DNA of 64,000 nucleotides from Bacteroidetes bacterium UBA6161 (GTDB lineage Bacteria; Bacteroidota; Bacteroidia; NS11-12g; UBA955). This document shows, piece by piece, positions 1 to 64,000 of the stretch. The notes below the pieces were generated by a model that worked only from the letters and a program-made list of their open reading frames with translations, ran no database searches and was not told the origin of the DNA. The position numbers were made by a program, and so were the translations under genes. Position 1 is the first letter of the stretch; the number at the start of each line of letters is the position of its first letter. Where the stretch lies: the NCBI GenBank assembly GCA_002422315.1, contig DIUJ01000068.1:30882-94881 (forward strand), in the 5' to 3' direction.

Positions 1-17
1 GCACTACAATAAGAAGT

Positions 18-359
18 GTGCTCTTTCATCATTTTCCCCATTTAGACAAAAAAGCAGCTAAAAAGAGAGAATCTAGGCAGTTTACTATGTTTGACAAGCA
101 GGTAGAAGCTAAACTAAATTGGAAATTAGAAACAATAAGTTTAATTGAGCTTGGAGCAGCACTTTCAGAAGTAAATGCTTTTGGAAGTAAAACCACTAGA
201 AAAGAGATTTGGGAGGCATTGTCAGTGGCCTTTAATGTGAATTTAGAAAGACCAGAAAGTGCCCTTAGCCAATTAAAGCACCGAAAAATAAATCCAACAC
301 GTTTTCTCGATACCCTCAGATATTCAATGATTAAGCTTATTGATAAGAGCCTAGACTAA
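18..359 (+). CDS. hypothetical protein
   Basis: Intact 113-aa ORF directly upstream of the Xis-like HTH gene. No recognisable motif. Confidence 0.35.
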   Translation: MLFHHFPHLDKKAAKKRESRQFTMFDKQVEAKLNWKLETISLIELGAALSEVNAFGSKTTRKEIWEALSVAFNVNLERPESALSQLKHRKINPTRFLDTLRYSMIKLIDKSLD

Positions 360-447
360 AATAAATCGTTAATGAGTCATTAGTGAGTCATTAATTCATT
401 TTTTCGGCAACCCATAGTCTTGCAATCACAAAATAATTGAAAAACGT

Positions 448-756
448 ATGGAAATTATCACAATGGAAAGCAATGCCTACAAGCTCCTGATTCAGAAGCT
501 CGACGAGGTACATGCAGAACTTAAAAAGCTACAAGACCCTGCCAAGGAATTGTCTCGGGAATGGGTAGATGCCTATGATGTTATGAATATGCTGCATATA
601 AGCAGACGTACATTAAGCAAGTACCTGCAATCTGGAAAACTACAGTATTCCAAAATTCAGAACAAAAACTACTTTAGGTTGAAGGACATCGAGGAGTTTT
701 TGATGCATAACCACCGTTCACGTGCTCGTATTAATCAAAATCATCATGGGGCTTAA
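448..756 (+). CDS. helix-turn-helix DNA-binding protein, excisionase/MerR-like (mobile-element Xis-like)
   Basis: 102 aa. The central segment 'DVMNMLHISRRTLSKYLQSGKLQYSKI' is a classic HTH. Position upstream of a primase is typical of Bacteroidetes integrative/mobilizable elements. Confidence 0.55.
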   Translation: MEIITMESNAYKLLIQKLDEVHAELKKLQDPAKELSREWVDAYDVMNMLHISRRTLSKYLQSGKLQYSKIQNKNYFRLKDIEEFLMHNHRSRARINQNHHGA

Positions 757-2827
757 CAAAGAAGAAATATTGCATGCAACAGACCGAGGACTAAAGGTAT
801 TTACTTACTTTCTAAGGTCCAATTATCCTGGCATAAACAAGCCTTTCAAAAATCCTTTTTATGAGGATACCAAAGCTGCTTGCCATGTATATTTTGAAAA
901 AACCAGTAACCAGTATCGCTTTATAGATTTTGGAGACAGTTCCTACAACTGTGATTGCTTTGGTTTTGTGGCTTTGGTATTCAATCTGCAATGCAGCAAT
1001 GCTGAACATTTTTTGCAGGTTATGGAAATTATAGACCGTGAATTAGTGTTAGGTCTGGCAAACAACCACGATAAAATCAGAGAAATTACCAAGCAATTTC
1101 CGGAAGTAAAAGTGGCTTCTGAAATAGAGTCCTTAACTATTGCCGATATGAGAAACAACGTTTCTAAAAAATTCATACCTCCCATGTTTAAGGATTATTC
1201 TCAAACCGAAATTAATTTTTGGGGAATGTATGGCATAGATATGCAAACCCTAAAGAAATACAATGTGGTTTCTTTGCAGCGCTTTTATGGAACAAACAAG
1301 GATGGAAAAGAATACCAAATAGAAAGTGCAGTAGACGAGCCTATGTTTGGGTATCTTGGTAAACGCTTTTTAAAAGTGTATAGACCTCGCTCCAACAATC
1401 GCTTTTATTATTCCGGTGATTTGCACGAAGGCTATTGTTTTGGCTTGAAACAATTGCCATTAAGAGGCGATATTTTATTCATTACCGGAGGAGAAAAGGA
1501 TGTATTGAGTTTGGCTGCAAGGGGATTTAATGCTATTTGCTTTAACTCCGAAACCGTTACTATTCCTAAGAACCTGGTTAGGCGTTTGTCTTTTCGTTTC
1601 AAACATATTGTGCTGATGTACGACAAAGATGAAACAGGCTGCAAGGCAATGGAAAAACAGGTGAACCAACTCAAAGAGTTTGATGTAAAAATGCTGCTAT
1701 TGCCACTTAAAGGAACGCCTCAACAAAAGGATATTAGTGACTTTTTTAAAATAGGACATACTGCCCAGGATTTAATGAAATTATTTCGTGATTTATTGGA
1801 TGTACTGTATGAAGAAACCATGAGTTTGCTGCGAAGCTTTGAGGTGGACTATGACAAGGCACCGGCTGTACCCGAAGCAGTAATAGCTATAAACGAAGTG
1901 CCAATTGGATCTGCGGGTAACCTTATGGCAATTACAGGCCCCGAAGGCAGTGGCAAATCGAATTATTTGGGCGCTGTTTTGGCAGGAACCATGGTTGCGG
2001 AAGGAACAGAAGTAGATACTCTAGGAACAGAAATAGCTAGAAATACTACAGGCAAATCTGTGTTGTATTATGATACGGAACAATCCGAAGAGCAACTTTT
2101 TAAAAACTTACGTCAAATTGTAAGACGTTCGGGAGCATCGAGACCACCTTCCTGGTTCAAAACCTATGGTTTGGTGGGGATGGGAAGAAAAGACCGTTTG
2201 GTAAGCATTCTTCACTCCATGGATAGGTTTTATTATGAACATGGAGGCATTCACCTTGTAGTGATAGATGGTATAGCAGATTTGATAGATGGGGTAAACG
2301 ATGAAGAAAAGTCTGTAGCGCTTATAGACGAGTTGTTTCGGCTTGCCGGTATTTACAAAACGTGTATTTTGTGTGTATTACATTTAAGCCCAAGCGGCTA
2401 TAAGCTTAGGGGGCATTTGGGTTCAGAGATACAACGTAAGGCTGCCGGGATATTGTGTATAGAAAAGGAGGAGGACAAAACCCAATCCCTTGTGAAAGCT
2501 TTAAAAGTAAGAGACGGAAGTCCGTTGGATGTACCTCAAATAATAATGGCTTGGGACGATACACAAAAATTCCATGTATTTGTAGGCGAAAAAGACAAAG
2601 CTCGGCCACAAGAACGCAAGATTGAAGAGCTATCCGACATTGCACGTCATATATTTGAGCGAGAGGAAAGCCTAAACTACATGAAAATCATCTATGAGTT
2701 ACAAGAGCGACTTCATGTTAAAGAAAGGCAAGCCAAAAACTACCTTAAATTTATGCGTGACAACCACATTATCGAAGCTTTGCCAGGGGAAACCAATGTG
2801 TACAAACTGAAAATCCCACCCTTTTAA
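722..2827 (+). CDS. primase-helicase: Cys-cluster zinc-binding region + Toprim + C-terminal P-loop (RepA/DnaB-like) ATPase
   Basis: Cys cluster 'CHVYF...NCDCFGF'. Toprim-like 'ILFITGGEKDVLSLAARGFNAICFNSE'. Walker A 'ITGPEGSGKSNYLG' and Walker B 'HLVVIDGIADLIDG'. The true start is probably the internal Met (MGLNKEE, ~746). Confidence 0.65.
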   Translation: MLVLIKIIMGLNKEEILHATDRGLKVFTYFLRSNYPGINKPFKNPFYEDTKAACHVYFEKTSNQYRFIDFGDSSYNCDCFGFVALVFNLQCSNAEHFLQVMEIIDRELVLGLANNHDKIREITKQFPEVKVASEIESLTIADMRNNVSKKFIPPMFKDYSQTEINFWGMYGIDMQTLKKYNVVSLQRFYGTNKDGKEYQIESAVDEPMFGYLGKRFLKVYRPRSNNRFYYSGDLHEGYCFGLKQLPLRGDILFITGGEKDVLSLAARGFNAICFNSETVTIPKNLVRRLSFRFKHIVLMYDKDETGCKAMEKQVNQLKEFDVKMLLLPLKGTPQQKDISDFFKIGHTAQDLMKLFRDLLDVLYEETMSLLRSFEVDYDKAPAVPEAVIAINEVPIGSAGNLMAITGPEGSGKSNYLGAVLAGTMVAEGTEVDTLGTEIARNTTGKSVLYYDTEQSEEQLFKNLRQIVRRSGASRPPSWFKTYGLVGMGRKDRLVSILHSMDRFYYEHGGIHLVVIDGIADLIDGVNDEEKSVALIDELFRLAGIYKTCILCVLHLSPSGYKLRGHLGSEIQRKAAGILCIEKEEDKTQSLVKALKVRDGSPLDVPQIIMAWDDTQKFHVFVGEKDKARPQERKIEELSDIARHIFEREESLNYMKIIYELQERLHVKERQAKNYLKFMRDNHIIEALPGETNVYKLKIPPF

Positions 2828-3096
2828 TACAAATTTAGAATTTAGTTTTTCTAATACTGAATTTGGATTAACCCTGACACCCTGACGAACCTGCATAGCA
2901 TCTATCAGGTTGTAAGGGTCGTCAGCCCAAAGGGCAAAATAAGCATTAGCGTAATTTGGGTTTAATACGGTATTCGTATGGTTTTAAGGCAAAAGTCTTT
3001 AAACTGTACTACAAGCATCACCTATTTGTCGTAGAAGACCGATAATTTTAGGTGAAAATTGATTTGTTCTGATAAATTTGTCTTCACTTCGCACTT

Positions 3097-3127
3097 AAAA
3101 CCCTGACTTATGTCGGGGTTTTTTGTT
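3097..3127 (+). terminator. rho-independent terminator-like hairpin + T-run after the primase gene
   Basis: 'aaaaccctgac ttat gtcggggtttttt': GC stem followed by a T stretch. Confidence 0.45.
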
Positions 3128-3312
3128 TGCTATGCATTGATATTATCCACATTGACCCTATTTGTCGGAAAATTTTTTGCTTGAATGAGGTAAAGTTGTG
3201 AGATAAAATATATTTTTGAAAACGAAGTGTAAAACAAGTCCTTAGTTATTCACTATTAAAAGAAAACGAAAGTAGTTAAGGTGATTTAGCTAGTTGAATA
3301 GGAAAACAGAAA

Positions 3313-4878
3313 ATGAAACAGAAAAAAGAAGTTAAAGAAAAAGCAATTGAAGTAACCCTTTGGGAAGCTGCAAATAAATTGAGAGGAAGCGTAGAACCAG
3401 CCGAATACAAACACGTTGTATTGGGCCTGATTTTCTTAAAATTTGCAAGCGACAAATTTGAAGAACACCGATCCAAACTCATTGCCGAAGGCAAAGAAAA
3501 ATACATTGAAATGGCAGAGTTCTACAACATGAGCAATGTGTTTTTCTTAGAAGAAATATCCCGTTGGAGCTACATTGTAAAAAAGGCCCGTCAAAATGAT
3601 ATTGCTTTAATCATTGACACTGCACTTCACACAATTGAGAAAGACAATAAATCATTGAAAGGTGCATTGCCCGACAACTATTTTTCACGTTTGGGCTTAG
3701 ATAAAACCAAATTAGCTTCGTTGATTAGTGAAATTGATAGCATCAACACTTTAAAAGACAAAGAACAAGATTTGGTTGGACGTGTTTATGAGTATTTTTT
3801 GAAAAAGTTCGCAATTGCGGAAGGAAAAGGAAAAGGAGAATTTTATACCCCAAAAACGATTGTAAACCTCATTGCTGAAATGATTGAACCGTACAAGGGA
3901 ATCATTTATGACCCTGCTTGTGGTTCAGGTGGTATGTTTGTGCAGTCCATCAAGTTTATTGAAGCGCACCAAGGAAATACCAAAAACATTGCAATTTACG
4001 GACAAGAATACACTAAAACAACCTACAAACTGGCTAAGATGAACTTGGCCATTCGTGGCATATCTGCTAACCTTGGTGAAAAAGATGCCGATACTTTTGC
4101 AGACGACCAACACAAAGATTTAAAAGCCGATTACATCATGGCAAATCCTCCCTTTAATCAAAAAGATTGGAGGGGTGAAAATGAATTGATTGACGACCCA
4201 CGTTGGAGAGGTTATGATGTTCCGCCAAAAAGCAATGCGAATTATGGTTGGATTCTGAACATGGTTTCCAAACTTTCTGACAATGGTGTAGCAGGATTTA
4301 TATTGGCTAACGGTGCATTGAGTGGTGGTGGTGAAGAGTATAAAATTCGTAGAAAACTCATTGAGAATAATTTGGTAGAAGCCATTGTGATTATTCCCCG
4401 AAACACCTTTTATACCACAGATATAAGTGTTACACTTTGGATTCTGAACAAAAACAAAAAAGCAAGAACAGTTGAAATAAACGGTAAACAAAAAAACTAT
4501 CGCGACCGTGAAAAAGAAATCCTGTTTATGGATTTAAGGCGTTGGGGTACAGAATACGAAAAGCAATTCATTGAGCTTCTACCTGAAGACATTGAAAAAG
4601 TGGCTGACAATTACCACAACTGGCAACAAGTAGATTATAAAACAACCTACAAGGATGTACCAGAGTATTGCTACTCGGCTCATTTTAACCAAATACAAGA
4701 AAACGACTTTTCATTAGTGCCAAGTAAATACATTGAATTTGTTGACCGTGATAGCGGCATTGATTTTGATTCTGAAATGAAACGCATACAAAAAGATTTT
4801 AAAACCCTTTTGAAAGAGGAAAAAGAGTCACAAGAACAATTGATTAACGCTTTTAAAGTACTAGGCTATGAACTATAA
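3313..4878 (+). CDS. hsdM: Type I restriction-modification system M subunit (N6-adenine DNA methyltransferase)
   Basis: N-terminal HsdM_N-like region. 'DPACGSGGMF' SAM-binding motif and 'IMANPPFNQ' (NPPF, motif IV). Overlaps hsdS by 11 nt. Confidence 0.9.
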   Translation: MKQKKEVKEKAIEVTLWEAANKLRGSVEPAEYKHVVLGLIFLKFASDKFEEHRSKLIAEGKEKYIEMAEFYNMSNVFFLEEISRWSYIVKKARQNDIALIIDTALHTIEKDNKSLKGALPDNYFSRLGLDKTKLASLISEIDSINTLKDKEQDLVGRVYEYFLKKFAIAEGKGKGEFYTPKTIVNLIAEMIEPYKGIIYDPACGSGGMFVQSIKFIEAHQGNTKNIAIYGQEYTKTTYKLAKMNLAIRGISANLGEKDADTFADDQHKDLKADYIMANPPFNQKDWRGENELIDDPRWRGYDVPPKSNANYGWILNMVSKLSDNGVAGFILANGALSGGGEEYKIRRKLIENNLVEAIVIIPRNTFYTTDISVTLWILNKNKKARTVEINGKQKNYRDREKEILFMDLRRWGTEYEKQFIELLPEDIEKVADNYHNWQQVDYKTTYKDVPEYCYSAHFNQIQENDFSLVPSKYIEFVDRDSGIDFDSEMKRIQKDFKTLLKEEKESQEQLINAFKVLGYEL

Positions 4879-5989
4879 GCGTATAGGCGACTACATACAT
4901 TTAGTGGACAACCGAAATAAAGATTTAGCGGTTTCACTGCTAAGAGGTGTTTCAACAACAAAACAGTTAATTGAGTCTGTTGCGAATATGTCAGGAGTTA
5001 GTTTGCACAATTACAAGGTTGTTGGAAATCGGCAGTTTGTATATGTGTCTGACACATCAAGACGAGGAGATAAAATTGGTGTTGCACTGAATACTGGCGA
5101 ACCTTGCGTAGTTTCAAGTATTTACACAGTGTTTGAAACTGATGAAAATTATTTATTGCCTGAGTATTTGTTCATTTGGTTCAATCGTTCAGAATTTGAC
5201 CGATACACAAGATTTCATTCGTGGGGCAGTGCAAGAGAAACTTTTGATTGGGCTGATATGTGTGAAGTAAAGATTCCTATCCCAGCCATTGACGAACAAC
5301 GAAAATTTGTAGCCCTCTACAACGGTTTATTGACCAACCAAAAAGTGTATCAAAATAGCTTGGATGATTTGCAGTTGATTTGTGACACCTACATTGAAAA
5401 TCTAATAAAAATCGAAGAGCCGAAAACACTTGGAGATTATATTGAGCAATCGGATGAAAGGAATAATGATTTGAAAATTGATAACCTTATAGGAATAAGC
5501 GTGAATAAGGTTTTTATGGAAACCAAATCTAACAAAGATAGACTCGACTTGTCAAATTATAAAATTGTTCGTCCGAGAGAGTTAGGATATGTCTCGGTAA
5601 CCTCAAGAAATGGAGAGAAAATTTCAATAGCAATTTTAGATGGTGAAGCAGGTCTTGTTTCAAGTACTTATACAGTGTTTAGAGTTAAAGACACTTCATT
5701 TTTATTACCTGAATATTTGTTTTTGTTTTTTAAGAGAACTGAATTTGACCGTTACGCTAGATTTAACTCTTGGGGCAGTGCTAGAGAAACATTTGATTGG
5801 GTTGATATGTGTAATGTGAAATTACCCATTCCCGACATCAAAGTACAAGAAGCCATTGTTACCATTTACCATACCTTAGAAACTCGTAAACGGATCAATG
5901 AGCAATTAAAAAACACCATTAAACCACTTTGTCCTGTGTTGATGAGGGGTGTTGTGGGGAGTGTGAAACTTGAAACTGTAAATTCCTAA
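4868..5989 (+). CDS. hsdS: Type I restriction-modification system S (specificity) subunit
   Basis: Two target-recognition halves, each ending in a conserved repeat: 'FDRYTRFHSWGSARETFDWADMCEVKIPIP' and 'FDRYARFNSWGSARETFDWVDMCNVKLPIP'. Confidence 0.9.
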   Translation: MNYKRIGDYIHLVDNRNKDLAVSLLRGVSTTKQLIESVANMSGVSLHNYKVVGNRQFVYVSDTSRRGDKIGVALNTGEPCVVSSIYTVFETDENYLLPEYLFIWFNRSEFDRYTRFHSWGSARETFDWADMCEVKIPIPAIDEQRKFVALYNGLLTNQKVYQNSLDDLQLICDTYIENLIKIEEPKTLGDYIEQSDERNNDLKIDNLIGISVNKVFMETKSNKDRLDLSNYKIVRPRELGYVSVTSRNGEKISIAILDGEAGLVSSTYTVFRVKDTSFLLPEYLFLFFKRTEFDRYARFNSWGSARETFDWVDMCNVKLPIPDIKVQEAIVTIYHTLETRKRINEQLKNTIKPLCPVLMRGVVGSVKLETVNS

Positions 5990-8202
5990 TGATTACATCC
6001 ATAAACATAAAGAATGTAGCAACCTATGACCCAGTGAATGGGGTTGAAATAGATGGTTTAAAAAAAATAAACTTTATCTATGGGGCTAATGGATGTGGTA
6101 AAACAACTTTATCAAACTTTTTGCTGTATCCTGGTGATACGAAATTTGCTAATTGTGTTTTAAACTGGGAGAATCAAACTCCACTCAATACTTTAGTTTA
6201 CAACAAAGAGTTTAGAGAACAGAACTTTGGCAAAGGTAAATTGAATGGAGTATTTACACTTGGACAGGCTACAAAAGAGGAAATTAAGGTCATTGAAGAA
6301 AAAACAGATCAACTAAAAACGATAAAAGATGATGGGCAAAAAAAGCGTGAAACACTAAACGTTCAAAAAAAGAAAAGAGAGGATTTAGAAAAAGAATTTA
6401 CTGAAAGTTGTTGGAAGAAAATCTATAAAAAGTATGATCAAGAATTTAAGGAAGCCTTTGTTGGTTCAATGAGATCTGGAGAGTTATTCAAAAATAGGTT
6501 ACTTCAAGAATTTGAGAATAACTCTGCTACTCTAATAACTTTAGAAGAGCTAAGAGAAAAGGCGAAAACAATTTTTGGAGAAGTTCCACAAAATATATTA
6601 TCCATAAGCGAAATTAATTATGACAGAATAATTGAAATCGAAGGTAATACAATTTGGGCAAAAATTATTGTTGGGAAAGCTGATGTAGATATTGCCAAAT
6701 TAATTCAAAAATTGAATATAACCGATTGGGTCAACCAAGGAAGAACTTATATACAAGAAGAGGTTGAAACTTGCCCATTTTGCCAACAAAAAACAATTAC
6801 AGATGATTTCAAAAATCAATTAGAAAGCTTTTTTGATGAAACTTATTTAACAGATATAAAATCACTTAAAGAATTAAAACAAGAATACAATTCATTGACT
6901 CAAAACATTATCAATGAGCTAAACGAAATTGAAACAAACCAAAAGAACTTTACAGGCTCTAAATTGAATATAGATAAGTTTTCAGCTTATCTAAAAACAT
7001 TAATAAGTCAGATTACGACCAATAGTGAATTTTTAAACAACAAATTAAAAGAACCAAGCAGAAGTATTGAATTAATATCACTCAACGAACAACTTGACTT
7101 GATAAATGATTTAATAAAAATTGCCAATGCAGAAATCAAAAAACACAACGATATAGTACTCAATTTCAATACTGAAAAAAGTACATTGATACAATCAATA
7201 TGGAAATTCATTATAGAAGAATTTAGAAACGAAATTACAAAGTATAACACTGATAAAAACGGGCTAGACTCTGGAATTTTGGCATTACAAACTCAATTAA
7301 CTACTAAGCTCACTGAACACGGTACGTTAAAAGCTGAAATCCAAAATTTAAGCAAAAACGTTACAAGTATTCAGCCAACTGTGGATGAAATCAATAGACT
7401 TTTGAAATCCTATGGTTTTCTAAACTTTGAAATTGTACCCACAGCGGAAAATGGATTTTATCAAATTCAACGTGAAGATGGTGAAATTGCTGAAGACACT
7501 CTAAGTGAAGGTGAAATTACGTTTATTACTTTTTTGTATTATTTGCAACGTGCTAAAGGAGGTGAAACAGAAGAATCGGTTAATGAAGAAAGAATCTTAG
7601 TTATTGATGACCCCATTTCTAGTTTAGATAGTAATGTGTTGTTTGTAGTAAGCACATTGATCAAGGAAATAATCAAAACTGTAAAATCAGAGACGGGAAA
7701 TATCAAACAGATTATTCTTCTTACCCACAATGTTTATTTTCATAAAGAAGTTTCTTACGAAGGATTGAACAGAAAAGGTGAGAAATCTCAATTTTGGATT
7801 TTACGTAAGAATAACAAAGTTTCTACAGTCCATTATTATGCTGATAAAAATCCAATTCAATCATCTTATGAACTACTCTGGCGAGAAATCAAGGAATGGG
7901 AAAACAATTCAGGTATAACCATTCAAAATACATTAAGAAGAATACTTGAAAACTATTTCAGCATTTTGGGAAGTAAACGAGATGATGTTTTAATCAATAA
8001 ATTTTCAAATCAAGAAGAAAGAGAAATATGCAGGTCTTTATTGAGTTGGGCAAACGAAGGTTCTCATACGTTACCAGATGATTTGTTTATTGAAGCTCCA
8101 GACGGTACGATAACTAAGTATTTAGATGTGTTTAAGAATATTTTTAATCACACAGAAAATATTGGTCATTATAATATGATGATGGAATTAGAAAGCGATT
8201 GA
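5989..8202 (+). CDS. Rad50/SMC-like ABC ATPase with CxxC zinc hook (AAA_13-type), RloC/PrrC-like putative anticodon nuclease
   Basis: Walker A 'GANGCGKTT'. 'CPFCQQ' sits ahead of a long coiled-coil insert. Signature-like 'LSEGE', Walker B/D-loop 'ILVIDDPISSLD' and H-loop 'LLTHN'. C-terminal 'R-x3-E ... H' (TLRRILEN...EGSHTL) resembles the PrrC ACNase triad. Start overlaps the hsdS stop (TAATG). Confidence 0.55.
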   Translation: MITSINIKNVATYDPVNGVEIDGLKKINFIYGANGCGKTTLSNFLLYPGDTKFANCVLNWENQTPLNTLVYNKEFREQNFGKGKLNGVFTLGQATKEEIKVIEEKTDQLKTIKDDGQKKRETLNVQKKKREDLEKEFTESCWKKIYKKYDQEFKEAFVGSMRSGELFKNRLLQEFENNSATLITLEELREKAKTIFGEVPQNILSISEINYDRIIEIEGNTIWAKIIVGKADVDIAKLIQKLNITDWVNQGRTYIQEEVETCPFCQQKTITDDFKNQLESFFDETYLTDIKSLKELKQEYNSLTQNIINELNEIETNQKNFTGSKLNIDKFSAYLKTLISQITTNSEFLNNKLKEPSRSIELISLNEQLDLINDLIKIANAEIKKHNDIVLNFNTEKSTLIQSIWKFIIEEFRNEITKYNTDKNGLDSGILALQTQLTTKLTEHGTLKAEIQNLSKNVTSIQPTVDEINRLLKSYGFLNFEIVPTAENGFYQIQREDGEIAEDTLSEGEITFITFLYYLQRAKGGETEESVNEERILVIDDPISSLDSNVLFVVSTLIKEIIKTVKSETGNIKQIILLTHNVYFHKEVSYEGLNRKGEKSQFWILRKNNKVSTVHYYADKNPIQSSYELLWREIKEWENNSGITIQNTLRRILENYFSILGSKRDDVLINKFSNQEEREICRSLLSWANEGSHTLPDDLFIEAPDGTITKYLDVFKNIFNHTENIGHYNMMMELESD

Positions 8203-8239
8203 GCCCAACACAATATTGAATAATTAGAATAAAAGGATT

Positions 8240-9109
8240 ATGAATAACAAAGACATGATATTTAACATTTACTACGTGAACTTCCCAAAAGTTTACGAAA
8301 TAAAAATGATGCTCAACAACATGATTCTTTCTGGACAACAAATAGAGAAAGGTAAAAGTGTTGAGGGAGAAGCATACTTAAAAACAAAATTGGGCTTCAA
8401 TATCATGGACATTTTTAAACTTGGTGATGCGGAAGCAGGTGGAAACATTAAGGGTGCTGGTTCTAAAAAAGTTTTAGAAACCTTTGAAATAAAAACAACT
8501 AAATCAGTAATTCTAAACGAAATTGTTGAAAAGAGTAATAAGATTTCGGATTTAAAAAATATCAAAGAAGGAGAATTGATTCAAATTAATAATGTAAATC
8601 TATCGCTTGAAAATGAAGCGGAACTCAGAACAGTAAAATTGTTTACAAGCGGTTCTTTTAAAGGTCTTTCATTACCAGATACAAATGGTCTTGATATTAA
8701 CAACCTTTTCAATTCCATGTTTAAAGATTATGCTTATAAAATGAAAGGTTCATTAGACGGTTCAGAGGATGATTTGCTTGTGAAAATACCTTTCACTTTT
8801 GAGAACGAGTTTGAAAGTTCTTATAGTGTTGACGACCTCTTTATTGGTAAAGTCTCAATAATAGGTTTATACAAGGGAAAAATAAAAATTGACCAACTCC
8901 GTAATTCATTTGAATTTTATAAAGATTTGGGCGAATTAACTCAACTTCAAAATACTGGTGTAACAAGTAAAAATGAAGAAATTCAAGACAGCCAGTATAA
9001 AAAGGAAGATGTAAAGGATAATTTTTTTGCCAGTTCAAAATTTAGCGATAAAGAATTCCATTATATAGATCTTTTAGCCATTGTTCAAAATATTAGCATT
9101 CCTGAATAA
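8240..9109 (+). CDS. hypothetical protein (unknown function, inside the hsd operon)
   Basis: Intact 289-aa ORF, 38 nt after the RloC-like gene and 9 nt before the AAA+ gene. No recognisable motif. Confidence 0.5.
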   Translation: MNNKDMIFNIYYVNFPKVYEIKMMLNNMILSGQQIEKGKSVEGEAYLKTKLGFNIMDIFKLGDAEAGGNIKGAGSKKVLETFEIKTTKSVILNEIVEKSNKISDLKNIKEGELIQINNVNLSLENEAELRTVKLFTSGSFKGLSLPDTNGLDINNLFNSMFKDYAYKMKGSLDGSEDDLLVKIPFTFENEFESSYSVDDLFIGKVSIIGLYKGKIKIDQLRNSFEFYKDLGELTQLQNTGVTSKNEEIQDSQYKKEDVKDNFFASSKFSDKEFHYIDLLAIVQNISIPE

Positions 9110-9118
9110 TATAAAATT

Positions 9119-10318
9119 ATGGAAAAGGAGTTAACATATTTTGAGCGAATAGATTTCAACGAGTTCAGAGAGCTAAAAGAATCTGAAGGTTTTCTTATTG
9201 AAAGCATTTCAGATTATATAAAAGACAAAAATTTAATCGAACAAATTGATCCGCTCAATGTAATAATTGATATAACCGCATTATCTGGTTATTCAGCATC
9301 AATGCAAGCCTTTTCTGAAGAATTATTAATACCCTTTGACGATTCTATATTATTTATTGCTGATATTAAACACGAAGAAACCTTCAACTACGAACTAAGA
9401 TATTGCTTTACAAAAATTGATTACTGGAAATCTAAAAAAGACAAATCAGACGATAAAGTTGAGAATACAAATAAATCAAAAAGTAAGCACAAGAAAATAA
9501 CTGACCTATCAGAGGATGAGTTAGGGGTCTTCTTTCAAGAATTTAGAAAAAGTCTTTATGGACATGAAAAATTCAAAGATGATTTTTTTGATTTAACCAA
9601 GACTTTTAGGGTTTTCAATGGAATTAGGGAGCATAAAATATTATCACTTTTTTTACTTGGGGAATCAGGCGTTGGAAAAACGGAAGTTGCTAACTCTATT
9701 TACAAATGCTTGGGCGGAATGAAGAAACTTGCTAAAGTTAATTTCGGGAATTACAGTAGTGAGTTTTCATTAAGTTCACTTATAGGAAGTGCGCGAGGGT
9801 ATATCGGAAGTGATGATGGAGAAATATTTATCAGAGTTAGAGATACTGATATAGGAGTAATATTAATTGATGAATTTGAGAAGTCAAATGCAACTCTTTT
9901 TAACTACTTTTTAGATGTATTGGAAAGCGGTAAACTAGTCAGCTCTTTAGCTGAAGAAATTGACTTAGATGGCTTCATAATAGTTTTCACTTCAAATATT
10001 AGCAAAGAGGACTTTTCAAATAAGATTTCTCCAGAGCTAAGATCAAGGTTCGACTACAAATGTCAATTTACCTTACTCTATAATGAGGACAAGAAAAAAT
10101 ATGTTGAATTTAGGGTGAATAGTATTGTTAGAAAGGTAAATGAGAAATATAAAATACAATTAGAAGAGAACTTACATGAACGTTTTTTAACTCAAATCAA
10201 TGTTTCTGATTACAATAACATGAGAGATTTAAATAAAAAAATCAAAACAGTATTTGTTGATTATGTTACAAGCGAGAAATTAGCATTGCATGAACTCGAA
10301 AAAGAAATAAGCGAATAA
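9119..10318 (+). CDS. ClpA/ClpB D2-like (AAA_2-type) AAA+ ATPase with unknown ~170-aa N-terminal domain
   Basis: Walker A 'LLGESGVGKTEVANS'. 'VILIDEFEKSNATLFNYFLDVLESGKL' parallels ClpB D2 '[27 protein letters not shown]', and 'IIVFTSN' parallels the ClpB sensor region. Stop overlaps the hsdR start (TAATG). Confidence 0.6.
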   Translation: MEKELTYFERIDFNEFRELKESEGFLIESISDYIKDKNLIEQIDPLNVIIDITALSGYSASMQAFSEELLIPFDDSILFIADIKHEETFNYELRYCFTKIDYWKSKKDKSDDKVENTNKSKSKHKKITDLSEDELGVFFQEFRKSLYGHEKFKDDFFDLTKTFRVFNGIREHKILSLFLLGESGVGKTEVANSIYKCLGGMKKLAKVNFGNYSSEFSLSSLIGSARGYIGSDDGEIFIRVRDTDIGVILIDEFEKSNATLFNYFLDVLESGKLVSSLAEEIDLDGFIIVFTSNISKEDFSNKISPELRSRFDYKCQFTLLYNEDKKKYVEFRVNSIVRKVNEKYKIQLEENLHERFLTQINVSDYNNMRDLNKKIKTVFVDYVTSEKLALHELEKEISE

Positions 10319-13300
10319 TGAAATTCACAGAAGAAAAATTAGAAAAGGCATTTGCTGAGTTACTGGGACAAGAAGGATTTCCGCACTACACAGGCATTAC
10401 AATTTCTCGTAATCCAGATGAAGTATTGATTGAAGAAGATTTACAAAACTTCTTATTGTCGCAATATGCCCATCAAGGTATCACGATCAATGAAACCAAA
10501 TCGATTATTCTTCAACTCAAATCCCTTTCTGCTACTGATTTATACGAAAGCAACAAAACCTTTCTTAACATGCTTTCTGACGGTTTTATTTTGAAAAGAG
10601 AAGACCGCAACCAAAAAGACATTTACATACAATTAATTGATTATACAGGATTAAACAAACACCGTCAACCTGACGAAGAACAATTAATTTCAGTAGTAGC
10701 AGAAGGCAAAGGGGAATACGGAAAAGACAATAACATTTACAAATTTGTTAATCAACTAGAAATTGTTGGAACGGAAAAACGTATTCCTGATGGCATTGTG
10801 TACATCAATGGTTTGCCTTTGGTGGTGTTTGAGTTTAAAAGTGCCATACGTGAAGAAGCTGCCATTTTTGATGCATTCAAACAATTAACGGTTCGTTACC
10901 GCAGAGATATTCCCGAACTGTTTAAATACAACGCTTTTTGTGTGATAAGTGATGGCGTAAACAACAAAGCAGGTTCTTTTTTTGCTCCCTATGAGTTTTT
11001 CTACGCTTGGCGTAGAGTAGCAGGTTTGGCAAAAGATGTGGACGGTATAGACAGTATGTTTACCCTTATTCAAGGTATGTTTGATAAAAACCGTTTACGT
11101 GATATTATCCGAAACTTCATTTACATACCCGACAGCTCAAAGAAAAACGAAAAAATTGTGTGTCGCTATCCACAATATTATGCAGCAAGAGCCTTGTATG
11201 AGAATATAAAACATACACAAAAACCTGAAGGAGACGGTAAAGGAGGAACTTACTTTGGTGCCACAGGTTGCGGAAAAAGTTTTACCATGCTTTACCTCAC
11301 ACGTTTGTTAATGAAAAGCGAATACTTTGAAAGCCCAACCATAGTTTTAATAACAGATAGAACAGACCTTGACGACCAACTTTCGGGGCAATTCACCAAT
11401 GCCAAAAACTTTATTGGAGATAGTACAATCATAAGTGTAGAAAGTAGAGCGCATTTAAGAGAATTGGTACAAGGCAGACAAAGTGGCGGGGTTTTCCTTA
11501 CAACGATTCATAAGTTTACAGAAGATACCGAATTACTTACCGAAAGAACCAACGTAATTTGTATTTCAGATGAGGCACACAGAAGCCAAACCAACCTTGA
11601 CCAAAAAGTAAAAGTCACCGAAAAAGGTGTTACCAAATCTTATGGTTTTGCCAAATATTTACACGATTCTTTACCCAACGCAACCTTTGTTGGTTTCACA
11701 GGAACACCAATAGACGCAACCCTTGATGTATTTGGTAAAGTGGTAGATGCTTATACTATGACAGAGTCCGTAAAAGATGAAATTACTGTTCGGATAGTTT
11801 ATGAAGGTCGTGCAGCAAAAGTGGCGTTAAAAAACAGTGAATTAGAGAAAATCGAAAAATATTACGAAGAAGCAGCAGAATTAGGAGCAAACGATTATCA
11901 AATAGACAAAAGTAAACTCGAAACAGCCAATATGTACACGATTTTGGGTGACCCTGACCGTTTACGTGCCGTAGCAGAAGATTTTGTGAACCATTATGAA
12001 AAGCGAATTTCAGAAGGAGCAACTGTAAAAGGAAAAGCACTATTTGTAAGCAGTAGTCGTGAAATCGCTTATGAATTGTACAAAAATATAATAGCATTGA
12101 GACCTGAATGGGCTGAAATTAGAGAAGCAGAAGAAGGTATTGAATTAACCGATAAAGATAAAAGGGAATTAAAACCGATTGAGCGTGTAAAAATGGTAAT
12201 GACCAGAGGAAAAGACGACCCAAAAGAACTTTGGGATATGTTAGGCACTTCTGACGACCGAAAAGAACTCGACCGCCAATTTAAAAATCCGAAATCGAAT
12301 TTCAAAATAGCCATTGTAGTAGATATGTGGCTCACTGGTTTTGATGTACCTTTCTTAGATAGCATATACATTGATAAACCGATACAACAACACAATTTAA
12401 TTCAAACCATTTCAAGAGTAAACCGAAAATTTGAAGGCAAAAACAAAGGTTTGGTAGTGGATTATATCGGCATCAAAAAACAAATGAATTTGGCACTTGC
12501 CAAATACAACAAAGGTGACGAAGACAACTTTGAAGACATTACACAATCTTTAGTAGTAGTTAAGGACCATTTGGATTTATTAGCCAAATTGATGCACACA
12601 TTTGACAATACAAAGTATTTCAAAGGAAGTACCATAGAACAATTAAACACCTTAAACCTTAGTGCTGAATTTGTGCAAAAAACCAAAGATTCAGAAACCC
12701 GTTTTATGGGCTTAGTAAAGCGACTAAAAGCCGCTTATGATATTTGTGCAGGAAGTGAAAAACTAACCCAAGCAGAAAGAGACTACACACATTTCTATTT
12801 GGCTATTCGTTCCATTATTTTCAAATTAACCAAAGGTAATGCACCCGACACGGCACAAATGAACGCAAGAGTTCGGGAAATGATAAAAGAAGCCTTAGAA
12901 AGTGATGGTGTGGAAGAAATATTCAAACTTGGAGACGAAAACGAAACCGAACAAGATATTTTTGATGAAGATTATTTAGCCAAAATCAACAAAATCAAAT
13001 TACCCAACACAAAAATCAAATTACTTCAACAGCTATTGGCGAAAGTAATTGGAGAAATCAAAAAGGTAAACAAAGTAAAAGGAATTGATTTTTCAAAAAA
13101 GATGCAAGCCTTAGTTGAACGCTACAACCAGCGAGATGAGAATGATATACTCAGAAGCGAAGTATATGAGGAAATGGCAGATGCCTTAACTGAATTAATC
13201 TGGGAGGTTCACAAAGAATTTTCAGCAGGAGACGCATTAGGAATTGACTTTGAAGAAAAGGCCTTTTATGACATTCTAAAAGAACTTTGTATCAAATACG

Positions 13301-13530
13301 ACTTCAATTACCCAGACGACAAAATGATTGAATTGGCAAAAGCCGTGAAAGACTTAGTAGATGGTCAAGCCAAATTCCCTGATTGGAACAAACGTGACGA
13401 CATCAAATCAGCTTTGAAAGTTGGACTCATTCTCTTGCTTGACGAATTTGGCTATCCACCTGTAGAGAGAGACGAAGTATATGTGGAGATTTTTGAACAA
13501 GCAGAAAATTTTAAAAAGAATAGGGGGTAG
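10318..13530 (+). CDS. hsdR: Type I restriction enzyme R subunit (DEAD/DEAH helicase-nuclease)
   Basis: N-terminal 'IPDGIVYINGLPLVVFEFKS' (nuclease/HsdR_N). Motif I 'GATGCGKS', DEAH 'ISDEAHRSQ' and motif VI 'QTISRVNR'. 1070 aa. Confidence 0.9.
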   Translation: MKFTEEKLEKAFAELLGQEGFPHYTGITISRNPDEVLIEEDLQNFLLSQYAHQGITINETKSIILQLKSLSATDLYESNKTFLNMLSDGFILKREDRNQKDIYIQLIDYTGLNKHRQPDEEQLISVVAEGKGEYGKDNNIYKFVNQLEIVGTEKRIPDGIVYINGLPLVVFEFKSAIREEAAIFDAFKQLTVRYRRDIPELFKYNAFCVISDGVNNKAGSFFAPYEFFYAWRRVAGLAKDVDGIDSMFTLIQGMFDKNRLRDIIRNFIYIPDSSKKNEKIVCRYPQYYAARALYENIKHTQKPEGDGKGGTYFGATGCGKSFTMLYLTRLLMKSEYFESPTIVLITDRTDLDDQLSGQFTNAKNFIGDSTIISVESRAHLRELVQGRQSGGVFLTTIHKFTEDTELLTERTNVICISDEAHRSQTNLDQKVKVTEKGVTKSYGFAKYLHDSLPNATFVGFTGTPIDATLDVFGKVVDAYTMTESVKDEITVRIVYEGRAAKVALKNSELEKIEKYYEEAAELGANDYQIDKSKLETANMYTILGDPDRLRAVAEDFVNHYEKRISEGATVKGKALFVSSSREIAYELYKNIIALRPEWAEIREAEEGIELTDKDKRELKPIERVKMVMTRGKDDPKELWDMLGTSDDRKELDRQFKNPKSNFKIAIVVDMWLTGFDVPFLDSIYIDKPIQQHNLIQTISRVNRKFEGKNKGLVVDYIGIKKQMNLALAKYNKGDEDNFEDITQSLVVVKDHLDLLAKLMHTFDNTKYFKGSTIEQLNTLNLSAEFVQKTKDSETRFMGLVKRLKAAYDICAGSEKLTQAERDYTHFYLAIRSIIFKLTKGNAPDTAQMNARVREMIKEALESDGVEEIFKLGDENETEQDIFDEDYLAKINKIKLPNTKIKLLQQLLAKVIGEIKKVNKVKGIDFSKKMQALVERYNQRDENDILRSEVYEEMADALTELIWEVHKEFSAGDALGIDFEEKAFYDILKELCIKYDFNYPDDKMIELAKAVKDLVDGQAKFPDWNKRDDIKSALKVGLILLLDEFGYPPVERDEVYVEIFEQAENFKKNRG

Positions 13531-13531
13531 T

Positions 13532-13897
13532 ATGGAAGAAATAGAAAAGAGTGAAAGCAATAAGTTAATCATTATAGGAAATGGTTTTGACTTGTCGTTA
13601 AGAATTAAAACAAGTTATAAAGACTTTTTACTTTGGTTGTTGCAGAAGTATATAAAGAAGACTTATGAAAAGAAGCATGCAACTCATCCAAAATATAAGA
13701 TAATTAATCAATTGTCTAAAGAAGAAGAAAGATTAAAAGTGAACCTCCTTTCAGAAAACGGAGCTAAAACAGTATTAGTGCAGATGGGAAACCACAATGA
13801 AATGACAACACTGCCTCAATCAATATTAGGTAAGACAGATGTTCCATTTTATGGGAATAGTCAAATGTTGTTACAGAAATCGGTGTTGGGAGAGTAA
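13532..13897 (+). CDS. AbiH-like abortive-infection protein, N-terminal fragment (possibly truncated)
   Basis: Starts 'MEEIEKSESNKLIIIGNGFDLSLRIKTSYKDFL', matching the conserved N-terminus of the AbiH family (LIIGNGFDLxHGLxTxYxDF). Only ~122 aa against ~300+ for full AbiH. The track ORF start (13481) overlaps hsdR, so the ATG at 13532 is preferred. Confidence 0.4.
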   Translation: MEEIEKSESNKLIIIGNGFDLSLRIKTSYKDFLLWLLQKYIKKTYEKKHATHPKYKIINQLSKEEERLKVNLLSENGAKTVLVQMGNHNEMTTLPQSILGKTDVPFYGNSQMLLQKSVLGE

Positions 13898-13908
13898 AAA
13901 TTTGAAGT

Positions 13909-16344
13909 ATGGCAAAGAAAAAACATTTAAAATTATTAAGTGATAAACAACTTGAAGAAGTTGCCAAAATAGAGTTTAAATATGGGTTTGGTGGTAATGA
14001 AGACGATGAAGAAGAAAATACACAACCTAATTATTATAGACAAGCATCCAATCTTCGTGTAAGTATCGAAAACTTTTCAATTGAACAAGAGCAAAAATAT
14101 GCTCGGAAGGATAGAAGTCTTGAAATACCTGCGGATGTTGATTATATTCAAATTAACTTTGTGTCACAATTCGTAATTAGTAAATACTTTAATGAATATT
14201 ACAAGAAATTTGGACTTGAAGCAATAAATTTTTCCAATTTCGGGAAAACGGGTCTATTTGCAATTATCGAAAGAGATTTATTTCAGACATATCTTAATGA
14301 AATAAATAACTTTATTCAATTTGGGCTCAACCTTAATCCAGAGAGCAAATACGATAATTATGTTACTTATGTCAATGGTTTCAAGCTGTTAACAGCTAAA
14401 GACATTATACGCTTTAAAGTAGATGAAATCGGCAAAGTAGTTTGTCTCTCATTAGTTGAATTGCCCTTAGACTTAAAGTTACAATCACTCTTAATTGATT
14501 CATTAATTGCTTTTCTTGAAAGTAAAAATATATCATATTATTTTGACAAAACTGTAAACAGGATTGAACTATTAGATATACCCTTTGAGCAAGTACAGTT
14601 GATTGCGGAGAATTTCGACATCATCCAAAATGCCACCTGCTCTTTATCAACCATAGTAAGGCCATCTGAATTCAACTTTGTTAAAAGAGAATACGGTTTC
14701 AATATTTCAAATGCAGATGAAAATTTGCCAGTGATCGGAATTATTGATACAGGTATTAGTATGGATACACCCCTTAAATCCATTACAATTCAAGATGCCT
14801 CATTTAGTTTGGAAGGCAATCCTTTAATAGATGTTTCAGGCTATAAAAGAGAAGGTCACGGCACAGCAGTAGCGGCATTGGCTGCTTTAGGAAGGCTTAA
14901 TCATTTAAATAAGTTTCAAGGTGAAATAAGAGCAGATGCAAAACTTCTATCAATAAAATTGTTCGAAAGTGGCAATGGCTATTTATCCGAAACCCAAGTG
15001 GTAAAAATGCTGTATGATGCGAAAAGTAAGTACCCTCATATAAAGTTGTTCGTCTTAACTACTTGTTATGATAAGTTCAAAGCTAAAAACGAACCCTTTA
15101 GTTCTTACACTTATGAGTTAGACAAATTTGCTCATTCAACAGATAGTTTAATATTTATTTGCACTGCAAACAATAGAAATGCTATAAATGAGAATACTGA
15201 TTATGACTTGGCTTATTTCAATTCAGTACACACCAATCTTTCAACGCCAGCGGATAGTCTTAATAACGTTACTGTTGGTGCAGCCGCAGAGAATTTAAAC
15301 GGTGATACTTTTTATGGTATATCAAGTGGCAGAGAATACCCAACCCTATACTCACGAAAAGGGCATATAGACTTGGCAGCTGTTTTTCCTCGCAATAAGT
15401 CCAATAAAAATTATTTCAAACCAGATGTAATTGATTGCGGTGGCGATTTAGGTTTTTACAATCCTTCAGCTATTGATTACATTGATAATTCTGCGATGGC
15501 TGTTTTATCAGCACGCCCGGAATTGGGCTACATTTTAGAAACTGGCACAAGCTTGTCAGCTCCTTTAACCGCAAATTTAGCTGCAAAAATTTTAAAAGAA
15601 TATCCTCATATAAATGCTCAAACAGTTAAAGCACTTATTATAAATGGTGCATCTTTAAATAATATTCAATTTCCAAAACAGGTTAGTCATTTACTTAATG
15701 TTACAGCCGGTAACGGTTTTGTTGATGTTGAAGAAAGTTTGTTTTCCAATGAAAATAGAGCCACATTGATTTTGGAAGATGAGATTTCCAATACTGATCT
15801 AAAGATTTACCCAATAAACTTCCCTAAGTATTTAGTTGAACATGATTTAGGTCGTAAGAAAGGATTGGTAAAAATTACTGCAACATTGTGTTTTAGTTTC
15901 GAACCAATATTAAATAACCAACTATCATACAATCCTATTCATATGGCATTTAGTTTTTTCAAGAACCATAGTGCTGATGAAATTAATGCGAAAAATGATG
16001 ATTTTAATTCGAAACTAAGGTCTTCACTATCTTGGTCACAAAACGGTAGAAACGTTTCCAAACCAATTCCGTTTTCTAATTCTCAGAAAATCAATTTTAC
16101 TATTGATTTGAACCATTTAGTTACAGAAAATCAAGTGTTGAAATTAGCCGTTCATTGCAAGGTTTCAACTCAAATTGTTGGTGGTTTACCAGCAGGTTAT
16201 CCAAAGCAATTTCCATTTTCAATGGCTATAACTATAGAAGAAAATACTAAAAAGAAATCAGGCAAACTTTATGATGAACTGCGTGCAATAAACAACTTAG
16301 AAGTAATTAGTGATATTGAACTGGACAGTTCTATTGATGTATAA
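13909..16344 (+). CDS. subtilisin-like (S8) serine peptidase domain protein with unknown N- and C-terminal domains
   Basis: Catalytic triad in subtilase order: D 'IGIIDTGIS', H 'HGTAVAALAAL', S 'GTSLSAPLTA'. 811 aa. No signal peptide is apparent, so it is probably cytoplasmic. Confidence 0.7.
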   Translation: MAKKKHLKLLSDKQLEEVAKIEFKYGFGGNEDDEEENTQPNYYRQASNLRVSIENFSIEQEQKYARKDRSLEIPADVDYIQINFVSQFVISKYFNEYYKKFGLEAINFSNFGKTGLFAIIERDLFQTYLNEINNFIQFGLNLNPESKYDNYVTYVNGFKLLTAKDIIRFKVDEIGKVVCLSLVELPLDLKLQSLLIDSLIAFLESKNISYYFDKTVNRIELLDIPFEQVQLIAENFDIIQNATCSLSTIVRPSEFNFVKREYGFNISNADENLPVIGIIDTGISMDTPLKSITIQDASFSLEGNPLIDVSGYKREGHGTAVAALAALGRLNHLNKFQGEIRADAKLLSIKLFESGNGYLSETQVVKMLYDAKSKYPHIKLFVLTTCYDKFKAKNEPFSSYTYELDKFAHSTDSLIFICTANNRNAINENTDYDLAYFNSVHTNLSTPADSLNNVTVGAAAENLNGDTFYGISSGREYPTLYSRKGHIDLAAVFPRNKSNKNYFKPDVIDCGGDLGFYNPSAIDYIDNSAMAVLSARPELGYILETGTSLSAPLTANLAAKILKEYPHINAQTVKALIINGASLNNIQFPKQVSHLLNVTAGNGFVDVEESLFSNENRATLILEDEISNTDLKIYPINFPKYLVEHDLGRKKGLVKITATLCFSFEPILNNQLSYNPIHMAFSFFKNHSADEINAKNDDFNSKLRSSLSWSQNGRNVSKPIPFSNSQKINFTIDLNHLVTENQVLKLAVHCKVSTQIVGGLPAGYPKQFPFSMAITIEENTKKKSGKLYDELRAINNLEVISDIELDSSIDV

Positions 16345-16347
16345 ATC

Positions 16348-17373
16348 TTACTTATTGAGTGCTTGTTTTTCAGCTTCAACAAGTTCCTTCCATATTTGAG
16401 TATCAATTTTGCCACTCAATTTTTTTTCAGGTTCTTTTGCTGCAAATAAGCTTCTTTTAATGGCAGTAATCAATGTTTTTTGAATGCTGTAGTAGGAAAG
16501 ACCCAGGCATTCTTTTATTATTTTGTTCGCAATAATTTTTTTGTCAAATGAGAATACACCATTCTTCAGGGTTAATGCAATTAACTCTTGTATCTCCTTT
16601 TCATTCGGCAATTTAAATTCAATGATATTATCAAATCTTCTAATCAAGGCTTCATCAAGCATATCTTTTTGATTTGTAGCAGCTATAACGATACTACTTT
16701 GCGGTAGGTAATCAAAAAGTTGAAGAATTGTGTTTACAACTCGTTTCATCTCTCCGTGATCTTGGCTATAATCTCTTATTTTTCCAAGACTATCAAATTC
16801 ATCTAAAAATATGATACAATCTTCTATCGCAGCTTTCTTGAAGATTTTAGATAGGTTTTTGCTTGTTTCACCTAATTTCGAAGAAACAATAGCCCCGAGA
16901 TTAATAACAACCATCATTTTCTTTAACTCTCCTGCAATAACATAAGAAGCCAGTGTTTTTCCGCAACCGGAAGGTCCGTACATTAAAACTTTATTGGCTA
17001 CAGGCAACTCAAACCTTCTAAGGATTTCAATCTTTTGGTGTTCTTCAATGAAAAATTTTAGCTCGTTTTTTACACTTCCCTCTGCAATAATATTTTCAAG
17101 TGTATAGTCCGATGTTACTTTCTCAAGAATTAATTCAGCAATTTCTCTGTCATCCAACTTCTGGTAATAATTGTCAGAGCCAACTTTGGTAAGCGTGTTT
17201 GTGCCTTGCTGTTTTATTGCATCTTTCAGTATAGATTGGAGCTGAATTGCAAAATTTAGTTTTTTAGTTTTCTTTGAATGTTCAATAAGTTCATTGAGTA
17301 CAGACAATAGCCTTTCCTGGTCATTTTCAAGACCGAATTTGGCTATATCTTTTATGTATTCAAACTGACTCAT
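16348..17373 (-). CDS. classical AAA ATPase (SRH-containing, FtsH/CDC48-clade-like)
   Basis: Walker A 'YGPSGCGKT', Walker B 'IIFLDEFDSL', and SRH with Arg fingers 'IAATNQKDMLDEALIRRFD'. Convergent with the S8 gene and 3 bp from it. Confidence 0.75.
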   Translation of the reverse strand: MSQFEYIKDIAKFGLENDQERLLSVLNELIEHSKKTKKLNFAIQLQSILKDAIKQQGTNTLTKVGSDNYYQKLDDREIAELILEKVTSDYTLENIIAEGSVKNELKFFIEEHQKIEILRRFELPVANKVLMYGPSGCGKTLASYVIAGELKKMMVVINLGAIVSSKLGETSKNLSKIFKKAAIEDCIIFLDEFDSLGKIRDYSQDHGEMKRVVNTILQLFDYLPQSSIVIAATNQKDMLDEALIRRFDNIIEFKLPNEKEIQELIALTLKNGVFSFDKKIIANKIIKECLGLSYYSIQKTLITAIKRSLFAAKEPEKKLSGKIDTQIWKELVEAEKQALNK

Positions 17374-17647
17374 TGTTTAAAAACTATGGCACAAAGATAA
17401 TTGATTTAAATCGAAAATCAGAATCAATAAGGCCTTTTTTGAAAACCTGTGCTTTATGTCTATTTATGTGAATATTGTCAATTATAGAGCGACTAATGGT
17501 GTATTAATGTGCCTCTATTTTTACGAATAAACTCATTGGAAAATCTGTTGTTTGAAGATATTATACTAAAAAAAACATATCTCTATAAGAAAAAGAATTG
17601 GCTAAAAACATTACTTTTTTGAGGCATATACAGCAAGTTCGTTAGTT

Positions 17648-20068
17648 TTACCTCATCAAATGCACAGATATATTTTCTGTAACAGATCTAAAAGGTGCAG
17701 CACCAGTTTCAATTGAATTGAAAGTTACACGTACAATATATACCCCAGATTGGACTTGTTGTCCTTTGTATGACCCGTCCCATGCTGCTTGCGGGTCTTG
17801 GCTATCGAAGAGGAGTTCTCCCCAACGGTTATAGACGGTCATTCTTGATACTATCCAGCCTTCTGCAACTGGTCTGTAGGTGTCGTTTTTTCCGTCTCCA
17901 TTGGGAGAAAATGAATTGGGCATGTATATACCGTATTGTTTGAAATAGGGCATGCACTCACTTATTTCTTCACATTCTCCCCGGGTAACTCTCACAGCAA
18001 AAAGCCCATTGTATGGTGGATGGAAATCTTGCGAATCTGCTCCTTCAACAGTTGTGAAATTGTTGTTACAATCATACCACTGATAATTTGCTCCCGAAGG
18101 CAATGCCCTCAAAATGGGTAAACGCTCTTCAATTCTTGCAACAATGGGAGGATAAAACGAAATTTCTACAGTAGATAAACTATCACAACCTTCAGTTGTA
18201 CTTAGTGTATCAGTATATCTACCCTCACTATTTAAGATTCTACCATTAAAATTGTAGGTCTCGCCCTCACAAAGAAAAACGGGTAGAATAAACTCAGGTG
18301 CAGGGGTGACAGTGATGTTGGTAGTAACAATACTATCACAACCCTCAGTAGTTTTAATTGTGTCCACATAAGTGCCGCTTTCCCAGTATTCGTTGTTTGC
18401 AATGCTATAGCTTTGACCTGCGCAAATAGTTACATCAATCAATGTGTCTGGAGGAGGCAATACAATAAGGTGGGTATAGACAATGCTATCGCAACCCTGA
18501 TAGGAAGTAAACGTATCGAGAAAATCGCCACTAACTGAGTGTTCTTTATTGCCCACCCAAAAGCTAGAACCTGAGCAAATAATTAGGGTATCGTTGCTCA
18601 CAAAAGTGTCTGTGCAATTGGCGAATTTGCATATAAATCCATTTTGATAGCCTTTAGCAATAAGGGTTTTGGAGGAATCTCCGGGGTCAAATTCAACTGT
18701 GTCTGCAAAAACACCTGCCACATAGAGTGCTCCATAAGAACCCTTATACACGGCATTGCCTCTATCATTCATTTTTCCTCCCATACTTTTTGCCCATACA
18801 AACTCTCCAAGACTATCATACTGGGCAACAAAAATATCTGTAGCTCCGTTAGAAGTTAAAAAGTAATTATTTGAGTTTGGGTCAAAATCAACTGTGTTAG
18901 AAAAATATCCGACTAGTAATATGTTATTTTGATTGTCAATAGTTAGACTAGATAATGTAGCAAACATTAGATTAGATTCAGACGCAAAATGTTTTACCCA
19001 ATTTAGTTGTCCATTCGAATCGTATTTAGCTAAAAATAAATCAAAAGCATTTGGTTTATTTGATGTTAAGCGATAGTTGCTTATTCCTGTGTCTAGATTT
19101 ATTGTTCCAGTAAACCTACCCCAAGCAATTACTTCTCCGCTATTATTAGTTCCTGATATAATAAAAGGATTACTATTTGAATTAGTTATTTGTTTAACCC
19201 ATTTAAAATCACCCCATATATCTAATTTTAGTATAAACTGATTGGAATTATTTATAGGTGAGGAGGTTAGTATCTCCCCCTCAAAATCAACTATACCTCT
19301 AAAATGTCCTGAAATAATTACATTATCAAATGAATCTATGCTTAGACTTGATGACCACTCATCACCAGTTCCCCCATATTTTTTTGCCCATTTGAATTCT
19401 CCTTCTGAGTTTAACTTTAAAATAAAAATATCATTATTACTTCCTGCCGAAGTTAATCTGAATTCGATTAATGTATCTGGATTAAAGTCAATAGACCTTT
19501 TAAACCATCCAGAAATGTAGATATTAGAATGTTTGTCAATTTTCAATAATGGCCATAAGATTGTAGAGTTATTTTCGATTGCGTTTGTTTTCTTTACCCA
19601 AATAAAACCCCCATTTTGATTAATTTTCAAAACAAAAAGTTCTCTTGAATTTGTTTTTGTAGATAAAACATTTGAACCGCCACTAGGATTAAAATCTATA
19701 TTCCCAATAAACTCTCCCGCAATAACAAGGTGTCCAACAGTATCAATTGCAATGGAAACAGCTTTGGAGCTTGTGTTTGAACCAACTACACCAACCTTTT
19801 TTGCCCAAACAAAATTTCCATTCTTATCTAATTTAGAAATAAATCCTAAACTAGTGCTTACTGTATTTAATAAAAAGGAGTTTTCTCCTGGGTCAAAATC
19901 GACTATACCATTAAAAGCGCCCACACTATATACATTCCCAGAGTCATCTATCACCATACTATAGATTTGCGCATTATCCCCCTCAAACCCCTTTACCCAT
20001 TGCATATTTTGAGCATTAGTAATTGTTGCAAAGAGTATGAATAGATACAGAGAAAGTGCTTTTTTCAT
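17648..20068 (-). CDS. secreted beta-propeller-repeat protein with T9SS type-B (gliding-motility/CHU_C) C-terminal domain
   Basis: Signal peptide 'MKKALSLYLFILFATITNA'. Repeated 'G..F..W.K' beta-propeller units and Cys-rich repeats. C-terminal 'MPNSFSPNGDGKNDTY...IVRV'. Confidence 0.7.
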   Translation of the reverse strand: MKKALSLYLFILFATITNAQNMQWVKGFEGDNAQIYSMVIDDSGNVYSVGAFNGIVDFDPGENSFLLNTVSTSLGFISKLDKNGNFVWAKKVGVVGSNTSSKAVSIAIDTVGHLVIAGEFIGNIDFNPSGGSNVLSTKTNSRELFVLKINQNGGFIWVKKTNAIENNSTILWPLLKIDKHSNIYISGWFKRSIDFNPDTLIEFRLTSAGSNNDIFILKLNSEGEFKWAKKYGGTGDEWSSSLSIDSFDNVIISGHFRGIVDFEGEILTSSPINNSNQFILKLDIWGDFKWVKQITNSNSNPFIISGTNNSGEVIAWGRFTGTINLDTGISNYRLTSNKPNAFDLFLAKYDSNGQLNWVKHFASESNLMFATLSSLTIDNQNNILLVGYFSNTVDFDPNSNNYFLTSNGATDIFVAQYDSLGEFVWAKSMGGKMNDRGNAVYKGSYGALYVAGVFADTVEFDPGDSSKTLIAKGYQNGFICKFANCTDTFVSNDTLIICSGSSFWVGNKEHSVSGDFLDTFTSYQGCDSIVYTHLIVLPPPDTLIDVTICAGQSYSIANNEYWESGTYVDTIKTTEGCDSIVTTNITVTPAPEFILPVFLCEGETYNFNGRILNSEGRYTDTLSTTEGCDSLSTVEISFYPPIVARIEERLPILRALPSGANYQWYDCNNNFTTVEGADSQDFHPPYNGLFAVRVTRGECEEISECMPYFKQYGIYMPNSFSPNGDGKNDTYRPVAEGWIVSRMTVYNRWGELLFDSQDPQAAWDGSYKGQQVQSGVYIVRVTFNSIETGAAPFRSVTENISVHLMR

Positions 20069-20170
20069 AGTTAGCTTGTTTCAAAAGTAGTGAATATAAT
20101 TTAAAAAATAAACCATCTCCTATTCTTTCATTGAATAAGAGATGGTAAAAAATAGCATATAGTTGCCTTT

Positions 20171-22849
20171 CTAAAGCACTATTATCTTGTGTATTTCAAC
20201 TTTATTATCCATACTGACTTTAAGCAAATATACTCCTGCTGCCAGATTAAAGGTAGTGCGCCCTTTTGCGCTGCTTGTTTGAATAAGTCTTCCATCAACC
20301 GTATAGAGTTCGTAAGCAATATCACCCATTTCAGGAGAATTAGGAGTTGATACAATTGTAACTCCACCGCCAACAGGGTCAATAAGTAAGCTTACATTTA
20401 CCAAATTGTTGTCTTGGATTTTTTCAAAGTATTTTTTTTGGTTTTCGGGTCTAATCAAGGGCGCAAAGTCTTCATCCTCAAAAAATTCAAAATCTTCTTC
20501 GCCATCCATCCCTTCTTCACCGTCTTCTCCTTCTTCACCAGTTACTTCGTCATATTCAATAGGCTCTCTTGGACCATAGGGATTTAAGCCACTTCCACTC
20601 CAGCTACCAGCTCCCGAAAACCTGTAATTATAATAACAGTTTGAAGTTTCAACACGTGATTTGCTAGGGTCATCAAAATCAGTTAAAACGCCTACTTGGG
20701 TTGGGTAAACTTCTGGTTCATATTCAAAAAGTTTCCAAGTGTTAGTACCATCGTAAAAAGATATTATGGTCTTTGAGCCAGTCATAGAAACCACATTTGC
20801 TCCAACTCCAAGATATGAAATTCCAGGTTTGTAGCCAACTAAATCTGTAATACCTAACATTTTTTTAACCATAATGTCATATAAACTACCATCCCTCATA
20901 TAACAGTTGAATCTAATATTTGGACTACCTGTTTGAGTGTAATATAAAACTTGTTGACCATGATGACTTTCTTCGTAATAGACAGGAAAGCTTGAGCCAT
21001 TTGTAGGGTCGATAAATCTAAAGTTATTAGCATCTGCTTGAATACCAGATGTTCCGTTGAGCGAATATAATTGTTCAAACACTTTATTACAATTGCATAT
21101 TTCTATTGTATATGAAGGGGGAGGGGGTTGACAAAAAGTCCATTTATTGCTTCCCAAGTTACATGCGATTAGAGCATCAACAGTAGTTAAACTTAATCCA
21201 TCATAATAATTATTTGCCAAAGGAAGGGTTAAATACTTCGTTGAATATCCTCCTATTCCTCCTCTTCCTGCTCTTCCTCCTTTGATACTAACTTTAGAGG
21301 AAAGAGATTGGTTTCCAGTTGAGTTTTTCATAATCCAAATAGTTCCGCTGTTTCCTCCGTTACCTCCATCACCTCCTTGCGCACCAACGCCACTTAAACC
21401 TGTACCGCCAACACCTCCAGATGGAACAATATCTCCTGAATTACAACCACCTGCTGTACCATCCCCACCATTTCCACCTCTTCCTCCATCTCCACCTGTT
21501 TGTCCTGTCCTTCCGTTTTCTCCATCTACAAAAAGAAACTTAGTGCTTACATTAACTATGTATGATTTTGCTTTTAATAATATTATTCCACCACCTCGAG
21601 CAGCAGGGGCGGCTTTTCCACCAGGGTTACCGTCAAAACCAGAAAAGCCAGGTTGTGCCTGAAAAGGAGCTGGAAGAAATGTTTCTAATGAATTTACACC
21701 ACCATCACCTCCATATCCACCTGCACCTGCTCCGTCACCTCCACTAATTCCAGGCAAGCCTGCATCACCCATTCGCAATGTTGTCCAATTACTAGACCTA
21801 TCAGGGTCACTTGGCGAATATATTTCTACATCATTAAAATCAGTATTTGTGCCTTGATCGCGGTTGCTATCATCTGGCCCCTCTCCGTTATCTCCATTTC
21901 TTATATTAGTTAGTGGATTTGCTGTTAAATTGAGATCATCAAAACTAAATTCTAATGCAGAACCTCCCCCAGTTTTGCATAAATATCCATGTTTATTAAT
22001 ATCATTTATATCAATTGGAGGATCTGTCCCTGCTGGCATAGGAACACCATTTCCTGGAGTATATGCATTATCAATTGGGCCTGCATGAGGTCCACCAGGC
22101 CAACCACCATTTGCTGAAGAGTTTTTTGCTGGAGCTGCATTTCCTACCCCTCCTTGCCCAATTAGAGGAGTGCTACTAGACCAACCAACATGATATCCTT
22201 TTGCTGCAGAATTAATTATACCACCATTGAAATTTAATTCATTTGCAACAATCAATGCTGTAATCCCACCAGTTCCATCTTCATGGTCATAAGGACGACA
22301 AGTTAGTTCTCCTCCTGGATCCAAATCCATATCCCAATAAATGGGAACTCTGCTAATTTGTATTCTATCATTAGCAGTTACTGAGAAAGTCGGAAGCCCG
22401 TAAGGAGCAACAACCCTTAATATTTTTGTAGAACAATTATATGAAACAATGGTAACCCTTGTGTGATTTCCAACAGTAGTGGTTCCAGATGTAGTATGGT
22501 CTTCCATCTGAATCAATAAACACCATTTGTCACTACTAAATGCTAAACTACAAGGATGGATATAGTTTGGAACATCATCCCAATCTTTTGGAGGAGCAAT
22601 TTCAATATCATATATATCTGGAGAAGAACTGACTAGGGTAATATCTAAAACTCTTGCCCTGTTATCATCCGTATATACTTTTGTGTTTATTGCAATACTT
22701 GAAGCATCAACTTCTGGATTTCCTGAACCGGAAGGCCAACCTGCAAACTGACCTAGAACGTTTGAAGCAAAAAACATAAATAATGTTAGAACTGGATAAT
22801 ATTTGTAACCACCAATCTTGCTTTTTAATAATCGTATTTTATTTTTCAT
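20171..22849 (-). CDS. large Gly-rich secreted protein with T9SS type-A (Por_Secre_tail) C-terminal domain
   Basis: N-terminal TM/signal. Long 'GGxGGxGG' tracts. C-terminal 'GVYLLKVSMDNKVEIHKIIVL'. Confidence 0.65.
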   Translation of the reverse strand: MKNKIRLLKSKIGGYKYYPVLTLFMFFASNVLGQFAGWPSGSGNPEVDASSIAINTKVYTDDNRARVLDITLVSSSPDIYDIEIAPPKDWDDVPNYIHPCSLAFSSDKWCLLIQMEDHTTSGTTTVGNHTRVTIVSYNCSTKILRVVAPYGLPTFSVTANDRIQISRVPIYWDMDLDPGGELTCRPYDHEDGTGGITALIVANELNFNGGIINSAAKGYHVGWSSSTPLIGQGGVGNAAPAKNSSANGGWPGGPHAGPIDNAYTPGNGVPMPAGTDPPIDINDINKHGYLCKTGGGSALEFSFDDLNLTANPLTNIRNGDNGEGPDDSNRDQGTNTDFNDVEIYSPSDPDRSSNWTTLRMGDAGLPGISGGDGAGAGGYGGDGGVNSLETFLPAPFQAQPGFSGFDGNPGGKAAPAARGGGIILLKAKSYIVNVSTKFLFVDGENGRTGQTGGDGGRGGNGGDGTAGGCNSGDIVPSGGVGGTGLSGVGAQGGDGGNGGNSGTIWIMKNSTGNQSLSSKVSIKGGRAGRGGIGGYSTKYLTLPLANNYYDGLSLTTVDALIACNLGSNKWTFCQPPPPSYTIEICNCNKVFEQLYSLNGTSGIQADANNFRFIDPTNGSSFPVYYEESHHGQQVLYYTQTGSPNIRFNCYMRDGSLYDIMVKKMLGITDLVGYKPGISYLGVGANVVSMTGSKTIISFYDGTNTWKLFEYEPEVYPTQVGVLTDFDDPSKSRVETSNCYYNYRFSGAGSWSGSGLNPYGPREPIEYDEVTGEEGEDGEEGMDGEEDFEFFEDEDFAPLIRPENQKKYFEKIQDNNLVNVSLLIDPVGGGVTIVSTPNSPEMGDIAYELYTVDGRLIQTSSAKGRTTFNLAAGVYLLKVSMDNKVEIHKIIVL

Positions 22850-22992
22850 AATGACTTTTATTTAGTTAAACTCAACTGTCTAACAAAGACAGTAATTAAA
22901 ATTTCAAATTGAGAACTTATACTCCCAATTTGCTTTGTAATTTTAGTAGCTATAAGAATTGCACGAACCAAAGAAATCATGCATTTTATAAA

Positions 22993-23340
22993 TTCGTTTT
23001 CATAGTCCTTTTTCGGACAGCGAACAATGTGGTAAATAGCTATATTATTAAAATGAGAACTAAAAAGGACAAAACAGCAAATTCTGCGGCAAGCATAATT
23101 GAATCTGCCATAATAGTAATGAACTCTACTGACTTGGTCGGTTGCCGAGCAGCTGTTCTGTCCTTCTCCATGGGGTCTTGAATAGCTAATTCAATTTCCT
23201 ATAGAGGCAAGTTTTTATAAGCTTATTTGCAATACAAATTACAGTTAATAAACATTAGATTACCAAACATATTGAATGAATAAAACAAATTTCAGGAAAT
23301 TCCCTGAGATAAACTCTCAGGAAATTTCCTGAATATTTTT
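22993..23340. repeat. direct repeat copy 1 (~345 bp) ending in a 40-bp hairpin + T-run
   Basis: About 95% identical to 28397-28740. Contains 'ttcaggaaattccctgag ataaact ctcaggaaatttcctgaa' followed by 'tatttttt'. Confidence 0.85.
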
Positions 23341-23751
23341 TAATTTAACTCCTGTTTTAAGGAGTATTTATATTTCATTTCATAGTAAAAAAATAAAAAC
23401 TATGACTCTGCCACTCACCTGTAATTGTAAAAATTGGACTGTAAAACAAAAAATAGTTCTTAATACTATTGGAATGGTTCAACATGATATTGTTTGATAT
23501 CATTCAGTTGTATTCTAAAACTTGAAGCAGAGAGTGGGTAAATTGATTAAACCTTTACCCAGGAAAATTAATTACTACATTATCAAATGGAAATCTTTAA
23601 TTTCCATTCTTTGTGTAGGGTTTAGCTTTTTGCAAAATTATTCCGCTACCTCATGTTGCAGGAATATTTACTCTATTTTTAAGGAATTTTGAGAAGTTTT
23701 TTCTCTCGTTCCTATTTCACAAGTTGTTAAAAGAAAAGTTAGCAAAGGGAG

Positions 23752-25494
23752 TTATCTCAATAAGTTAAGCGTTCCTCTATATATGTACTTTTTATCCGGC
23801 TGTGTGAAGATATAATATTGTATAATTATGGTATAAACACCTGCTTGGCAGGGTTTGCCATCAAATGTTCCATCCCATGCAGAGCCTAGGTTTTCGCTTA
23901 CAGATAGGATTTCTCCCCAGCGGTTTAGTACACTTATTTGTGCTGAACTTATATTCACACAATTAATAGATAACACATCGTTAAGTCCATCTCCATTAGG
24001 GCTGAAAGCATTTGGAAAACCGCATATATCAGAAAACTCTGGGCAATATTCTTCCAGATAGAATGTATCTCTTACTATACAGCCCAAGCTGTCTGTAAGG
24101 GTAAGATAAACATAGCCTGTGTCTGCACTTGCAAACTCTGTACCTGTTTGATCTGTTCCGTTTATTTGCCAAAATGCACTCACTCCTTGTTCTTCAATAT
24201 GAATCTGCAAACGGTTAAAATCATTGCGGGTATATTTGCAAAGACTGTCAATATGTTGAATAGAATACGCAGGTGTTTCTTTTCCAAAAACATAAAGTGT
24301 ATCATATTCACCATTCCATAAACCAACAATCTGTTCAACTGCTTTGGTTATTTCTAAATGCAAAACATCACTCACAACCTCACTGCCATTTTCTAATATC
24401 CAAGTAATTTCTCTCCCAAAAGCTTCTCTCAACTCAATTTTCTCCCCAATACAAACAGCAGTGTCCTTAGTTAAAGAAAAACTATCTAAAGCGATAAGAT
24501 AAACACTGTCAATAAAGGCATACATTTCCCAATCAGAATATGCTATGCAACTGTCTCTAATTATACTGCATGGGAAGTTAAAGAGCCATTTTATCATGTT
24601 TTGCTGTTCTCTCTTCCAAAAATTACCAATAGTCAAGTGGGTAAAAGTGTCTTCTGCTACAAACTCCCATGAATACTCAATCCATTCTCCTTTGCTCATA
24701 AAAGGCTCGGATATTCTGAACTGCGGGGGGTGAGTGTTAAAAGGGATTTCTGGTGTACCAATGCCCGGTTTATAGTTGACAGGCTGATTTGTAGATAATA
24801 GAATGCCCAGACCGTCAGTCAGATAAGTATTCCATTCTTGTAAAGGCCAATTAAATTGGTACGACCCTGAATTAGGTACGCTCCTTTCTATTTTGACCGT
24901 GTCAGGGATGTTGTTTGTGTCTATGAAGTTATTAGCAGTAGCAAAAAAACCTATCTTATATCTTATTCCTTCTTTTAAAGGCTGTTTCAGAATATTAGTC
25001 ATGTAGTTTGTGTTTAAATTGCTATACATATAACTATTGATTGACATATTTTCAGTTATACTGTCATTGAAGTGATAATAAAATCCACCTTGTGACAAAC
25101 TAATTACAGCCATTTTAGTGCCATGAAAAGCTGAGTCTATATTTGCTAAGTTCACAAATAATCGTGAGCTATTATCAAACAGAAAAGGGTGAGAATGGCT
25201 GTGATAGGATTCTGTTATCGGCATGTTACTAAGGGGGTAAAAAGTATCTGGCAGGTTATTTCCTCCGCAATCCCCAAAGGCGTTGGGTGAAGCGCATGAG
25301 CTCCAGTAATCGGCATATTGGATGTTCGCAAGTGGAGGACGAGAATACCAGTCGGGATAACTTAACTTACCCCAAAAATGCTGCTGTTCGAAACTGCCAT
25401 TCTGCACAAGGTTTTGTGCAGTAATTGGCAAGGACAGCAGCAGAACAACTGCTGCTGCCACAAACCTATTAATTATTGCCGATTGATAGCGCAT
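23752..25494 (-). CDS. secreted protein with T9SS type-B (CHU_C) C-terminal domain
   Basis: Signal peptide. C-terminal 'FPNAFSPNGDGLNDVLSI...GVYTIIIQY'. Confidence 0.65.
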   Translation of the reverse strand: MRYQSAIINRFVAAAVVLLLSLPITAQNLVQNGSFEQQHFWGKLSYPDWYSRPPLANIQYADYWSSCASPNAFGDCGGNNLPDTFYPLSNMPITESYHSHSHPFLFDNSSRLFVNLANIDSAFHGTKMAVISLSQGGFYYHFNDSITENMSINSYMYSNLNTNYMTNILKQPLKEGIRYKIGFFATANNFIDTNNIPDTVKIERSVPNSGSYQFNWPLQEWNTYLTDGLGILLSTNQPVNYKPGIGTPEIPFNTHPPQFRISEPFMSKGEWIEYSWEFVAEDTFTHLTIGNFWKREQQNMIKWLFNFPCSIIRDSCIAYSDWEMYAFIDSVYLIALDSFSLTKDTAVCIGEKIELREAFGREITWILENGSEVVSDVLHLEITKAVEQIVGLWNGEYDTLYVFGKETPAYSIQHIDSLCKYTRNDFNRLQIHIEEQGVSAFWQINGTDQTGTEFASADTGYVYLTLTDSLGCIVRDTFYLEEYCPEFSDICGFPNAFSPNGDGLNDVLSINCVNISSAQISVLNRWGEILSVSENLGSAWDGTFDGKPCQAGVYTIIIQYYIFTQPDKKYIYRGTLNLLR

Positions 25495-25518
25495 ATTACA
25501 AACAAAGATAGCATAAAA

Positions 25519-28026
25519 TTAATTAACTATAAGCTTATAGCTCGACACATTTCCTTCTTTTGTTATTGTAACAAGATAAGTTCCTTTTGCAAAGTTATTT
25601 GTATTTACTGTGTATTGCCTTAGATTTGTCTGTACCTTGTATATTTCTCTTCCAAGTAAGTCATAAACTACAATTGTTTTGATTTGATTTGGTTCTTGCA
25701 TAACTGCCTCTTCATTAAAATCGTTATCCCTAATTACAAACATATCAGTATGTTGCATGAAGGATACCCATTCTCTATTGTGTTCTTGTATATTATCGTT
25801 GGGTAATACCAGCAAAGTACTAGGGTTTCTGTTAAAATGTATGGTTGGGTCAACATCTGGAACTGGTTCCGGCAAAGTTTCACCTGTTTTTCCAAATTCA
25901 AGATCGTCTTCGTCCATGTATGGATGCCATGCAAAGCAACGTGTTGTATCAATTTTAAACGATTGTGTGGAAGTACCAGGAAACTCATAGAAAATAAATC
26001 TGTCCTGAATAGGAGCATTAATTGAAACATACTTCATTACAGGTAATCCTCCTATTTCACTGAATTTATATTCAAAATGGTCCGTTGTAATAATTTGCTT
26101 ATCCGCAGGAAGAACTATATCACTTCCTGTTAGGGTAGGAAATTGTTTTTGAGGTGTTTCAAGGTTGCTTATAAGGGAGAGAAAAACTTCTTCTGCTTGG
26201 TCTCGTTCATAAAAGCGACATACATACTTAATTCCAGCCCCAATATTGTGGGTTGTTGTCAAAGTAGCTTTAGTAATATCAAACACACTTTGCCAGTTTC
26301 CAGCAGTCCAAGTAATGTCAGTGCCTGAAATTACTCCTGATGCTGAAGCGTATTCTGCTTCGAAGGGATACATAGCCATATCACAGTTGCAATACCATTG
26401 AATGGCACTTCCTCCTCCACTATTACATCTTTCGTAGTCATTTGAGAGATCAATACCGTCAGGTTCCTGCACAAATGGTGGATTAAAGGGTATATGCCTA
26501 AAAGCTCCTTGTCCTCCAAAACCGTTTGATCCTGACTTCAAGTTCACCCAATTCATAGTAAAAGCCATTCCAAAAAAATGAAATTCGGGCTGTGGGATTG
26601 AAGATGCATTGGTATATAAAAAGATTGTCCCACCTTTTCCACCTAAACTGCCATCACCACCATCAGAGGGTGTGCCTGGTTCTCCGCTTCCACCTGTTCC
26701 ACCCGAGAACCAAACGTTAGGGTCCGAAATGCTTCCTTGACCACCAAAACCACCAGCACCTGGCGCTCCCCCCATTTCTCCTGTTTTGCCATGTTCTCCT
26801 TGCTGTCCAGCTGCATTTAGCCATCCATTCATCATTCCTTGATGGTCCGATGAATTTCCCATGTCATCCCAAAAATTAAGAGTTTTAATGAGAATAATGC
26901 CTCCGCCACGTGCCCCTCTACCTGCATCTCCTCCTTTCCCTCCATCATCACCATGATTTCCGTTTGCTCCCATTATGGGGGTTGAATGTCCGGAAGCACC
27001 TCCTGTTCCACCATGCCCTGCTCCACTTCCTCCTTCTCCACCTTTGAATGCATCAAACCCTCCTTTTGTATAACCTGCTGAACCCATGACAGCAATATTG
27101 CTAAAAATATTAGGAGCCCCATAATTGTAGGCAGTAAAAACCAGTGGACTGACTTGTGTTCCAGGGTTTCTATTATTCATTTCGTTGTCTCCTGGAGTTC
27201 CCGCTGTGCCGCTAGTTCCATTTGTACCCGGGTTTGGAGTTAAACAATAATCAGAGTATGGAATAGGAGACAAATAGCCGTCATTGTTATACATATTGTC
27301 TCCTGCTCCGCCACTTCCTCCTTGGCCAAATGTAATGTTCTCAGGATAAAAACCGCAACCTTCAGCTGTAATAACTGATCGATGAATTTTTGTCTGACGA
27401 GCAGAGTAGCACAATACCCCACCAGTATAGCCATCCCAAGGCTTACACCTGACAACTGCATGATTAAGGGTTAAAATATTGAATCTTGGAATCAGTAATA
27501 CCTGCAATCTGGACGATGGATTACCTGGACTACCTTGTTCTGTTTCAAAAGCATAAGAATACTTGCTTACATGAATCTCAACTGGGTTTGCCATTAAATC
27601 AACCCCTACAACATTAAGTTCTTCAAACCACCCACCAGCAACCCCATCACTTCGTTTCATCTGAATAAGCATTGCTCTTTGACCTGATACCGCCCCCCAA
27701 TCACTTTGTCCATGAGAATGTACCACATCTAAATAAAGTATATCGTGGGTGGTTGGCGTTCTATCAACATGTGTGACATGTGCCCTTGTATTATCAGTGA
27801 ACCAATCTATACCAGAAATAGGTAGTGGAGATGGGTCGCTTGGAGTAGGATATCCAGTCATAAATTGTCCTTTGATCAGAGGTGCATGAAAAATAAATCC
27901 AATAAACGCAAGTATAGTAAGTAAATGAAAAACTTTTGTTGGCTTGCCATTGGGATGATGTGCATGTTTGTAAATTTCACTACATGATGCACGGTTCTGT
28001 GATTTCGTAATTTTTTTCATAAGCAT
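25519..28026 (-). CDS. large Gly-rich secreted protein with T9SS type-A C-terminal domain; paralog of 20171-22849
   Basis: N-terminal TM. Gly-rich tracts and a shared 'GGGIILIKT' motif (compare 'GGGIILLKAKS' in 20171-22849). C-terminal 'GTYLVTITKEGNVSSYKLIVN'. Confidence 0.65.
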   Translation of the reverse strand: MLMKKITKSQNRASCSEIYKHAHHPNGKPTKVFHLLTILAFIGFIFHAPLIKGQFMTGYPTPSDPSPLPISGIDWFTDNTRAHVTHVDRTPTTHDILYLDVVHSHGQSDWGAVSGQRAMLIQMKRSDGVAGGWFEELNVVGVDLMANPVEIHVSKYSYAFETEQGSPGNPSSRLQVLLIPRFNILTLNHAVVRCKPWDGYTGGVLCYSARQTKIHRSVITAEGCGFYPENITFGQGGSGGAGDNMYNNDGYLSPIPYSDYCLTPNPGTNGTSGTAGTPGDNEMNNRNPGTQVSPLVFTAYNYGAPNIFSNIAVMGSAGYTKGGFDAFKGGEGGSGAGHGGTGGASGHSTPIMGANGNHGDDGGKGGDAGRGARGGGIILIKTLNFWDDMGNSSDHQGMMNGWLNAAGQQGEHGKTGEMGGAPGAGGFGGQGSISDPNVWFSGGTGGSGEPGTPSDGGDGSLGGKGGTIFLYTNASSIPQPEFHFFGMAFTMNWVNLKSGSNGFGGQGAFRHIPFNPPFVQEPDGIDLSNDYERCNSGGGSAIQWYCNCDMAMYPFEAEYASASGVISGTDITWTAGNWQSVFDITKATLTTTHNIGAGIKYVCRFYERDQAEEVFLSLISNLETPQKQFPTLTGSDIVLPADKQIITTDHFEYKFSEIGGLPVMKYVSINAPIQDRFIFYEFPGTSTQSFKIDTTRCFAWHPYMDEDDLEFGKTGETLPEPVPDVDPTIHFNRNPSTLLVLPNDNIQEHNREWVSFMQHTDMFVIRDNDFNEEAVMQEPNQIKTIVVYDLLGREIYKVQTNLRQYTVNTNNFAKGTYLVTITKEGNVSSYKLIVN

Positions 28027-28396
28027 AAATTTATTTTTTTAAATCGACTTGAAACTCTTTCAAGCATTGTTTAATATAAACGGACAAAAGGGTCTGATTG
28101 TCCAGCAGAAAAGAAACACAAGCTTGTGTCTATTCACTTAAAAAAAGAATCAAACTGTGTAGTAATACCTTGCCAGCCTATACTTTAATTTTGAGGTTAA
28201 AAACGTCAGTGCATTGGCAAAAGTGTGAAGTTATTTGTGAAAACTATGCAGCATATTTTAGTATCTACTGTCTGCAAGCAGTTTCAAATTTGCATTATCT
28301 GCACTCACGAAAAAGGCGAGCTTGGATACTGATTAGAAGAAACGAACTCTGACCGCATTATTTGAATTCACAAAATCTACTTAACTATCATCTATA

Positions 28397-28740
28397 TTCG
28401 TTTTCATAGTCCTTTATCGGACAGCGAATAATGTGGTAAATAGTTATATTATTAAAATGAGAACTTAAAAGGACAAAACAACAAATTCTGCGGCAAGCAT
28501 AATTGAATCTGCCATAATAGTAATGAACTCTACTGACTTGGTCGGTTGCCGAGCAGCTATTCTGTCCTACTCCATGGGACTTGAATAGCTAATTCGATAT
28601 TCCATAGAGGCAATTTTTATAAGCTTATTTGCAATACAAATTACAGTTAATAAACAGTAGATTACCAAACATATTGAACGAATAAAACAAATTTCAGGAA
28701 ATTCCCTGAGATAAACTCTCAGGAAATTTCCTGAAATTAA
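28397..28740. repeat. direct repeat copy 2 (~345 bp) with the same hairpin
   Basis: Aligns base-for-base with 22993-23340. Weaker similarity continues to a shared 'actATGact' start context at 28801 / 23399. Confidence 0.85.
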
Positions 28741-28803
28741 TTAATATTTTTTTTATTTTATGGAGTAATGAAATATCATTGCAGGGTTAATAAATAAAAT
28801 ACT

Positions 28804-29187
28804 ATGACTACACCAAACACCCCAGAGGCACAACCTATTAGTTGGGACGAAGCACAAATCATGATTCAATCTTACCGAACTAAGTTTCCCAACACTTTAG
28901 TCAACGAAGATAATCAACGACTTGATGGTTTTAGAATCCCAGTAACAGAAATTGTTAAAATCATACAAAGTATGCCTTTAGTTCCACATACAGGACCTCA
29001 AGAAGCATATACCTATTGTAAAGATATATTTATGATGCCTGCCGTTAGAGTGAGTGATACAGATCCGGAAGTTGAAGTTTTTACTCTTGTTGTTGCAGGA
29101 ATCGATGCAGATAACAAGATTATCAAAAATGCTGTTTATGAGTACGTAAGACCATGTCCATGGTTTTGCCCCACAAACTTCTTTTAA
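28804..29187 (+). CDS. hypothetical protein
   Basis: 127-aa ORF directly downstream of repeat copy 2. No motif found. Confidence 0.4.
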   Translation: MTTPNTPEAQPISWDEAQIMIQSYRTKFPNTLVNEDNQRLDGFRIPVTEIVKIIQSMPLVPHTGPQEAYTYCKDIFMMPAVRVSDTDPEVEVFTLVVAGIDADNKIIKNAVYEYVRPCPWFCPTNFF

Positions 29188-29191
29188 CTAA

Positions 29192-29854
29192 ATGGAAACT
29201 TACGATGTTTTTCATCTATTTATTGTTTCCCTAATATTCCTTATTGCAATTTTTGGACTTTACAATTATAATCAATTAAGTGCCTTTGGCACATCTTTGT
29301 TTTTCTTTACAGCCTTTCTTTTTATAAGTGAAGCAATAAGCTTTTATTTTGCAATTAGAATGAAATCTAATACAGTGTTTTTTCATATAGTCCCGTACTT
29401 TCATCATTTGTTTATTACAGCTACCTATTTCAGTTTGTTTAAAGGTAATCCGAAATTAAGGAGATTTACAGTGTATAGCATTTTGCTTTTTTTTGCATTT
29501 TCATTGGTCAATACCGTTTTCTTTCAGGATCTAAACCAAGTCCCAACATTAAGCATTATTCTACAAAGTTTCTTAATTATTGTTTATACCTCGATACATT
29601 TTTATGTTATCATTTCTGACTATAAAGGACAAACACTCAGTAAAAACAATGAATTTTGGTTTAGTACAGGAAACCTGTTTTATTACCCCTGCTTAATGCT
29701 GTTATGGTTATTAATAGTTTACCAGAAAGATTATGAACAAGCTTTACCAGGATTCATTTTTTTCTTACTTATTTTGGCGAATATTTTCTTGTATATTTTT
29801 TATTTCTTCGCCCTTTTTACTGATGTAAAAGTTAATAATACAAAAGATAGTTAA
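29192..29854 (+). CDS. polytopic membrane protein (possible detached sensor module of the downstream kinase)
   Basis: About six hydrophobic helices. Ends 3 nt before the histidine kinase ORF. Confidence 0.45.
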   Translation: METYDVFHLFIVSLIFLIAIFGLYNYNQLSAFGTSLFFFTAFLFISEAISFYFAIRMKSNTVFFHIVPYFHHLFITATYFSLFKGNPKLRRFTVYSILLFFAFSLVNTVFFQDLNQVPTLSIILQSFLIIVYTSIHFYVIISDYKGQTLSKNNEFWFSTGNLFYYPCLMLLWLLIVYQKDYEQALPGFIFFLLILANIFLYIFYFFALFTDVKVNNTKDS

Positions 29855-29857
29855 ACA

Positions 29858-30649
29858 ATGAAAAATTTACTAGTTCTATCTGAAACTAACTTTGTAAACT
29901 ATATTGCCATCATTGTTATTCTGATGCTATTGGTATTATTTTCATTGTTCACTTATCTCATTTATAAGTACTATCAAAAACAACAAGAGTCAAAACTTGC
30001 GTTAAAGAATTTGGAAGTAATCCATAAAAAAGAACTACTAAACATGCAAAGTGAAATTACCAAACAAGTTCTGAAAACAATTGGAATGGAGTTACATGAT
30101 GATGTAAGCCATCATTTAGTCATGCTAAAACTTGAAGCAGAGAGTGGTAAAATTGATTTTAGTAAAGGCAGTTCTGAACTTAGTGATAGGCTTGGCAATG
30201 TTTTAAAAACGCTTCAAGGGATTACTAGTTTTTTTAGCACCTTAGACAATGATTTTCTTGATGTTATTAGTAATATCGAAGACGATATAAACCGAATTAA
30301 TCAAAAAGGAATGATAAAAATAAACTATGACAATCAGAACCCAGAAACTCCTGAAAGCCTTTTGTCTAGATTGTATATATTTAGAATTTATCAAGAAGTA
30401 ATTACTAATATTTACAGACATTCCCAAGCCAAAGAAATGGATATCATGTTACTTTCTGACCAAAAAAACTTTATTATGATGATGAATGACTATGGTAAAG
30501 GTTTTGAAACGAATTTGCTAAATCAAACAGAAGGAAAGTTTGGACTTAATAATATAAAAAACAGGTGTGATTCGATAGGCGGATCTTTTTCAATTATGTC
30601 GAAACTAGGTCAAGGTACTAACATAGTAATTAAAATACCTCTAGAATGA
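29858..30649 (+). CDS. sensor histidine kinase, HisKA_3 (NarX/LiaS-type) + HATPase_c
   Basis: One TM helix. H-box 'GMELHDDVSHHLVMLKLE'. G-box region 'GKGFE...FGLNNIKNR...GTNIVIKIP'. Confidence 0.75.
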   Translation: MKNLLVLSETNFVNYIAIIVILMLLVLFSLFTYLIYKYYQKQQESKLALKNLEVIHKKELLNMQSEITKQVLKTIGMELHDDVSHHLVMLKLEAESGKIDFSKGSSELSDRLGNVLKTLQGITSFFSTLDNDFLDVISNIEDDINRINQKGMIKINYDNQNPETPESLLSRLYIFRIYQEVITNIYRHSQAKEMDIMLLSDQKNFIMMMNDYGKGFETNLLNQTEGKFGLNNIKNRCDSIGGSFSIMSKLGQGTNIVIKIPLE

Positions 30650-31317
30650 AACGTAATAGAAATTCCAAAATAAGAGTATGGATTGTTGATGACCACTTGC
30701 TATTTACAGAAAGTTTAAAGTCTGTAATAGAATCGAATTGCGAATATATTAAAGTTGAACAAAAAGCTTCTAATGGAAAAGAGTTATTAGAATTACTAGA
30801 AAGAAAAAAACATCCTAATTGCATTTTGTTAGATATTCAAATGCCTATTATGGGAGGATTGAAATTTTTAGAGTATTATAAACACAATTACCCAAATCTT
30901 AATATCCTTATTTTATCGATGCATTGCGATAAACTTAGTATTAGTAGGGCATTAATTTACAAAGCAAAGGGGTTTGTTTCAAAGAATATTTCACAATCGG
31001 AATTGATAGAAGCAATTAAAACAGTAGCACTTGGAGAAAAGTATATTCAGAATGATTATAAAGATTTATTCAACGAAATCCTAACAGAAAGAGAAGAAAT
31101 AAATGGAAAAGTACTAAAGTTTACTGCAAAAGAAAGTGAATTTATTCGACTTTGTCTAGGGGACTGTTCTTATACAGAAATAGCCGACATTATGAATGTT
31201 ACTTACAAAACTATTGATACACATAGGTATAATATTTTCAAAAAGCTAGGAGTAAAAAGTCGGAATGCTATGTTAATTCATTTGAGAGAAAGAGGTTGGC
31301 TTGAAGGTAATGAATAA
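30646..31317 (+). CDS. response regulator, NarL/FixJ family (REC + LuxR-type HTH)
   Basis: REC 'VWIVDDHLLF...LLDIQMP'. C-terminal LuxR HTH 'SYTEIADIMNVTYKTIDTHRYNIFKKLGV'. Overlaps the kinase stop (ATGA). Confidence 0.85.
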   Translation: MKRNRNSKIRVWIVDDHLLFTESLKSVIESNCEYIKVEQKASNGKELLELLERKKHPNCILLDIQMPIMGGLKFLEYYKHNYPNLNILILSMHCDKLSISRALIYKAKGFVSKNISQSELIEAIKTVALGEKYIQNDYKDLFNEILTEREEINGKVLKFTAKESEFIRLCLGDCSYTEIADIMNVTYKTIDTHRYNIFKKLGVKSRNAMLIHLRERGWLEGNE

Positions 31318-31328
31318 AAATACATTTT

Positions 31329-32219
31329 TCAAATATATATAGAATTCTTCGCTCTCTTCAAATACTTTATAAACTTATCCGAGCCTAAGACTTCTATTTC
31401 ATTCAAGAAGCCCATTACAAATCTTCCGGGGCCTTTGAAGCTATGCACAGGGGCTTTGAAAAGGTATTGGTTGGTATTGGGAATAGGCTTTATGTAGGGT
31501 AGGCTCATGGGGTATTCCTCTTTGAGTAAAAGGCTAGCCCTTAGGCTCATGTTCCATTCTATTTCTTGTGCTTCATTTTTGCCCTGGAAACCAAAAATAT
31601 CTGGTTTATAGTATTTGTGTTCAGGCTCAAAGGCAAAGTCTGAATTTAAAACTTGCACTTCCGAGATTCGTTCAATACTAAAAAGCTTGTTGCTAGCAGA
31701 AGCAATCTCGTATGCAGAAACTGTACTGTAGTTTTCGGTAAAGCACATGGGTTCCACCAAGCGGTCGGCAATGGTTTGGCTGCTTGCAGAATAATATCCT
31801 TTTAGCAAGACTTGCTTTTTTTCCTGTATTGCCAAAGATAGGCTTTCAACTATTTTAGCTAAGTGAGCATTGTAAACAGTTTGGACACCAAGTTCTACTT
31901 CGGAAGAAGATCTGATTTTGTGGTAGATACTATCCGTCAAAGGACTTGATTTACCTACTGTATGCAATAGCATGGTCAAATATTCTGTTTCCTGGGTCGT
32001 AAAAACAGGTTTGTTGTCATTCTCACCTGGAATGAAATATTTGCCATGCATATCTTTTTCTATTTTAATTCCCATTTCTTGTAGCAGGTCCATGTATCTG
32101 TAAACAGACCTTCCCGTGATACCAAGTAAAATAGCCAAGTTTTGATTGGATTTATGGGGCTCCGATTTCAGATGGTTTATGAGCTGAAAAAGGCGATAAA
32201 TTCGGTTTTGATTAAACAT
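31329..32219 (-). CDS. HTH + WYL-domain transcriptional regulator (YafY-like)
   Basis: N-terminal 'NRIYRLFQLINHLKSEPHKSNQNLAILLGITGRSVYRYMDLLQEMGIKI' is a YafY-type wHTH. The C-terminal two-thirds has WYL-like length and architecture. Start taken at the internal Met (MFNQ...). Confidence 0.55.
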   Translation of the reverse strand: MFNQNRIYRLFQLINHLKSEPHKSNQNLAILLGITGRSVYRYMDLLQEMGIKIEKDMHGKYFIPGENDNKPVFTTQETEYLTMLLHTVGKSSPLTDSIYHKIRSSSEVELGVQTVYNAHLAKIVESLSLAIQEKKQVLLKGYYSASSQTIADRLVEPMCFTENYSTVSAYEIASASNKLFSIERISEVQVLNSDFAFEPEHKYYKPDIFGFQGKNEAQEIEWNMSLRASLLLKEEYPMSLPYIKPIPNTNQYLFKAPVHSFKGPGRFVMGFLNEIEVLGSDKFIKYLKRAKNSIYI

Positions 32220-32394
32220 GTGGAAAAGTTTTGCGACAAATAAAGTCAAAATGAAGCAAATAGCCAAGTGTTTAACTCTATTTATCTCGAAATTAATGAT
32301 ATGGGTAATTGTTTTTTATTTATGTTTGAAGAAAGGAAATTTATTAATCATAAATGCCTATTTATAAGTTATAACATCTTAAAATTAAAACTCA

Positions 32395-32901
32395 ATGTAC
32401 CCAGTTAAATTAGGCTTCGAAGGCGCGAAAGAACGAATCAATAAATTATTAGAAAATAATCATTACGCTGAAAGTTTGGTAACTTCTGTTTTTACAGCGG
32501 AGAAAACAGTCCGAAGAACACTGCGCCAGCTAATTGTATCATCCGGTTTCAAGAGTACAATAGCAAACAAAATAATATCAAGGCTTTCAGGGATTTATCA
32601 ACTTGTTGAAGCATGGGAAATTTATGATCCTCAACATAGGAAATTAACGAAAATTGTAAAATCAAACGATATTGAGATTATAAAATTAGCCGCTCAAAAA
32701 AGAAACAAACTAATTCATGGAGAGCAAGTTTTTAAACTTGAGTTATGTAAAGAAGAGACATTAAAAGTTATTAGAGCTCTTGATAATATTAAGAATTGCT
32801 TTGACGAAGAATATGGATATAGTGGTTGGACAAATATATCTACCAGAAAAATAAGTATGCTTCATAAAGATCCAAAGATTAAGGAAACAATAAAAATATG
32901 A
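32395..32901 (+). CDS. hypothetical small protein with HEPN-like Rx4-6H motif
   Basis: 168 aa, predicted all-alpha, with 'AAQKRNKLIHGEQ' (R-x4-H). Divergent from the WYL regulator. Confidence 0.3.
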   Translation: MYPVKLGFEGAKERINKLLENNHYAESLVTSVFTAEKTVRRTLRQLIVSSGFKSTIANKIISRLSGIYQLVEAWEIYDPQHRKLTKIVKSNDIEIIKLAAQKRNKLIHGEQVFKLELCKEETLKVIRALDNIKNCFDEEYGYSGWTNISTRKISMLHKDPKIKETIKI

Positions 32902-33086
32902 ATAAATGATTTTGGAGATTTATAAAACGAAAAAGCAATTAGTTAAACTGAGATAAAACCCAAAATTATGCTTACTTACAGAATTGAGTATAGAAATGGT
33001 GAAATTTAAGAGTTAATACGTTAATCGTATACTTTGCAAAAAACTCTTTTTTTGTATCGCTAAAAACCATCCAACTTCTAATTTTC

Positions 33087-34592
33087 TCACTCCATTTTCA
33101 AACTCCCACCGCCATTGAATCTCCCACTAGCTGTGGCCATTTTATTTTCTACGGTAATGATTACATCTACTTCGTGAGCCAGTTCATTTCCTCCACGGAA
33201 TTTACCGTCTTTGGTGGAGTGAAACACAAATACAAAACCGATGCGAGGGTATTTGTTTTTAAGTTTCACCATATCAGACAACTCCATACCGGCCCTGCTT
33301 ACACTGTCTATAAACACAAAATCATAGGCACTTAAATTGCTGGGTAATTTTTCCGCAAAATAAAGCTCTGGGTGGGTAGCATTTACCCTTTGTATTTTAT
33401 CTTTAAGCGTATAGCCATACCCCTCCTCAATAGCAGCGTATAAAACAGGTCCGTGCTTGCTTGCCAGTTCGTTTGCAAACTCCAACATGAGGGTGCTTTT
33501 GCCGCTTTTGGGTTGGCCAAATACCATGGCAGTAAACCCTACACTTGGATCGCCAATAAGTTCTCGGAACTTGCCTTTTAAGCCTATGGTTTCAAAATCC
33601 ATACGCATAAGTTCTTGGCTGCTCATCGTATCCTTACTTTTTTGGGGTCCTGGGCTTTCTTTTTTTTTTGAAGAACTACTGTAGGTGTGTGCACCCAACA
33701 GACCTTTGATTCCGTTTAATTCTCCTTGGCTAATAGCCGGAGTCGCTTTTTTCTCTCTAAGATAAACAGCCAAAGACTTAAAGGCAGCATTTAAACGGTC
33801 GGAATACGGGTCTGATTTGCTTATTTTACCAGACTTTACCATGCGTTCCATTGCATTTTTTAAGCGCAGGGCTTTGTCTTCCACACCCGGTTTGCCATGT
33901 ATAGAAAGGTAACGTTTAAGCAAAGCAATAGACTCGCGAATTCTTTCGGAAGAAGCTATTTCCTGGTAATGTTTTAAGTTCTTAGAATCAATCTTAAACT
34001 CAGCTGTATCTTCCATTTTATCCAGGGCACTAATAAGTTGATTTTGGATTTGTAAAATTTCTTTAGCGTAAGGAGATGTTTTTCGGATACGCTTTTCTAG
34101 CATGGCTTTCTGAAGAGAAGACAACAAACTTAGTACACTTTTTTTCGTTCTTACCTTTCCGTCCATAGCAGCATATCGTTTGATAAAAGTAATTTCAATT
34201 GGTATCATTTCAACCCTTTTAGAAGTATCTTCTGCCTTTTCTTTTTTGGGTTTAGCCACTCTTTTGGAAGCTACGTTTTTTTTTACAGCAGGCTTTGGAT
34301 CGCTTGTGCTTTTCGCCTTACTTACTTTTGCTTTGCTTGGAGCTTTGCGAGGCGTTTTGGCATTTGTATTGGGTTGGCTATCCGTCTTTGGTGGATTAGA
34401 CTTTAAGTAGGCATTTAGTTTTTCAATGTAGTTGTCAACAACTCTTTGAATGGTGTCGTTGCTATTATATGCTTGCTTGTTGTTGCTTAGGGCTTTCCTG
34501 GCCAAATCGTCTCCTTTTTTAAGCGCTTCTGGCAAAGAGGAGAAAGATATATTTTGTGTTTTTTCGGTATAGTTGTTTATGGTAATCATCAT
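33087..34592 (-). CDS. P-loop ATPase (RecA/DnaB-fold C-terminal domain) with Lys-rich disordered N-terminal half
   Basis: Walker A 'GQPKSGKSTLMLEF' and Walker B 'DFVFIDSVS'. N-terminal '...KAPSKAKVSKAKSTSDPKPAVKK...'. Confidence 0.5.
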   Translation of the reverse strand: MMITINNYTEKTQNISFSSLPEALKKGDDLARKALSNNKQAYNSNDTIQRVVDNYIEKLNAYLKSNPPKTDSQPNTNAKTPRKAPSKAKVSKAKSTSDPKPAVKKNVASKRVAKPKKEKAEDTSKRVEMIPIEITFIKRYAAMDGKVRTKKSVLSLLSSLQKAMLEKRIRKTSPYAKEILQIQNQLISALDKMEDTAEFKIDSKNLKHYQEIASSERIRESIALLKRYLSIHGKPGVEDKALRLKNAMERMVKSGKISKSDPYSDRLNAAFKSLAVYLREKKATPAISQGELNGIKGLLGAHTYSSSSKKKESPGPQKSKDTMSSQELMRMDFETIGLKGKFRELIGDPSVGFTAMVFGQPKSGKSTLMLEFANELASKHGPVLYAAIEEGYGYTLKDKIQRVNATHPELYFAEKLPSNLSAYDFVFIDSVSRAGMELSDMVKLKNKYPRIGFVFVFHSTKDGKFRGGNELAHEVDVIITVENKMATASGRFNGGGSLKME

Positions 34593-34601
34593 TGTAAAAA
34601 A

Positions 34602-37600
34602 TTAAAAGTCTAATAATTCTAGTTCTAGTTCTAAAGCTTCTGCTTCAAGAGTAAGTAAATCAAAGTCTGCCTCCTGCTCCTCGGATTCAAAATCTTCGGT
34701 ATCATCCACAGGGTCGCTTGGGGGGAGCTCCACTTTAAAGTCCAACAAATAGTTAAGTTTGGCAAATTCCTCTGCGCGTTGTTCCGCGCTTCTACCTTCC
34801 ACCTGAAGGGCTGATTTCTTTTTTTGGATTTCCTCACGTAGTTCTTCCCAGCGAGGAGAATTGTTGTCACCTTGGTAGCGTTCCCCTTGTTTTTTTAATG
34901 CCTCTAGTTCTTGGGTATAACTAGCAACAACTTGATCTAAATCAGAATCAATGGAAAAACCCTTGCTTTTGAGAACTGTTTTTTCTGTTTTTCTTACTTT
35001 AGAAACATATTCTTTGAGGTATTCTAAAATGTAGCGATTGGAGAAATACACCCCAAGAACCACATAGCTAGCATCTATCTTTCTGCCTAAAGCAATCAAA
35101 TCTTTATCCGATATTTCACTTGCCGCAAGAAGCGATTCGATTTCATTGTGAAGTTCTACTGCTTTTTTGTGGTTCTTTACCCTTTGCAGCTCTTCGGAAT
35201 CGGGTTCAATCATCCAATTGCTGTTTTTAAGCGATGCTAAAAAAGCACGTATGGCATCTATGGCTCTTTCTCTATAATTCTTATAGTAGCCTATATCGCG
35301 CTTAATTTCTTCAATAAGCCCAATAGCATAGCGAATGCGTTTGTATTGGCGGTTAAGTTCTTCTTTTTCCTGGTCAAAGAACATTCGTACCAACCTGTCA
35401 ATATCAGTAATTAATGCAAGTTTAATTTCTTGAGGGTCCAAGCTTTCTAAATCCAATACATTGCCCCTGTCGCCCCTAAACCAAATATCATTTATTCGAG
35501 AGGTTTTTTCTTCCAACTTTTGAAAGACAAACACATCCATACTATCTTGAATAAGTGGCATCACAACCCTCACATATTCAAATTGATTGCCTTGTCTCCA
35601 AATACGGCCTTCCAATTGACGAATATCCGTTGGGTTCCATTCTGGATAGCAGTTATAAATTACCGTTCCTCGTCTTTGAAGGTCTATGCCTTCGCGAATG
35701 GTAGCAGTTCCAATAATTACTTTTACCACTCCATCCAGGAAGGCTTCTTTTACGGTTTCTTTCCGGGTATCATTTATTTCAGAAGAAATAATTTCTACCT
35801 CATCCACCTTCGTTTTGGCGAAAAACACCCCTCGTTTAAAGCCTAGTTCCTCTTCTAAATATTGTTTAATTAAACTAAAAAACTGTTTGCCACGGTTCAT
35901 ATATATTACCTGCCCAGAAACATCTTCTCCTTGCTTTTGATGGTACTTTTTCACTGATTTTATACACTCCATTACATAGGCTATTTTAGGACTGTTTTCT
36001 ACAAACTCTTTATAGTTTTCAGGAGTGCCATTAAGTAAATAAGGAGACAGTGCATTGTCTAAACTATACGCTAATGCTCTAAATAAGTTCCCCATATCTA
36101 ATTTACCTTCAGTGGATTTTTTGGCCAGGCTTACAATGCGGTTTTGGTTTTCACGCTGCATGGGGGTCATATTGATATAGGTAAGTGCTTGTTTAGCCGT
36201 TGGCAGTCTTTGTTCTGGCTTGTTTTCAAGCAAATTATAAATCATGGGAAGGTTTATTTTTTTAGGTCTTTTCACACCTGCTTCTTCCCCTGTTTTATAA
36301 AGGATATGGTTATATATAAGTTTTTGAAGTACCCTTCGGTTGGTAAAGCTTTTGATAACCTCTTTTTCTACGATTTCTTCCTTATAATTTGCGGTCCATT
36401 CTACAGTAGGTAAAACAAACAAATCAAAGAAGGTGTCAATATTGTAAATACCGCTACCAATAAGGCTTTCGTATCCTACCAAAGAAAGCATAGAATAAAT
36501 TTCCAGGGGGGAATTAGAAAAGGGTGTAGCTGTGAGCAACATGGTATTACGGCCATACTTACGTTGAACATAGTTAAGCAAGAGAAAAGCTTTTTGTCCT
36601 GTTTCAGAAACAGCAGATTGGATATTGTAACGTTTTCCTTGGTCTTCATCGCTTTTAACAGTAGCAAATACATTTTTACACCTATGGGCCTCGTCTATCA
36701 CCACATAATCAAAGCCAAGTGCATCTACATCTGCTACGGTATTTTTTAAGCCAACACCAATCATTTCCCTAAACTTTTGGTATTTGATTTCTTTATCTCT
36801 TTGAGATTTTTCATTGCTTTGACCAAGAATATTTACCAGTTCAGTAAACAGCTCTTCTGAAACCTGTTTACCAAACCCCAGGCGTTTAAACCCTTCATAA
36901 GTTACCAAGGTGATACTCTTTTCAGGAACTGCCTTGTTGAGGTTTATTTTCTTAACGGTTTCTGTTCCTAAGTTATACCATTCATTGATACTTACATCGG
37001 TATAAGACAACACGCCAGGTACAAACTCTCCAGTTCTTTTGTCGGTATACCCAACGAGTTCACCCACCCATTTTTTATAGGTTGGTTTAGGAACCACAAT
37101 CAAAGGCCTACTACATTTGCCGGAATACATTGCATGGGCTAGGTTTGTTATAGCAGTCATAGTTTTACCCACGCCCACATCAAAGGCATTGATACCGGAA
37201 CCCATAGCTTCCATAAAAGCGATGCCCTCTCTTTGAATATCGGTAATTTGCAATACACCGCTTTTAAACCTTCGAGAGCACTCAAATCCTATAGGTACTT
37301 TGTGGTGTTTTATATCACTTTGGCCATTATACAATCTGTTCCAGGAATAATCCAATCGTTGTTGGTCCTGGAAGGTGAGTACCTCGTGCAAAAACTTAGA
37401 AAACAATTTTTCGCCTTCTTCTCTTGCATTGGCTTTAAGTTCGGCTTTTTCCTCCTTACTCAACCTATCATCGCGAAGGGGCCTATTTGCTATATAATAA
37501 TCTGCAATGTCTATGGCACTACTCTTGTTAAACTCCGTTTCCTGTAGCGTAAAAAGCCATTTCACATAGACCTCTTGTAAGGAAAACTTTCTTTCGCCAT

Positions 37601-38507
37601 CAAATCGAAGGTTGATACTGTCTTTGGAACTTTTACGTGAAATTTTACCATTCACTTTTTTAAACTCTTCTGCATTTTCTACATCCATATACTCCTCACG
37701 AACTAGCGTTATGAAAAAGGTATCTACACTTGCAGCAAAATCAGAAATAGCAGTAACAATGGGTCTTTCTTTTTCATCTGGATTGGTAACAGTCATTAGC
37801 AAAGGTTTTGCCTCTTGAATTTGTTTTGCATGTTGTTGGTACACTTCTGTACCCCAGGTATCTATAATGATACTTTTGTCTGATTCTAGCTGAAGCTCCC
37901 TGTCGTACATGTTGCCATAGGTAAATACAGGCAATGGTAGTAATTCCCCGCCATGATAATACAGTGCGCCTTCTTTCACAAGGCGATTAAGTTCCACCTG
38001 GTTGTTGGTACTCTCGCCAGGGATTAGTTTGCAATCCACAGTGTGCAAAAGAAACAAGCCCGCTCCGGCCCTTACTACATGGAATTTGGAACCTAAGTTT
38101 CCTTCTTGGTCTCTGATCCATTTGCCAATGACCTCGCCAGGATATGCCATTCTTATTTCCTGCATCCTGGTATCGTACAAGATAGTTTCCTTAACTACCT
38201 CCACATTTTTAGTTTTTTCTCCTGCTTTCAGGTAAAAATCCTCCCATCCCTTCATTGGTGTTCCCACACTACGCTTATACCAAACCCAAGCTTGTATTTC
38301 ACTCTTGGTGATGCCTTTATTGTAGCGTTCTACTACCTCTGCAAAAGGCATTACATTGTCAGACTTGGTATTTCCTAATCCAGAAAGTGTCGGCTTTTCG
38401 TCCAAGAGTTTTTTTAAATCCTCTTTTCTCCAGGCTAAACTAGCTGCCAAGTAAGGGTTTATTTTTCCGAGCGCTTGGGCGCTTTTAATTCCATTTAAAT
38501 AACTCAT
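34602..38507 (-). CDS. SNF2/DEAH-family helicase, 1301 aa, with acidic Leu/Glu-repeat C-terminus
   Basis: Motif I 'GVGKT', motif II 'DEAHRCKN', motif III 'LLTATP' and motif VI 'QLEGRIWRQG'. Tail '...EALELELELLDF'. Confidence 0.8.
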   Translation of the reverse strand: MSYLNGIKSAQALGKINPYLAASLAWRKEDLKKLLDEKPTLSGLGNTKSDNVMPFAEVVERYNKGITKSEIQAWVWYKRSVGTPMKGWEDFYLKAGEKTKNVEVVKETILYDTRMQEIRMAYPGEVIGKWIRDQEGNLGSKFHVVRAGAGLFLLHTVDCKLIPGESTNNQVELNRLVKEGALYYHGGELLPLPVFTYGNMYDRELQLESDKSIIIDTWGTEVYQQHAKQIQEAKPLLMTVTNPDEKERPIVTAISDFAASVDTFFITLVREEYMDVENAEEFKKVNGKISRKSSKDSINLRFDGERKFSLQEVYVKWLFTLQETEFNKSSAIDIADYYIANRPLRDDRLSKEEKAELKANAREEGEKLFSKFLHEVLTFQDQQRLDYSWNRLYNGQSDIKHHKVPIGFECSRRFKSGVLQITDIQREGIAFMEAMGSGINAFDVGVGKTMTAITNLAHAMYSGKCSRPLIVVPKPTYKKWVGELVGYTDKRTGEFVPGVLSYTDVSINEWYNLGTETVKKINLNKAVPEKSITLVTYEGFKRLGFGKQVSEELFTELVNILGQSNEKSQRDKEIKYQKFREMIGVGLKNTVADVDALGFDYVVIDEAHRCKNVFATVKSDEDQGKRYNIQSAVSETGQKAFLLLNYVQRKYGRNTMLLTATPFSNSPLEIYSMLSLVGYESLIGSGIYNIDTFFDLFVLPTVEWTANYKEEIVEKEVIKSFTNRRVLQKLIYNHILYKTGEEAGVKRPKKINLPMIYNLLENKPEQRLPTAKQALTYINMTPMQRENQNRIVSLAKKSTEGKLDMGNLFRALAYSLDNALSPYLLNGTPENYKEFVENSPKIAYVMECIKSVKKYHQKQGEDVSGQVIYMNRGKQFFSLIKQYLEEELGFKRGVFFAKTKVDEVEIISSEINDTRKETVKEAFLDGVVKVIIGTATIREGIDLQRRGTVIYNCYPEWNPTDIRQLEGRIWRQGNQFEYVRVVMPLIQDSMDVFVFQKLEEKTSRINDIWFRGDRGNVLDLESLDPQEIKLALITDIDRLVRMFFDQEKEELNRQYKRIRYAIGLIEEIKRDIGYYKNYRERAIDAIRAFLASLKNSNWMIEPDSEELQRVKNHKKAVELHNEIESLLAASEISDKDLIALGRKIDASYVVLGVYFSNRYILEYLKEYVSKVRKTEKTVLKSKGFSIDSDLDQVVASYTQELEALKKQGERYQGDNNSPRWEELREEIQKKKSALQVEGRSAEQRAEEFAKLNYLLDFKVELPPSDPVDDTEDFESEEQEADFDLLTLEAEALELELELLDF

Positions 38508-38953
38508 AATTCCAATAAATTTAATTCTGTTTCTAAAGCTAGTGCCTCTAGTTCATCTAGTCCTATGCTTGTTTTGCTACCCAAAGTAGTATCAATTGCT
38601 TTCTCTACATCTTTTCTATCCCCTTGTATGGTAACAGGAAAATCACGTGAGCTAGTGCCTACTTCTTTGCCGCATACCTTCCAAGGATAGAGTTGGAAAT
38701 ATGTATTAAAGGTCATCCATTCAGTAAAACTTAAAGATGCATTACTCAAGTCTTGTTCTTTTAAAATTCTTTTTTGTATTGCTTCCGCATCTGCATCTAC
38801 AGGAAAAACTCCATTTCTTAATTGAGAGATGTAGGTTTCCAATCTTTTTGCATCGTCCTTTTTAGCATCTTTCAAAAAAGAAGTTAAGCGGATTCGCAGG
38901 TCATGCAGCGCTTCAATTCGCGCGCGTAATTGTTGTGGATTTAAGCTTGCCAT
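38504..38953 (-). CDS. hypothetical protein with acidic Leu/Glu-repeat C-terminus
   Basis: 149 aa. Tail 'LDELEALALETELNLLEL' resembles the helicase tail. Overlaps neighbours (ATGA). Confidence 0.4.
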   Translation of the reverse strand: MASLNPQQLRARIEALHDLRIRLTSFLKDAKKDDAKRLETYISQLRNGVFPVDADAEAIQKRILKEQDLSNASLSFTEWMTFNTYFQLYPWKVCGKEVGTSSRDFPVTIQGDRKDVEKAIDTTLGSKTSIGLDELEALALETELNLLEL

Positions 38954-39699
38954 TCCATTTCAATTTGAGGGATAATTGCTTCCGGTATTCTGTTTTCACG
39001 AATTACCTTTTCCAAAATTCTTTCTTCCATTTTCAAAAACCCTTCTCTGCTATGTATCTGCTTGAATACATAAGGCGAATTGGCTTTAGTTACAGCTTTT
39101 AGTGCTTGTAATACACGCTGTCTCATTTTTATAACCAGGTCATTGTCTTCGTTTTCTAGCCCCGACAATGAAGCTTCTCCTTTGTCGGCAAATGAATAAT
39201 AGCCATCTGTGGTAACGATAATATGGTCTAAAATACTTATATCAAACATTGCAGCGGCATCTTTAAGTTTTTTAGTCATCCTTTTATCCGCATCACTAGG
39301 GTTTAGGTTTCCGCTAGGATGGTTGTGAGAGATAACCATTCCTTTGGCCAAGGTTTTAATGGCAACAGCCGTCACAAGCTGAATGTCAACCTGGGTAGAG
39401 TTGATTGTACCTTTAGAATGCTTGTAGTACCCTATAATTCTATTTCCTTGGTTCATGTACAATACCACAAAGTGTTCCTGGACTTCCAACCCTTCAAAGA
39501 TTACTTCTTTTACAAAGTCATAGGCATCTCTAGAGCTTTTAATTTGATTGAATTGAAGGCGTTCTTCCTTAAAAGTGATGTCAATTTCTCTTACATTAAA
39601 ATCGCGTTCTATCTCACTTAGATTGATTTCTAGGTCGGACATGTCTACGCTGTCCATGATTATTATTCCATTTTGTTGTGGTATTTTATAAGGTTTCAT
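38941..39699 (-). CDS. RadC-like JAB/MPN-domain protein
   Basis: 'HNHPSGNLNPSDADKRMTKKL' is the JAMM-type RadC/DUF2466 signature. N-terminal domain unknown. Confidence 0.65.
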   Translation of the reverse strand: MKPYKIPQQNGIIIMDSVDMSDLEINLSEIERDFNVREIDITFKEERLQFNQIKSSRDAYDFVKEVIFEGLEVQEHFVVLYMNQGNRIIGYYKHSKGTINSTQVDIQLVTAVAIKTLAKGMVISHNHPSGNLNPSDADKRMTKKLKDAAAMFDISILDHIIVTTDGYYSFADKGEASLSGLENEDNDLVIKMRQRVLQALKAVTKANSPYVFKQIHSREGFLKMEERILEKVIRENRIPEAIIPQIEMEWQA

Positions 39700-39700
39700 A

Positions 39701-40456
39701 TTACAGTTTTCTTAAAATAATTATATCCGTAGGCACTTGACTGAATTTAAAAACCGGAGGCAAGCGGTAAGCATCAACTAGCTCTGCAATTTGGCCAATG
39801 GTTTCTTTTTCTCCTTGATAAGTGATTCCACTGCGCATGATATTACTAGAAGTAAGATAAACCAATAAGCCACCTGGTTTGAGCATCTTTACTCCGTAGT
39901 ACATGAAAAAAAACTCCATTTGTTTCATTTGTGGGGTTCGGAAATAGCTTGAATATTGGTTTACATGTTTGCCGTAGGGAGGATTAGAAATTACCAATGA
40001 AAATGGGTAGTCTGAAAGCCAGGTTAAACCCTTTTTGTAGGGTTGGGTAAATCTATCGGGCTCCATAAAAGCGGTTTCGAAATATTGGTTGTACACCTTT
40101 GTTCCAGGGTATAAAATCTGCGCTATTCTAGCAGAGGTAGGGTTAATTTCAAATCCAGTAATTTCTTTCTTATTCGGTGCATCTTTAAACAATCTACCGG
40201 AAGCGCAAGCAGGTTCTAAAACAGGGCCTCCTTTGTAGCCATGGTATTTAGCCAATTCCCACATTTTAGCACAAAGCCAGTCTGGAGTGTAAAACTCATA
40301 TAAAACACCTTGCCCTTGTGCTCCTTTTGAACCATGACCTCCAGCGCCTTCATATTGGGCAATAAAGGTTTTATCCGCCAAAGAATAGGTCTCTTTTCGG
40401 GCATCCTTTTGTTTGATTAAGGCCTCAATCTTATGGTTCAGTTCAAGTTGATTCAA
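39701..40456 (-). CDS. N6-adenine DNA methyltransferase (gamma-class, NPPY)
   Basis: 'LEPACASGRLF' SAM motif followed by 'ISNPPYGKH'. Confidence 0.6.
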   Translation of the reverse strand: MNQLELNHKIEALIKQKDARKETYSLADKTFIAQYEGAGGHGSKGAQGQGVLYEFYTPDWLCAKMWELAKYHGYKGGPVLEPACASGRLFKDAPNKKEITGFEINPTSARIAQILYPGTKVYNQYFETAFMEPDRFTQPYKKGLTWLSDYPFSLVISNPPYGKHVNQYSSYFRTPQMKQMEFFFMYYGVKMLKPGGLLVYLTSSNIMRSGITYQGEKETIGQIAELVDAYRLPPVFKFSQVPTDIIILRKL

Positions 40457-41055
40457 GGTTGAATTTTAAGAAAAGTGGAATAGTGAATTTGTGCATTAGG
40501 ATTTTTAAGACTTACCCTTTGCATGAGTTTCCTTTTTGAGAAAATCCATAGCCAGGGCTTTTCTCTTGGCCCTTTAAAAACCACTTGAACCAAAGTATCT
40601 TTATAAGACAAATCCAGTTTTTGCTTATTTTCATGCAACACTCCATTAACCCTAAAGAAACCATCGTAATAGGAAAATACTTTATGCTGTTGGGTGTCTA
40701 AAACTATAGTATCGTGTAGAACAAGTTCTACTGTTTTGGCAGCTTCAAAAGAAGTGACTCCAAAGTTTTGCACTTTTGAGAGTTTTACCTTTAGGTTGCT
40801 AATTTCATTTTTAATTTCAGGCAAAAGGGTTGTAAGTTCTTGAGCACGTAGTGAAAGTACTGTGTTTTCAACCATTAAAAGTCCGTTTTCTGTTTCTAAT
40901 TGCTTGCTTTCTTGGGAAAGTAGGGAAGTAGTTTTAAGTAACTGTTTGTACTTGCTTTGTTCTTTTTTCCAAGAAAGAAATAATGCAACGGCCACTACTA
41001 AAAGCAGGGCGAAGGCAAACAAATTGGCTAGTTGAGTAGTGATTGATCGTATCAT
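40453..41055 (-). CDS. membrane-anchored coiled-coil protein
   Basis: One N-terminal TM helix followed by a coiled-coil region. Confidence 0.35.
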   Translation of the reverse strand: MIRSITTQLANLFAFALLLVVAVALFLSWKKEQSKYKQLLKTTSLLSQESKQLETENGLLMVENTVLSLRAQELTTLLPEIKNEISNLKVKLSKVQNFGVTSFEAAKTVELVLHDTIVLDTQQHKVFSYYDGFFRVNGVLHENKQKLDLSYKDTLVQVVFKGPREKPWLWIFSKRKLMQRVSLKNPNAQIHYSTFLKIQP

Positions 41056-41249
41056 TCTTTGGGGTCACTTGGTCTTTTGGTTTCGGCCCATATATAGGTG
41101 GATAAAATGGTCATAACCCCTGCTATGCAAGTAGTTGCTACTGCTTCCATATTTCTAAACATTGCCACATAAGTGGTAAGCACCAAGAAAATAGAAGCGC
41201 CTAATGTGAGCTTGAATCGAGTTCTTTTGTCCACTATATTCTTGTCCAT
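41052..41249 (-). CDS. small two-TM protein (holin-like)
   Basis: 65 aa, two hydrophobic helices and a charged C-terminus. Sits in a lysis/structural neighbourhood. Confidence 0.3.
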   Translation of the reverse strand: MDKNIVDKRTRFKLTLGASIFLVLTTYVAMFRNMEAVATTCIAGVMTILSTYIWAETKRPSDPKE

Positions 41250-41485
41250 TGTCCTTGAAATGTTTCAATGATTAATTGTCCATTTTCAATTAAAAGCCTT
41301 TGGTTTCCAAAATCATCTAAGATTTCAGGGTTTTGCACCCAGTAGATATAGCCATCTGCAATAACGATATGCCATTGCGACCCCAAGAAAGCCTGGGGAG
41401 CAGCAAATCGCTTTTCCCCAGACACTACTTGAGTAGAGACAGTATCCATTGCATCTTCTATTTGCTTAGCTTTTAATCTGTCCAT
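41234..41485 (-). CDS. hypothetical protein
   Basis: Intact ORF packed tightly in the operon. Confidence 0.3.
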   Translation of the reverse strand: MDRLKAKQIEDAMDTVSTQVVSGEKRFAAPQAFLGSQWHIVIADGYIYWVQNPEILDDFGNQRLLIENGQLIIETFQGQWTRI

Positions 41486-41496
41486 GTCTTATTTTT

Positions 41497-42438
41497 TTAG
41501 TTCCAAGCATATACCACAGTTATGGTATCGGAAGCTTCTGTTTCGTAAGGTACGGTATAGGTTAGTTGGTTGCTACCGGGTGTAAATACCACTGTTTTTA
41601 CTGCAATTCCATTAAAGAATACCAAGGGCACAAAACCTGCTGCAAGGGTATTGGCAACGGTTACAGGAGCAGGAATGTTAGCGGCTGCTGTAATCCCAGT
41701 AATGAACTCTCTTTCTTGGGTAAAAGCGTCCTCCTTGGTATTTGCCATAGCCAAAGCATCGTCTGCGGTGCTTTGTGCCGTTGCTGCATCTGCAACTGCG
41801 GTATTTGCTGTGGACTGAGCTGCTGCCGCTGCGGTATTGGCTGTATTGGCAGTGTTTTGGGCATTGGCTGCTGCGGTTCCTGCGGCATTAGCATTGCTTA
41901 GCGCTGTATTTGCAGTACTTGTAGTGCTTGCCAGTTCACTTTCCATGTTGTCCAGATTTACTGCCTGGGTAACAGTTACATGTCCTAGCTTTGTTTTTTC
42001 AGCATCTGTGTAAGCGTTGGTATCGGCATTACTTTCGTAGGATGTTTTAATTGCAGTTGCAGAAATAGCATTGGTAAAAATGTCTTCATCTGCAATTTTT
42101 ACAAAAGTTGATGTACTACCTACACCATCTGTAATTGCGGTAACAATATACAATGCCCATTTACCGTCTCCATCGTTGGTCACAAATACCCTGTCGGATA
42201 CTTTTAAACCGCTAAGGGCGTTTCTTTCGGCAATGGTATCTACACTGTGTGCATTGTCGGCACCTGCAACCAAAGATTGTACTTCAGATTTGGAATATAC
42301 ATCCAAGTTTGTTCGTGCGGTGGAAGGGGTAACGTCCGATAGGTTGTTGGACTTTTTTACTACTTCGCTGTCAAGGGCTCTAGCTGCTAAATCTGCAACC
42401 AGGCCTTGTACCTGTTTCTGTTTGATAAATTCACTCAT
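41497..42438 (-). CDS. fibre/receptor-binding-like protein with Ala/Asn/Thr repeats
   Basis: Repetitive 'TANTA...NANAAGTAAANAQNTANTANTAAAAAQSTANTA' stretch typical of phage fibre shafts, followed by a beta-rich C-terminus. Confidence 0.45.
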   Translation of the reverse strand: MSEFIKQKQVQGLVADLAARALDSEVVKKSNNLSDVTPSTARTNLDVYSKSEVQSLVAGADNAHSVDTIAERNALSGLKVSDRVFVTNDGDGKWALYIVTAITDGVGSTSTFVKIADEDIFTNAISATAIKTSYESNADTNAYTDAEKTKLGHVTVTQAVNLDNMESELASTTSTANTALSNANAAGTAAANAQNTANTANTAAAAAQSTANTAVADAATAQSTADDALAMANTKEDAFTQEREFITGITAAANIPAPVTVANTLAAGFVPLVFFNGIAVKTVVFTPGSNQLTYTVPYETEASDTITVVYAWN

Positions 42439-42468
42439 TTTTTATTTTTATTTAAGTTTTAGGGTTGT

Positions 42469-42867
42469 TTAGGTTATGATTATTGGGTAGCGTACTACCA
42501 GTTTGTCGCTTGTTTCTAAAGCAAAGTTGCCATGCCAGTATATTCTATCTGCTTCAATATGGTAGTCTGCTTGCACGCCATGGGTGTAGAGGATATTGTT
42601 TACTGTGAGAAATACAGATTCTTTATCTTCCACGGTGTCGGGCATATAGAATACGGTATCACCATCAAATCGAATGTCAAGTGTTCTTGAAATCCAATCC
42701 ATAATAAAAATGCCACCACCTGAAATTTCTTGACAAGTAGAAATGCGAAATACCTCCCCTTGGATGATTATTTCATCATTTATCTTATCGCCAATAAGGC
42801 CAAGAATTTCTCTTGCAGTAAAGGTTTTTGCGTCTCCTGTACTTACTTTTCTTAATATAAATGGCAT
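42469..42867 (-). CDS. hypothetical protein
   Basis: Intact 132-aa ORF. Confidence 0.3.
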   Translation of the reverse strand: MPFILRKVSTGDAKTFTAREILGLIGDKINDEIIIQGEVFRISTCQEISGGGIFIMDWISRTLDIRFDGDTVFYMPDTVEDKESVFLTVNNILYTHGVQADYHIEADRIYWHGNFALETSDKLVVRYPIIIT

Positions 42868-42968
42868 TTCTTACTTTGTTTTTTTACGCTTCTTTCCTCT
42901 AATGATTAACCAGGTAATTAAACCAGCTGCCAGGAGAGGACCTCCTGAAAAGCCGGGATCGGGTAGGA

Positions 42969-43433
42969 TTAAGTCAAGCCCTTTTTTTTTACAATAGCGG
43001 CAATGCTATTAAAGGTTGATATAATCCCTTTTCTATAAGCTTCGCGGCTATCTCCATTTGCTTCGCTGATGTAAGGACTGTAAGCTATAGCCTGTGCGTA
43101 TGCTATGGCATCCTTGTTTACAGCGTGTGCAGTCTTATACTTGCTAGAGATAAGTCGCGCGAAGTCATAGAAACTGTCTTGTTCGGTTTTGTAAATCCGA
43201 AACTTTAAGGCGTATTGGTTTTGACCAACCGAGAAGCTGCCATCCCAAAACTCATTGGGCGAACCTGCTGCGGTAATTCCAAAAAAATTCTTGCGAACCC
43301 TGGCACCATAACTACTGCCCCATGCAGATTCAAATGCTGCTTGGGCCAATATGATTTCAGGGGTCATGCCAAATCGGGTTCCTGCTTTTTTGGCTATTGG
43401 GTAATAGGTGGTGGTAAATGTTTCTTTATCCAT
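42969..43433 (-). CDS. peptidoglycan hydrolase, FlgJ-type glucosaminidase domain (lysin)
   Basis: 'GMTPEIILAQAAFESAWGSS...FFGI' matches the mannosyl-glycoprotein endo-beta-N-acetylglucosaminidase family. Confidence 0.7.
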   Translation of the reverse strand: MDKETFTTTYYPIAKKAGTRFGMTPEIILAQAAFESAWGSSYGARVRKNFFGITAAGSPNEFWDGSFSVGQNQYALKFRIYKTEQDSFYDFARLISSKYKTAHAVNKDAIAYAQAIAYSPYISEANGDSREAYRKGIISTFNSIAAIVKKKGLT

Positions 43434-43437
43434 GTTC

Positions 43438-44490
43438 TTAACTCTTTATTATGTGTTTTGTGTTTACCCATCGGTCTATCCCTTCTAAAGTTCTTACCAG
43501 GGTGTATTCAATACCTTTTCCGCTTAAACTCATGACCGGGTAGCCAAGTAAAATATTGGGTTCTACATAAGTTATAGGCTTAAATTGTGCATCTAATATT
43601 GGGGTGTTTTGAATAGTAATAATTCGTGAACCCGGTGCCGATAACCAACCAAGCGAAGTGATGGGTAGTAAGTATTTGGTGGCTCCTTTGGTAGTAGGGT
43701 ATTTGGCCTCCATCGCGGAAACCGTACTAAATTGTTCTGTATAGTTAGCGGAAGCACTTATCCAAAGGATCTTTGTTTGGCCAATTTGATTGGCATAGGT
43801 ACTAGGCATGCCTCCTGTGGGAGATACTTTATAGGCTATTTCAATAAACTTTACATTGTTTTTGCCGTCGTAGTGTTGTTTTCCTGTAGCATATCCTACA
43901 AACTCTCCGGCTCTTGCTGTTCTAAAAATGTTTTTGTTACCAATAAATTCATACCATGCATCCTGGTAGCTTGCATCGGGGGAGGTGCGAATAAATACAT
44001 TTTGTTTTGCTACAATTAGTCTTTGTGCCTGTGTATAAGCGCCACTTGGAACAGTGCCTGAACCACCGGAGCTTGTATTGCTTTGTTGGTTGATTCTATT
44101 GTTTGCTACTGTTTGCAAAAAATTGTTAAAGTCTTTGCTGCCTAGTTCGGATTGTAAATCAGAAAGCAATTCAGAGCGATACAAGTTGCGATAAGCAGAG
44201 GATACCCCTTCTAAATTATAGATTTGGGTAGCAATTTGTTCAATTGCATTCTCATTTGTACCATCGGCCCACATCATCCAGGAAACACCACTTGGGTTCA
44301 TGGCCGAACGCAAGCCCATGGCCTGTCTTACCTCGGCAGATTGGTCGGCTAGGTTCGCAGTTTTACGTTCCCTATACTCTTGGAGCACACGCTTGCCAAC
44401 CCTATACCCAATATAGAGTCCACCGGCAATCACCAAGCCACGAATTACTTGTTGTTGCATATTGGAGGATATGAATTCGCCTTTACTCAT
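43438..44490 (-). CDS. hypothetical structural protein
   Basis: 350 aa, N-terminal TM helix, no motif. Confidence 0.35.
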   Translation of the reverse strand: MSKGEFISSNMQQQVIRGLVIAGGLYIGYRVGKRVLQEYRERKTANLADQSAEVRQAMGLRSAMNPSGVSWMMWADGTNENAIEQIATQIYNLEGVSSAYRNLYRSELLSDLQSELGSKDFNNFLQTVANNRINQQSNTSSGGSGTVPSGAYTQAQRLIVAKQNVFIRTSPDASYQDAWYEFIGNKNIFRTARAGEFVGYATGKQHYDGKNNVKFIEIAYKVSPTGGMPSTYANQIGQTKILWISASANYTEQFSTVSAMEAKYPTTKGATKYLLPITSLGWLSAPGSRIITIQNTPILDAQFKPITYVEPNILLGYPVMSLSGKGIEYTLVRTLEGIDRWVNTKHIIKS

Positions 44491-44656
44491 GTCAATAATA
44501 TTCTAATACGCATTTGCACCGTTTTGTCTTTCAGCTTTTTGGATATTTGCTGCCATTCTTTGGCACTAAAAGCACCACTCATTTCGCTCATAGATTGTGC
44601 GATGCTCGCAGCATCTATCTCGTTTTTTGCTTGTATCTGAATCTCTTTTTTTATAC

Positions 44657-45454
44657 TCATGGTTGTTTTTTTTGTGCATGTAATTGTCCTAGTAAGCTGC
44701 CAATCAAGTCGGGATTGTTGTTCAACTCAATAAATACCAAGTAGAGGTGTCCCAGTTGGGTGTCATCTAGTCCTCTCATAAATTCTGTTACCAGGTCTAT
44801 GATAGTTTCTCTTTGGTCTTTTTCTGAGTTTTCATTTTCATGGCTTGGTGCAGAATGGTCTTGCAATCCTGCAAGCATTCCAAGAGTTCCTCCCAGAGCT
44901 GTTTTACTCAACATTTTGGCAAGTCCTGGTAGGGCAAGGCCTATAATGTTGGAATAATACTCCAAGTTCTTTTTAGCATCTACCACATTTTCTAATTCGC
45001 CTAGCTGTTGCCTTAGCGAATCGTTTTCTTGTTCCAGTTGGTCGCGCATTGCCCTAAGCTCTTCCAATTCGTTGTTGCGCATGATTTCTTCAAGCTTGGT
45101 GTTTAGCATTCGGTTTACTTCTGCCTCACCTAGCCCTTGGAATTCTGTTTCTTTGGCAAGTTTAATTTCTTGTTCCGGCTCCAGGTTAAAAGTTTTTGTC
45201 CATAAGAGTTCTTCATTTTCGCCTCTTAACTCCACACGGATTTTATCCGGTTGTTCACTTTCTACATACGTGAGAAGTAAGCGTGAAAAATTTTCAGATG
45301 CAGCTCTTTCAAAACTGTTTACTTTTTTTCCGCGTTTGCTAAAAACGGTACTACAATAGATGGTATCATATCCTTGTAAGTTTTGCGCTTTAATTGCTTT
45401 TTTACAGGCAGAAGTAATGTTGTACAGTTTGTTTTTTAATGGGTCTCTACTCAT
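44657..45454 (-). CDS. coiled-coil protein (scaffold/assembly-like)
   Basis: Strongly helical, Glu/Leu-rich heptads. Confidence 0.35.
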   Translation of the reverse strand: MSRDPLKNKLYNITSACKKAIKAQNLQGYDTIYCSTVFSKRGKKVNSFERAASENFSRLLLTYVESEQPDKIRVELRGENEELLWTKTFNLEPEQEIKLAKETEFQGLGEAEVNRMLNTKLEEIMRNNELEELRAMRDQLEQENDSLRQQLGELENVVDAKKNLEYYSNIIGLALPGLAKMLSKTALGGTLGMLAGLQDHSAPSHENENSEKDQRETIIDLVTEFMRGLDDTQLGHLYLVFIELNNNPDLIGSLLGQLHAQKKQP

Positions 45455-45783
45455 ATTCTTGGTATTGCACGTATAAATTCTATTTGAGGTATGGCACCAG
45501 GAGAAGGAAGTTTAATACTCATTTGGCCTCCGAATTCTTGGATTTTGGTTATGGTTTTACTGTCCCAACTAGCATCTACTTGAAGCACAGAAGTTTCGCT
45601 TGCTATTACCGTTCCTTGCGGGAGGGTATGGGTTAGCAAGTAATAAAAGGCACGGTCCGCATCAGTGTACAGCTTTACAGTTCCGGGAGGTACCAGCAGC
45701 GTATAGATGTCCATGTAGTAGTCGTCCACTTTTCGGGTGGCCAACAGTCTTTGGATATACGCTATGGACTCGATTGAAATCAT
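45451..45783 (-). CDS. hypothetical protein
   Basis: ATGA-coupled to neighbours. Confidence 0.3.
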   Translation of the reverse strand: MISIESIAYIQRLLATRKVDDYYMDIYTLLVPPGTVKLYTDADRAFYYLLTHTLPQGTVIASETSVLQVDASWDSKTITKIQEFGGQMSIKLPSPGAIPQIEFIRAIPRI

Positions 45784-46190
45784 ACTGTATGGAGATGAAA
45801 TGTGAACCTAACCTTGTATGGTTGAAATACTTCCGGTGAATGAATATCCTGTTCGCCTAAGTCTCTGTAGTAGCCAGTGACCAATCTGTTTTCCTTAATC
45901 GGAACTTGCAAGGGTAACATGCCTGGTCTAAATTGGGTCTGATCTGAAAATACCTCTTGTTTTGTAAATGGTACTATGAAGTTGACAGGGTGAATCTTTT
46001 TGCCTTCAAATTCTAAAGAGTATTCACCAAATACAGGAATTACAGTTTTGTTTGTTGGAATAATGCCTACAATCATGGCCTGCACTCCAAAACATTCTGA
46101 AACATCTCCCGGTAAACTAAAGTCTATGGGAACCGCTTGCTCATTGCGGTAAACCTGTATGGTTTTTGTCAATCTTCTTATTCTACTCAT
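45780..46190 (-). CDS. hypothetical protein
   Basis: ATGA-coupled to neighbours. Confidence 0.3.
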   Translation of the reverse strand: MSRIRRLTKTIQVYRNEQAVPIDFSLPGDVSECFGVQAMIVGIIPTNKTVIPVFGEYSLEFEGKKIHPVNFIVPFTKQEVFSDQTQFRPGMLPLQVPIKENRLVTGYYRDLGEQDIHSPEVFQPYKVRFTFHLHTV

Positions 46191-46567
46191 TTTAAATTTT
46201 CATTTACTAACCAAAGAAAAACCTTGGCTTCATAAGGGAAGCCTTGGTCTGTTATTCCTGCATCTCGGTAGCGGCCTTCAAAAGCATTTCCTGCGGCTTC
46301 AATGTATTCTTCAAACAAGAAAAACTTCTCATTAGGGGCAACACCTTGCCCACAAGTAATAAGCCGCACATCGTGGTCTTCTTCCAAAATGTCAATGCCT
46401 CCCACTTTTAAACTTAGCGTAGATCCATATTCAAGCAAAGGATTGGGTAAAGCCACGAAAATGCCACGGATACGCTTGTATGCTTTGTCCGTTGCTCCGG
46501 TAAAGCGTACAGAAACTCCTGGGGTGGGAACTCCTATGCGAATAAGTTGAAATTTATGGTTTTTCAT
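46187..46567 (-). CDS. hypothetical protein
   Basis: ATGA-coupled to neighbours. Confidence 0.3.
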   Translation of the reverse strand: MKNHKFQLIRIGVPTPGVSVRFTGATDKAYKRIRGIFVALPNPLLEYGSTLSLKVGGIDILEEDHDVRLITCGQGVAPNEKFFLFEEYIEAAGNAFEGRYRDAGITDQGFPYEAKVFLWLVNENLK

Positions 46568-46578
46568 GGCTGATTACC

Positions 46579-47283
46579 TTAGGCTTTGATGATAATTGTA
46601 CCACGCATTATGGCTTTAACAAAGGTTCTTGCTGGAGCATTTGCTCCCCATTCCAAATTGAACTCAATGGTTTGTTGGTCTTTGATTAGCTTGGGGTTGT
46701 CTAATTCATATTGACCCACAGGTACATTTTGTCCGCTTGTGTTAAACAATTCACAAGAAGCATTTTGCAACAAGGTGGTGCCGTTTGCAATGAATTCAAA
46801 TTCGCCATTTCTTAGGTAGTCTGGCAAAACGGTAAAATTCACATCAAAAACTGTTTCGTCCTGTCCTGCGGTTCCTGCAAGTAGGGTAAGGGCATTTAAC
46901 AAGAAGTAGTTGCCTTTTTCTAATTTCGCAGAGGAAATATTAGATACTCCAACCACTTTGTTGTCGTCGTCTTTAAGCAGCTTCTGAACCTTACTTCCTG
47001 ATATGTCTTTTACTACATAGTAGGCTGCATCTACAGCTTGTAAGGTTTGCCTTGCCAAGCCTTCTTGGATTTCTTTGGGCAACATGTGCAAGCGCTTTTC
47101 TAATTCTCCACGGGAACCGCGACTTGCTGCGGAACTACGTGTTTTTGCAAACTGCCTAATGCTTCGTGCAAAGGTCTGTTTGGCCGAAGGGCTAGCTGCA
47201 TCCATGGCTGCTACCAATTCGGACTCTGCAACTGCACCTAATAAGGTGAATTCGCTTTGGGTAATTTCTCCTAATGACATCAT
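46579..47283 (-). CDS. hypothetical protein (candidate capsid component)
   Basis: 234 aa with a beta-rich C-terminal half. Placement only. Confidence 0.3.
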   Translation of the reverse strand: MMSLGEITQSEFTLLGAVAESELVAAMDAASPSAKQTFARSIRQFAKTRSSAASRGSRGELEKRLHMLPKEIQEGLARQTLQAVDAAYYVVKDISGSKVQKLLKDDDNKVVGVSNISSAKLEKGNYFLLNALTLLAGTAGQDETVFDVNFTVLPDYLRNGEFEFIANGTTLLQNASCELFNTSGQNVPVGQYELDNPKLIKDQQTIEFNLEWGANAPARTFVKAIMRGTIIIKA

Positions 47284-47306
47284 AATGTTATTCTTTGGGT
47301 TTTGGG

Positions 47307-47810
47307 TTAAATAATTTCAAAATCTGCTTCTACAGCATTGCCAGTGTTGTTATTGTTAGAGGAAATAGACTCCTGGTAGGGTGTGTAATTTCCTGCACTT
47401 AATTGTGGGAGGTCGGGATTGTACCTTTTAGGGTTCAATCTTGCAAGGTCTTGATATACGCTCAATGGACGAGCAAATGAGCCTATATTACCAAGTCCGG
47501 AAATACCTGCTAAAAGGTCTTTTTTCAATACTACTTTTACAGTACTTACTACACCGCTTGCGCCTACTCCGGCTGCTACAAGTTTCAGGTTGGGGTCTTT
47601 GAGCTTCATTGCTCCAATTACTCCTGCTCCTAGTTGAACAGCAGGTTTAATAAGCTTTTTGACCTGGAAGCCAGGCGCGTTATCGTCTACTTTTAACATG
47701 GAGTCCAAGGCTTTTCCGCCCATGGAGCCCAGGACCAATCCTCCACTGATCATTGCCAGTGATTTTAGCTCGCCCATCATGGCGTTGCTGTTTCTTTTTT
47801 TTGTTCTCAT
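47307..47810 (-). CDS. hypothetical protein
   Basis: 167 aa, Gly/Ala-rich hydrophobic stretch. Confidence 0.3.
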   Translation of the reverse strand: MRTKKRNSNAMMGELKSLAMISGGLVLGSMGGKALDSMLKVDDNAPGFQVKKLIKPAVQLGAGVIGAMKLKDPNLKLVAAGVGASGVVSTVKVVLKKDLLAGISGLGNIGSFARPLSVYQDLARLNPKRYNPDLPQLSAGNYTPYQESISSNNNNTGNAVEADFEII

Positions 47811-47816
47811 GGGATT

Positions 47817-49655
47817 TTATTTAAGGGTTAATTTTTTAATTGCTGTGTAATTTGAACTCTTGGTTTTTCTTTTTGAGCTCGTTGCTTTTCGTTTATAAGT
47901 TCTCTTTTTAGGACCTGCCAATCCATTCATTCCTCTCTTTTTAGGCTTGAACACCAAGTAAGCTCCAAATGCAAGTGCACCTGCTCCTGCAATTGCAATT
48001 CCAGGATTTTTCTTTATAAATGACATGATTCCACCTGATTCGGTGTTTGTAACGGGTGAGGGAAGGCTTGGAATAACTGATACCATATTCCCAGAAGAGG
48101 TGTTTGGAGTGACTGTTACTAATTCAGGATAACTAGCACTTGGTAGTAAAGTTGCCGTTGTAACAGAAGGGCTAAAGCTTGGAGAAGGGGGAGTATAGCT
48201 AGGTGTAGGAGTAGAATAATTGGTGCTTATTCCTTGTTCTGCTGCTTCCGCCTCTGCCACTAAGTTGTTTGTATTTATATCCTCTCCTGGGGCTATTAAA
48301 CCAGTTTCTTGTAAGATCTTTAATGTCGCAATAATTAAAGGTGTAGCAGCTGCAATGGCTGCCGACATAGAAATAGGTTCTCCAAGGTTTTCGTATGTAT
48401 CAGTGTAGCCTAGTCCTCCAGCTCTACCTTTTAAAATGGCATCTTTTAGTGCTTGTCTATCCCCTTGTAGCTTGTCAACATACAGGTTTTCTATCCTGGA
48501 TAATGCTGTCTTTGCTCTTGTCCATTCGTTAGATGAAATGCCTCTTGCTGCGGCTTCGCTTTGTGAAGCATAAGCCCATTTGAGCTTGGTGCCCATTCGC
48601 TTTAAATTTAATCGCATCGCAGCCAAAAAACCAAGTCTAGCTACTACACTGATAGGGTTGTATTGTACAACCGCATCTACCACCGCTTTGCCTGCATCTA
48701 CAATTCCACTGCCTACATTGCTCAAAAAATTTCCTACTTTTTCAAACAAACCGCTCATACCTTGTGGCGAATAGTCTGTGTTTTCACCAAATAGTCCACT
48801 GTTTTGTTTGATTTGGATTTCATTGGCTATCAGTATTGCTATCGCTTCATCGCGTTTGTCTGTATTCCAATAGGTTAGAGCATAGTCTAGCATTTTAATA
48901 AACCCTTCCGGGTCTTCTACGCTTGCTATCATAGAGGGGTTTTGTGCAATGCTGTTTCGGGTTGCTACCAGGTAGTTGTACATGGCTTGTAATTGCTCCT
49001 GTTGCGAAACGCTCATTAAGTCTGCCGGAATATCTGTTCCAAACAGTACTTGGGTTAAAGGTTCGTTGTGGCCACTTAGTACTGCCACATCAATTCCGGA
49101 TAAGTTCATAGTAAAATCTTTTTTTTGGGTAAAGGGTTTTTCATAATCAAAACTGGATAAAACAGCATCAATCAGAATAAGATTAGATTGGTCAGGAACC
49201 ACCACATACACATGTTGGTAATGCTCGCTTCCATATTTTGTGATACGAAAAGAATGGGGAATCTTTAGGTTGGTTAATATAGAAGAACAGAATATAGAAA
49301 AACAGTCGCAGTCAATACCTGATTTGCGGTCAGACCAGGACCTAGCAGGCCTTCTGAGCTCCTCTAGTCCTTGTTTGTCTAAGCGATACTGTATGTGGTG
49401 GTACAAGAAATTCCAAATATTTCGGCAGGTCTCACGCTTGGTATTGCTGCTTAATATGGGGGCGATTTGTTTGGTATCGTCTATGTATTTCCAAACCACA
49501 CGTTTCATTAAGTCCACCGTTTGATGCACTTCTCCGTCTTCAATTATAATACGGTCTTGTGATTCGGGTTTTGGGAAATAACGATCGTATTCCGCACCAC
49601 TTTTTATCGGACGGTAGCCTGTAGTAATGGACCCTATGTGGAATGTGTTACTCAT
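47817..49655 (-). CDS. virion-associated protein with transglutaminase-like Cys-protease core and Lys-rich TM tail
   Basis: Cys 'GIDCDCFSIF', His 'HYQHVYVVV' and Asp 'LILIDAV' in transglutaminase-core order. C-terminal TM + 'KKRTYKRKATSSKRKTKSS'. Confidence 0.4.
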   Translation of the reverse strand: MSNTFHIGSITTGYRPIKSGAEYDRYFPKPESQDRIIIEDGEVHQTVDLMKRVVWKYIDDTKQIAPILSSNTKRETCRNIWNFLYHHIQYRLDKQGLEELRRPARSWSDRKSGIDCDCFSIFCSSILTNLKIPHSFRITKYGSEHYQHVYVVVPDQSNLILIDAVLSSFDYEKPFTQKKDFTMNLSGIDVAVLSGHNEPLTQVLFGTDIPADLMSVSQQEQLQAMYNYLVATRNSIAQNPSMIASVEDPEGFIKMLDYALTYWNTDKRDEAIAILIANEIQIKQNSGLFGENTDYSPQGMSGLFEKVGNFLSNVGSGIVDAGKAVVDAVVQYNPISVVARLGFLAAMRLNLKRMGTKLKWAYASQSEAAARGISSNEWTRAKTALSRIENLYVDKLQGDRQALKDAILKGRAGGLGYTDTYENLGEPISMSAAIAAATPLIIATLKILQETGLIAPGEDINTNNLVAEAEAAEQGISTNYSTPTPSYTPPSPSFSPSVTTATLLPSASYPELVTVTPNTSSGNMVSVIPSLPSPVTNTESGGIMSFIKKNPGIAIAGAGALAFGAYLVFKPKKRGMNGLAGPKKRTYKRKATSSKRKTKSSNYTAIKKLTLK

Positions 49656-50149
49656 ACAATTTTCTGCACAGGGGATTCGTAATACATATTGTTTATATAC
49701 GTTGAATACTTGTATTCAAGAGGTATTGCCAATGTCTTAAAGTCAAGTTTACCACTCTGATTATAACTTGTAAGGATTGACGGGATTTTAGTTATTAAAG
49801 ACCCTATATAGCCTGTTAGCGACATCCAGGGTATTGAAATTTCTGCTACTTCAAGCGAAGTTTGCGTTTGTGGTGCAATGGTAAAAGTTTTGGTTTGAGG
49901 CACTGAGCTAGCCAGGTATTTTCCTCCGGTACTCAGTGTTATGACAGGTTTTGTAATAAAAATTGCGGTGTTTGTAGGGTTGTCTAGTGCTATGTCAGTT
50001 CTGATTACCAAGCCATTGGTATCGGCTTTGTGAATGCGAGGGTTTAAAGTACGCACCACGGAATTATCACTAATACGTTTTAGGCCTACAAGCCTGGTGC
50101 TCAAGTAAATTAAGCCTCCAATAATGCCAAGTGTAAGGAGCTTATTCAT
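49652..50149 (-). CDS. hypothetical protein with N-terminal TM helix
   Basis: 165 aa. Confidence 0.3.
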   Translation of the reverse strand: MNKLLTLGIIGGLIYLSTRLVGLKRISDNSVVRTLNPRIHKADTNGLVIRTDIALDNPTNTAIFITKPVITLSTGGKYLASSVPQTKTFTIAPQTQTSLEVAEISIPWMSLTGYIGSLITKIPSILTSYNQSGKLDFKTLAIPLEYKYSTYINNMYYESPVQKIV

Positions 50150-50405
50150 GGTCTTTCTCCTTTTTTCTTATACGGCTAAACAAAAAATCCCAGGTTACTT
50201 TCACACAATAACCCACACTAGCACTTACCACGGCATAAAAAGCAACGTCCACAACCCCATGCAAGGAAATTGCAGACAAAGTCATTTGTTCCGAAATGGC
50301 TCTTGTTACTCCGCCAACCATTCCGGAGGCTGTAGCTGCTAATGATAAACTGTGGTCGTGTTGCATTGGTATTTCTCTCTGTATCGAAGAGCGAAATAGC
50401 AACAA
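50142..50405 (-). CDS. small membrane protein
   Basis: 87 aa with hydrophobic helices. First gene of the minus-strand block. Confidence 0.3.
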   Translation of the reverse strand: MLLFRSSIQREIPMQHDHSLSLAATASGMVGGVTRAISEQMTLSAISLHGVVDVAFYAVVSASVGYCVKVTWDFLFSRIRKKEKDHE

Positions 50406-50646
50406 GTCCCTAACACAAAAAGGACTTAGAAGGAGTTAAGAGGGGATAAGAGGGAATAGGAGGAAATAGTGTTAAATTTCGAGTGTAATTATTTGGTTTG
50501 GTGAAGAAAAAGAGATATTTTTGAGGACTTGGTTATTGTGCTATAAAATAGCAATATATCCATAAAACGCTCTTGTTTTCGGTAAAAATTCCCCAAAACT
50601 ACAAGATGACAAAAATAAAAACTGACTAATAAACTAAAGTTTTAAA

Positions 50647-51732
50647 ATGATAGACTTCAACTTTCTTTTAGTTAATAGATTGATTATTCATACAATTAAT
50701 GCTAAACAAGATGGACAAGATAGTGCTAGTGTAGACGCTTCAAATGAAATTTCTGAAATAGACCATTATGTTTTAGAAATTATCAGAAACCGTCTCATTG
50801 ATGCCGCTGGTCGTAATTCAAAAGCGTTTGAACTTGAAATAGAAAATTCAAATTCGGACTCGTTTTTTGAACTATCAAGCGAAATGTCTGAACTTGACGA
50901 AACTGCATTTATTCAACGTACAACAGAAATTGCTGAACTTTTGGCAGACAGTCAAAGAAGAGTATCAATTCCTGGAGGCTATCTTCTGATTTTGGATTGC
51001 TTAGATAATGAAAGCAACCTTCCTATAATCATTGTTATTAAAGCAGAACCACACGAAGCATTACAATTTTCAATAAATGGTGGACATACTCAAGTGAGTG
51101 TTTTACATAAAGTTTTTCTTTCACCTTCTCAAAAACTTTACAAGATTGGTATCATTTACAAAAAAACTGAAGAAGAAACAGAGAACGTAAATGAACAATT
51201 CGGTTGTTTCTTATATGACGATCAGTTTAGGACAGATACTCATCCTGCCGAATATTTTTATAAAGACTTCTTAGGTTTTACAGTAGGGAATAATGCAAAA
51301 ATTCAATCTCAAAGATTTTATGATAAGACCAAAAGCTTCATTTTGAAAAATGTACAAGACTTAGAAACAAAAACACATTTGGTCTCAGCATTAAAAAATG
51401 AGTTTTCAATTAACCAAAATGACACAGTCGATCCAATTAATTTTGCGAATACTTACATTCCAACAGAAAATGGTTTGAGAGATACCTATATTGGTGACGT
51501 TTGTCATGAACTTCCACTTGCTATTGTTAAAGACGATAGCTTAATAAAAATAAAATTAGCTAAACGAAAAATAGATTTTCCAAGCAATATTAATCTAACA
51601 GGACCAGAAGAAGGCTTTGACAATAGAGTGGAAATTATAAGTGATTTAGAAACTATTCAAAACCTTGAAGCTGACAATCCTAATTATACTATTGTAAAAA
51701 TATCAGGCAAGCCGTATTCTTCAAATGAATAA
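50647..51732 (+). CDS. hypothetical protein, possibly nucleoid-associated NdpA/YejK-like
   Basis: N-terminal 'LLVNRLIIHTI' pattern as in NdpA-family proteins. Overlaps the downstream gene by 8 nt. Confidence 0.3.
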   Translation: MIDFNFLLVNRLIIHTINAKQDGQDSASVDASNEISEIDHYVLEIIRNRLIDAAGRNSKAFELEIENSNSDSFFELSSEMSELDETAFIQRTTEIAELLADSQRRVSIPGGYLLILDCLDNESNLPIIIVIKAEPHEALQFSINGGHTQVSVLHKVFLSPSQKLYKIGIIYKKTEEETENVNEQFGCFLYDDQFRTDTHPAEYFYKDFLGFTVGNNAKIQSQRFYDKTKSFILKNVQDLETKTHLVSALKNEFSINQNDTVDPINFANTYIPTENGLRDTYIGDVCHELPLAIVKDDSLIKIKLAKRKIDFPSNINLTGPEEGFDNRVEIISDLETIQNLEADNPNYTIVKISGKPYSSNE

Positions 51733-52708
51733 CAAGGAACAAGAAATATTAGAGCAGTTCAACTCAATTAAACCACATTTGAAAATTTGGGGCGAAATTG
51801 TAGATACCTATCTTGTAAATAAACTCTTGCAAGATATGATAGAAGAGCACCTAATTAAGATTTATCCCTGCTTTAGGATTAAAGATGATAAGTCTTATCT
51901 ATTTAAAGCCTTATACAGGAAAAAGAACTATCGAAATCCTATAGAAAATATTGAAGACAAAATAGGAACAAGGATAGTAGTTTTGAAATCTGACGATATA
52001 AAAATTGTTCAACAAAAAATTCTAGAAGCAAATTTTTGGGTATCAAAACTCACTAAGAATATAGACCAAGAAATAGAAGACAAGCCAAATATATTTGATT
52101 ACCAATCTTCACACATTATTGTTAAACCATTGGGTAAAGATGAAAATTTCCCAAATGAAGTAATCAACTCATTAACCTGTGAAATCCAAATTAGGACACT
52201 ATTGCAACATGCATTTGCAGAAGTGAGCCATGATAGCACATATAAAGGCCCTTATAAGAATGACAAAGAAATACTTCGCAAATTAGCAAAAGCAATGGCT
52301 CTAATGGAAGCCACTGACGATTATTTTTGTAATATTTTTAAAATGATGTCAGATGAGAAAAGGCATTATGCACTTTATTTAAAGGAGTTGATTAACTTGT
52401 TTAGACAATTTAAAGAAGATTTTGACAATGATGAACTAAACTTATTCATAACTGACAGCATTTTTGACCTATTGGAATGTGAAAATATTTCAATTCAAGA
52501 ATTGGAAGTTTTCACTGCAAAGCACTATTCAGACCTGGTAAAATATATTCAGCCACAAAACGGACTATTATTTCAGCAGCCAACAATCATTTTGATACTG
52601 TATTATTTTTATAATAAGAGGACGTTTTTAAAGGATAATTGGACTCTTGATACAGAAGCTTTAAAAAGAATTTATCAAGTCACTACTACTTCATTTAATT
52701 CATATTAA
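51725..52708 (+). CDS. RelA/SpoT-domain nucleotidyltransferase (small alarmone synthetase-like)
   Basis: 'GTRIVVLKSDDI' (G-x-R motif) and 'SHIIVKP...CEIQIRTLLQHAFAEVSHDSTYK', which is the (p)ppGpp-synthetase 'EIQIRT...WAE..H...YK' signature. Confidence 0.65.
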   Translation: MNNKEQEILEQFNSIKPHLKIWGEIVDTYLVNKLLQDMIEEHLIKIYPCFRIKDDKSYLFKALYRKKNYRNPIENIEDKIGTRIVVLKSDDIKIVQQKILEANFWVSKLTKNIDQEIEDKPNIFDYQSSHIIVKPLGKDENFPNEVINSLTCEIQIRTLLQHAFAEVSHDSTYKGPYKNDKEILRKLAKAMALMEATDDYFCNIFKMMSDEKRHYALYLKELINLFRQFKEDFDNDELNLFITDSIFDLLECENISIQELEVFTAKHYSDLVKYIQPQNGLLFQQPTIILILYYFYNKRTFLKDNWTLDTEALKRIYQVTTTSFNSY

Positions 52709-52927
52709 AACATACTTGGTTTTGCTTTTAAAGCAGGGATTGTATAAAATGCCCTTTTTTGTTGAACTAAATTTAATTAAAGTTATTTCTAATTCGGCCA
52801 TTAAGTGATATGATTACTTTTTTAAAACTATATTTTAACTTGGGTTTTAAATTTTAGAAATTACTATTGAAATCAAATCAACTTAATTTGCTTTGCCAAA
52901 AAAAAGTATTTTTTTTGTTAATTATCT

Positions 52928-53206
52928 TCACGGCTCCCCAATAAACCTTACCACCAACCTAACCTGTTCTGGAGTGAGGGTACGCAGACCTTTTTTAAAT
53001 CCTGTTTCTAGGAGTTCGCAGTGTAAGGCTTCATTTCGTTCTATCCAGGCTCGAAGGCGAGCAGAAGCACTTTTGCTACTTATGTTGGGCATGTAGAGTT
53101 GAGCGAGCTCTCCAAACCCATAAGTCCTAATTCTGAATTCCCCATCATTCATGCAGCAAAAGTAGAAAATACAAATTCTCAGTGTTAGTGCATAGTTCGG
53201 AAGCAA
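52928..53206 (-). CDS. DUF4248-domain protein
   Basis: 'FRIRTYGFGELAQLYMP...ARLRAWI...TPEQVRLVVRFIGEP' matches the Bacteroidetes DUF4248 pattern. Confidence 0.6.
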   Translation of the reverse strand: MLPNYALTLRICIFYFCCMNDGEFRIRTYGFGELAQLYMPNISSKSASARLRAWIERNEALHCELLETGFKKGLRTLTPEQVRLVVRFIGEP

Positions 53207-53247
53207 TTTGGAATTTTTTGCCCACTATTCAAATCATATCTCTATAA

Positions 53248-53293
53248 AGGGCAATGGGCAATCCTATATATATATAGGATTGCCCATTGCCCT
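53248..53293. promoter_or_regulatory. 46-bp perfect palindrome with AT-rich centre plus direct ATTGCCC heptamer iterons
   Basis: 'agggcaatgggcaatcctatata|tatataggattgcccattgccct'. Further 'attgccc' copies at 53317 and 53376. Confidence 0.5.
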
Positions 53294-53381
53294 AGAGGGG
53301 TGATTATGAAAATAAAATTGCCCTAAAACCTATATTTATCAATACTTTAAGACAATAAATTTCCATGCAAAATGCATTGCC

Positions 53382-53885
53382 CTACAAAAGGGTCAATTTA
53401 TCCCATTTTTTAACCCAAATAAACTTGCCATTTAATTTAGATTTTTCCAAAATTTCTGCGTTTTTAATTCCATAAGCAATCAAAACAGAAGGAGCTCCTG
53501 CACTGTCACCTTGGGTGCCGTTACTATGGTAAAACCGTATTCTGCCTTTTAAAAACAAAACCGCATCTGCTTTACTCCATACCTGTTCAAAAAACATCTT
53601 GGTTTCTGTTCTAGCAAAGGTAAGAGCAATGCAATTGCCATGGGCTACACACTTATCTAACCATAGGTTTGTTTCATTGCCATAAGGAGGATTGCACCAA
53701 ACCCTGCCAGTCCAGGGTTTGGTTAATCCATTGTCTAAAAGTGTAAAGTGTTTGGTGGCTGTATCCCAGGGACGCTTTACAGGACTACATGGGTCTAAGT
53801 CAAATTTACCCAATGCACGTATTAATTCCGGAGGGGTTAGCCACTCATCTTTACCTGTTTTATTCCTTTCAAACGAAGTATCCAT
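53382..53885 (-). CDS. phage-type DNA N6-adenine methyltransferase (Dam, T4-Dam-like family)
   Basis: 'DEWLTPPELIRALGKFDLDPCS' and 'CNPPYG' are characteristic of the phage Dam family. Confidence 0.7.
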   Translation of the reverse strand: MDTSFERNKTGKDEWLTPPELIRALGKFDLDPCSPVKRPWDTATKHFTLLDNGLTKPWTGRVWCNPPYGNETNLWLDKCVAHGNCIALTFARTETKMFFEQVWSKADAVLFLKGRIRFYHSNGTQGDSAGAPSVLIAYGIKNAEILEKSKLNGKFIWVKKWDKLTLL

Positions 53886-53895
53886 AATTCTCTTC

Positions 53896-55131
53896 TTATT
53901 TGGCCATTTCCATTTTCGTTCTTAAAGACATTCCCATCATTTCCTGGGCTATTTTCTTATCTACAATTCGCGCGTAATGCTGTGTACTTTTAATGTTCGA
54001 GTGTCCAAGCATACGACTAACAGATTCTATGGAAACCCCATTTTGAAGGGTTACAGTTGTTGCGAAAGTATGCCTGGCTACGTGGTAAGTAAGCTTTTTT
54101 TCTATTTGGCAGAGATCCGCAATTTCTTTCAGATAGGCATTTAGTTTCTGATTGCTCAATACAGGCAACACTTTGTCATTTGCCCTTAATTGTGAAATAT
54201 CTGCGTACTTATCAATGATCCGTTTGGCAATATCTAACAGAGGAATTTGGCTTCGCTGTTTGGTTTTTTGTCTTCGGGTTTTAATCCACCACATACCATC
54301 TGGTGTACGTTCTAGCTCTGCTTTGGTAAGTTTTGCTACATCCGCATAAGCGAGCCCTGTATAGCAGGAAAATAGAAACAAGTCACATACATGTTCAAGC
54401 CTTTGGAAATCGAATTTCTTGCTTACCAAACGCTGTAATTCTTCATCGTCTAGGTAAGGCCGGTCTGTTTCCTTTAAGGTGAGTTTAAAGCCATCGAAGG
54501 GGTCGTTTTTTATCCAATTTGAACGTATAGCTCGCATGGTGATTTTTTTGAGGAATTGCAGAAATTTAATAGAGGTATTGTAGGTGCAATCTTTTTCAGC
54601 CATAATATACTGGTGAAACTCACGAATCACATTGTACTTAACGGATGCAATAGGCATATCTTCCATTCGATAGTAGGATTTTAGGAAGGCATGGAAATGA
54701 TTTCGGGTAGTGTTGTGTTTTTGCCACAAGGTGTAGGAGCATTGTTTTCCAATGGTCTTTTTCAGTTCTGTGTTGTGTTCATCCCAAATAGCCAGGATAG
54801 TGCGAGCTTCACCATTGTGAATGCCGAACATGTAGTCTCGAATCATGGCAGCAGTAATGTGGTCTGTGTCGCGTGTAAGTTCTGTAAATGCAGCATAGGC
54901 CTTGGAACGTAAGGTTTCAATGAATAGGGTAATTTCCCTTGTGTATTCATCTTTGTTGTACGGAGTTCCGCGACTTTGGTTCCAATCTTCAGGGTTTACA
55001 CGCCTTCGGATAAAGGTAGCCACTTGGCTTCCATTAATGGTGATACGGAGCATGATAGGAGCTCCTTCATTGTTGGTTTTAGCTCTGTTGAGGTAAAACA
55101 TGAGGTTGAAAGTGTTTTTTCTTGACGACAT
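53896..55131 (-). CDS. tyrosine-type site-specific integrase (Bacteroidetes phage integrase with Arm-binding N-terminus)
   Basis: C-terminal 'HVARHTFATT...MLGHSNIKSTQHYARI' (R-H-R-Y catalytic set). N-terminal 'FYLNRAKTNNEGAPIMLRITING' arm-binding domain. Confidence 0.85.
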   Translation of the reverse strand: MSSRKNTFNLMFYLNRAKTNNEGAPIMLRITINGSQVATFIRRRVNPEDWNQSRGTPYNKDEYTREITLFIETLRSKAYAAFTELTRDTDHITAAMIRDYMFGIHNGEARTILAIWDEHNTELKKTIGKQCSYTLWQKHNTTRNHFHAFLKSYYRMEDMPIASVKYNVIREFHQYIMAEKDCTYNTSIKFLQFLKKITMRAIRSNWIKNDPFDGFKLTLKETDRPYLDDEELQRLVSKKFDFQRLEHVCDLFLFSCYTGLAYADVAKLTKAELERTPDGMWWIKTRRQKTKQRSQIPLLDIAKRIIDKYADISQLRANDKVLPVLSNQKLNAYLKEIADLCQIEKKLTYHVARHTFATTVTLQNGVSIESVSRMLGHSNIKSTQHYARIVDKKIAQEMMGMSLRTKMEMAK

Positions 55132-55454
55132 AAAAATTTAGTTTGTGTCTAGGTGTTTTTTGTCGTTAACCAAAAAGGGTAACGATTATTTACACTTTTG
55201 ACGGGTTGTCGTCCTCACTTCGCGATGCAAAGGTAAAAGTTAACAGTTACCTTTTGCTTTGCATAATGTTGCATATCAAGGCATTAAGTTGGAACCCTAA
55301 AAAATCGTTACCTCCGTTACCCCCAAAAAAAAGGGTAACGATTTGAATAATTTAAAGTGCCAAAACATGCATTTTTCTGCCAACCTTAGAAAACAAAAAA
55401 CCCTGTAAATGCCATGATTTACAGGGTTTTGCCAAGAACGTTCCTCTTGACATG

Positions 55455-55539
55455 CGGAGAGAGAGGGATTCGAACCCCCGGACCTGTAACAGTCAACGGT
55501 TTTCAAGACCGCCGCATTCGACCGCTCTGCCATCTCTCC
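55455..55539 (-). tRNA. tRNA-Ser (anticodon TGA)
   Basis: Reverse complement 'GGAGAGATGGCAGAGCGGTCGAATGCGGCGGTCTTGAAAACCGTTGACTGTTACAGGTCCGGGGGTTCGAATCCCTCTCTCTCC'. 7-bp acceptor stem, anticodon loop CTTGAAA, long variable arm, and T-loop TTCGAAT. Confidence 0.85.
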
Positions 55540-55605
55540 AGTTCTTCTTTGGCCGCTTGGCCTCAAAAGGAGTGCAAAAATAGAAAAATTATTTTGAAGT
55601 GCAAA

Positions 55606-56568
55606 TTAATTTTCAAAAGTATTTTGTTTTTTTACATGCTTGCTTTTTTCGTTGGCTACCTTGTTTATGCTGTGGTTTAATTCAAAGCCTATTAGTATAG
55701 AATATACGTTTACATAGATCAACAACATCATGGCTATAATTGCGCCTATAGAACCATATACCTTGTTGTAAAGGTTAAAGTGGTTTACATAGGAGGTGAA
55801 AGCGTAGGTGGAGATAAGCGATAGGGTAGTGGCAACTATACTCCCTGGGCTTATCAATCGCCACTTGCTTATGCTCGAAGGCGCATAGTGGTATATAAAC
55901 GATATGGTATAAAATACCAGAGAGGTAAGGGTTAGTGTTTCTATTATAAACAAGCCCGCATTTACCAAACTTTCGTTCATGCCCCACTTGGATAGGTTTG
56001 CAGAGATATAACCGCCTATAATGAGTACTACAATAGATAGCAGAAGCAAGAGGGTAACCAACAGTGTAATAAAGATAGAGGTTATTCTTTTTTGTAAAAA
56101 ATTGCGTTTTTTCTTGATTTCTGTCTCCAATGAACTGTCAAAAGCGCTCATCATATTGTGTACCCCATTGGAAGCAAAATAAAGTGCCGATATAAAACCC
56201 ACACTTAATAGGCCACTTCTTTGGTTTTTTACTATATCTGTAATGGAGTCATTTATGGTAGAAAAGGAACTCTGTGGCAAGAAAAAATTTAAGGTTTCTA
56301 AGATACCCTCTTTTAGATTAGGAATGGGTATATAAGCAACCAGTGTAAATAGAAAGATGATAGCAGGAAATAAGGCCAGGAAAAAATTAAAGGACAATGC
56401 CCCTGCATACAAATTAAAAATTGGTTTGCGTGCATAAGAAAAAAACAAAGACAATATTTCATAAAGCGATGCACCATGAAAGCCAGGAGGGAAAATACCA
56501 CTCATGAAATTGGCGACAATTTTCTTTATATTTTTGAATATGACACGAAAGATGTTTTTTTGAGGCAT
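55606..56568 (-). CDS. YihY/BrkB-family membrane protein
   Basis: 'LYAGALSFNFFLALFPAIIFLFTL' and several TM helices. Confidence 0.7.
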   Translation of the reverse strand: MPQKNIFRVIFKNIKKIVANFMSGIFPPGFHGASLYEILSLFFSYARKPIFNLYAGALSFNFFLALFPAIIFLFTLVAYIPIPNLKEGILETLNFFLPQSSFSTINDSITDIVKNQRSGLLSVGFISALYFASNGVHNMMSAFDSSLETEIKKKRNFLQKRITSIFITLLVTLLLLLSIVVLIIGGYISANLSKWGMNESLVNAGLFIIETLTLTSLVFYTISFIYHYAPSSISKWRLISPGSIVATTLSLISTYAFTSYVNHFNLYNKVYGSIGAIIAMMLLIYVNVYSILIGFELNHSINKVANEKSKHVKKQNTFEN

Positions 56569-56572
56569 AGTT

Positions 56573-57358
56573 TTAAAATCTAAGAATGAAGTTTTCTTTT
56601 TCTTGTTCTTTCCTTACAAAAAGTATACCGACCATAAAAAGATCGATACTTACATGAAAACGAGAGTCTTTTTCTAGTATATGCCAAGCTTCTTCCATCT
56701 CACCACTCCATCTTATATCGTCTAAAATTAGGATGCTATGGTTATGGCATTTTTGCCAAATTAGGTCAACATAGTGCAGGGTAGCATCTTTCCTGTGGTT
56801 GCCGTCTATAAATGCATAATCAACTCGGGGTAATTGAGAAAGCAGTAGGGGTAGACTTTGGTCAAAATTTCCTTCTATGCTAGTTATTTTCTCTTGTAGT
56901 CCGGTTTTTTCAAAGTTGTAGTTGGCTATTTCTAAGAGCTTAGGGTTTCCCTCTAAGGTGTATAGGTGACCATTTTGTAATCCACTTGCTTGGTACATGG
57001 CGCTTATGCCTAAGTTGGTGCCTAGTTCTATGCAGTATTCTGGCGAATATGCTGCGCAAATTCTATGCAGAAGCTTGGCGTATTTGCTATTTTTGGCAGC
57101 CGAAGCCGCAATCTTTTGAACAGTACTTTGGTATGTTTTTTTTTCAACCGCCCCTAAGTCTAGCATATTTACTTTGGTTGGTGATTGCAACATTTTTTGC
57201 CTAATCAACTCAATATCATAAAATACAGGGTTCTCGTATTTTTGATACAGAACCCTGTCGGCAAATGCATATACAAAAGGGGAGTGGGTGCCATGCCTTG
57301 TTTTGGCAAGCAACAAATATTTTATATAGTCAAAAAGCAATGCAACCTTGTACAGCAT
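56573..57358 (-). CDS. class I SAM-dependent methyltransferase (O-methyltransferase-like)
   Basis: 'CIELGTNLGISA' motif I. 'LEGNPK...FAFIDGNH' resembles family-3 O-MTases. Confidence 0.55.
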   Translation of the reverse strand: MLYKVALLFDYIKYLLLAKTRHGTHSPFVYAFADRVLYQKYENPVFYDIELIRQKMLQSPTKVNMLDLGAVEKKTYQSTVQKIAASAAKNSKYAKLLHRICAAYSPEYCIELGTNLGISAMYQASGLQNGHLYTLEGNPKLLEIANYNFEKTGLQEKITSIEGNFDQSLPLLLSQLPRVDYAFIDGNHRKDATLHYVDLIWQKCHNHSILILDDIRWSGEMEEAWHILEKDSRFHVSIDLFMVGILFVRKEQEKENFILRF

Positions 57359-57366
57359 GCTCTTTT

Positions 57367-59226
57367 TTATTTTTTAACAGAACGAATAATGCGAAGTTCT
57401 TGTTCGTTTTTGTGTATTAATTCTTTGATTTTTTCGATCTTTTCTTCCATCTGAGATTTTAACTTGTCCGCATTTTTTGAGTTTGCAAAAAACTCAATGT
57501 TATTTTGCAGTGTAATTAACTCAGATTGTAAAGCCTTCATTTTATCTTGAACCTTTCTCTCTTCGCCTTGTAAAGCAAATTTTCCATTGCTTTTTTCTGC
57601 AAGCATTTCATAGTGTTCTTTGGCTCTGTTTTTCTTAAACTCTTCTGCAGAAAGCTTAAATTTATTTAAAATAGAATCGTTAATTTCATCGTAAGCTTTT
57701 CTGATTTTTTGGAATTTGCTAGAAGGCACAAAACCAATTTTTGACCATTCGCGCTGAAAATCCCTTAGTTTGCTTAATACAGATTCTCCATTTGCATCTG
57801 CTTCATTTAGAAGTTCTTGCATTTTGGCCAAAATTGCTTCTTTCAGTGTTAGGTTTTCTTTTTCTACCTCTTTTTGGGCGCTACGTTGAATGTCTCTGCG
57901 CTTAAAAAACTCATCGCATATGGCTCTAAATTTTGCCCAAATTTCGTTGGAGTACTTTTCAGGAACTGGGCCTATTGCTTTCCATTTTTCTTGCAGCTGA
58001 ATAAGTTCTATACTGCCTTTGTCCAAATCACTGCTTTGGGCAGATTTTTCTGCTTTTGCAATCAACTCCAATTTTTGCTTGTAATTGTTTTCTTTGTCGT
58101 GGCTTAGGTTGCCAAAAAACTCTTTTCTATTGGTATAAAAAGTGTTTTGCGCTTCTCTAAATCTTTTCCAAATTTGATCGCTTACAGACTCAGGAACAGG
58201 TCCTATGTTTTTCCATTCTGTAAAGATATCTTCAATTTCTTTGCCTTTGCTGTTCCATTCTTTAACCTTAGTATATGGAACCTCAGCTATTTGTTCTATT
58301 TTATCGCACAAAAGAGTTTTAAGGTCTAGGTTTTGCTTGCGCTGTTCCTTCATTTCCTCAATTTTCCTCTTGTTTTGTTCTATAACATTGTCGCTTGCAG
58401 TTTTAAAAGTATTCCAAATTTCTTCGCTAAACTCTTTGGGAACAGGTCCTATGTTTTTAAAGTCTTCGTGGTATTTGTTTAAAAGAATATGGGATTTTTT
58501 TATGGATTTTTCTTCTAGTAATTCGCCCACTTTTTTACACAATTCTATTTTAGACTCAAGGTTCTTCTGCCTGTCTAGGTCTTTTAATTCATTGAAAATA
58601 GAAAGATTGTCATAAAACTTATCTAACAAGAAACGATAGGTTTCCCATAGTTCTTGCATTTGTTCTTGTGGTATTCTTCTAATTTGTTTCCATTGTCTTT
58701 GAAGCTCTTTTAATTCATTCAGCGAACTTTCTTTTTCTTCAGATTCAGTAAGAACACGAATTTTTTCAAGAATTTCTTTCTTAGCTTTTAAATTTTTAAT
58801 TTTTTCTAATTCAGCTTGTTCTTTTTCTTTGGCTCTTCTTTCCAAAAACTTAGTGTAAGCAGCATAAAAATCATTTTTTAAAGGGTCTATACTAGGTTTA
58901 AAATTCCTAGGTTCGTTGCCTTGTGCTACAAATTCTTGTAAATTTCTTTCCCTATCTTTTTTTATGATTTCATCGAAAAGCAAACGCATTTTCTTATACG
59001 ATTCATTAGCCTCCGAAATATTTGGGTGGAAAATTAAATCGTTGGCTTTTTTAACGAAATCTTCTTTTGTGAACATAGAATAGTCTGTTCTGTCTGTGTG
59101 CATTTCAGAATCTTCCATTTCTAAAGTTTCATCTTCGTCTTGATGGTTTCCCGCTTGTTCCAAAGCATCAATTTTGATACTTTCCTCTTCTTCCGGGTTC
59201 TCGGGGGTAAATTTGTTAGAAGTCAT
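57367..59226 (-). CDS. DUF349-repeat protein
   Basis: Repeated 'EIW..F...D.FF' units ('QIWKRFREAQNTFY', 'EIWAKFRAICDEFF'). Start placed at internal 'MTSNKF' to avoid overlapping the divergent gene. Confidence 0.6.
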   Translation of the reverse strand: MTSNKFTPENPEEEESIKIDALEQAGNHQDEDETLEMEDSEMHTDRTDYSMFTKEDFVKKANDLIFHPNISEANESYKKMRLLFDEIIKKDRERNLQEFVAQGNEPRNFKPSIDPLKNDFYAAYTKFLERRAKEKEQAELEKIKNLKAKKEILEKIRVLTESEEKESSLNELKELQRQWKQIRRIPQEQMQELWETYRFLLDKFYDNLSIFNELKDLDRQKNLESKIELCKKVGELLEEKSIKKSHILLNKYHEDFKNIGPVPKEFSEEIWNTFKTASDNVIEQNKRKIEEMKEQRKQNLDLKTLLCDKIEQIAEVPYTKVKEWNSKGKEIEDIFTEWKNIGPVPESVSDQIWKRFREAQNTFYTNRKEFFGNLSHDKENNYKQKLELIAKAEKSAQSSDLDKGSIELIQLQEKWKAIGPVPEKYSNEIWAKFRAICDEFFKRRDIQRSAQKEVEKENLTLKEAILAKMQELLNEADANGESVLSKLRDFQREWSKIGFVPSSKFQKIRKAYDEINDSILNKFKLSAEEFKKNRAKEHYEMLAEKSNGKFALQGEERKVQDKMKALQSELITLQNNIEFFANSKNADKLKSQMEEKIEKIKELIHKNEQELRIIRSVKK

Positions 59227-59299
59227 TTCTATTAATAAGCTTTTTAAAAGGGTAGCAAAGATAAAAAAAACAACTATTTTTGGCAGCCTTTCTTTTAAT

Positions 59300-60148
59300 A
59301 TGTCAGTAAAAATAATTGAGTGCCCAAGAGATGCCATGCAAGGCTTGTCAAAGTTTGTTCAAACAGAGGATAAAATATTGTATATTAACAAGTTGATTGA
59401 TGTAGGTTTTGATTTTCTAGACTGTGTTAGTTTTGTTTCTCCCAAGTCTGTTCCTCAAATGAGAGACAGCAATAAGGTGATTACTCAATTGAATTCTTCT
59501 TCTAAAACGTCATTTATTGCCATAGTTGCCAACTTAAGAGGTGCTCAAAACGCAGTTTTATATCCAAATATTTCAGTAGTTGGCTTTCCTTTTTCGGTTT
59601 CTTCTCAGTTTCAATTAAGAAATACCAACAAATCCCAAGAGCAATCTGTTCAGGAGGTTATTGCCATTAAACAAGAATTGGATAAACACAACAAGGAAAT
59701 GGTTTTGTATTTGTCCATGTGTTTTGGAAATCCCTATAAAGAGGATTGGTCAATTTCTTTGGTTTTAGAATGGGTAAAGGTATTTGCTGATTTAGGAATT
59801 CGGGTTATTTCTCTGAGCGATACAGTAGGTATAGCAAAAAACAAGGATATTTTCGAAATATTTACCATTTTGCAAAAAGAATACCCTGCAATTGAATTTG
59901 GTGCCCATTTGCACACACGCCCCCACGACTGGGAGTTAAAACTAGAGGCTGCATATACCGCGGGTTGCAGGCGTTTTGATGGTGCAATGAATGGATTGGG
60001 TGGATGCCCTTTTGCAACAGATTCTCTTACGGGCAATTTGTCTACCGAAAATTTAATTCATTTTTTAAGCAAACAAGGAGTAAAATTGGATTTGAATATG
60101 GATGCTTTTGAAGAGGCAAGAATGATGGCCACTCGGATTTTGGGTTAG
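59300..60148 (+). CDS. HMG-CoA lyase-like (HMGL family) protein
   Basis: 'VKIIECPRDAMQGLSKF' N-terminal motif plus an aldolase/TIM-barrel region. Confidence 0.65.
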   Translation: MSVKIIECPRDAMQGLSKFVQTEDKILYINKLIDVGFDFLDCVSFVSPKSVPQMRDSNKVITQLNSSSKTSFIAIVANLRGAQNAVLYPNISVVGFPFSVSSQFQLRNTNKSQEQSVQEVIAIKQELDKHNKEMVLYLSMCFGNPYKEDWSISLVLEWVKVFADLGIRVISLSDTVGIAKNKDIFEIFTILQKEYPAIEFGAHLHTRPHDWELKLEAAYTAGCRRFDGAMNGLGGCPFATDSLTGNLSTENLIHFLSKQGVKLDLNMDAFEEARMMATRILG

Positions 60149-60200
60149 ACTTGAACCTTTATCTCTTTAATATCGTATTGATTATTAAAAACATGTGTGT

Positions 60201-60908
60201 GGTTGGTGAAAAACACCAACCACGGCGTATATTTTTAAGTTCTCGTAGGAAATGTCATGGTGAGGTTCTCGAACCACGACATTTCCTCTCTTTAATGGTT
60301 CGAGAGCCTCACCATGACAAACTCTTTTTTCCTTTTGTTGGTGTTTGTCTGTCCCCAATTTATTGGTGGACCACCTACCAACCGCAAAGCATCAGAGATC
60401 AGTCTAGTTTTCCTTGTGATTGGTGAAAAACACCAACCACGGCGTATATTTTTGAAATGGTTGATGGCCCGCCGTGCATGATGAAGAAAATGGAGTAAGG
60501 AGTGGTTGATGAAAAACACCAACCACGGCGTATATTTTTAAGTTCTCGTAGGAAAAGTCATGGTGAGGTTCTCGAACCACGACATTTCCTCTCTTTAATG
60601 GTTCGAGATCCTCACCATGACAAACTCTTTTTTCCTTTTGTTGGTGTTTGTCTGTCCCCAATTTATTGGTGGACCACCAACCAACCGTAAAGCATCAGAG
60701 ATCAGTCTAGTTTTCCTTGTGGTTGGTGAAAAACACTAACCACGGCGTATATTTTTAAGTTCTCGTAGGAAATGTCATGGTGAGGTTCTCGAACCACGAC
60801 ATTTCCTCTCTTTAATGGTTCGAGATCCTCACCATGACAAACTCTTTTTCCCTTTGGTTGGTGTTTGTCTGTCCCCAATTTATTGGTGGACCACCAACCA
60901 ACCGCAAA
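60201..60908. repeat. tandem array of structured repeats (4 x 36-bp hairpin module A, 3 x ~180-bp module B)
   Basis: Module A 'ggttggtgaaaaacaccaaccacggcgtatattttt' at 60201, 60418, 60504 and 60721. Module B at 60237, 60540 and 60757 carries a ~22-bp-stem hairpin plus T-run. Confidence 0.85.
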
Positions 60909-60910
60909 AA

Positions 60911-62347
60911 TTAGTCTAATTTATTCCTAACTATTTCATTTACCTTTTTTGGGTCTGCAGAACCTTTGGAAAGTTTCATTACCTCTCCTACAAACAAACC
61001 TAATAATCCTTTTTTGCCATTTTGGTATTCGGCTACTTTTTCTGGCATACTTTCCAATACCTTTAAAACCCAATTCTCTAGTTCTTCGGAATTAGTATTT
61101 TGTAAAATATTGTTTTTTGTAGCTATTTCTATAGGTTCTAAAGAAGGATTGGCAATAAGTTCGGGAAGAACTACAGATACTGCAGCCGTGTGGCTAATGG
61201 TATTTTCCATTACCAATTGGATTAATTTGGAAAGCTGTGTAGGATTTAACGGGAAAAGTGAAATATCTTTTGCTTGTTCGTTTAACCAAGATTTTATGGG
61301 GCCTAAGATCCAATTTGCAGCTGTTTTAGCATGTTTGCATTGTGCATACAATTCAGTAAAATAAGCGGCTGTATCTCTATCTTCTGTGAGTACTTGTGCA
61401 TCATAATCTGAAAGGCCTAGTTGTTGTGTGAATTTTTCAAATAATGCTTTGGGTAATTCTGGTAAACTTATTTTTACCTTATCCAAAAACTCTTGGTTTA
61501 TGATGAAAGGGGGTAAATCTGGTTCTGGGAAATAACGGTAATCTTGGGCTTCTTCTTTGCTTCGCATGGAAATAGTGCTACCATTGGCAGCATTAAAGCT
61601 ACGGGTTTCTGATACAATTTTTTCTCCTGCCAATACCGCTTCTGTTTGACGTTTTATTTCAAATTCTATGGCTCTTTTTACATTGGTCATAGAATTCATG
61701 TTTTTTACCTCTACTTTAGTTCCAAAGGTTTGGGAGCCTACAGGTCGTATGGAAATATTGGCGTCGCAGCGCATGCTTCCTTCTTCCATGTTTCCATCGC
61801 ATATATCCAGGTATCGCACCAGTTTTCTAATTTCGGAAACAAAGTGGTAAGCCTCTTCTCCGCTTCTAATTTCTGGTTCGCTTACTAATTCCACCAAGGG
61901 TACACCTGCTCTGTTGTAATCTATCAAGCTGTCGTATAGGTCTTGGTCGTGCATGCTTTTACCAGAGTCTTCTTCCATATGAATTCTGGTAATGGTAATT
62001 TTTTTGTTACCATTGTTGCTAGGTATTTCTACAAATCCGCCTGTGCAAATTGGGGTTTTGTCTTGAGATATTTGATATCCTTTGGGCAAGTCGGCATAGA
62101 AGTAGTTTTTTCTAGCATATCCATTTAATTGGGTAATGTTGCAATGAAGAGCAAGCCCTAGTTTTGTGGCATATTCAATGGCAGAAATATTGTGCATAGG
62201 AAGTGTGCCTGGGTGGCCTAAGCTTATAGCACTTACCAATGTATTTGGGGATTCGCCATACAATGCACTGTCTGCACAAAAAGCTTTGCTTTGAGTTTTT
62301 AACTGAATATGGATTTCTAATCCTATAACTGCTTCAAATTCTTGCAT
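60911..62347 (-). CDS. gatB: aspartyl/glutamyl-tRNA(Asn/Gln) amidotransferase subunit B
   Basis: 'MQEFEAVIGLEIHIQLKT' N-terminus and a GatB/YqeY C-terminal domain. Confidence 0.9.
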   Translation of the reverse strand: MQEFEAVIGLEIHIQLKTQSKAFCADSALYGESPNTLVSAISLGHPGTLPMHNISAIEYATKLGLALHCNITQLNGYARKNYFYADLPKGYQISQDKTPICTGGFVEIPSNNGNKKITITRIHMEEDSGKSMHDQDLYDSLIDYNRAGVPLVELVSEPEIRSGEEAYHFVSEIRKLVRYLDICDGNMEEGSMRCDANISIRPVGSQTFGTKVEVKNMNSMTNVKRAIEFEIKRQTEAVLAGEKIVSETRSFNAANGSTISMRSKEEAQDYRYFPEPDLPPFIINQEFLDKVKISLPELPKALFEKFTQQLGLSDYDAQVLTEDRDTAAYFTELYAQCKHAKTAANWILGPIKSWLNEQAKDISLFPLNPTQLSKLIQLVMENTISHTAAVSVVLPELIANPSLEPIEIATKNNILQNTNSEELENWVLKVLESMPEKVAEYQNGKKGLLGLFVGEVMKLSKGSADPKKVNEIVRNKLD

Positions 62348-62377
62348 TTTACTAATTTAAAAAGGAGGGGGTTACGT

Positions 62378-62827
62378 TTAGTTATTCAATAGGTTTTTTA
62401 ACATAGAAGCTACAAGAGCGCCATCTGCTCTTCCTGCTATCTCTTTTACAGCCAAAGGCATTACTTTGCCTAAGTCTTTCATGCTAGAGGCGCCACTTTG
62501 GCTTATAAGGTTTTCCAAAATATTTTTAAGTTCTTCTTCTCCTAGAGCTTTAGGTAGGTATTCTTCTAAAACCAATAGCTCTTCTTGTTCTTTGCTTGCA
62601 AGGTCTATTCTGTTTTGTTGTTCAAATACCGCAATACTATCTTTTCTTTGTTTGGCTAGTTTTTGAATCGCTTTTAAGCAGGTTTCGTCATCGGGTTCGC
62701 CGGCACCGGTTTCGGTTGCTAAGATTAAAAAAGCAGATTTCATGGACCTAAGTGCACGAAGTCTTGCTTCGTTTTTAGCCTTCATGGCCTCTTTTATTTG
62801 TTCGTTTACTTGTTGGAATAAAGACAT
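62378..62827 (-). CDS. yqeY: GatB/YqeY-domain protein
   Basis: 149 aa. 'VNEQIKEAMKAKNEARLRALRSMKSAF' as in YqeY. Confidence 0.7.
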   Translation of the reverse strand: MSLFQQVNEQIKEAMKAKNEARLRALRSMKSAFLILATETGAGEPDDETCLKAIQKLAKQRKDSIAVFEQQNRIDLASKEQEELLVLEEYLPKALGEEELKNILENLISQSGASSMKDLGKVMPLAVKEIAGRADGALVASMLKNLLNN

Positions 62828-62861
62828 GGTGCAAAATTAGTAAATACTATGGGAATTTGAA

Positions 62862-63632
62862 TTAAATAAAAAAGTCGAAACTGTCGCCACGCAAACCAAG
62901 TCTTAGTGCTTCTAAAGCAGATACTTCGTTTACTGCAATATTTCCTAAATTTATATTTGAACCATAAAGTTTTATAAACCAGACTTGCTGAGATTTTTGT
63001 GGGGCTTCCCAAATTACATTGTCAATATTTATTTTACGTTCAATTTCTGCCACCAAGCCTGTGCGTATTTCTCCACTTCCTCTAAACACGCCTACTGTTC
63101 CACTTTCTCTAGATTCAGCTACTACTTTCCATGCGCCTGCCTGTAATTCGTTTTCCATCATTTCTATCCAAGCATAGGGAGGGATAATCTTTTCAGCATC
63201 TTTGGAGCCTACTTCGCTTAACACTTTATATTCTTTTGCAAATTGGCTAATCAATTCACATTTTTTCTCATGTTCTAGGGAAATGCTACCATCAGAAATT
63301 TCTATTGTACTTATTCCTAAATTGTCTATGAGTCTTTTGTAATCCTCAATTTGGTTTCTAACTAAGTAAGCTTCGAAAAGTGTTCCACCTAGATAAATAT
63401 CTAAACCTGCTTGTTTGTATATGGCAATTTTTTCTTTTAGTTTAGGGGTCACAAGCGATGTTCCAAATCCCAGTTTTACTAGGTCTATAATATGTTCTCC
63501 AGACTCTGCAAGGCTAGCTGCTTGGAAGGTACTTAAGCCCTTGTCCATAACCATGGTTATGCCATTTTCTCTAGGCTTATTTGGGCGTTCAGGAAGGTTT
63601 GTTAACTTAAATAAATCGTGGTTAATAGTCAT
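62862..63632 (-). CDS. (2R)-phospho-3-sulfolactate synthase (ComA)-like protein
   Basis: 'KPRENGITMVMDKGL' and TIM-barrel length match the ComA family. Confidence 0.55.
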   Translation of the reverse strand: MTINHDLFKLTNLPERPNKPRENGITMVMDKGLSTFQAASLAESGEHIIDLVKLGFGTSLVTPKLKEKIAIYKQAGLDIYLGGTLFEAYLVRNQIEDYKRLIDNLGISTIEISDGSISLEHEKKCELISQFAKEYKVLSEVGSKDAEKIIPPYAWIEMMENELQAGAWKVVAESRESGTVGVFRGSGEIRTGLVAEIERKINIDNVIWEAPQKSQQVWFIKLYGSNINLGNIAVNEVSALEALRLGLRGDSFDFFI

Positions 63633-63653
63633 AAGTTTGCAAAGTAAAGCATT

Positions 63654-63947
63654 CTAAAACAATTCTCTAATACTAATTACTTCTGGGTCGTGTAAAAGTT
63701 CTTTGTCTATACTCTCTAAATATTCCAATGACTTGGCAGGGTCTTGCATAAAACAATTCAACAATTCTACATGGTGTACCTTGTTTCTTCCCTCTAACTT
63801 GTATACAAGCGATTTAAGAATAAGCATAAGTAGTTCGTTTTCATTTTTTTGAGAAATTTCTTCCTCGTATACCATGGTAGCCATAGGCAGCATTTCCAAT
63901 CTGTAAAATATTCCGAAAAAGGTTAAAACAAACTGATCGGGCTGCAT
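63654..63947 (-). CDS. hypothetical protein
   Basis: 97-aa ORF near the window edge. Confidence 0.25.
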   Translation of the reverse strand: MQPDQFVLTFFGIFYRLEMLPMATMVYEEEISQKNENELLMLILKSLVYKLEGRNKVHHVELLNCFMQDPAKSLEYLESIDKELLHDPEVISIRELF

Positions 63948-64000
63948 GAATCTAAGCTCTTTTGCCTTGTTGTAATTGTCTAAAATATCTGATTCTCTGT

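Follow-up and report, generated by a model that had tools for sequence, protein, structure and literature searches.

A type I restriction-modification operon with two candidate defense modules in a variable slot between hsdS and hsdR

Results

Organization of the hsd operon

We analyzed a 64,000-nt stretch (the window) of contig DIUJ01000068.1 from Bacteroidetes bacterium UBA6161. As listed in Table 1, hsdM, hsdS, three inserted genes (the cargo), and hsdR lie tightly packed on the same strand. Read from the sequence, hsdM overlaps hsdS by 11 nt, a TAATG joins hsdS to the 737-aa open reading frame (ORF) and another joins the 399-aa ORF to hsdR, and the two remaining spacers measure 37 nt (between the 737-aa and 289-aa ORFs) and 9 nt (between the 289-aa and 399-aa ORFs). 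The arrangement, coordinates, and junctions agree with the original prediction, except that the longer of these spacers had been given as 38 nt.

Table 1. Genes and sequence features in and upstream of the hsd operon (window coordinates)
Feature	Position	Strand	Description
Terminator-like hairpin	3097-3122	+	11-bp stem, 5 GC pairs, T-run; ends upstream mobile-element primase unit
Candidate Bacteroidota -7 promoter box	3211-3218	+	TAttTTTG, ~95 nt 5′ of hsdM; predicted function
hsdM	3313-4878	+	521 aa, type I methyltransferase subunit; Pfam N6_Mtase E = 2e-100, HsdM_N E = 2e-23; PADLOC MTase_I E = 5e-148
hsdS	4868-5989	+	373 aa, specificity subunit; Methylase_S in two stretches; PADLOC Specificity_I E = 2e-131
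Direct repeat D1	5152-5320 and 5701-5869		169 nt, within hsdS (conserved region)
Cargo module 1, RloC-type anticodon nuclease (predicted)	5989-8202	+	737 aa; Pfam AAA_13 E = 1e-183; PADLOC PDC-S06 E = 3e-274
Cargo module 2 gene A, PDC-M37A	8240-9109	+	289 aa; PADLOC E = 7e-107; without Pfam family; predicted OB-fold-like core
Cargo module 2 gene B, PDC-M37B	9119-10318	+	399 aa; PADLOC E = 2e-147; Pfam AAA_2 E = 2e-20
hsdR	10318-13530	+	1070 aa, full length, restriction/translocase subunit; PADLOC REase_I 1262 bits
First ~120 nt of hsdR	10318-10437	+	related operons have internal stub copies of it at cassette boundaries

HsdM, HsdS, and HsdR all have full-length architectures. The proposal of a type I restriction-modification (R-M) operon with defense-type cargo between hsdS and hsdR is supported. 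HsdS has two target-recognition domains and its gene an internal direct repeat. HsdR comprises HSDR_N (residues 3-224), SWI2_SNF2 (286-514), ResIII, T1R_D3-like (612-716), and T1RH-like_C (732-1067) domains, scored 444 bits against TIGR00348 (cutoff 284), and has EcoR124I HsdR as its nearest solved relative (E = 4e-25). On these sequence features, the R-M operon is judged intact, and it lies on or beside a Bacteroidota mobile element. Eroded defense-gene fragments were seen immediately downstream.

The hairpin upstream of hsdM is the sole strong plus-strand terminator-like site within positions 2800-17600, and it is predicted to delimit the hsd transcription unit on its left side. Two matches to TAnnTTTG were present in the intergenic DNA upstream of hsdM, namely the candidate box in Table 1 and one at 3073, before the hairpin. 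No plus-strand TAnnTTTG box was detected inside the cargo (5989-10318), nor were plus-strand terminator-like hairpins detected between the cargo genes or at the cargo junctions with hsdS or hsdR. Since the codons overlap or are tightly spaced and the cargo has neither an internal terminator-like hairpin nor a -7 box, cotranscription of hsdM, hsdS, the cargo, and hsdR is plausible. The GC content is 0.30 in each of the three cargo genes versus 0.36 in hsdM, hsdS, and hsdR, and both composition and nucleotide homology break exactly at the cargo edges.

The cargo proteins match catalogued candidate defense families

All three cargo proteins match PADLOC models almost end to end (Table 1), each falling in an existing candidate family, PDC-S06, PDC-M37A, or PDC-M37B, and the earlier suggestion that their combination is not a described system is not supported. 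The PDC families come from the "guilt-by-embedding" survey of Payne, Hughes, Fineran and Jackson (2024, bioRxiv 10.1101/2024.01.29.577857), who drew them from genes nested within BREX, DISARM, and type I R-M operons, found 96.7% of embedded genes to be co-oriented, and already discussed the PrrC backup rationale. Nested between hsdS and hsdR on the same strand, the window's cargo is embedded in just this sense; PDC-S06 and PDC-M37 are listed as separate candidates in PADLOC and are stacked together here. Searches against Pfam recovered the two families that had been named beforehand, AAA_13 for the first cargo gene and AAA_2 for the third, and gave no match for the 289-aa protein.

The earlier description of the first cargo gene as RloC-like also held. 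Judged by sequence motifs, its 737-aa product has the build of RloC: the head of an ABC ATPase, a coiled-coil insert bearing a CxxC zinc hook, and, at the C terminus, an anticodon-nuclease domain with conserved Arg/Glu/His. The head motifs (G32..K38, LSEGE 505-509, DDP 540-542, SLD 545-547, and TH 579-580) are invariant in our alignment. The insert, at residues ~90-450 between the Walker A and signature motifs, carries a CPFC zinc hook about midway (residues 262-265), and both cysteines (C262 and C265) are conserved without exception, including in a relative at 23% identity. Residues R650/R651, E654, and H693, which by a motif reading rather than a structure-based alignment would form the Arg/Glu/His triad common with PrrC, show almost no variation within the lineage and are missing from the 864-aa PDC-S06 subtype. 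Homologs bear the JGI name "wobble nucleotide-excising tRNase," and searches for NCBIfam and PDB sequence matches to the protein found none.

RloC of Geobacillus kaustophilus and Acinetobacter baylyi (Davidov and Kaufmann 2008; Klaiman et al. 2014) excises the wobble nucleotide from tRNA when switched on by linear DNA and ATP hydrolysis, and tRNase activity has been demonstrated for the family. The enzyme is reported to be self-regulated through this internal DNA-end/ATPase switch and to be rarely R-M linked; embedding of the window's gene in an hsd operon is a reportedly rare setting for rloC. By analogy, the Rad50-like ABC ATPase and zinc hook would sense DNA ends or double-strand breaks and turn on the C-terminal tRNase, which would in turn disable tRNAs and stop translation.

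We also considered an assignment to PrrC, the anticodon nuclease that in the Escherichia coli prr locus (EcoprrI, type IC) is likewise encoded between hsdS and hsdR. Homology to PrrC covers the C-terminal half of the window protein (PADLOC PrrC model, E = 8e-15 over residues 462-725). [quoted passage not shown] The RloC literature describes PrrC as using GTP and dTTP and as being kept silent by its R-M partner.

For the second module, the structure model of M37A is of moderate confidence (mean pLDDT 66) and its OB-fold matches are generic; OB folds similar to the model include the anticodon-binding domains of the Asn, Asp, and Lys tRNA synthetases. M37B consists of a (beta-alpha)5 N-terminal domain (residues 1-105) and an AAA+ module of the ClpA-D2/ClpB-NBD2 type with intact Walker A (GESGVGKT) and Walker B (ILIDEFE) motifs which, with its AAA_2 match, fits its earlier description as ClpB-D2-like. 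Very tentatively, M37A might bind nucleic acid or a phage protein, and M37B might act as a hexameric Clp-D2-type AAA+ motor that remodels or unfolds a target.

Among the nearest described systems is Dodola (DolA DUF6414 plus the ClpB-like DolB; Millman et al. 2022, as cited in PMC11514479), which likewise has two genes in A-then-B order that encode proteins of comparable size. The match of M37B covers almost all of the DolB profile (E = 4e-28; 1e-25 to 1e-31 in relatives), but the window's M37A has no match to DolA/DUF6414, and neither do ten distant family members. Among M37A relatives, only two weak near-full-length matches were obtained, one to DUF6414 (locus L051, E = 0.0034) and one to DolA (Listeria pLIS4, E = 2e-5), and PADLOC calls one locus as both PDC-M37 and Dodola. 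On these profile comparisons, PDC-M37 is best treated as a sister family and divergent relative of Dodola.

No experimental validation of PDC-S06 or PDC-M37 was found in the literature searched, and this, together with the eroded fragments directly downstream, would fit a reading that sees the insert as unrelated genes, housekeeping or decaying, that take no part in defense. We regard that as highly improbable because the three ORFs are full length, have intact catalytic motifs, and are strongly conserved across hundreds of clusters, because tRNase activity is established for the RloC family, and because the neighbors in other loci are overwhelmingly defense or mobile-element genes.

The cargo probably consists of two stacked modules

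The original prediction treated the insert as a single three-gene cargo, but its parts are also found apart, alongside other partners, and away from hsd operons. RloC stands alone between hsdS and hsdR in loci L169 and L170 (hsdM-hsdS-rloC-hsdR, with overlapping codons), lies beside other cargo in L140, and occurs without M37AB in L163-L168. Conversely, M37AB directly follows hsdS in L154 and L176, and in L174, an operon of the same hsd family with an M37A 95% identical to the window's, it is preceded by TIR/SLOG and followed by RhuM/Fic-like genes. Both this RloC lineage and this M37AB lineage also occur where no hsd genes are nearby. M37A and M37B lie next to each other in essentially every one of 79 reference-genome loci, which come from Bacteroidota, Bacillota, and other phyla. 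Only four of these pairs sit within hsd operons of the window's family; about a third have an R-M gene, of whatever type, as upstream neighbor, and AAA_13 is upstream in only 1 of 66 scanned loci. These data make it probable that the cargo is two independent modules, one RloC-type and one PDC-M37AB, stacked head to tail, rather than one new system. Among the loci searched, stacking of both in one hsd operon was confined to the window's own lineage.

The three genes could instead form one integrated system, with RloC as effector and the OB-fold protein and AAA+ ATPase as sensor or regulator, or the reverse. The trio is kept as a block in the window's lineage (L001-L003 and L175), its genes share their GC content, and the possible likeness of the modeled M37A fold to anticodon-binding domains, among other OB folds, also counts in its favor. 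In Sphingobacterium corticibacterium (L007), the RloC-M37A-M37B trio lies outside any hsd operon, with a spacing of 38 nt as against 37 nt in the window and continuous nucleotide homology through the rloC/M37A junction, which indicates inheritance as a block at least once and leaves room for functional cooperation. We nevertheless consider integration quite unlikely given the different partners of each module described above, the near absence of AAA_13 upstream of M37AB in the scanned loci, the separate single-gene and two-gene PADLOC candidates, and the poor conservation of the rloC/M37A intergenic spacer.

Cargo is present and variable in 44 orthologous operons

Comparison of orthologous hsd loci, which the original prediction had put forward as a check, showed the insert to be swapped. 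We compiled 44 operons in which hsdS and hsdR were both visible and the HsdR N terminus was 80-93% identical to that of the window. Every one (44/44) has cargo between hsdS and hsdR, ranging from one to nine genes and from 684 to 8354 bp. This, together with the codirectionality of 129 of the 135 cargo genes, shows that the arrangement is not due to chance. The cargo falls into 68 protein clusters, and its common members are recognizable defense genes: RhuM/PDC-S05, AbiEi/AbiEii, TIR/ThsB-like plus SLOG, SLFN-AlbA2, and AriA-like ABC ATPases. By this sequence comparison, the hsdS-hsdR junction is a variable cargo slot in the window's hsd lineage. Similar cases, both experimentally validated systems, are TgvAB in VPI-2 of Vibrio cholerae (PMC11411939), where the embedded genes acted independently of HsdR restriction, and DarTG2, located between hsdS and hsdR in the RptR island of enteropathogenic E. 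coli (PMC12255303); both are multigene defense cargo co-oriented inside an hsd operon, as here, but the cargo families and host phylum differ.

The slot bears on whether the Hsd complex silences the cargo in the manner of PrrC, with phage anti-restriction proteins releasing the RloC-like nuclease, M37AB, or both as a backup abortive response. The gene order and hsdS/hsdR position match the prr locus, L169 and L170 repeat the arrangement with RloC alone, and the C-terminal half of the 737-aa protein matches the PrrC model. PrrC and "RM guardian" systems are established in the literature, R-M genes of several types stand immediately upstream of roughly a third of M37AB loci, and the RloC authors left R-M control of RloC during infection possible. 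On the other hand, the window protein carries the insert that constitutes RloC's internal switch and is absent from PrrC, and deletions of hsdR, hsdM, and hsdS in A. baylyi neither silenced nor activated RloC. Both cargo lineages also persist away from hsd genes, and at least 68 unrelated protein clusters, self-contained toxin-antitoxin pairs among them, are accommodated in the slot; such diversity speaks for a recombination hotspot at this position rather than for specific control through protein-protein contacts. PrrC-style release upon R-M inhibition, as originally proposed, is thus not favored, and we judge it unlikely. Instead, the six genes would probably share the hsdM promoter, giving coexpression and cotransfer rather than obligatory physical control by the Hsd complex. 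As a clean, intact natural example of two catalogued candidate systems stacked in a type I R-M operon, the window operon offers a convenient construct for studying R-M control of a linked RloC, defense by PDC-M37, and synergy arising from embedding.

Duplicated hsdR 5′ segments point to a probable route of cassette entry

The embedding phenomenon and both families were already catalogued; the unexpected part is that the 5′ end of hsdR is duplicated at insertions in related operons. We identified 21 hsdR 5′ stubs in 20 related loci, at cassette boundaries. Nearly all start at the hsdR ATG, most lie within a few nucleotides of the stop codon of the previous module, and a before/after series (L145, L090, and L110) has a 60-nt segment matched twice. 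The stub lengths vary from ~30 to 120 nt, which suggests homologous or illegitimate rather than site-specific recombination. No integrase or attC-like structure was found nearby, and the window's own cargo contains no hsdR stub. By sequence comparison, then, the first ~120 nt of hsdR is probably a recombination target for cassette insertion that has left scars in relatives and not in the window. We found no description of such scars or of this insertion mechanism in the literature searched; the survey of Payne et al. (2024) left out pseudogenes and duplicated system genes.

Taken together, the sequence data are best explained by an intact R-M operon whose slot holds two autonomous defense modules and would be entered through recombination in the first ~30-120 nt of hsdR, with hsdR itself restored to an intact state, and we consider this explanation likely. 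For a fuller model, in which the junction is an integrase-free cassette-capture platform, we see about even chances: each new defense cassette would join at the hsdR-proximal end, duplicating the segment, so that a dead stub stays behind the older cassette while hsdR is regenerated, and the window's M37B/hsdR junction would represent the unscarred state of such an array. Stub and true hsdR 5′ end would form direct repeats, through which cassettes could excise or spread between related operons by homologous recombination, and cassettes carrying a stub could even leave hsd operons.

By analogy, this resembles integron cassette arrays and target-regenerating integration at tRNA genes, where insertion likewise takes place in one orientation at one site by a conserved gene end, with a short direct target repeat and a regenerated gene as seen in the hsdR relatives. 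Unlike those systems, the hsdR case has no integrase or attC-like structure nearby, and the repeated segment comes from the beginning of the hsdR coding sequence itself. The 44 operons with swapped cargo and the precise hsdR 5′ scars offer a concrete, testable mechanism by which defense genes become embedded in defense systems, and the broader value lies in this comparative result, the finding as first stated being of modest value. We note that the entire six-gene operon recurs at 87.6% identity in L175, where it has a different flank.

Identity of the cargo

The six ORFs of the operon all lie on the + strand exactly where the original prediction placed them (see table). Its junctions were recovered as well (an 11-nt hsdM/hsdS overlap, TAATG at hsdS/ORF3, a 9-nt gap and TAATG at ORF5/hsdR), except that the spacer given as 38 nt is 37 nt. 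HsdM, HsdS and HsdR are full length, with two TRD stretches found in HsdS by Pfam, and the GC content is 0.30 in each of the three cargo genes vs 0.36 in hsdM, hsdS and hsdR. An ENA metagenome contig has the identical layout.

Coordinates of the operon, its surroundings and related features in comparison loci (L numbers)
Feature	Position	Strand	Remark
RteC, HTH_17 (excisionase-like) protein, Toprim/AAA_25 primase-helicase-like protein	window 1-2827		5′ of operon
hsdM leader	window 2828-3312
Terminator-like hairpin	window 3097-3122	+	5′ of hsdM
hsdM	window 3313-4878	+
hsdS	window 4868-5989	+
rloC-type gene	window 5989-8202	+	737 aa; module 1
M37A	window 8240-9109	+	289 aa; module 2
M37B	window 9119-10318	+	399 aa; module 2
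hsdR	window 10318-13530	+
Extra copies of hsdR 5′ end (~30-120 nt) at cassette boundaries	L087-L155 (20 loci), L163-L168, L174		equivalent to window 10318-10437
Stub after hsdS	L103 7853-7966
121-aa ORF	window 13533-13897	+	AbiH/BrxL chimera, 2 nt past hsdR stop
IetS-like S8 protease	window 13909-16344	+	convergent with IetA-like gene, 3 nt between
IetA-like AAA+ ATPase	window 16348-17373	-	convergent with IetS-like gene
RloC-M37A-M37B trio	L007 7725-12413		Sphingobacterium corticibacterium
HTH_3-type genes 5′ of hsdM	L175 6135-6341; L174 2563-2853; L169 4382-4663
Co-directional gene run	window 33087-50149	-	includes 1301-aa ORF 34602-38507

The three cargo proteins match PADLOC families over almost their entire length (PDC-S06, E=3e-274; PDC-M37A, E=7e-107; PDC-M37B, E=2e-147); the PADLOC models of PrrC (E=8e-15) and DolB (E=4e-28) were matched more weakly. 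The combination had been thought not to be a described system, but all three genes belong to PDC families of Payne et al. 2024, whose survey drew its 145 candidate systems from genes nested within BREX, DISARM and type I R-M operons, found embedded genes to be co-oriented in 96.7% and already discussed the PrrC backup rationale (10.1101/2024.01.29.577857). Multi-gene cargo within type I operons has been validated for TgvAB in V. cholerae (PMC11411939) and DarTG2 in EPEC (PMC12255303). This arrangement is another example of a kind already known: two catalogued candidate defence modules in a lineage-wide type I R-M cargo slot. We rejected a housekeeping role for the cargo, since both its neighbours and the contexts of its families consist overwhelmingly of defence or mobile-element genes.

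As anticipated, Pfam searches placed AAA_13 in the 737-aa protein (E=1e-183) and AAA_2 in the 399-aa protein; the 289-aa M37A had no Pfam match. For the 737-aa protein, in an alignment including a 23%-identical relative, the Walker A, LSEGE signature, Walker B/DDP, D-loop and H-loop were invariant, as were C262 and C265 of CPFC in mid-insert, and R650/R651, E654 and H693 of the C-terminal domain were nearly invariant within the lineage. These conserved ATPase motifs, the CPFC insert and the C-terminal residues are the RloC-defining features described by Klaiman et al. Because PrrC has no coiled-coil/zinc-hook insert and the 737-aa protein has a long one, the latter is, by its sequence, of the RloC type and departs from PrrC in a defining feature. 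The motifs and the PDC-S06 match thus bear out the earlier label of RloC-like, and JGI names its homologs 'wobble nucleotide-excising tRNase'. A sequence search of solved structures gave no match for this protein or for M37A, and no NCBIfam model matched either.

M37B begins with a confidently assigned (βα)5 domain and, in agreement with the ClpB-D2-like ATPase first proposed, also contains an AAA+ module of the ClpA-D2/ClpB-NBD2 type whose Walker motifs are intact. Its link to the B subunit of Dodola, DolB, is good, and that of M37A to DolA is suggestive only. DUF6414 is matched by one Bacillota M37A relative (E=0.0034) and DolA by a relative on a Listeria plasmid (E=2e-5), both over nearly their full length, and no DUF6414 or DolA match was found for the window's M37A and ten distant relatives. 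An attempt to connect M37A to DUF6414 transitively through distant family members failed, leaving the two weak direct matches. A literature search found no mechanistic paper on Dodola; in a Bacillus cereus genome survey, PDC-M37 and Dodola were duplicate calls of one locus. Four M37A-family proteins (P0508, P0498, P0483 and P0409) are longer (405-450 aa) and, unlike the window's M37A, have three or four transmembrane helices at the N-terminus, and in a fifth (P0361) an unrelated 460-aa N-terminal region is fused to the M37A domain.

Transcription signals

The sole strong terminator-like hairpin on the + strand lies 5′ of hsdM, and none was found between cargo genes or at the hsdS/cargo and cargo/hsdR junctions. 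A σ70 promoter scan gave 66 sites vs 57.8 expected and was uninformative for Bacteroidota; we used the TAnnTTTG motif instead, which occurs ~95 nt 5′ of hsdM and nowhere on the + strand of the cargo. Because the hairpin is confined to the region 5′ of hsdM and the cargo has no TAnnTTTG box, the cargo and hsd genes are likely co-transcribed. An Rfam search of window 1-20000 returned no family, and no inverted or direct repeats flank the cargo.

The hsdS-hsdR slot in related operons

A metagenome scan with the HsdR N-terminus yielded 80 loci, 80-93% identical to the window. Comparison of these orthologous operons, which had been proposed as a check, revealed cargo between hsdS and hsdR in all 44 loci showing both genes, with contents swapped between loci. 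The hsdS-hsdR spacing was 684-8354 bp (median, 3153 bp; 1-9 genes), and 129 of 135 cargo genes were co-oriented. The 208 cargo proteins fell into 68 clusters, commonly RhuM/PDC-S05, AbiEi/AbiEii, SLFN-AlbA2/HATPase_c_4, TIR/ThsB-like plus SLOG, AriA-like ABC ATPases and a second PDC-S06 subtype. The final cargo gene overlaps or abuts hsdR in 29/40 loci, and nucleotide similarity to the window, 71-83% within hsdR, falls to background directly upstream.

Partial copies of hsdR at cassette boundaries

The most interesting by-product of the analysis was a set of what we interpret as duplication scars of cassette insertion in relatives. With the first 120 nt of hsdR as a profile, we detected 21 extra + strand copies (stubs) in 20 of 92 sequences, 48-119 nt long and nearly all beginning at the hsdR ATG. 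Most lie within a few nucleotides of the preceding module's stop codon, and another module, most commonly AbiEi/AbiEii, comes after each. We rejected assembly artefacts as their source, as stubs are mostly 72-90%, not 100%, identical to the hsdR of their own locus and were found repeatedly in independent assemblies, one of them an NCBI MAG.

Three loci illustrate the arrangement. In L145, a cargo gene of cluster c14 is joined to hsdR via TAATG; L090 keeps this junction plus 59 nt of hsdR, followed by a RhuM cassette and then a complete hsdR, and 60 nt of L145 match L090 twice; in L110, which resembles L090, the stub is 119 nt long and nine genes are inserted. Together they show what would be a natural series of cassette insertion. 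Homology between the window's M37A-M37B and L174 runs from the M37A ATG to 28 nt into hsdR, where in L174 it closes with a stub ORF of 29 aa; more cassettes follow. At Saprospiraceae loci without nearby hsd genes, RloC-AbiEi-AbiEii is followed by a 64-nt stub whose product is the HsdR N-terminus (95% identity). In L103 a stub directly follows hsdS and precedes an SLFN/HATPase_c_4 cassette, which implies that a cargo-free hsdS-hsdR adjacency would be ancestral in this lineage; today, all 44 sampled operons hold cargo. The window's own cargo contains no stub. A targeted literature search found no published description of hsdR stubs; the guilt-by-embedding survey left out pseudogenes, and its Hma set also left out duplicated system genes (10.1101/2024.01.29.577857).

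Relationship of the modules to the R-M system and to each other

At 79 reference-genome loci, drawn from Bacteroidota, Bacillota and other phyla, M37A and M37B are adjacent in essentially every case. Bacillales plasmids carry the pair too, and no M37A homologs were found in phage genomes. Scanning the genes on either side with Pfam showed that roughly one upstream neighbour in three is an R-M gene, of several types (Eco57I/N6_Mtase methylases, Eco47II, BsuBI/PstI, AlwI, HsdS), and that AAA_13 holds this position once only; the downstream neighbours are integrases, RhuM, Schlafen-type helicases, reverse transcriptases and Fic. Near the pair, HMM searches for hsd genes (single-sequence or locally iterated) detected only HsdS and HsdR of the same family. 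L154 and L176 have hsdS-M37A-M37B and then different genes, and L174, of the same hsd family, carries a 95%-identical M37A together with M37B, without RloC, between a TIR-SLOG-ThsB cassette and RhuM/Fic-like genes. The RloC-type gene is the sole cargo in L169 and L170 and elsewhere adjoins AbiEi/AbiEii without nearby hsd genes. L169 and L170 also have an 'Antirestrict' (PF03230) gene upstream of hsdM-hsdS-rloC-hsdR and a GmrSD gene downstream, placing anti-restriction and restriction on one stretch.

The entire six-gene operon recurs in L175 (87.6% identity) with a different flank. The trio recurs once outside hsd operons, in L007, where rloC and M37A are 38 nt apart and M37B is longer (518 aa), and nucleotide homology to the window is continuous through the rloC/M37A junction; the three genes may therefore have been inherited as a block and possibly cooperate. 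This would also fit a single three-gene system, a minority possibility against which stands the separate recurrence of the modules. Control of the cargo by the R-M system, as for PrrC, is likewise a minority possibility: according to Klaiman et al., rloC is rarely R-M-linked, and RloC has an internal switch that linear DNA or double-strand breaks turn on, and deleting hsd genes in A. baylyi left it unaffected, a contrast with PrrC also drawn in a 2025 review. The best-supported reading is that the modules act autonomously, with shared transcription and shared transfer.

Surroundings of the operon

The flanking genes are those of a Bacteroidota genome, with T9SS sorting-domain proteins encoded downstream, and the genes 5′ of the operon suggest that the island occupies the margin of an integrative mobilisable or conjugative element of Bacteroidota. 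The 121-aa ORF after hsdR joins an AbiH N-terminus (Pfam AbiH positions 1-43) to a part resembling the BrxL C-terminus (PADLOC BrxL positions 628-677 of 680) and is probably an eroded or recombined defence-gene remnant. The IetS/IetA-like genes score far under the NCBIfam cutoffs (106 vs 900 bits; 200 vs 510 bits) and would be a divergent Ietis-like pair in unusual orientation. Given this fragment, this pair and the mobile-element genes beside the operon, the locus lies in a defence island adjoining mobile-element genes.

Small HTH_3-type genes, like RptR-type regulators of R-M islands, directly precede hsdM in three relatives; the window's hsdM leader contains no HTH_3-type gene and no convincing ORF. 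Farther downstream, the long co-directional gene run on the - strand resembles a phage-tail-like or prophage cluster of structural genes.

What the first reader, a model, noticed from the sequence alone, without database searches (positions are those of the whole stretch)
5989..8202. RloC/PrrC-like zinc-hook ABC ATPase with a candidate anticodon-nuclease triad
The protein has Walker A, a CxxC ('CPFCQQ') ahead of a long coiled-coil insert, an ABC signature-like 'LSEGE', Walker B/D-loop 'VIDDPISSLD' and an H-loop. That is a Rad50-like head built like RloC. The last ~130 residues contain R-x3-E followed ~38 residues later by His ('RRILEN...EGSHTL'). This is close to the Arg-Glu-His ACNase triad spacing reported for PrrC. 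It would be a translation-targeting suicide nuclease embedded in an R-M locus.
Basis: inference. Interest (0 to 1): 0.6.

Follow-up and report, generated by a model that had tools for sequence, protein, structure and literature searches.

The report
RloC-type anticodon nuclease in R-M operon

Summary
The ORF at 5989-8202 (+) is real and encodes 737 aa.
- Walker A at residues 32-39
- CPFC at 262-265
- LSEGE at 505-509
- LVIDDPISSLD at 537-547
- THN at 579-581
- R650-x3-E654-x38-S692-H693

The protein matches Pfam PF13166 end to end (E 1e-183). PF13166 is also the family of E. coli PrrC. It also matches PADLOC candidate PDC-S06 (E 3e-274). It is 48% identical over its full length to the Shewanella ANA-3 plasmid protein listed as an RloC orthologue in the founding paper (Davidov & Kaufmann 2008). 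JGI names 84%-identical homologues "wobble nucleotide-excising tRNase".

Three alignment routes (hhalign, MAFFT E-INS-i, Pfam model coordinates) place H693 on PrrC His356. hhalign and MAFFT also place R650 and E654 on Arg320 and Glu324. The triad is 97-99% conserved and the CPFCQ hook 100% conserved across 143 divergent relatives. The AlphaFold model's best PDB matches are Rad50 and SMC heads.

The gene order is hsdM-hsdS-rloC-(PDC-M37A/B)-hsdR, which is PrrC's slot. Only about 15 of 81 related loci are linked to hsd.

Verdict: a new member of a known kind. The tRNase activity is inferred, not shown. Interest is low to moderate.

The parts
5989..8202 (+). rloC coding sequence (737 aa plus stop)
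   Evidence: ORF list and translation. Pfam PF13166 full-length match, E 1.2e-183. PADLOC PDC-S06, E 2.7e-274, and PrrC model, E 7.6e-15 over residues 462-725. 48% identity to the Shewanella ANA-3 RloC orthologue.
6082..6105 (+). Walker A / P-loop, GANGCGKT (residues 32-39). T40 follows the motif where PrrC has its characteristic Arg.
   Evidence: K38 present in 142/144 relatives. BLASTP aligns it to the PrrC P-loop FNGTGKTRLS. Absence of the Walker-A Arg is described as an RloC trait in PMC3458546.
6274..7356 (+). Coiled-coil insert between the two halves of the ABC head (about residues 96-456)
   Evidence: The AlphaFold2 model has long helices at 96-149, 284-320, 328-354, 366-391, 393-411 and 413-456. 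The best Foldseek PDB matches are Rad50, SMC and SbcC heads with coiled coil.
6772..6783 (+). Candidate zinc hook, CPFC (residues 262-265), near the middle of the insert
   Evidence: It is the only CxxC in the protein. CPFCQ is 99-100% conserved in 144 sequences, both Cys in 144/144. The ANA-3 orthologue's CPFC is aligned under GkaRloC's CAFC hook in Fig. S1 of PMC2610378.
7501..7515 (+). ABC signature LSEGE (residues 505-509)
   Evidence: 98-100% conserved. hhalign puts it on PrrC LSKGE.
7597..7629 (+). Walker B and D-loop, LVIDDPISSLD (residues 537-547)
   Evidence: BLASTP aligns it to PrrC FIDDPVSSLD. D540, D541 and D547 are 100% conserved.
7723..7731 (+). H-loop / switch, THN (residues 579-581)
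   Evidence: H580 is present in 144/144 relatives. It aligns to PrrC His251.
7786..8199 (+). C-terminal anticodon-nuclease-like domain (residues 600-737): a beta-hairpin followed by an all-helical bundle
   Evidence: The fragment alone hits PF13166 model positions 591-712 at E 2e-30. Secondary structure comes from the models. It aligns to the PrrC C-domain.
7936..7950 (+). R650-R651-I-L-E654: the Arg and Glu of the catalytic triad
   Evidence: They align to PrrC Arg320 and Glu324 by hhalign, HMMER and MAFFT. Conservation is 143/144 for R650 and 139/144 for E654.
8062..8067 (+). S692-H693: the His of the triad, preceded by Ser, within N689-x-x-S-H
   Evidence: Aligns to PrrC Ser355-His356. Pfam model coordinate mapping agrees. 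H693 is present in 142/144 and S692 in 141/144 relatives.
3313..4878 (+). hsdM (type I methyltransferase), first gene of the operon
   Evidence: Pfam N6_Mtase E 2e-100 and HsdM_N. PADLOC MTase_I E 5e-148.
4868..5989 (+). hsdS (specificity subunit). Its stop overlaps the rloC start (TAATG).
   Evidence: Pfam Methylase_S. PADLOC Specificity_I E 2e-131. Junction sequence.
8240..10318 (+). Two further cargo genes in the same slot: PDC-M37A (8240-9109) and PDC-M37B (9119-10318, a ClpA/B-like AAA+ protein). They are probably independent of rloC.
   Evidence: PADLOC E 7e-107 and 2e-147. No M37A in any of 80 related rloC loci. Same low GC (30%) as rloC, against 36% for the hsd genes.
10318..13530 (+). 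hsdR (type I restriction subunit), last gene of the operon
   Evidence: NCBIfam hsdR E 9e-133. PADLOC REase_I, 1262 bits. No convincing + strand terminator between hsdM and the end of hsdR; a strong hairpin lies at 3097-3122, just upstream of hsdM.

Best explanation
The gene encodes an RloC-family anticodon nuclease. This is an SMC/Rad50-like ABC ATPase whose head is split by a coiled-coil insert tipped by a CPFC zinc hook, fused at its C-terminus to a PrrC-type, HEPN-related, metal-independent RNase domain with the triad Arg650-Glu654-His693.

The mechanism is inferred by analogy with characterised Geobacillus and Acinetobacter RloC. The nuclease is held silent by the ATPase/zinc-hook module. 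A phage-associated cue, such as DNA ends or breaks or failure of the co-encoded type I restriction enzyme, drives ATP-dependent activation. The nuclease then cuts tRNA anticodon loops. RloC excises the wobble nucleotide, which resists phage tRNA repair. Translation stops and the infection aborts.

What is shown here: the gene, all motifs, family membership, triad equivalence with PrrC, conservation, a predicted Rad50-like fold, and operon placement. What is inferred: RNase activity, the tRNA target, the trigger, and any interaction with HsdMSR.
For: - **Family match.** Full-length PF13166 match at E 1e-183. PF13166 is also the only family precomputed for 120 PrrC homologues. PADLOC PDC-S06 at E 3e-274 and the PrrC model at E 8e-15 across residues 462-725.
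- **Link to the founding set.** 48% full-length identity to Shewanella ANA-3 YP_863754 (746 aa, IS200/IS605 neighbour), which is entry 60 in Table S1 of the RloC paper. JGI names homologues of 70-87% identity 'wobble nucleotide-excising tRNase'.
- **Published definition met.** R-x3-E-x36-52-(S)H, a CxxC hook and 658-897 aa. Here the protein is 737 aa with an E-to-H spacing of 38 residues; the family range is 35-40.
- **Triad equivalence with PrrC.** hhalign and MAFFT place all three residues on Arg320, Glu324 and His356; the Pfam coordinate mapping confirms the His. These PrrC residues are strictly essential (PMC3025547), and the equivalent GkaRloC mutants lose activity.
- **Conservation.** The ATPase motifs, CPFCQ and the triad are near-invariant across 143 cluster representatives that are 35-55% identical to the window protein.
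- **Fold.** The AlphaFold model's top PDB hits are Rad50, SMC, SbcC, LmuB and AriA heads.
- **Context.** rloC lies in one co-directional unit, hsdM-hsdS-rloC-M37A-M37B-hsdR, with overlapping or short junctions. This is the slot PrrC occupies in E. coli. HsdM, HsdS and HsdR are the most recurrent neighbours of this subfamily.
Against: - No biochemical evidence is available.
- The C-domain alone gives only weak profile-profile statistics (E 0.14), so the placement of the His rests on agreement between methods and on conservation.
- Foldseek of the C-domain model (pLDDT 74) found no significant PDB match, HEPN structures included. H693 lies in a low-confidence loop.
- The strict HEPN R-x4-6-H motif is absent. 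The nearest Arg, R682, is 10 residues upstream of H693 and is basic in only 92/144 relatives. PrrC's essential His295 is Glu here.
- About 80% of relatives are not next to a type I system, so coupling to R-M is not a family property.
Confidence: 0.82

Rival explanations
1. A PrrC-style R-M guardian. The nuclease is kept silent mainly by binding the co-encoded HsdMSR complex and is released when a phage anti-restriction protein disables that complex. The zinc-hook/DNA-end switch of RloC would be secondary or unused.
For: The gene sits in the hsdS-hsdR slot with a 1-nt overlap to hsdS, as prrC does in E. coli. Type I genes are the commonest neighbours of this subfamily: 15, 12 and 12 of 81 loci for HsdM, HsdS and HsdR. 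The PrrC mechanism is summarised in PMC12707154.
Against: About 65 of 81 related loci have no detectable type I genes within 10 kb. The CPFCQ hook is 100% conserved, which argues that the internal switch is in use. The protein lacks PrrC's Walker-A Arg. This hsd is only 24-27% identical to EcoprrI. rloC has 30% GC against 36% for the hsd genes, which suggests cargo acquired later.
Confidence: 0.25
2. A DNA-sensing SMC/Rad50-like ATPase whose effector is a neighbouring gene product, as in Lamassu LmuB, PARIS AriA or Septu PtuA. Under this reading the C-terminal domain is a non-catalytic adaptor.
For: There are weak PADLOC hits to LmuB (2e-11) and AriA (3e-11). Foldseek also returns LmuACB and AriA structures. 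Two genes of unknown mechanism (PDC-M37A/B) follow directly.
Against: Those hits are more than 250 orders of magnitude weaker than PDC-S06 or PF13166. None of 80 relatives carries M37A, and no neighbour other than hsd is conserved. The triad is near-invariant, as expected for a catalytic site. PADLOC classes PDC-S06 as a single-gene candidate.
Confidence: 0.05
3. A housekeeping Rad50/SbcC-type DNA-repair ATPase with no role in translation.
For: The head, coiled coil and CxxC hook are Rad50-like, and Rad50 and SbcC are the top structural matches.
Against: There is no Mre11/SbcD-type phosphoesterase gene next to it. The extra roughly 140-aa C-domain is homologous to the PrrC nuclease domain. The gene lies in a defence island on a mobile-element-like region and has a patchy, horizontally spread distribution across phyla.
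Confidence: 0.03

Closest known systems
RloC (Geobacillus kaustophilus GkaRloC, Acinetobacter baylyi RloC; COG4694, 'wobble nucleotide-excising tRNase'; Davidov & Kaufmann 2008)
   Same: - ABC ATPase with a Rad50-like coiled-coil/CxxC insert.
- C-terminal R-x3-E-x36-52-(S)H triad.
- Size of 737 aa, within the published 658-897 aa range.
- No PrrC-type Walker-A Arg.
- 48% identical over the full length to an orthologue listed in the founding paper (Shewanella ANA-3).
   Different: - It belongs to a distinct, mostly Bacteroidota subfamily with a CPFCQ hook (Gka has CAFCG) and an invariant GHYNMMM tail.
- It lies inside an intact type I operon, which the founding paper found for only about 8 of 72 RloCs.
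- Its activity, substrate and trigger are untested.
PrrC (E. coli anticodon nuclease, EcoprrI locus)
   Same: - Same Pfam family (PF13166).
- Same ABC motifs (LSxGE, DDPxSSLD, TH).
- Same Arg-Glu-His triad positions.
- Same gene slot between hsdS and hsdR.
   Different: - PrrC is about 400 aa and has no coiled-coil/zinc-hook insert.
- PrrC has the PrrC box, the Walker-A Arg and the LARP motif KYGDSNKSFSY, of which only the Tyr (Y627 on Tyr294) aligns consistently here.
- PrrC's essential His295, Asn321 and Arg349 are not conserved as such: Glu628 and Arg651 replace the first two, and Arg682 sits one column off the third.
- PrrC nicks tRNA-Lys and does not excise the wobble base.
PADLOC candidate system PDC-S06
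   Same: Full-length match to model PDLC04890 (E 3e-274) and to six further PDC-S06 models.
   Different: PDC-S06 is a computational candidate label. In effect it is the RloC family under another name. No experimental test of PDC-S06 was found in the literature search.
Rad50 / SbcC / SMC heads, and defence ATPases LmuB and AriA
   Same: ABC head, antiparallel coiled coil and an apical CxxC. These are the best structural matches in the PDB.
   Different: They carry no fused RNase domain and work with separate nuclease partners (Mre11/SbcD, LmuA, AriB). Sequence similarity is limited to the ATPase motifs.

Membership tests
RloC | ABC-ATPase motifs shared with PrrC (Walker A, LSxGE signature, DD Walker B, D-loop, H-loop) | tested here: met
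   All are present, aligned to PrrC and 98-100% conserved in the family.
RloC | Coiled-coil insert with a central CxxC zinc hook splitting the ATPase head | tested here: met
   CPFC at residues 262-265 lies within the helical insert at about 96-456. Both Cys are present in 144/144 relatives. Rad50 and SMC are the top Foldseek hits. Zinc binding itself was not tested.
RloC | C-proximal Arg-x3-Glu-x36-52-His motif, with Ser often before the His (PMC2610378) | tested here: met
   R650-x3-E654-x38-S692-H693. It aligns to PrrC Arg320, Glu324 and His356.
RloC | Length of 658-897 aa, roughly twice that of PrrC | tested here: met
   737 aa. Relatives range from 692 to 794 aa.
RloC | Sequence homology to a protein of the founding RloC set | tested here: met
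   48% identity, E = 0, over the full length to Shewanella ANA-3 plasmid YP_863754 / WP_011711575 (Table S1 entry 60). That sequence also matches the Q369M3_9GAMM row in Fig. S1.
RloC | Direct residue equivalence with GkaRloC Arg692, Glu696, His737 and Cys291 | not tested
   The GkaRloC sequence could not be retrieved. Only OCR text of residues 121-540 from Fig. S1 was available, and there the ANA-3 orthologue's CPFC lies under Gka's CAFC.
RloC | Wobble-nucleotide-excising tRNase activity, controlled by Zn2+ and a DNA-dependent ATPase | not testable with these tools
   Needs expression, tRNA cleavage assays and mutants.
PrrC | Compact protein of about 340-416 aa without a coiled-coil/zinc-hook insert | tested here: not met
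   737 aa with an insert of about 360 aa.
PrrC | Gene embedded between hsdS and hsdR of a type I locus | tested here: met
   The order is hsdM-hsdS-rloC-...-hsdR; compare E. coli locus L001. Two extra genes separate rloC from hsdR.
PrrC | Walker-A terminal Arg (GTGKTR), PrrC box and LARP motif KYGDSNKSFSY | tested here: not met
   The Walker A reads GCGKTT. Of the LARP region, only Y627 on Tyr294 aligns the same way in both hhalign and MAFFT. The PrrC box was not examined in detail.
HEPN superfamily (PrrC/RloC clade, Anantharaman 2013) | R-x4-6-H active-site motif | tested here: not met
   No Arg lies 4-6 residues before H693. R682 is 10 residues upstream and is basic in only 92/144 relatives; W687 is the invariant residue there. 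PrrC does have R349-x6-H356. N689-x-x-S-H matches PrrC N352-x-x-S-H.
HEPN superfamily (PrrC/RloC clade, Anantharaman 2013) | All-alpha HEPN fold | tested here: inconclusive
Rad50/SbcC | Adjacent Mre11/SbcD phosphoesterase partner and no fused effector domain | tested here: not met
   No such neighbour exists, and a PrrC-like domain of about 140 aa is fused at the C-terminus.

The most novel reading that the evidence does not exclude
This Bacteroidota RloC may be a dual-input guardian, controlled both by its own zinc-hook/DNA-end switch and by the type I enzyme whose operon it occupies. The hsdS-hsdR junction may also be a general, swappable docking slot for abortive-infection cargo. In relatives that slot holds RloC together with PDC-M37A/B, RhuM, a Schlafen-like protein or AbiE. 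Co-translation with the R-M subunits would give such cargo a way to sense failure of restriction.
Probability: 0.2. Interest if true: 0.5.

Novelty: new member of a known kind. Interest (0 to 1): 0.25.

Why it matters
RloC and PrrC are the classic examples of defence by cutting the cell's own tRNA. RloC has been characterised only from Geobacillus and Acinetobacter. No RloC or PrrC sequence relative turned up among solved structures in a search seeded with this protein (E up to 0.1).

This locus offers an intact RloC of a large, mostly Bacteroidota subfamily sitting in PrrC's position inside a complete type I operon. It is a natural test case for whether RloC can be guarded by an R-M enzyme in cis, a question left open in the original papers. 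For annotation, it shows that 'AAA family ATPase' and PADLOC 'PDC-S06' calls of this type can be read as RloC-type anticodon nucleases. It does not reveal a new mechanism.

Tried and rejected
- **Pairwise BLASTP against genuine EcoPrrC** detects only the P-loop and the Walker B/H-loop region, not the nuclease domain. Profile methods were needed.
- **A PrrC sequence recalled from memory** was not an exact database entry. It was used only as a probe to fetch a real annotated prrC, 99.7% identical, from plasmid CP057689. All alignments used the real sequence.
- **A second homologue search seeded with PrrC** returned only hits of 77% identity or more, which added little profile diversity.
- **hhalign in global mode** on the isolated C-domains failed.
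- **HMMER alignment of the family HMM to Paracoccus PrrC** put the His three residues off, onto a second His in that sequence, in a low-confidence stretch.
- **A PDB sequence search** gave no hit at E up to 0.1.
- **Retrieval of GkaRloC** did not succeed. Only OCR text of residues 121-540 exists in the paper's supplement.
- **PDC-M37A/B as functional partners of RloC** was rejected, because M37A is absent from all 80 related loci.
- **The sigma-70 promoter scan** is uninformative: 50 sites found against 41 expected, and the neighbouring genes (RteC, T9SS-sorted proteins) and closest homologues point to a Bacteroidota host, whose promoters differ.
Full report
**Observation**

The window has an ATG-initiated ORF at 5989-8202 on the + strand encoding 737 aa. 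A motif scan finds:

| Motif | Sequence | Residues |
|---|---|---|
| Walker A | GANGCGKT | 32-39 |
| CxxC (the only one) | CPFC | 262-265 |
| ABC signature | LSEGE | 505-509 |
| Walker B / D-loop | LVIDDPISSLD | 537-547 |
| H-loop | THN | 579-581 |
| Triad Arg and Glu | RRILE | 650-654 |
| Triad Ser-His | SH | 692-693 |

Exactly 38 residues separate E654 from H693. R-x3-E occurs five times in the protein, so the pattern by itself would mean little. Family-level evidence gives it weight.

**What it is**

The protein matches Pfam PF13166 (AAA_13) from end to end: residues 10-719 against model positions 2-712 of 713, E 1.2e-183. No NCBIfam model matches.

In PADLOC it matches the single-gene candidate PDC-S06 over its full length (E 2.7e-274). 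It also matches the PrrC model over residues 462-725, from the ABC signature through the C-terminal domain, at E 7.6e-15. Hits to LmuB and AriA are far weaker, at about 1e-11.

A search of 5.8 billion proteins finds hundreds of full-length relatives, mostly from Bacteroidota. JGI names many of the homologues that are 70-87% identical "wobble nucleotide-excising tRNase", the COG name for RloC. A search of 1.84 billion cluster representatives finds 3916 relatives at E ≤ 1e-3 and 1207 at E ≤ 1e-30.

**Link to the founding RloC set**

Davidov & Kaufmann (PMC2610378) defined RloC by four features:
- PrrC-like ABC motifs
- a coiled-coil insert carrying a CxxC zinc hook
- a C-proximal Arg-x3-Glu-x36-52-His motif, with Ser often before the His
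- a size of 658-897 aa

The window protein meets all four.

A tblastn search of plasmids found a 48%-identical, full-length match on the Shewanella sp. ANA-3 plasmid. That gene encodes 746 aa and lies next to an IS200/IS605 transposase. This matches entry 60 of the paper's Table S1: [quoted passage not shown]. Its sequence also matches the Q369M3_9GAMM row of the paper's Fig. S1, where its CPFC lies under GkaRloC's CAFC hook. Membership in RloC as originally defined is therefore well supported.

A PrrC sequence recalled from memory was not an exact database entry. I used it only as a probe to fetch a real, annotated "anticodon nuclease" gene from E. coli plasmid CP057689, where the order is hsdM-hsdS-prrC-hsdR. 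That real sequence has Arg320, Glu324 and His356 at the published positions. I also fetched three more distant PrrCs.

Pairwise BLASTP sees only the ATPase motifs. Three other routes gave consistent results:

1. **Profile-profile.** hhalign of a 144-sequence family alignment against the four PrrCs gives probability 96% and E 4.7e-9. It runs from the signature motif through "NTLRRILENYFSILG" against "TLLRNLYEKTASFLG", placing R650 on Arg320 and E654 on Glu324. With a low MAC threshold on the C-domains alone it continues to place S692-H693 on Ser355-His356. The statistics for that fragment alone are weak, E 0.14.
2. **Joint alignment.** MAFFT E-INS-i on both sets independently gives H580 on His251, Y627 on Tyr294, R650 on Arg320, E654 on Glu324, S692 on Ser355 and H693 on His356.
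3. **Pfam model coordinates.** In the PF13166 alignments, PrrC residue 357 maps to model position 687. Window residues 639-719 map to positions 632-712 with no net indel. Both histidines therefore fall on position 686.

These PrrC residues are strictly essential for toxicity (PMC3025547). The corresponding GkaRloC mutants lose activity and toxicity.

**Conservation**

The 143 full-length cluster representatives are 35-55% identical to the window protein. Among them (144 sequences with the window protein):
- K38 142/144; C262, C265, S506, E509, D540, D541, D547, Q574 and H580 all 144/144
- R650 143/144, E654 139/144 (the rest Asp), S692 141/144, H693 142/144
- E-to-H spacing of 35-40 residues

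The subfamily has further invariant C-domain residues: N621, P622, Y627, W631, N647, R651, W687, G691 and H727 in a GHYNMMM tail.

There are also differences from PrrC. PrrC's essential His295 and Asn321 correspond here to Glu628 and Arg651. PrrC's Arg349 has no strict counterpart. The nearest candidate, R682, sits one alignment column off Arg349 and is basic in only 92/144 relatives. The strict HEPN R-x4-6-H motif is therefore absent, although N689-x-x-S-H mirrors PrrC's N352-x-x-S-H.

**Structure**

An AlphaFold2 model of the full protein (mean pLDDT 76.5) shows a split ABC head and long helices across residues 96-456. The CPFC lies near the middle of that insert. After residue 600 there is a beta-hairpin followed by a helical bundle. 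H693 lies in a low-confidence loop.

The best Foldseek matches in the PDB are Rad50, SMC and SbcC heads, followed by LmuB and AriA. This confirms the "Rad50-like head".

**Genomic context**

The genes form one co-directional block:

| Gene | Coordinates |
|---|---|
| hsdM | 3313-4878 |
| hsdS | 4868-5989 |
| rloC | 5989-8202 |
| PDC-M37A | 8240-9109 |
| PDC-M37B | 9119-10318 |
| hsdR | 10318-13530 |

Junctions are 1-nt overlaps or short gaps. A strong terminator-like hairpin lies just upstream at 3097-3122, and there is no convincing one inside the block. This is the slot prrC occupies in E. coli. However, this hsd is only 24-27% identical to EcoprrI.

rloC, M37A and M37B have about 30% GC, against about 36% for hsdM, hsdS and hsdR and 37% for the rest of the window. 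This suggests a cargo block inserted into the operon.

I examined 80 related loci from GTDB genomes, at 55-87% identity and spanning several phyla:
- Eleven have the order hsdM-hsdS-rloC-hsdR with a homologous hsd.
- A few more have a distant hsdM nearby.
- About 65 have no type I genes within 10 kb.

HsdM, HsdS and HsdR are nonetheless the most recurrent neighbours. No other partner is conserved.

In the hsd-linked relatives, the space between rloC and hsdR holds RhuM, a Schlafen/AlbA_2-HATPase_c_4 protein, AbiEi/AbiEii, other ORFs, or nothing. This agrees with the earlier report that PrrC/RloC genes occur in R-M operons together with RhuM-like toxins. None of the relatives has PDC-M37A, so those two genes are probably an independent system.

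**Mechanism**

By homology with characterised RloCs, the ATPase/zinc-hook module keeps the nuclease silent. ATP hydrolysis stimulated by DNA, and especially by DNA ends, activates it. Hook mutations uncouple and activate it (PMC3458546). The nuclease excises the tRNA wobble nucleotide, a lesion that phage tRNA repair cannot easily reverse. A DNA-break inducer activates Acinetobacter RloC in vivo.

For this protein, all of that is inference. The anatomy, homology and conservation are shown. The activity, target tRNA and trigger are not.

The main live alternative concerns regulation, not identity. Because the gene is probably co-translated with hsdS, it may also be silenced by HsdMSR as PrrC is. 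The mostly R-M-free distribution of relatives and the invariant hook argue that the internal switch is primary.

**Novelty and score**

This is a new member, from a large Bacteroidota-centred subfamily, of a family described in 2008. It is useful as a clean, intact example of an RloC in PrrC's position and for annotation, because PGAP labels these proteins "AAA family ATPase" and PADLOC labels them "PDC-S06". It reveals no new mechanism. Interest 0.25.

Noticed in passing
window 8240-10318 (+): Two genes match PADLOC candidate PDC-M37A (289 aa, no Pfam family) and PDC-M37B (399 aa, ClpA/B-type AAA+, which also hits Dodola DolB at 4e-28). They sit between rloC and hsdR inside the type I operon and share rloC's low GC (30% against 36% for the hsd genes). 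None of 80 related rloC loci has M37A.
   Followed up: partly
loci L005-L022, L068 and L073, between rloC and hsdR: In relatives with the same hsd family, the slot between rloC and hsdR is variable. It holds RhuM, a Schlafen/AlbA_2-HATPase_c_4-wHTH protein, AbiEi/AbiEii, unknown ORFs, or nothing. It looks like a cargo hotspot within type I operons.
   Followed up: partly
window 13481-13897 (+): A 138-aa ORF overlaps the end of hsdR. It has an AbiH-like N-terminal stretch of about 50 aa and a BrxL/Lon-like C-terminal stretch of about 50 aa. It is probably a remnant or chimera of defence genes.
   Followed up: no
window 13909-16344 (+) and 16348-17373 (-): An IetS-like S8 peptidase (PADLOC 3e-38) and an IetA AAA ATPase (3e-70) lie directly after the R-M operon. 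They are convergent, not co-oriented as would be expected for a two-gene operon.
   Followed up: partly
window 18-2827 (+): An RteC fragment, an HTH_17 excisionase-like gene and a Toprim plus AAA_25 primase-like gene lie upstream. This is a module typical of Bacteroidota conjugative transposons, so the defence island may ride on an integrative element. A strong terminator-like hairpin at 3097-3122 separates it from hsdM.
   Followed up: no
window 17648-28026 (-): Four large proteins carry type IX secretion sorting domains (CHU_C or Por_Secre_tail). This is consistent with a Bacteroidota host.
   Followed up: no
L085 (Shewanella ANA-3 plasmid NC_008573) 110-10241: The RloC orthologue from the founding paper lies next to a complete type I system (hsdM, hsdS, hsdR) encoded on the opposite strand. 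The 2008 table lists only transposases as its neighbours.
   Followed up: no
P0225 (cluster representative), columns aligned to window residues 689-694: One relative has NGPRFI in place of the conserved [ND]-[ED]-G-S-H stretch (window: NEGSHT). This is an apparently degenerate active site in an otherwise intact protein.
   Followed up: no

Follow-up and report, generated by a model that had tools for sequence, protein, structure and literature searches.

The 64,000-nt stretch of Bacteroidota DNA analyzed here (the window) contains a type I restriction-modification (R-M) operon. Between its hsdS and hsdR genes lie, on the + strand and separated by 9 nt, two genes that we call A and B (Table 1). 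Their coordinates, spacing and position inside the hsd operon agree with a preliminary description of the window. Upstream of the pair lies an AAA_13 gene, whose start falls on the stop of hsdS (5989). The C-terminal region of its product is PrrC-like (7.6e-15). Downstream, the start of hsdR overlaps the stop of B (TAATG at 10318). Based on these overlaps and short gaps, the order hsdM-hsdS-AAA_13-A-B-hsdR forms one tightly packed operon, into which A and B are translationally coupled. The G+C content of the three inserted genes (0.29–0.31) is below that of hsdM and hsdR (0.36–0.38), which matches the expectation for an inserted cassette. The neighbors of the pair within the window include PDC-S06, Hsd and IetAS.

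Table 1. Coordinates of the A-B pair, its sequence features and the surrounding hsd genes in the window
Feature	Position	Strand	Basis or remark
hsdM	3313-4878	+	translation; 5' part of host type I R-M operon; context, outside module
hsdS	4868-5989	+	translation; 5' part of host type I R-M operon; context, outside module
Gene A, DolA-like partner protein (PADLOC PDC-M37A)	8240-9109	+	289 aa; PDC-M37A 6.6e-107
A, variable Gly-rich segment, residues 30-80	8327-8479	+	predicted disordered; pLDDT <50; identity to window 0.37-0.45
A, conserved core, residues ~85-216	8492-8887	+	predicted OB-like beta-barrel
A, second variable segment, acidic/polar, residues 240-266	8957-9037	+	predicted disordered
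A, conserved C-terminal strand, HYIDLLAIVQN	9059-9091	+	follows second variable segment
Gene B, DolB-like single-ring Hsp100/Clp-D2-type AAA+ ATPase (PADLOC PDC-M37B)	9119-10318	+	399 aa; PDC-M37B, DolB and AAA_2 matches
B, N-terminal domain, residues 1-110	9119-9448	+	family-specific, fast-evolving
B, AAA+ large domain	9524-10108	+	alignment to ClpC D2
B, Walker A, GESGVGKTE, residues 181-189	9659-9685	+	
B, pore loop, GSARGYIGSDDG	9785-9820	+	GYVG-type (GYIG)
B, Walker B	9857-9886	+	alignment to ClpC D2
B, sensor-1, FTSN	9986-9997	+	
B, Arg motif, PELRSRFD	10031-10054	+	
B, C-terminal small domain	10109-10315	+	ClpA model aligns through residue 386
B, sensor-2-like Arg, NMRDLNKKI	10217-10243	+	R369 kept in 69/70 sequences
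hsdR	10318-13530	+	HSDR_N, SWI2_SNF2, ResIII and T1RH-like_C domains; 3' part of type I R-M operon; context

Protein A matches the PADLOC model PDC-M37A over residues 6–287 (profile positions 3–274 of 277; E = 6.6e-107) and has no Pfam or NCBIfam match. The earlier statement that it lacks a recognizable domain thus holds for the latter two collections but not for PADLOC. Because most homologues begin at MIFNIYY in our family alignment (A1), the true start is probably M6 (ATG at 8255). The best-conserved motifs of A (KTTKS, KDYxYK, IKIP, EFESSYSVDDLFIGKV and GLYKG) all lie in its core, which is predicted to fold as an OB-like beta-barrel in the AF2 model that we used (pLDDT 66, compared with 57 in an earlier run with a shallow alignment). 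Foldseek comparisons of this model with PDB and BFVD returned no significant match, nor did the family profile match any PDB sequence. An assignment of A as a PD-(D/E)xK-type nuclease, suggested by conserved acidic and lysine residues, was dropped for want of a supporting model or fold match.

Protein B is matched by PDC-M37B over residues 1–386 (profile positions 1–386 of 390; E = 1.6e-147) and by the DolB model over residues 112–387 (profile positions 104–371 of 375; 3.8e-28), with the N-terminal ~110 residues unaligned to the latter. It also matches Pfam AAA_2 (residues 173–330; 1.7e-20), the ClpA, ClpB and ClpV models (1e-21 to 1e-23) and the second ring (D2) of ClpC (5.7e-21), and the NCBIfam ClpA model aligns residues 120–386 with ClpA 433–718. 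By bit score, DolB (97) is preferred over the housekeeping ClpA (82) by a modest margin. These alignments agree with the original view of B as a stand-alone ClpA/ClpB-D2-type AAA+ core with no Clp N-domain (Clp_N), first ring (D1) or middle domain; a single AAA_2 domain is present. The Walker A and Walker B motifs that had been quoted are present and align with ClpC/ClpB D2, the latter reading VILIDEFEKSNATLFNYFLDVLESGKL together with the next helix. Among 70 B sequences, the Walker A and B motifs, the pore-loop Gly-Tyr, sensor-1 and the Arg residues are invariant, with sensor-2 R369 present in all but one. The ClpP-docking IGF/LGF/VGF loop is absent between sensor-1 and the Arg motif in the alignment with ClpC D2; FTSN and PELRSRFD are separated by 11 residues (ISKEDFSNKIS).

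The N-terminus of B, described earlier as unique over 170 residues, is so only in part. A unique domain of ~110 residues and a charged linker are followed by an ordinary D2 lead-in helix (residues ~136–170), and LYGHEKFKDDF corresponds to the 'VIGQDEAV' region of ClpB. Mean identity is 31% in the N-domain versus 76% in the AAA core. This N-domain is present in tandem copy in three homologues (L002, L004 and L006), and a search of PDB sequences with its profile found no relative.

Taken as a pair, A and B match both PDC-M37 models end to end, adjacent on the same strand and in the expected order, with no structural difference from that candidate system. PDC-M37 is a computational candidate in PADLOC-DB v2, and we found no published experiment on this branch. 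A second name for such pairs is Dodola, the original description of which is reportedly that of Millman et al. in 2022, cited by two later papers. In Bacillus cereus, DefenseFinder Dodola and PADLOC PDC-M37 are assigned to identical gene pairs (PMC11811056 and supplement). Dodola consists of DolA (DUF6414) and the ClpB-like DolB and is an experimentally tested anti-phage system (PMC11514479; 10.1101/2024.10.22.618286), with protection reported against SPP1 and streptococcal phages. Phage resistance has been demonstrated for the Bacillus and Streptococcus systems only (PMC11514479; 10.1101/2024.10.22.618286), and copy number influences Dodola (10.1101/2024.10.22.618286). The window pair shares with Dodola the two-gene operon in which an uncharacterized protein of ~260–290 aa precedes a single-ring ClpB-like AAA+ ATPase of ~375–400 aa. 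It differs in the first ~110 residues of B, which do not align with DolB, and in an A protein too diverged for a direct match to DolA or DUF6414 (PF19952; none at E ≤ 0.1). In addition, the PDC-M37 branch is mainly found in Bacteroidota, whereas the tested Dodola systems come from Bacillota.

The relation between A and DolA runs through relatives of A. Of 90 diverse A-family representatives, 20 are recognized by the DolA model, with a best E-value of 7e-9, and a single one by DUF6414 (1e-3); the DolA-model matches span positions 29–253 of 258 (P0277, 9e-9; P0157, 4.9e-7; L077, 2e-6). These three proteins are clear relatives of the window A (A1 profile, E = 1e-48 for P0157). A search with P0157 returned 54 relatives, none with PF19952, and its tblastn comparison with plasmids found only four PDC-M37-type pairs. 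Through this transitive link, A appears to be homologous to DolA at the family level. Weak plasmid matches of B (H2 and H45, from Burkholderia) were rejected as full-length two-ring Clp proteins rather than DolB. In our view, A-B is probably a Dodola-family anti-phage module of the PADLOC PDC-M37 branch, in which the B ring would unfold a target chosen together with A, independently of a protease. The proposal of a defense-type two-gene module is supported. Its novelty did not hold up: the preliminary description knew of no anti-phage system with a stand-alone unfoldase of the ClpB-D2 type at its center, but Dodola is one, and the pair is already modeled as PDC-M37A/B in PADLOC-DB v2. The pair is not a new system but a new member of a catalogued family.

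In a co-occurrence survey of 78 genomes, from Bacteroidota, Bacillota, Mucispirillum and Lancefieldella, B immediately followed A in 76, with intergenic gaps mostly of -8 to +18 nt, so the pair is indeed conserved as neighbors elsewhere. Given 963 homologues of A and this degree of linkage, the association is far beyond chance. The pair also occurs on four Bacillota plasmids, and a single genome (L039) encodes an in-frame A-B fusion of 674 aa, which could be a sequencing error. The distribution is patchy. We found no homologue of A in the phage genome collection and two contigs with one in IMG/VR, which argues that the pair is not typically phage-borne.

The same survey bears on the hsd genes around the pair. 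One explanation for translational coupling into the hsd operon is that A and B modulate the flanking type I enzyme, for instance by remodeling or recycling HsdR, and the layout hsdM-hsdS-...-A-B-...-hsdR does recur in L011, L012 and L020. However, these are the only loci of the 78 in which tblastn detected HsdM, HsdS or HsdR homologues flanking the pair; at the others, the four plasmids included, the neighbors are unrelated. The cassette-like low G+C content of the three inserted genes also speaks against such a role, as does the known insertion of unrelated defense genes, PrrC among them, at type I hsd loci. We consider an R-M accessory function very improbable, and the analysis supports the view that the pair is neither an R-M accessory nor a remnant, the outcomes that had been named as contrary to the original claim. 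The prr locus, in which the PrrC anticodon nuclease is encoded in a type Ic hsd operon, likewise holds defense cargo between hsd genes, but PrrC is functionally coupled to its own R-M enzyme, whereas A-B mostly occurs without hsd genes. The pair is autonomous and not tied to hsd. In other genomes, methyltransferase models of R-M or BREX systems frequently hit its immediate neighbors (the neighbor census being counts per family). In the window, A-B is an independent cargo cassette in a type I R-M operon, within a defense island on an integrative (ICE-like) element of a Bacteroidota genome.

With the second ring of the class-1 Hsp100/Clp proteins (ClpA, ClpB, ClpC and ClpV), B has in common the Walker A and B motifs, a GYVG-type pore loop (GYIG in B), sensor-1, the Arg motif, sensor-2 and the small domain. 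It differs from them as a single-ring protein that lacks the Clp N-domain, first ring, middle domain and ClpP-binding tripeptide loop, and that carries an N-domain of its own and comes with an obligate OB-like partner. Since its AAA core also matches the second rings of ClpK and ClpG (~1e-17), and the pair is carried by plasmids and an ICE-like element, B with A as co-factor might instead be a mobile-element disaggregase that confers stress tolerance rather than immunity, as plasmid ClpK/ClpG do. This is hardly plausible for a protein without the first ring, N-domain and middle domain that disaggregases use; homology to the experimentally validated Dodola, the patchy distribution, the defense genes in the window and the methyltransferases that adjoin the pair elsewhere likewise argue against it. 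Human CLPB/Skd3, whose AAA domain matches B at about 1e-13 to 1e-14, is a parallel in architecture, combining a stand-alone D2-type ring with a non-Clp N-terminal domain; Skd3 acts without a protease, as B likely does. The Skd3 N-domain is an ankyrin substrate-binding domain unrelated to that of B, and Skd3 is a eukaryotic, mitochondrial protein with no separate partner gene. We use the likeness as a working analogy and not as a sign of membership.

Family membership, tight linkage, intact motor motifs, the missing ClpP loop and the fold prediction are what the analysis establishes, and from these a mode of action can be proposed. The absence of a ClpP-docking loop points to a role for B as an unfoldase or remodeler rather than as part of a protease. 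B would very probably assemble as a hexamer and thread polypeptide through its central pore, and A and B would very probably form a complex in which A and the fast-evolving N-domain of B would select or sense the target. The substrate of ATP-driven unfolding by B could then be a phage protein or else A, in which case an effector function would be switched on; in relatives whose A has transmembrane (TM) helices, that function would be exerted at the membrane. We infer that the mode is likely protein threading or remodeling, steered by A and independent of proteolysis.

A may, as the preliminary description suggested, be an effector that B either holds or activates. In an abortive infection mechanism of this kind, A would be a latent toxic effector, either membrane-active or a nucleic-acid-binding OB protein, and B its keeper or activator; upon infection, B would unfold or release A, leading to cell death or arrest before phage release. 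One to four N-terminal TM helices, a typical trait of abortive-infection effectors, are present in about one third of A subfamilies (~32 of 90), with P0220 as an example of a TM-bearing homologue, although we found none in the window A. Two long flexible segments of A could be gripped by a threading ATPase, the A and B genes are tightly coupled and in one case fused, and reviews place Dodola among presumed abortive systems (PMC11514479). On the other hand, Pfam, PADLOC and NCBIfam models and the fold search detected no toxin, nuclease or pore-forming domain in A. Moreover, A occurs without B in L032 and remains intact beside a decayed B in L060 and L070, and its persistence without a working B suggests that A alone is not strongly toxic. 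We regard abortive infection as a tentative alternative and somewhat unlikely. A more specific form of the protease-independent mechanism, which we hold to be doubtful, is an 'unfoldase immunity' in which A acts as an OB-fold sensor that reads a phage nucleic-acid or protein cue and directs B against an essential phage protein, which B would strip or unfold. Membrane-anchored relatives of A would then sense the cue at the site of DNA entry. To our knowledge, immunity of this type has been demonstrated for no defense system so far.

In summary, the pair widens the Dodola family to include Bacteroidota, and it is a further clear case of unrelated defense cassettes landing in type I R-M operons. 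The comparative features of this branch are of value. The OB-like core of A, its membrane-anchored subfamilies, the natural A-B fusion, the invariant threading pore without a ClpP loop and the fast-evolving N-domain of the ATPase offer starting points for testing how a stand-alone motor of the Clp type may confer immunity.

We found that the gene pair A–B, which encodes a 289-aa protein (A) and a 399-aa ATPase (B), is by sequence a member of the PADLOC candidate system PDC-M37 and, at the level of the family, is of the Dodola kind. In PADLOC-DB, A matched PDC-M37A (6.6e-107) and B matched PDC-M37B (1.6e-147), both end to end, and all three features that define PDC-M37 membership were found in the window pair. 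Dodola consists of DolA, a DUF6414 protein, and DolB, a ClpB-like protein; it acts on SPP1 and, when present at low copy number, on a broad range of streptococcal phages (PMC11514479; 10.1101/2024.10.26.620412; 10.1101/2024.10.22.618286). Thus, the preliminary description was mistaken in holding that a stand-alone ClpB-D2-like ATPase is not the basis of any described defense system. PADLOC calls of PDC-M37 and DefenseFinder calls of Dodola coincided on the same two genes in a survey of the B. cereus group, as in the pair KXI55849.1/KXI55850.1 (PMC11811056 and supplement). Protein sizes and gene order are equal in the two systems.

One defining feature of Dodola, a direct match to DolA or DUF6414, is missing from window A itself, which falls short of the PADLOC DolA model. 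An exhaustive profile search found relatives of A in 339 clusters at 50% identity. Within an alignment of 90 diverse representatives, PDC-M37A matched all 90, the PADLOC DolA model matched 20 (best 7e-9), and Pfam DUF6414 matched one (1e-3). Positions 29–253 of the 258 in DolA were spanned by the representatives P0277 (9e-9), P0157 (4.9e-7), and P0176 and by the A homologs of loci L077 and L079. B matched DolB at 3.8e-28 in PADLOC-DB, and every partner ATPase tested did so at ~1e-29 to 1e-31. Taken together, the family-level DolA matches and the DolB matches of the partner ATPases indicate that both PDC-M37 components are homologous to both Dodola components, with a strong link from A to DolA that is transitive via the A family.

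The AAA_2 domain of B spans residues 173–330 (Pfam, 1.7e-20), and the NCBIfam models for ClpA, ClpB, and ClpV matched the protein at 1e-21 to 1e-23, always via the second ring. In a PDB search, Walker A (GESGVGKTE), Walker B (VILIDEFEKS), the pore loop (GSARGYIGSDDG in B, GSPPGYVGYDEG in ClpC), sensor-1 (FTSN), and the Arg motif (PELRSRFD) all aligned with the second AAA+ ring (D2) of ClpC, bearing out the D2 motif alignment first proposed for B. The N-terminus then regarded as unique does include a family-specific part, but this is only ~110 aa, as residues ~136–170 form the normal D2 lead-in helix. The G-K-T of Walker A, D-E of Walker B, G-Y of the pore loop, T/N of sensor-1, both ELRSRF arginines, and the sensor-2 Arg were kept in 69–70 of 70 B sequences from several phyla, and this near-invariance implies that B would be active as an ATPase and would thread substrate through its pore. 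In ClpA and ClpC, the ClpP-docking IGF/VGF loop lies between sensor-1 and the Arg motif. Only 11 residues occupy this stretch in B, so canonical ClpP docking is excluded on sequence grounds. Mean identity is 31% in the B N-domain (residues 1–110), whereas it is 76% in the AAA core. In Pedobacter and Sphingobacterium (L002, L004, and L006), B homologs of 514–518 aa carry a tandem duplication of this N-terminal ~100-aa domain, a form that matches PADLOC model PDLC04605 (518 positions), and a profile search of the PDB found no relative of the domain. Low identity, tandem copies, and the lack of a PDB relative would fit a role in specificity or recognition.

With one genome scanned per species, 78 A-encoding loci were found, most in Bacteroidota and others in Clostridia, Bacilli, Mucispirillum, and Lancefieldella. 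B directly follows A on the same strand in 76 of them, at an intergenic distance of mostly −8 to +18 nt. Its position inside an hsd operon might suggest that the pair is an accessory of restriction–modification, but the hsdM-hsdS...hsdR embedding recurs only in L011, L012, and L020; A–B is therefore an autonomous module, and an accessory role is highly improbable. Four Bacillota plasmids (Listeria pLIS4, one from Halobacillus, and two from Priestia) carry the pair as well; isolated phage genomes lack it, and it is rare in IMG/VR. Among 132 immediate neighbors in other genomes, type I/type II methyltransferase, PglX, and mad2 models each matched 5–10 proteins. Methyltransferases usually make up a fraction of a percent of genes, and on raw neighbor counts their models are far more frequent than this near the pair.

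Features surrounding the A–B pair (window coordinates)
Feature	Position	Strand	Remark
RteC fragment, HTH_17 (excisionase-like) protein, 701-aa Toprim + AAA_25 protein	18-2827	+	upstream of hsdM
hsdM	3313-4878	+	tightly packed operon
hsdS	4868-5989	+	tightly packed operon
AAA_13 ATPase, 737 aa	5989-8202	+	between hsdS and A
A, 289 aa	8240-9109	+	no Pfam/NCBIfam match
B, 399 aa	9119-10318	+	AAA_2
hsdR	10318-13530	+	directly after B
138-aa ORF	13481-13897	+	overlaps hsdR end
IetS (subtilase, 811 aa) / IetA (AAA+, 341 aa)	13909-17373	+ / -	convergent
Four large proteins with CHU_C or Por_Secre_tail type IX secretion sorting domains	17648-28026	-	downstream

Both ORFs lie where the preliminary description had placed them, 9 nt apart, and homologs suggest that A probably starts at M6 (ATG 8255). 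Stop and start codons overlap at the hsdS/AAA_13 and B/hsdR junctions. G+C is 0.29–0.31 over 6000–10000 (the AAA_13, A, and B genes) compared with 0.36–0.38 in the flanking hsdM and hsdR, a dip that fits later insertion of one or more cassettes into the hsd operon. The ABC/SMC-like AAA_13 protein matches the PADLOC single-gene candidate PDC-S06 (2.7e-274), and residues 462–725, its C-terminal third, match the model for the anticodon nuclease PrrC (7.6e-15). The arrangement recalls the prr locus, where PrrC is located among the hsd genes of a type I operon. In L004, too, this AAA_13 gene stands upstream of the pair.

Other defense genes around A–B are the PDC-S06-type AAA_13, HsdMSR, an AbiH/BrxL fragment, and IetS/IetA. 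The fragment, the 138-aa ORF, looks like a chimeric remnant, with residues 28–80 resembling the AbiH N-terminus and residues 86–135 the extreme BrxL C-terminus. IetS/IetA, the Gao_Iet defense system, lies directly downstream of hsdR, giving an island of at least four defense modules. Because the RteC, HTH_17, and Toprim/AAA_25 genes form a set typical of Bacteroidota integrative (conjugative or mobilizable) elements, such an element probably carries the island. The CHU_C/Por_Secre_tail proteins show that the host is a Bacteroidota with a T9SS, and they probably represent the end of the island.

Window A has no predicted transmembrane helix. About 32 of the 90 A-family representatives have 1–4 predicted N-terminal helices, which precede the conserved domain in whole subfamilies (for example, P0168, P0178, P0220, P0240, and P0268), a form covered by PADLOC model PDLC04601 (374 positions). 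The protein P0121 (745 aa) has a complete A domain (residues 460–742) after a 460-aa N-terminal region in which no Pfam family was recognized. In L039 (Flavobacterium covae AL-02-36, CP067379.1, 8004–10028), A and B share one 674-aa frame with a ~6-residue junction; this fusion, either natural or a sequencing error, gives one Rosetta-stone hint that the two proteins associate physically.

The motor features of B, its missing ClpP loop, the obligate A–B linkage, and homology to a validated defense system argue for a model in which B would be a hexameric threading unfoldase acting without a protease and A its dedicated partner. B would work like members of the two-ring Hsp100/Clp family without belonging to it; its nearest architectural analog is the single-ring CLPB/Skd3, matched at about 1e-13 to 1e-14. 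That the pair is a stress chaperone seems very unlikely. We tentatively prefer a model in which the predicted OB-like domain of A and the variable N-domain of B would choose a target, a phage protein that B would then unfold or strip. The main alternative, which we regard as almost as likely, is that A would be a latent effector activated by B remodeling, resulting in abortive infection; in the TM-bearing relatives, A would act at the membrane. However, L032 encodes A without B, and B is decayed in two of the 76 loci (L070, and L060 with only a 36-residue remnant), which suggests that A on its own has no strong toxicity.

The A–B system has already been catalogued, and its homolog Dodola has been tested experimentally. 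The Dodola-type mechanism becomes testable through several handles: a partner with a predicted OB-like core, its relatives with TM helices, the A–B fusion, the invariant pore of an ATPase that lacks the ClpP loop, and the variability of the B N-domain.

What the first reader, a model, noticed from the sequence alone, without database searches (positions are those of the whole stretch)
13909..17373. Cytoplasmic S8 subtilase abutting a convergent classical AAA ATPase (Iet-like pairing)
An 811-aa protein with an intact D/H/S subtilase triad and no signal peptide sits tail-to-tail, 3 bp apart, with a 341-aa AAA ATPase. The ATPase has SRH/Arg fingers 'ATNQKDMLDEALIRRFD'. ATPase plus subtilase pairs are the content of the Gao et al. 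'Iet' (ietA/ietS) anti-phage system. The placement right after an R-M operon and an AbiH fragment fits that reading. Unusually the two genes are convergent rather than operonic. The subtilase also carries a ~250-aa unknown N-terminal domain and a ~250-aa C-terminal extension. Those may be sensor and effector parts.
Basis: partly seen in the sequence, partly recalled or inferred. Interest (0 to 1): 0.7.

Follow-up and report, generated by a model that had tools for sequence, protein, structure and literature searches.

The report
Convergent Iet protease–ATPase defence pair
This is a real Iet-type toxin–antitoxin / anti-phage gene pair (a cytoplasmic subtilisin-like protease plus an AAA ATPase), from a Bacteroidota-centred lineage in which the protease gene has been flipped so the two genes face each other; this is a modest variation on a known system.

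Summary
An 811-aa S8 subtilase (13909-16344, +) has an intact D280/H317/S548 triad and no signal peptide. It ends 3 bp from the stop of a convergent 341-aa classical AAA ATPase (16348-17373, -). PADLOC models name them IetS (E=2.8e-38) and IetA (E=3.4e-70). A profile comparison with canonical IetS gives 99.9% probability, in register from the N-terminal region into the C-terminal domain.

The convergent layout is a lineage trait, not an accident. Every locus whose IetA is at least 61% identical to the window's and whose ietS region could be read has the protease gene convergent. That is 15 tips in the IetA tree plus three loci fetched later, from Bacteroidota, one Ignavibacteriaceae and one IMG/VR contig. 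Stops lie -12 to +13 bp apart where both genes are intact. These IetAs form an exclusive clade. All 46 more distant loci in the tree, and the three plasmid examples checked, are co-directional ietA→ietS.

The flanking domains are family features. The N-terminal region is two ferredoxin-like, prodomain-like modules. The C-terminal domain is a β-sandwich. Neither looks like an added effector.

ietA has its own Bacteroidota-type promoter. ietS mostly lacks one and often follows R-M or BREX genes.

Verdict: a new architectural variant of a known system, of moderate interest.

The parts
13909..16344 (+). ietS-like gene: 811-aa cytoplasmic S8 subtilase, the putative toxin/effector
   Evidence: ORF. 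Pfam Peptidase_S8 E=4.1e-25. PADLOC IetS E=2.8e-38. hhalign to canonical IetS 99.9%. No signal peptide.
13909..14694 (+). IetS N-terminal region (aa 1-262): a disordered acidic linker (aa 25-38), a long helix, then two ferredoxin-like β-α-β-β-α-β modules. It is prodomain-like and is the most variable part of the protein.
14695..15738 (+). IetS S8 catalytic domain (aa 263-610). Codons: D280 at 14746-14748, H317 at 14857-14859, S548 at 15550-15552.
15739..16263 (+). IetS C-terminal β-sandwich domain (aa 611-785), followed by a short tail
16345..16347 (.). 3-bp spacer between the two converging stop codons. There is no intergenic terminator.
   Evidence: Sequence. No terminator-like site between the genes. 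Only weak inverted repeats. The stop-to-stop distance is -12 to +13 bp in the clade.
16348..17373 (-). ietA-like gene: 341-aa classical-clade AAA ATPase, the putative antitoxin. Walker A lies at 16954-16977, Walker B at 16792-16803, and the second region of homology with its Arg fingers at 16630-16680.
   Evidence: Pfam AAA E=1.2e-31. PADLOC IetA E=3.4e-70 over aa 3-315. Nearest solved structures are VAT/p97/Cdc48 D2 domains, E~1e-46. Motifs.
17392..17399 (-). Bacteroidota-type -7 promoter box (TATCTTTG), ending 18 nt upstream of the ietA ATG
   Evidence: Motif hit. A TAnnTTTG box lies 6-24 nt upstream of the ietA start in 13 of 14 convergent-clade loci, and upstream of ietS in only 1 of 14.
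13736..17444 (.). Conserved DNA block: 95% identical to L088 across the whole span. The core 13909-17416 is 86% identical to L090, running from the ietS ATG to just past the ietA promoter.
   Evidence: blastn.
13481..13897 (+). Context: a chimeric scar ORF. An AbiH N-terminal fragment is fused to the last 53 codons of brxL, and the ORF ends 11 bp before ietS.
   Evidence: Pfam AbiH on aa 29-80, and PADLOC BrxL on aa 86-135 (HMM positions 628-677 of 680). 83% identical to the C-terminus of the intact BrxL in L088.

Best explanation
This is a two-gene Iet-family toxin–antitoxin / abortive-infection module.

IetS is a cytoplasmic subtilisin-like protease and acts as the toxin. IetA is a classical (Cdc48/VAT-like) AAA ATPase and acts as the antitoxin, holding IetS in check in an ATP-dependent way. 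Phage infection disables, diverts or depletes IetA, either through a phage protein or through loss of ietA expression. IetS is then free to cleave essential cell or phage proteins, which aborts the infection.

This lineage differs in one respect. A single inversion of ietS turned the usual ietA→ietS operon into a convergent pair with abutting or overlapping 3' ends. ietA therefore has its own consensus Bacteroidota promoter. ietS depends on a weaker promoter or on read-through from the defence operon upstream of it; in the window that is the type I R-M operon.

Shown here: family homology, intact catalytic motifs, cytoplasmic location, clade-wide conservation of the pair and of its orientation, the ietA promoter motif, and the mobile/defence context.

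Inferred from studied homologues: the toxin and antitoxin roles, and abortive infection.

Speculative: the prodomain-like N-terminal region as the part through which IetS is regulated, and any regulatory effect of convergent transcription.
For: Family homology:
- PADLOC IetA E=3.4e-70 and IetS E=2.8e-38.
- IteA and IteS are the top NCBIfam hits.
- The clade profile aligns to the canonical IetS profile at 99.9% probability, E=2.8e-36, columns 28-687 against 18-647.
- IetA aligns over its full length with Agrobacterium pTi, Klebsiella and Hymenobacter IetA.

Intact machinery:
- The triad D280/H317/S548 is invariant in 52 sequences.
- Walker A, Walker B and the Arg fingers are conserved.

Co-conservation with changing flanks:
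- Dysgonomonas, Chryseobacterium and Mangrovibacterium.
- L008-L018.
- L088 and L090.
- IMG/VR contig L093, beside an integrase.

Single origin of the convergent form:
- In an NJ tree of IetA the 15 convergent loci form an exclusive clade. Distances are at most 0.36 within the clade and at least 0.72 to any co-directional locus.

Promoter:
- A TAnnTTTG box lies 6-24 nt upstream of ietA in 13 of 14 loci, and upstream of ietS in 1 of 14.

Decay pattern typical of toxin-antitoxin modules:
- L017 has a truncated ietS with an intact ietA.

Function of homologues, from the literature:
- The protease is the toxin and the ATPase is the antitoxin (PMC5006074, PMC8562856, PMC13069673).
- ietAS acts by abortive infection and is triggered by a phage protein (bioRxiv 10.1101/2022.08.27.505566).
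Against: - There are no experimental data for this clade.
- Both proteins fall far below the NCBIfam equivalog cut-offs: 106 against 900 bits for IteS, and 200 against 510 bits for IteA. IetA is only 27-32% identical to canonical IetA over the full-length alignment. Conservation of function is therefore an extrapolation.
- The IetS HMM hits cover mainly aa 225-671. The N-terminal region is aligned only at low confidence.
- Parts of the catalytic domain around S548 are poorly modelled, with pLDDT below 50 at aa 458-515 and 526-547. Active-site geometry was therefore not verified.
- The mechanism of canonical ietAS itself is still described as unknown (PMC13069673).
- The pore-loop-1 position, which is F, Y or L in co-directional IetA, is Lys in all 15 convergent IetA. 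This could mean a different mode of action.
Confidence: 0.8

Rival explanations
1. The pair mainly acts as an addiction (post-segregational killing) module that stabilises the mobile or defence island carrying it. It is not chiefly an anti-phage system.
For: IetAS was first described as a plasmid-stabilising toxin-antitoxin system on pTiC58, and its SGI1 homologue promotes island maintenance (PMC5006074, PMC13069673). The clade's loci sit beside integrases, relaxases, IS elements and VapE-like primases. The window carries a Toprim/AAA_25 primase-like gene at 722-2827.
Against: In the window and in four other convergent loci (5 of about 15 overall) the pair lies directly after or inside R-M or BREX operons. 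Homologues protect against phages by abortive infection (10.1101/2022.08.27.505566; PMC13069673). The two roles are not mutually exclusive.
Confidence: 0.25
2. IetA is an activator, not an inhibitor. The AAA unfoldase would remove or remodel the prodomain-like N-terminal region of a zymogen IetS upon a phage cue. ATPase activity would then switch the protease on.
Confidence: 0.1
3. The two genes are unrelated neighbours: a protease with some other role and an independent AAA ATPase that happen to abut.
For: They are transcribed from opposite strands, so there is no operon evidence in the window itself.
Against: The same convergent pair, with stops -12 to +13 bp apart, recurs in more than 15 loci from different families with unrelated flanks. 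Both proteins are homologous to the two components of Iet. The conserved DNA block ends exactly at the outer edges of the pair.
Confidence: 0.02

Closest known systems
ietAS / Gao_Iet anti-phage system (Gao et al. 2020). Tested homologues come from Bacillus cereus and E. coli.
   Same: It has the same two components: a classical AAA ATPase of about 330-390 aa, and a cytoplasmic S8 protease of about 750-840 aa with an N-terminal region, a catalytic domain and a C-terminal β-rich region. The best HMM hits are IetA and IetS. It lies in a defence island.
   Different: The genes are convergent with abutting 3' ends, not an ietA→ietS operon. Identity is low: 27-32% for IetA over the full-length alignment, about 18% over the IetS profile alignment. 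Both fall below the NCBIfam equivalog cut-offs. Pore-loop-1 carries Lys. Anti-phage activity has not been tested.
IetAS toxin-antitoxin system of Agrobacterium pTiC58, SgiAT (S026/S025) of Salmonella SGI1, and the Mycoplasma TA132/133 module
   Same: Protease toxin and AAA-ATPase antitoxin logic, carried on mobile elements (PMC5006074, PMC8562856). An Agrobacterium pTi homologue aligns over the full length of IetA.
   Different: Those systems are operons with the antitoxin gene upstream and little or no intergenic space (PMC8562856). Here the two genes must have separate promoters.
ietHAS (Liu-DS4), an ietAS variant with an added SNF2 helicase
   Same: It is another architectural variant of Iet, which shows that the family tolerates rearrangement (PMC13069673).
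   Different: No third gene is conserved here. The conserved block contains only ietS and ietA, and the flanks differ between loci.
Abortive-infection modules embedded in type I R-M loci (the PrrC/EcoprrI paradigm). This is an analogy from general knowledge only.
   Same: In L010 the pair sits between hsdS and hsdR. In the window, L008, L088 and L090, ietS directly follows R-M or BREX genes on the same strand.
   Different: No physical or functional link to R-M or BREX was shown. About two thirds of the clade's loci have no adjacent R-M or BREX genes.

Membership tests
Iet (ietAS / Gao_Iet) | An ATPase component homologous to IetA (classical AAA with Walker A/B and Arg fingers) | tested here: met
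   PADLOC PDLC02196 E=3.4e-70, aa 3-315 against HMM positions 3-308 of 374. Full-length alignment with plasmid IetA. Motifs intact.
Iet (ietAS / Gao_Iet) | A protease component homologous to IetS (S8 subtilase with an intact triad and the family's N- and C-terminal regions) | tested here: met
   PADLOC PDLC02197 E=2.8e-38. hhalign 99.9% over columns 28-687. D280/H317/S548 invariant.
Iet (ietAS / Gao_Iet) | The two genes are adjacent and co-conserved as a module | tested here: met
   More than 15 loci with different flanks. The shared DNA block ends at the edges of the pair.
Iet (ietAS / Gao_Iet) | Operon organisation, with ietA upstream of and co-directional with ietS | tested here: not met
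   Convergent, with stops 3 bp apart. All 46 co-directional loci in the IetA tree and the three plasmid examples read A→S.
Iet (ietAS / Gao_Iet) | Meets the NCBIfam IteA/IteS equivalog score cut-offs | tested here: not met
   IteS scores 106 bits against a cut-off of 900. IteA scores 199.8 bits against a cut-off of 510. This is a divergent subfamily, not an equivalog.
Iet (ietAS / Gao_Iet) | The protease is toxic and the ATPase neutralises it | not testable with these tools
   Known only for homologues (PMC5006074, PMC8562856, PMC13069673).
Iet (ietAS / Gao_Iet) | Protects against phage and depends on the catalytic Ser | not testable with these tools
   Known only for homologues (10.1101/2022.08.27.505566; PMC13069673).
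Secreted or housekeeping subtilases | An N-terminal signal peptide or T9SS sorting domain | tested here: not met
   No hydrophobic N-terminus: score 0.31, against 2.58 for the neighbouring T9SS protein. No sorting-domain hits.
Housekeeping AAA ATPases (FtsH, Cdc48/VAT, PAN, CdvC) | Reaches the family cut-off and has the family's architecture | tested here: not met
   All are far below their cut-offs: CdvC 88 against 650, CDC48 88 against 803, FtsH 77 against 600. The protein has a single AAA domain, no protease or membrane domain, and a variable mobile context.

The most novel reading that the evidence does not exclude
The inversion is functional, not neutral. In this lineage the toxin gene has been uncoupled from its antitoxin and placed on the transcripts of whatever R-M or BREX operon lies upstream. 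ietS starts 11 bp after the preceding gene in the window, in L088 and in L090, and in L010 it sits between hsdS and hsdR. The antitoxin runs from its own strong promoter, and the overlapping 3' ends allow convergent-transcription or antisense control. The pair would then act as a back-up abortive-infection layer tied to first-line R-M/BREX immunity, which would be a new regulatory design for a protease-based toxin-antitoxin system.
Probability: 0.15. Interest if true: 0.6.

Novelty: new variant of a known kind. Interest (0 to 1): 0.4.

Why it matters
Iet is a widespread defence system whose mechanism is still unknown. It is one of the few in which a protease is the effector.

A natural lineage that keeps both proteins but breaks the operon is informative. 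It shows that co-transcription and translational coupling of toxin and antitoxin are not required. That gives an experimental handle on how the ratio of the two proteins is set.

The work also defines a Bacteroidota-centred subfamily (111 representatives at 50% identity with E≤1e-30). Equivalog-level annotation misses it and labels these proteins only as 'S8 family peptidase' or 'ATP-binding protein'.

The prodomain-like N-terminal region suggests a concrete hypothesis about how IetS is kept inactive, and that hypothesis can be tested. For this particular window the practical result is a better annotation of a defence island.

Tried and rejected
- The sigma-70 promoter scan was uninformative: 21 sites found against 18.9 expected. 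It is also inappropriate for Bacteroidota.
- The terminator scan and the inverted-repeat search found no convincing terminator at the gene junction.
- TAnnTTTG is not enriched window-wide (88 found against 97 expected). Only its fixed position upstream of ietA across loci carries weight.
- A PDB sequence search found no solved Iet structure.
- Pfam has no family for the IetS N- or C-terminal regions, in either the window protein or Agrobacterium IetS.
- A Foldseek search of the N-terminal model against viral structures gave only low-TM hits, at most 0.30.
- The afdb50 fold library was unavailable.
- The Gao 2020 and Yamamoto 2009 papers are not in the library. What is said about them comes from papers that cite them.
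- I considered and rejected a secreted-protease reading, a housekeeping AAA reading and a chance-adjacency reading (see the membership tests and rival explanations).
- I looked for a conserved third gene, by analogy with the ietH helicase. None exists within the conserved block.
Full report
**1. Observation**

The ORF list shows an 811-aa ORF at 13909-16344 (+) and a 341-aa ORF at 16348-17373 (-). The sequence reads TAA (16342-16344), 'atc', then 'tta', the reverse-strand stop. The genes converge with a 3-bp spacer.

The first protein matches Pfam Peptidase_S8 (E=4.1e-25, aa 274-589). The second matches Pfam AAA (E=1.2e-31).

The catalytic residues are D280 (IIDTG), H317 (GHGT) and S548 (GTSLS). 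The triad residues are invariant in an alignment of 52 homologues.

The protease has no hydrophobic N-terminus. Its best 10-residue hydropathy in the first 40 residues is 0.31. The adjacent T9SS-sorted protein, which has a clear signal peptide, scores 2.58.

**2. What it is**

PADLOC's defence HMMs give IetA as the best hit for the ATPase (PDLC02196, E=3.4e-70, covering aa 3-315). They give IetS for the protease (PDLC02197, E=2.8e-38, aa 225-671; other IetS models reach aa 790). NCBIfam's best hits are the anti-phage IteA and IteS equivalogs, but both fall far below the curated cut-offs (200 against 510 bits; 106 against 900 bits). The proteins are therefore family members but not close relatives of the characterised ones.

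IetA aligns end to end with the IetA of an Agrobacterium Ti plasmid, a Klebsiella plasmid and a Hymenobacter plasmid, at 27-32% identity.

I compared a profile of the window's IetS subfamily with a profile of 20 canonical IetS proteins. The result was 99.9% probability (E=2.8e-36) over columns 28-687 against 18-647. The alignment is in register from the N-terminal region through the catalytic domain and into the C-terminal domain. Canonical IetS proteins are 750-836 aa long. The '~250-aa extensions' are therefore the normal architecture of the family.

No Iet protein has a solved structure. The nearest solved relatives of IetA are the D2 domains of VAT, p97 and Cdc48.

**3. Structure of the protease**

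The AlphaFold2 model of the full protein has pLDDT 72 and pTM 0.77, built on 52 sequences. It shows three parts:
- a confident N-terminal region (aa ~40-245);
- a subtilase core;
- an all-β C-terminal domain (aa ~617-778).

The N-terminal region is the most variable part of the protein. Identity among distant clade members is 46%, against 64% for the catalytic domain and 62% for the C-terminal domain.

Parts of the catalytic domain (aa 421-445, 458-515, 526-547) are modelled poorly.

**4. The convergent layout is a clade character**

Three homologues at about 57% IetS identity, from Dysgonomonas termitidis, Chryseobacterium turcicum and a Mangrovibacterium MAG, show the same layout: S8(+) facing a 341-aa AAA(-), with unrelated flanks.

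I then scanned one genome per GTDB species with an IetA alignment, which returned 80 loci. tblastn of IetA and IetS against these loci gave a clean split:
- Every locus whose IetA is at least 61% identical to the window's (L008-L018) has the protease gene on the opposite strand, just past the 3' end of ietA. These come from Saprospiraceae, Chryseobacterium, Chitinophagales, Kaistella, Polaribacter, Sphingobacterium, Sunxiuqinia, Bacteroidales, Flavobacteriaceae and one Ignavibacteriaceae.
- Every other locus with a detectable S8 partner is co-directional ietA→ietS. In these the best-segment IetA identity to the window is 28-45%.

Where both genes are intact, the stop-to-stop distance in the convergent group is -12 to +13 bp.

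In a neighbour-joining tree of 71 IetA sequences, the 15 convergent loci form an exclusive clade on a long stem. Distances are at most 0.36 within the clade and at least 0.72 to any other sequence.

Inverting ietS in place is enough to turn A→S→ into A→←S. One ancestral inversion therefore explains the pattern; this step is inference.

Within the clade IetA stays 61-83% identical while IetS falls to 30-61%.

A whole-library search found 111 representatives at 50% identity with E≤1e-30, most matching over their full length. Canonical IetS proteins appear only at about 1e-20 to 1e-28 and only through the catalytic region.

All experimentally studied Iet systems that I could read about are operons with the ATPase gene first (PMC5006074, PMC8562856, PMC13069673). 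I found no description of a convergent form.

**5. Expression signals**

The Bacteroidota -7 promoter motif TAnnTTTG lies 6-24 nt upstream of the ietA start codon in 13 of 14 convergent loci. In the window it is TATCTTTG at 17392-17399 on the minus strand. It occurs upstream of ietS in only 1 of 14 loci. A few others carry the one-mismatch variant TATCTTTA.

The DNA block shared with an 86%-identical relative runs exactly from the ietS ATG (13909) to 43 bp upstream of the ietA ATG (17416). The conserved unit thus carries the ietA promoter but no ietS promoter.

In the window, L088 and L090, ietS begins 11 bp after the stop of the preceding co-directional gene.

No terminator-like structure separates the two genes.

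My inference is that ietA is expressed autonomously. ietS would be expressed weakly or by read-through, and the two transcription units run into each other. Whether that has regulatory consequences is untested.

**6. Context**

The pair closes a defence island. In order, the island contains:
- hsdM (3313-4878);
- hsdS (4868-5989);
- an AAA_13 protein, PADLOC candidate PDC-S06, with a weak PrrC hit (5989-8202);
- PDC-M37A and PDC-M37B (8240-10318);
- hsdR (10318-13530).

The small ORF just upstream of ietS (13481-13897) is a scar. Its N-terminal part is an AbiH fragment. Its last 53 residues are 83% identical to the C-terminus of the intact BrxL that precedes ietS in the 96%-identical relative L088. 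A BREX operon once preceded ietS here and has been deleted or replaced.

Other clade members show similar neighbours:
- L090 follows a PglZ-containing BREX-like operon.
- L010 has the pair between hsdS and hsdR, and L008 has it after an hsdR fragment.
- The rest sit beside integrases, a relaxase, IS elements or a VapE-like primase.

Some loci are decaying. L017 has a truncated ietS with an intact ietA. L019 has a frameshifted ietA and no ietS.

The downstream genes carry T9SS sorting domains, which places the host in Bacteroidota.

**7. Mechanism**

In studied homologues the protease is the toxin and the ATPase is the antitoxin. Deleting or mutating the ATPase is lethal or cannot be cloned. 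Protease activity is needed for defence. The Bacillus cereus system acts by abortive infection and is triggered by expression of a single phage protein. The molecular mechanism is still called unknown (PMC8562856; PMC13069673; bioRxiv 10.1101/2022.08.27.505566).

I therefore commit to the following model. IetA uses ATP to keep the cytoplasmic protease IetS inactive. Phage infection removes that restraint, and IetS proteolysis aborts the infection.

My confidence levels are:
- about 0.85 that this is an Iet-family toxin–antitoxin/defence module;
- about 0.6 that it protects against phage in its host;
- about 0.3 for the mechanistic details.

One difference could matter. The pore-loop-1 position is F, Y or L in co-directional IetA and Lys in all 15 convergent IetA.

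**8. Verdict**

The suggestion that the terminal domains are added sensor and effector parts is not supported.

This is a new architectural variant of a known system and not a new kind of system. I set interest at 0.4. The finding is useful for annotation and offers a natural experiment on toxin/antitoxin coupling, but a specialist would not find it very surprising.

Noticed in passing
window 13481-13897: A chimeric scar ORF. An AbiH N-terminal fragment (aa ~28-80) is fused in frame to the last 53 codons of brxL, which are 83% identical to the intact BrxL of L088. This marks a deletion that removed a BREX operon once located upstream of ietS.
   Followed up: yes
window 3313-13530: A type I R-M operon (hsdM, hsdS, hsdR) with three extra genes between hsdS and hsdR. 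They are an AAA_13 protein (PADLOC candidate PDC-S06, weak PrrC hit) at 5989-8202, and PDC-M37A and PDC-M37B at 8240-10318. These are candidate defence genes embedded in the R-M locus.
   Followed up: partly
window 722-2827: A 701-aa protein with Toprim_2 and AAA_25 domains, of the primase/helicase type found on mobile elements. This suggests the defence island sits on an integrated element.
   Followed up: no
L010 936-11014; L008 8768-10944: In a Chitinophagales MAG the convergent Iet pair lies inside a type I R-M operon, in the order hsdM-hsdS-ietS> <ietA-hsdR. In a Saprospiraceae MAG, ietS follows an hsdR fragment and a DUF5655 protein. Together with the window, L088 and L090, about 5 of 15 convergent loci have ietS co-directional with R-M or BREX genes.
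   Followed up: partly
L017 6063-7189; L019 5001-6012; L020: Decaying copies. L017 keeps an intact ietA but only a frameshifted C-terminal part of ietS (residues 470-811). L019 has a frameshifted ietA and no ietS. L020 has a partial ietA and no ietS.
   Followed up: partly
window 16867-16893 (IetA aa 161-169, VSSKLGETS): The pore-loop-1 position is Lys in all 15 convergent-clade IetA. It is F, Y or L (once M) in the co-directional IetA sequences.
   Followed up: partly
L093 1-5082 (IMG/VR UViG_3300013105_000829): A contig classed as viral carries an integrase followed by the convergent pair: ietA, then an 825-aa ietS overlapping it by 4 bp. The protease also hits PHROG 3964 (function unknown, E=1e-55). 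IetS-like proteins therefore occur on phage or prophage sequences.
   Followed up: partly
proteins P0172-P0206; L016 6017-8650: A subgroup of IetS relatives is 845-905 aa long and matches the query in 2-4 separate stretches, which implies insertions within the protein. L016 has an 877-aa example.
   Followed up: no
window 17648-28026: Four large minus-strand genes encode T9SS-sorted proteins. They carry Bac_Flav_CTERM, Por_Secre_tail or CHU_C domains, and one has SBBP β-propeller repeats. This marks the host as Bacteroidota, and the defence island ends abruptly at 17444.
   Followed up: no
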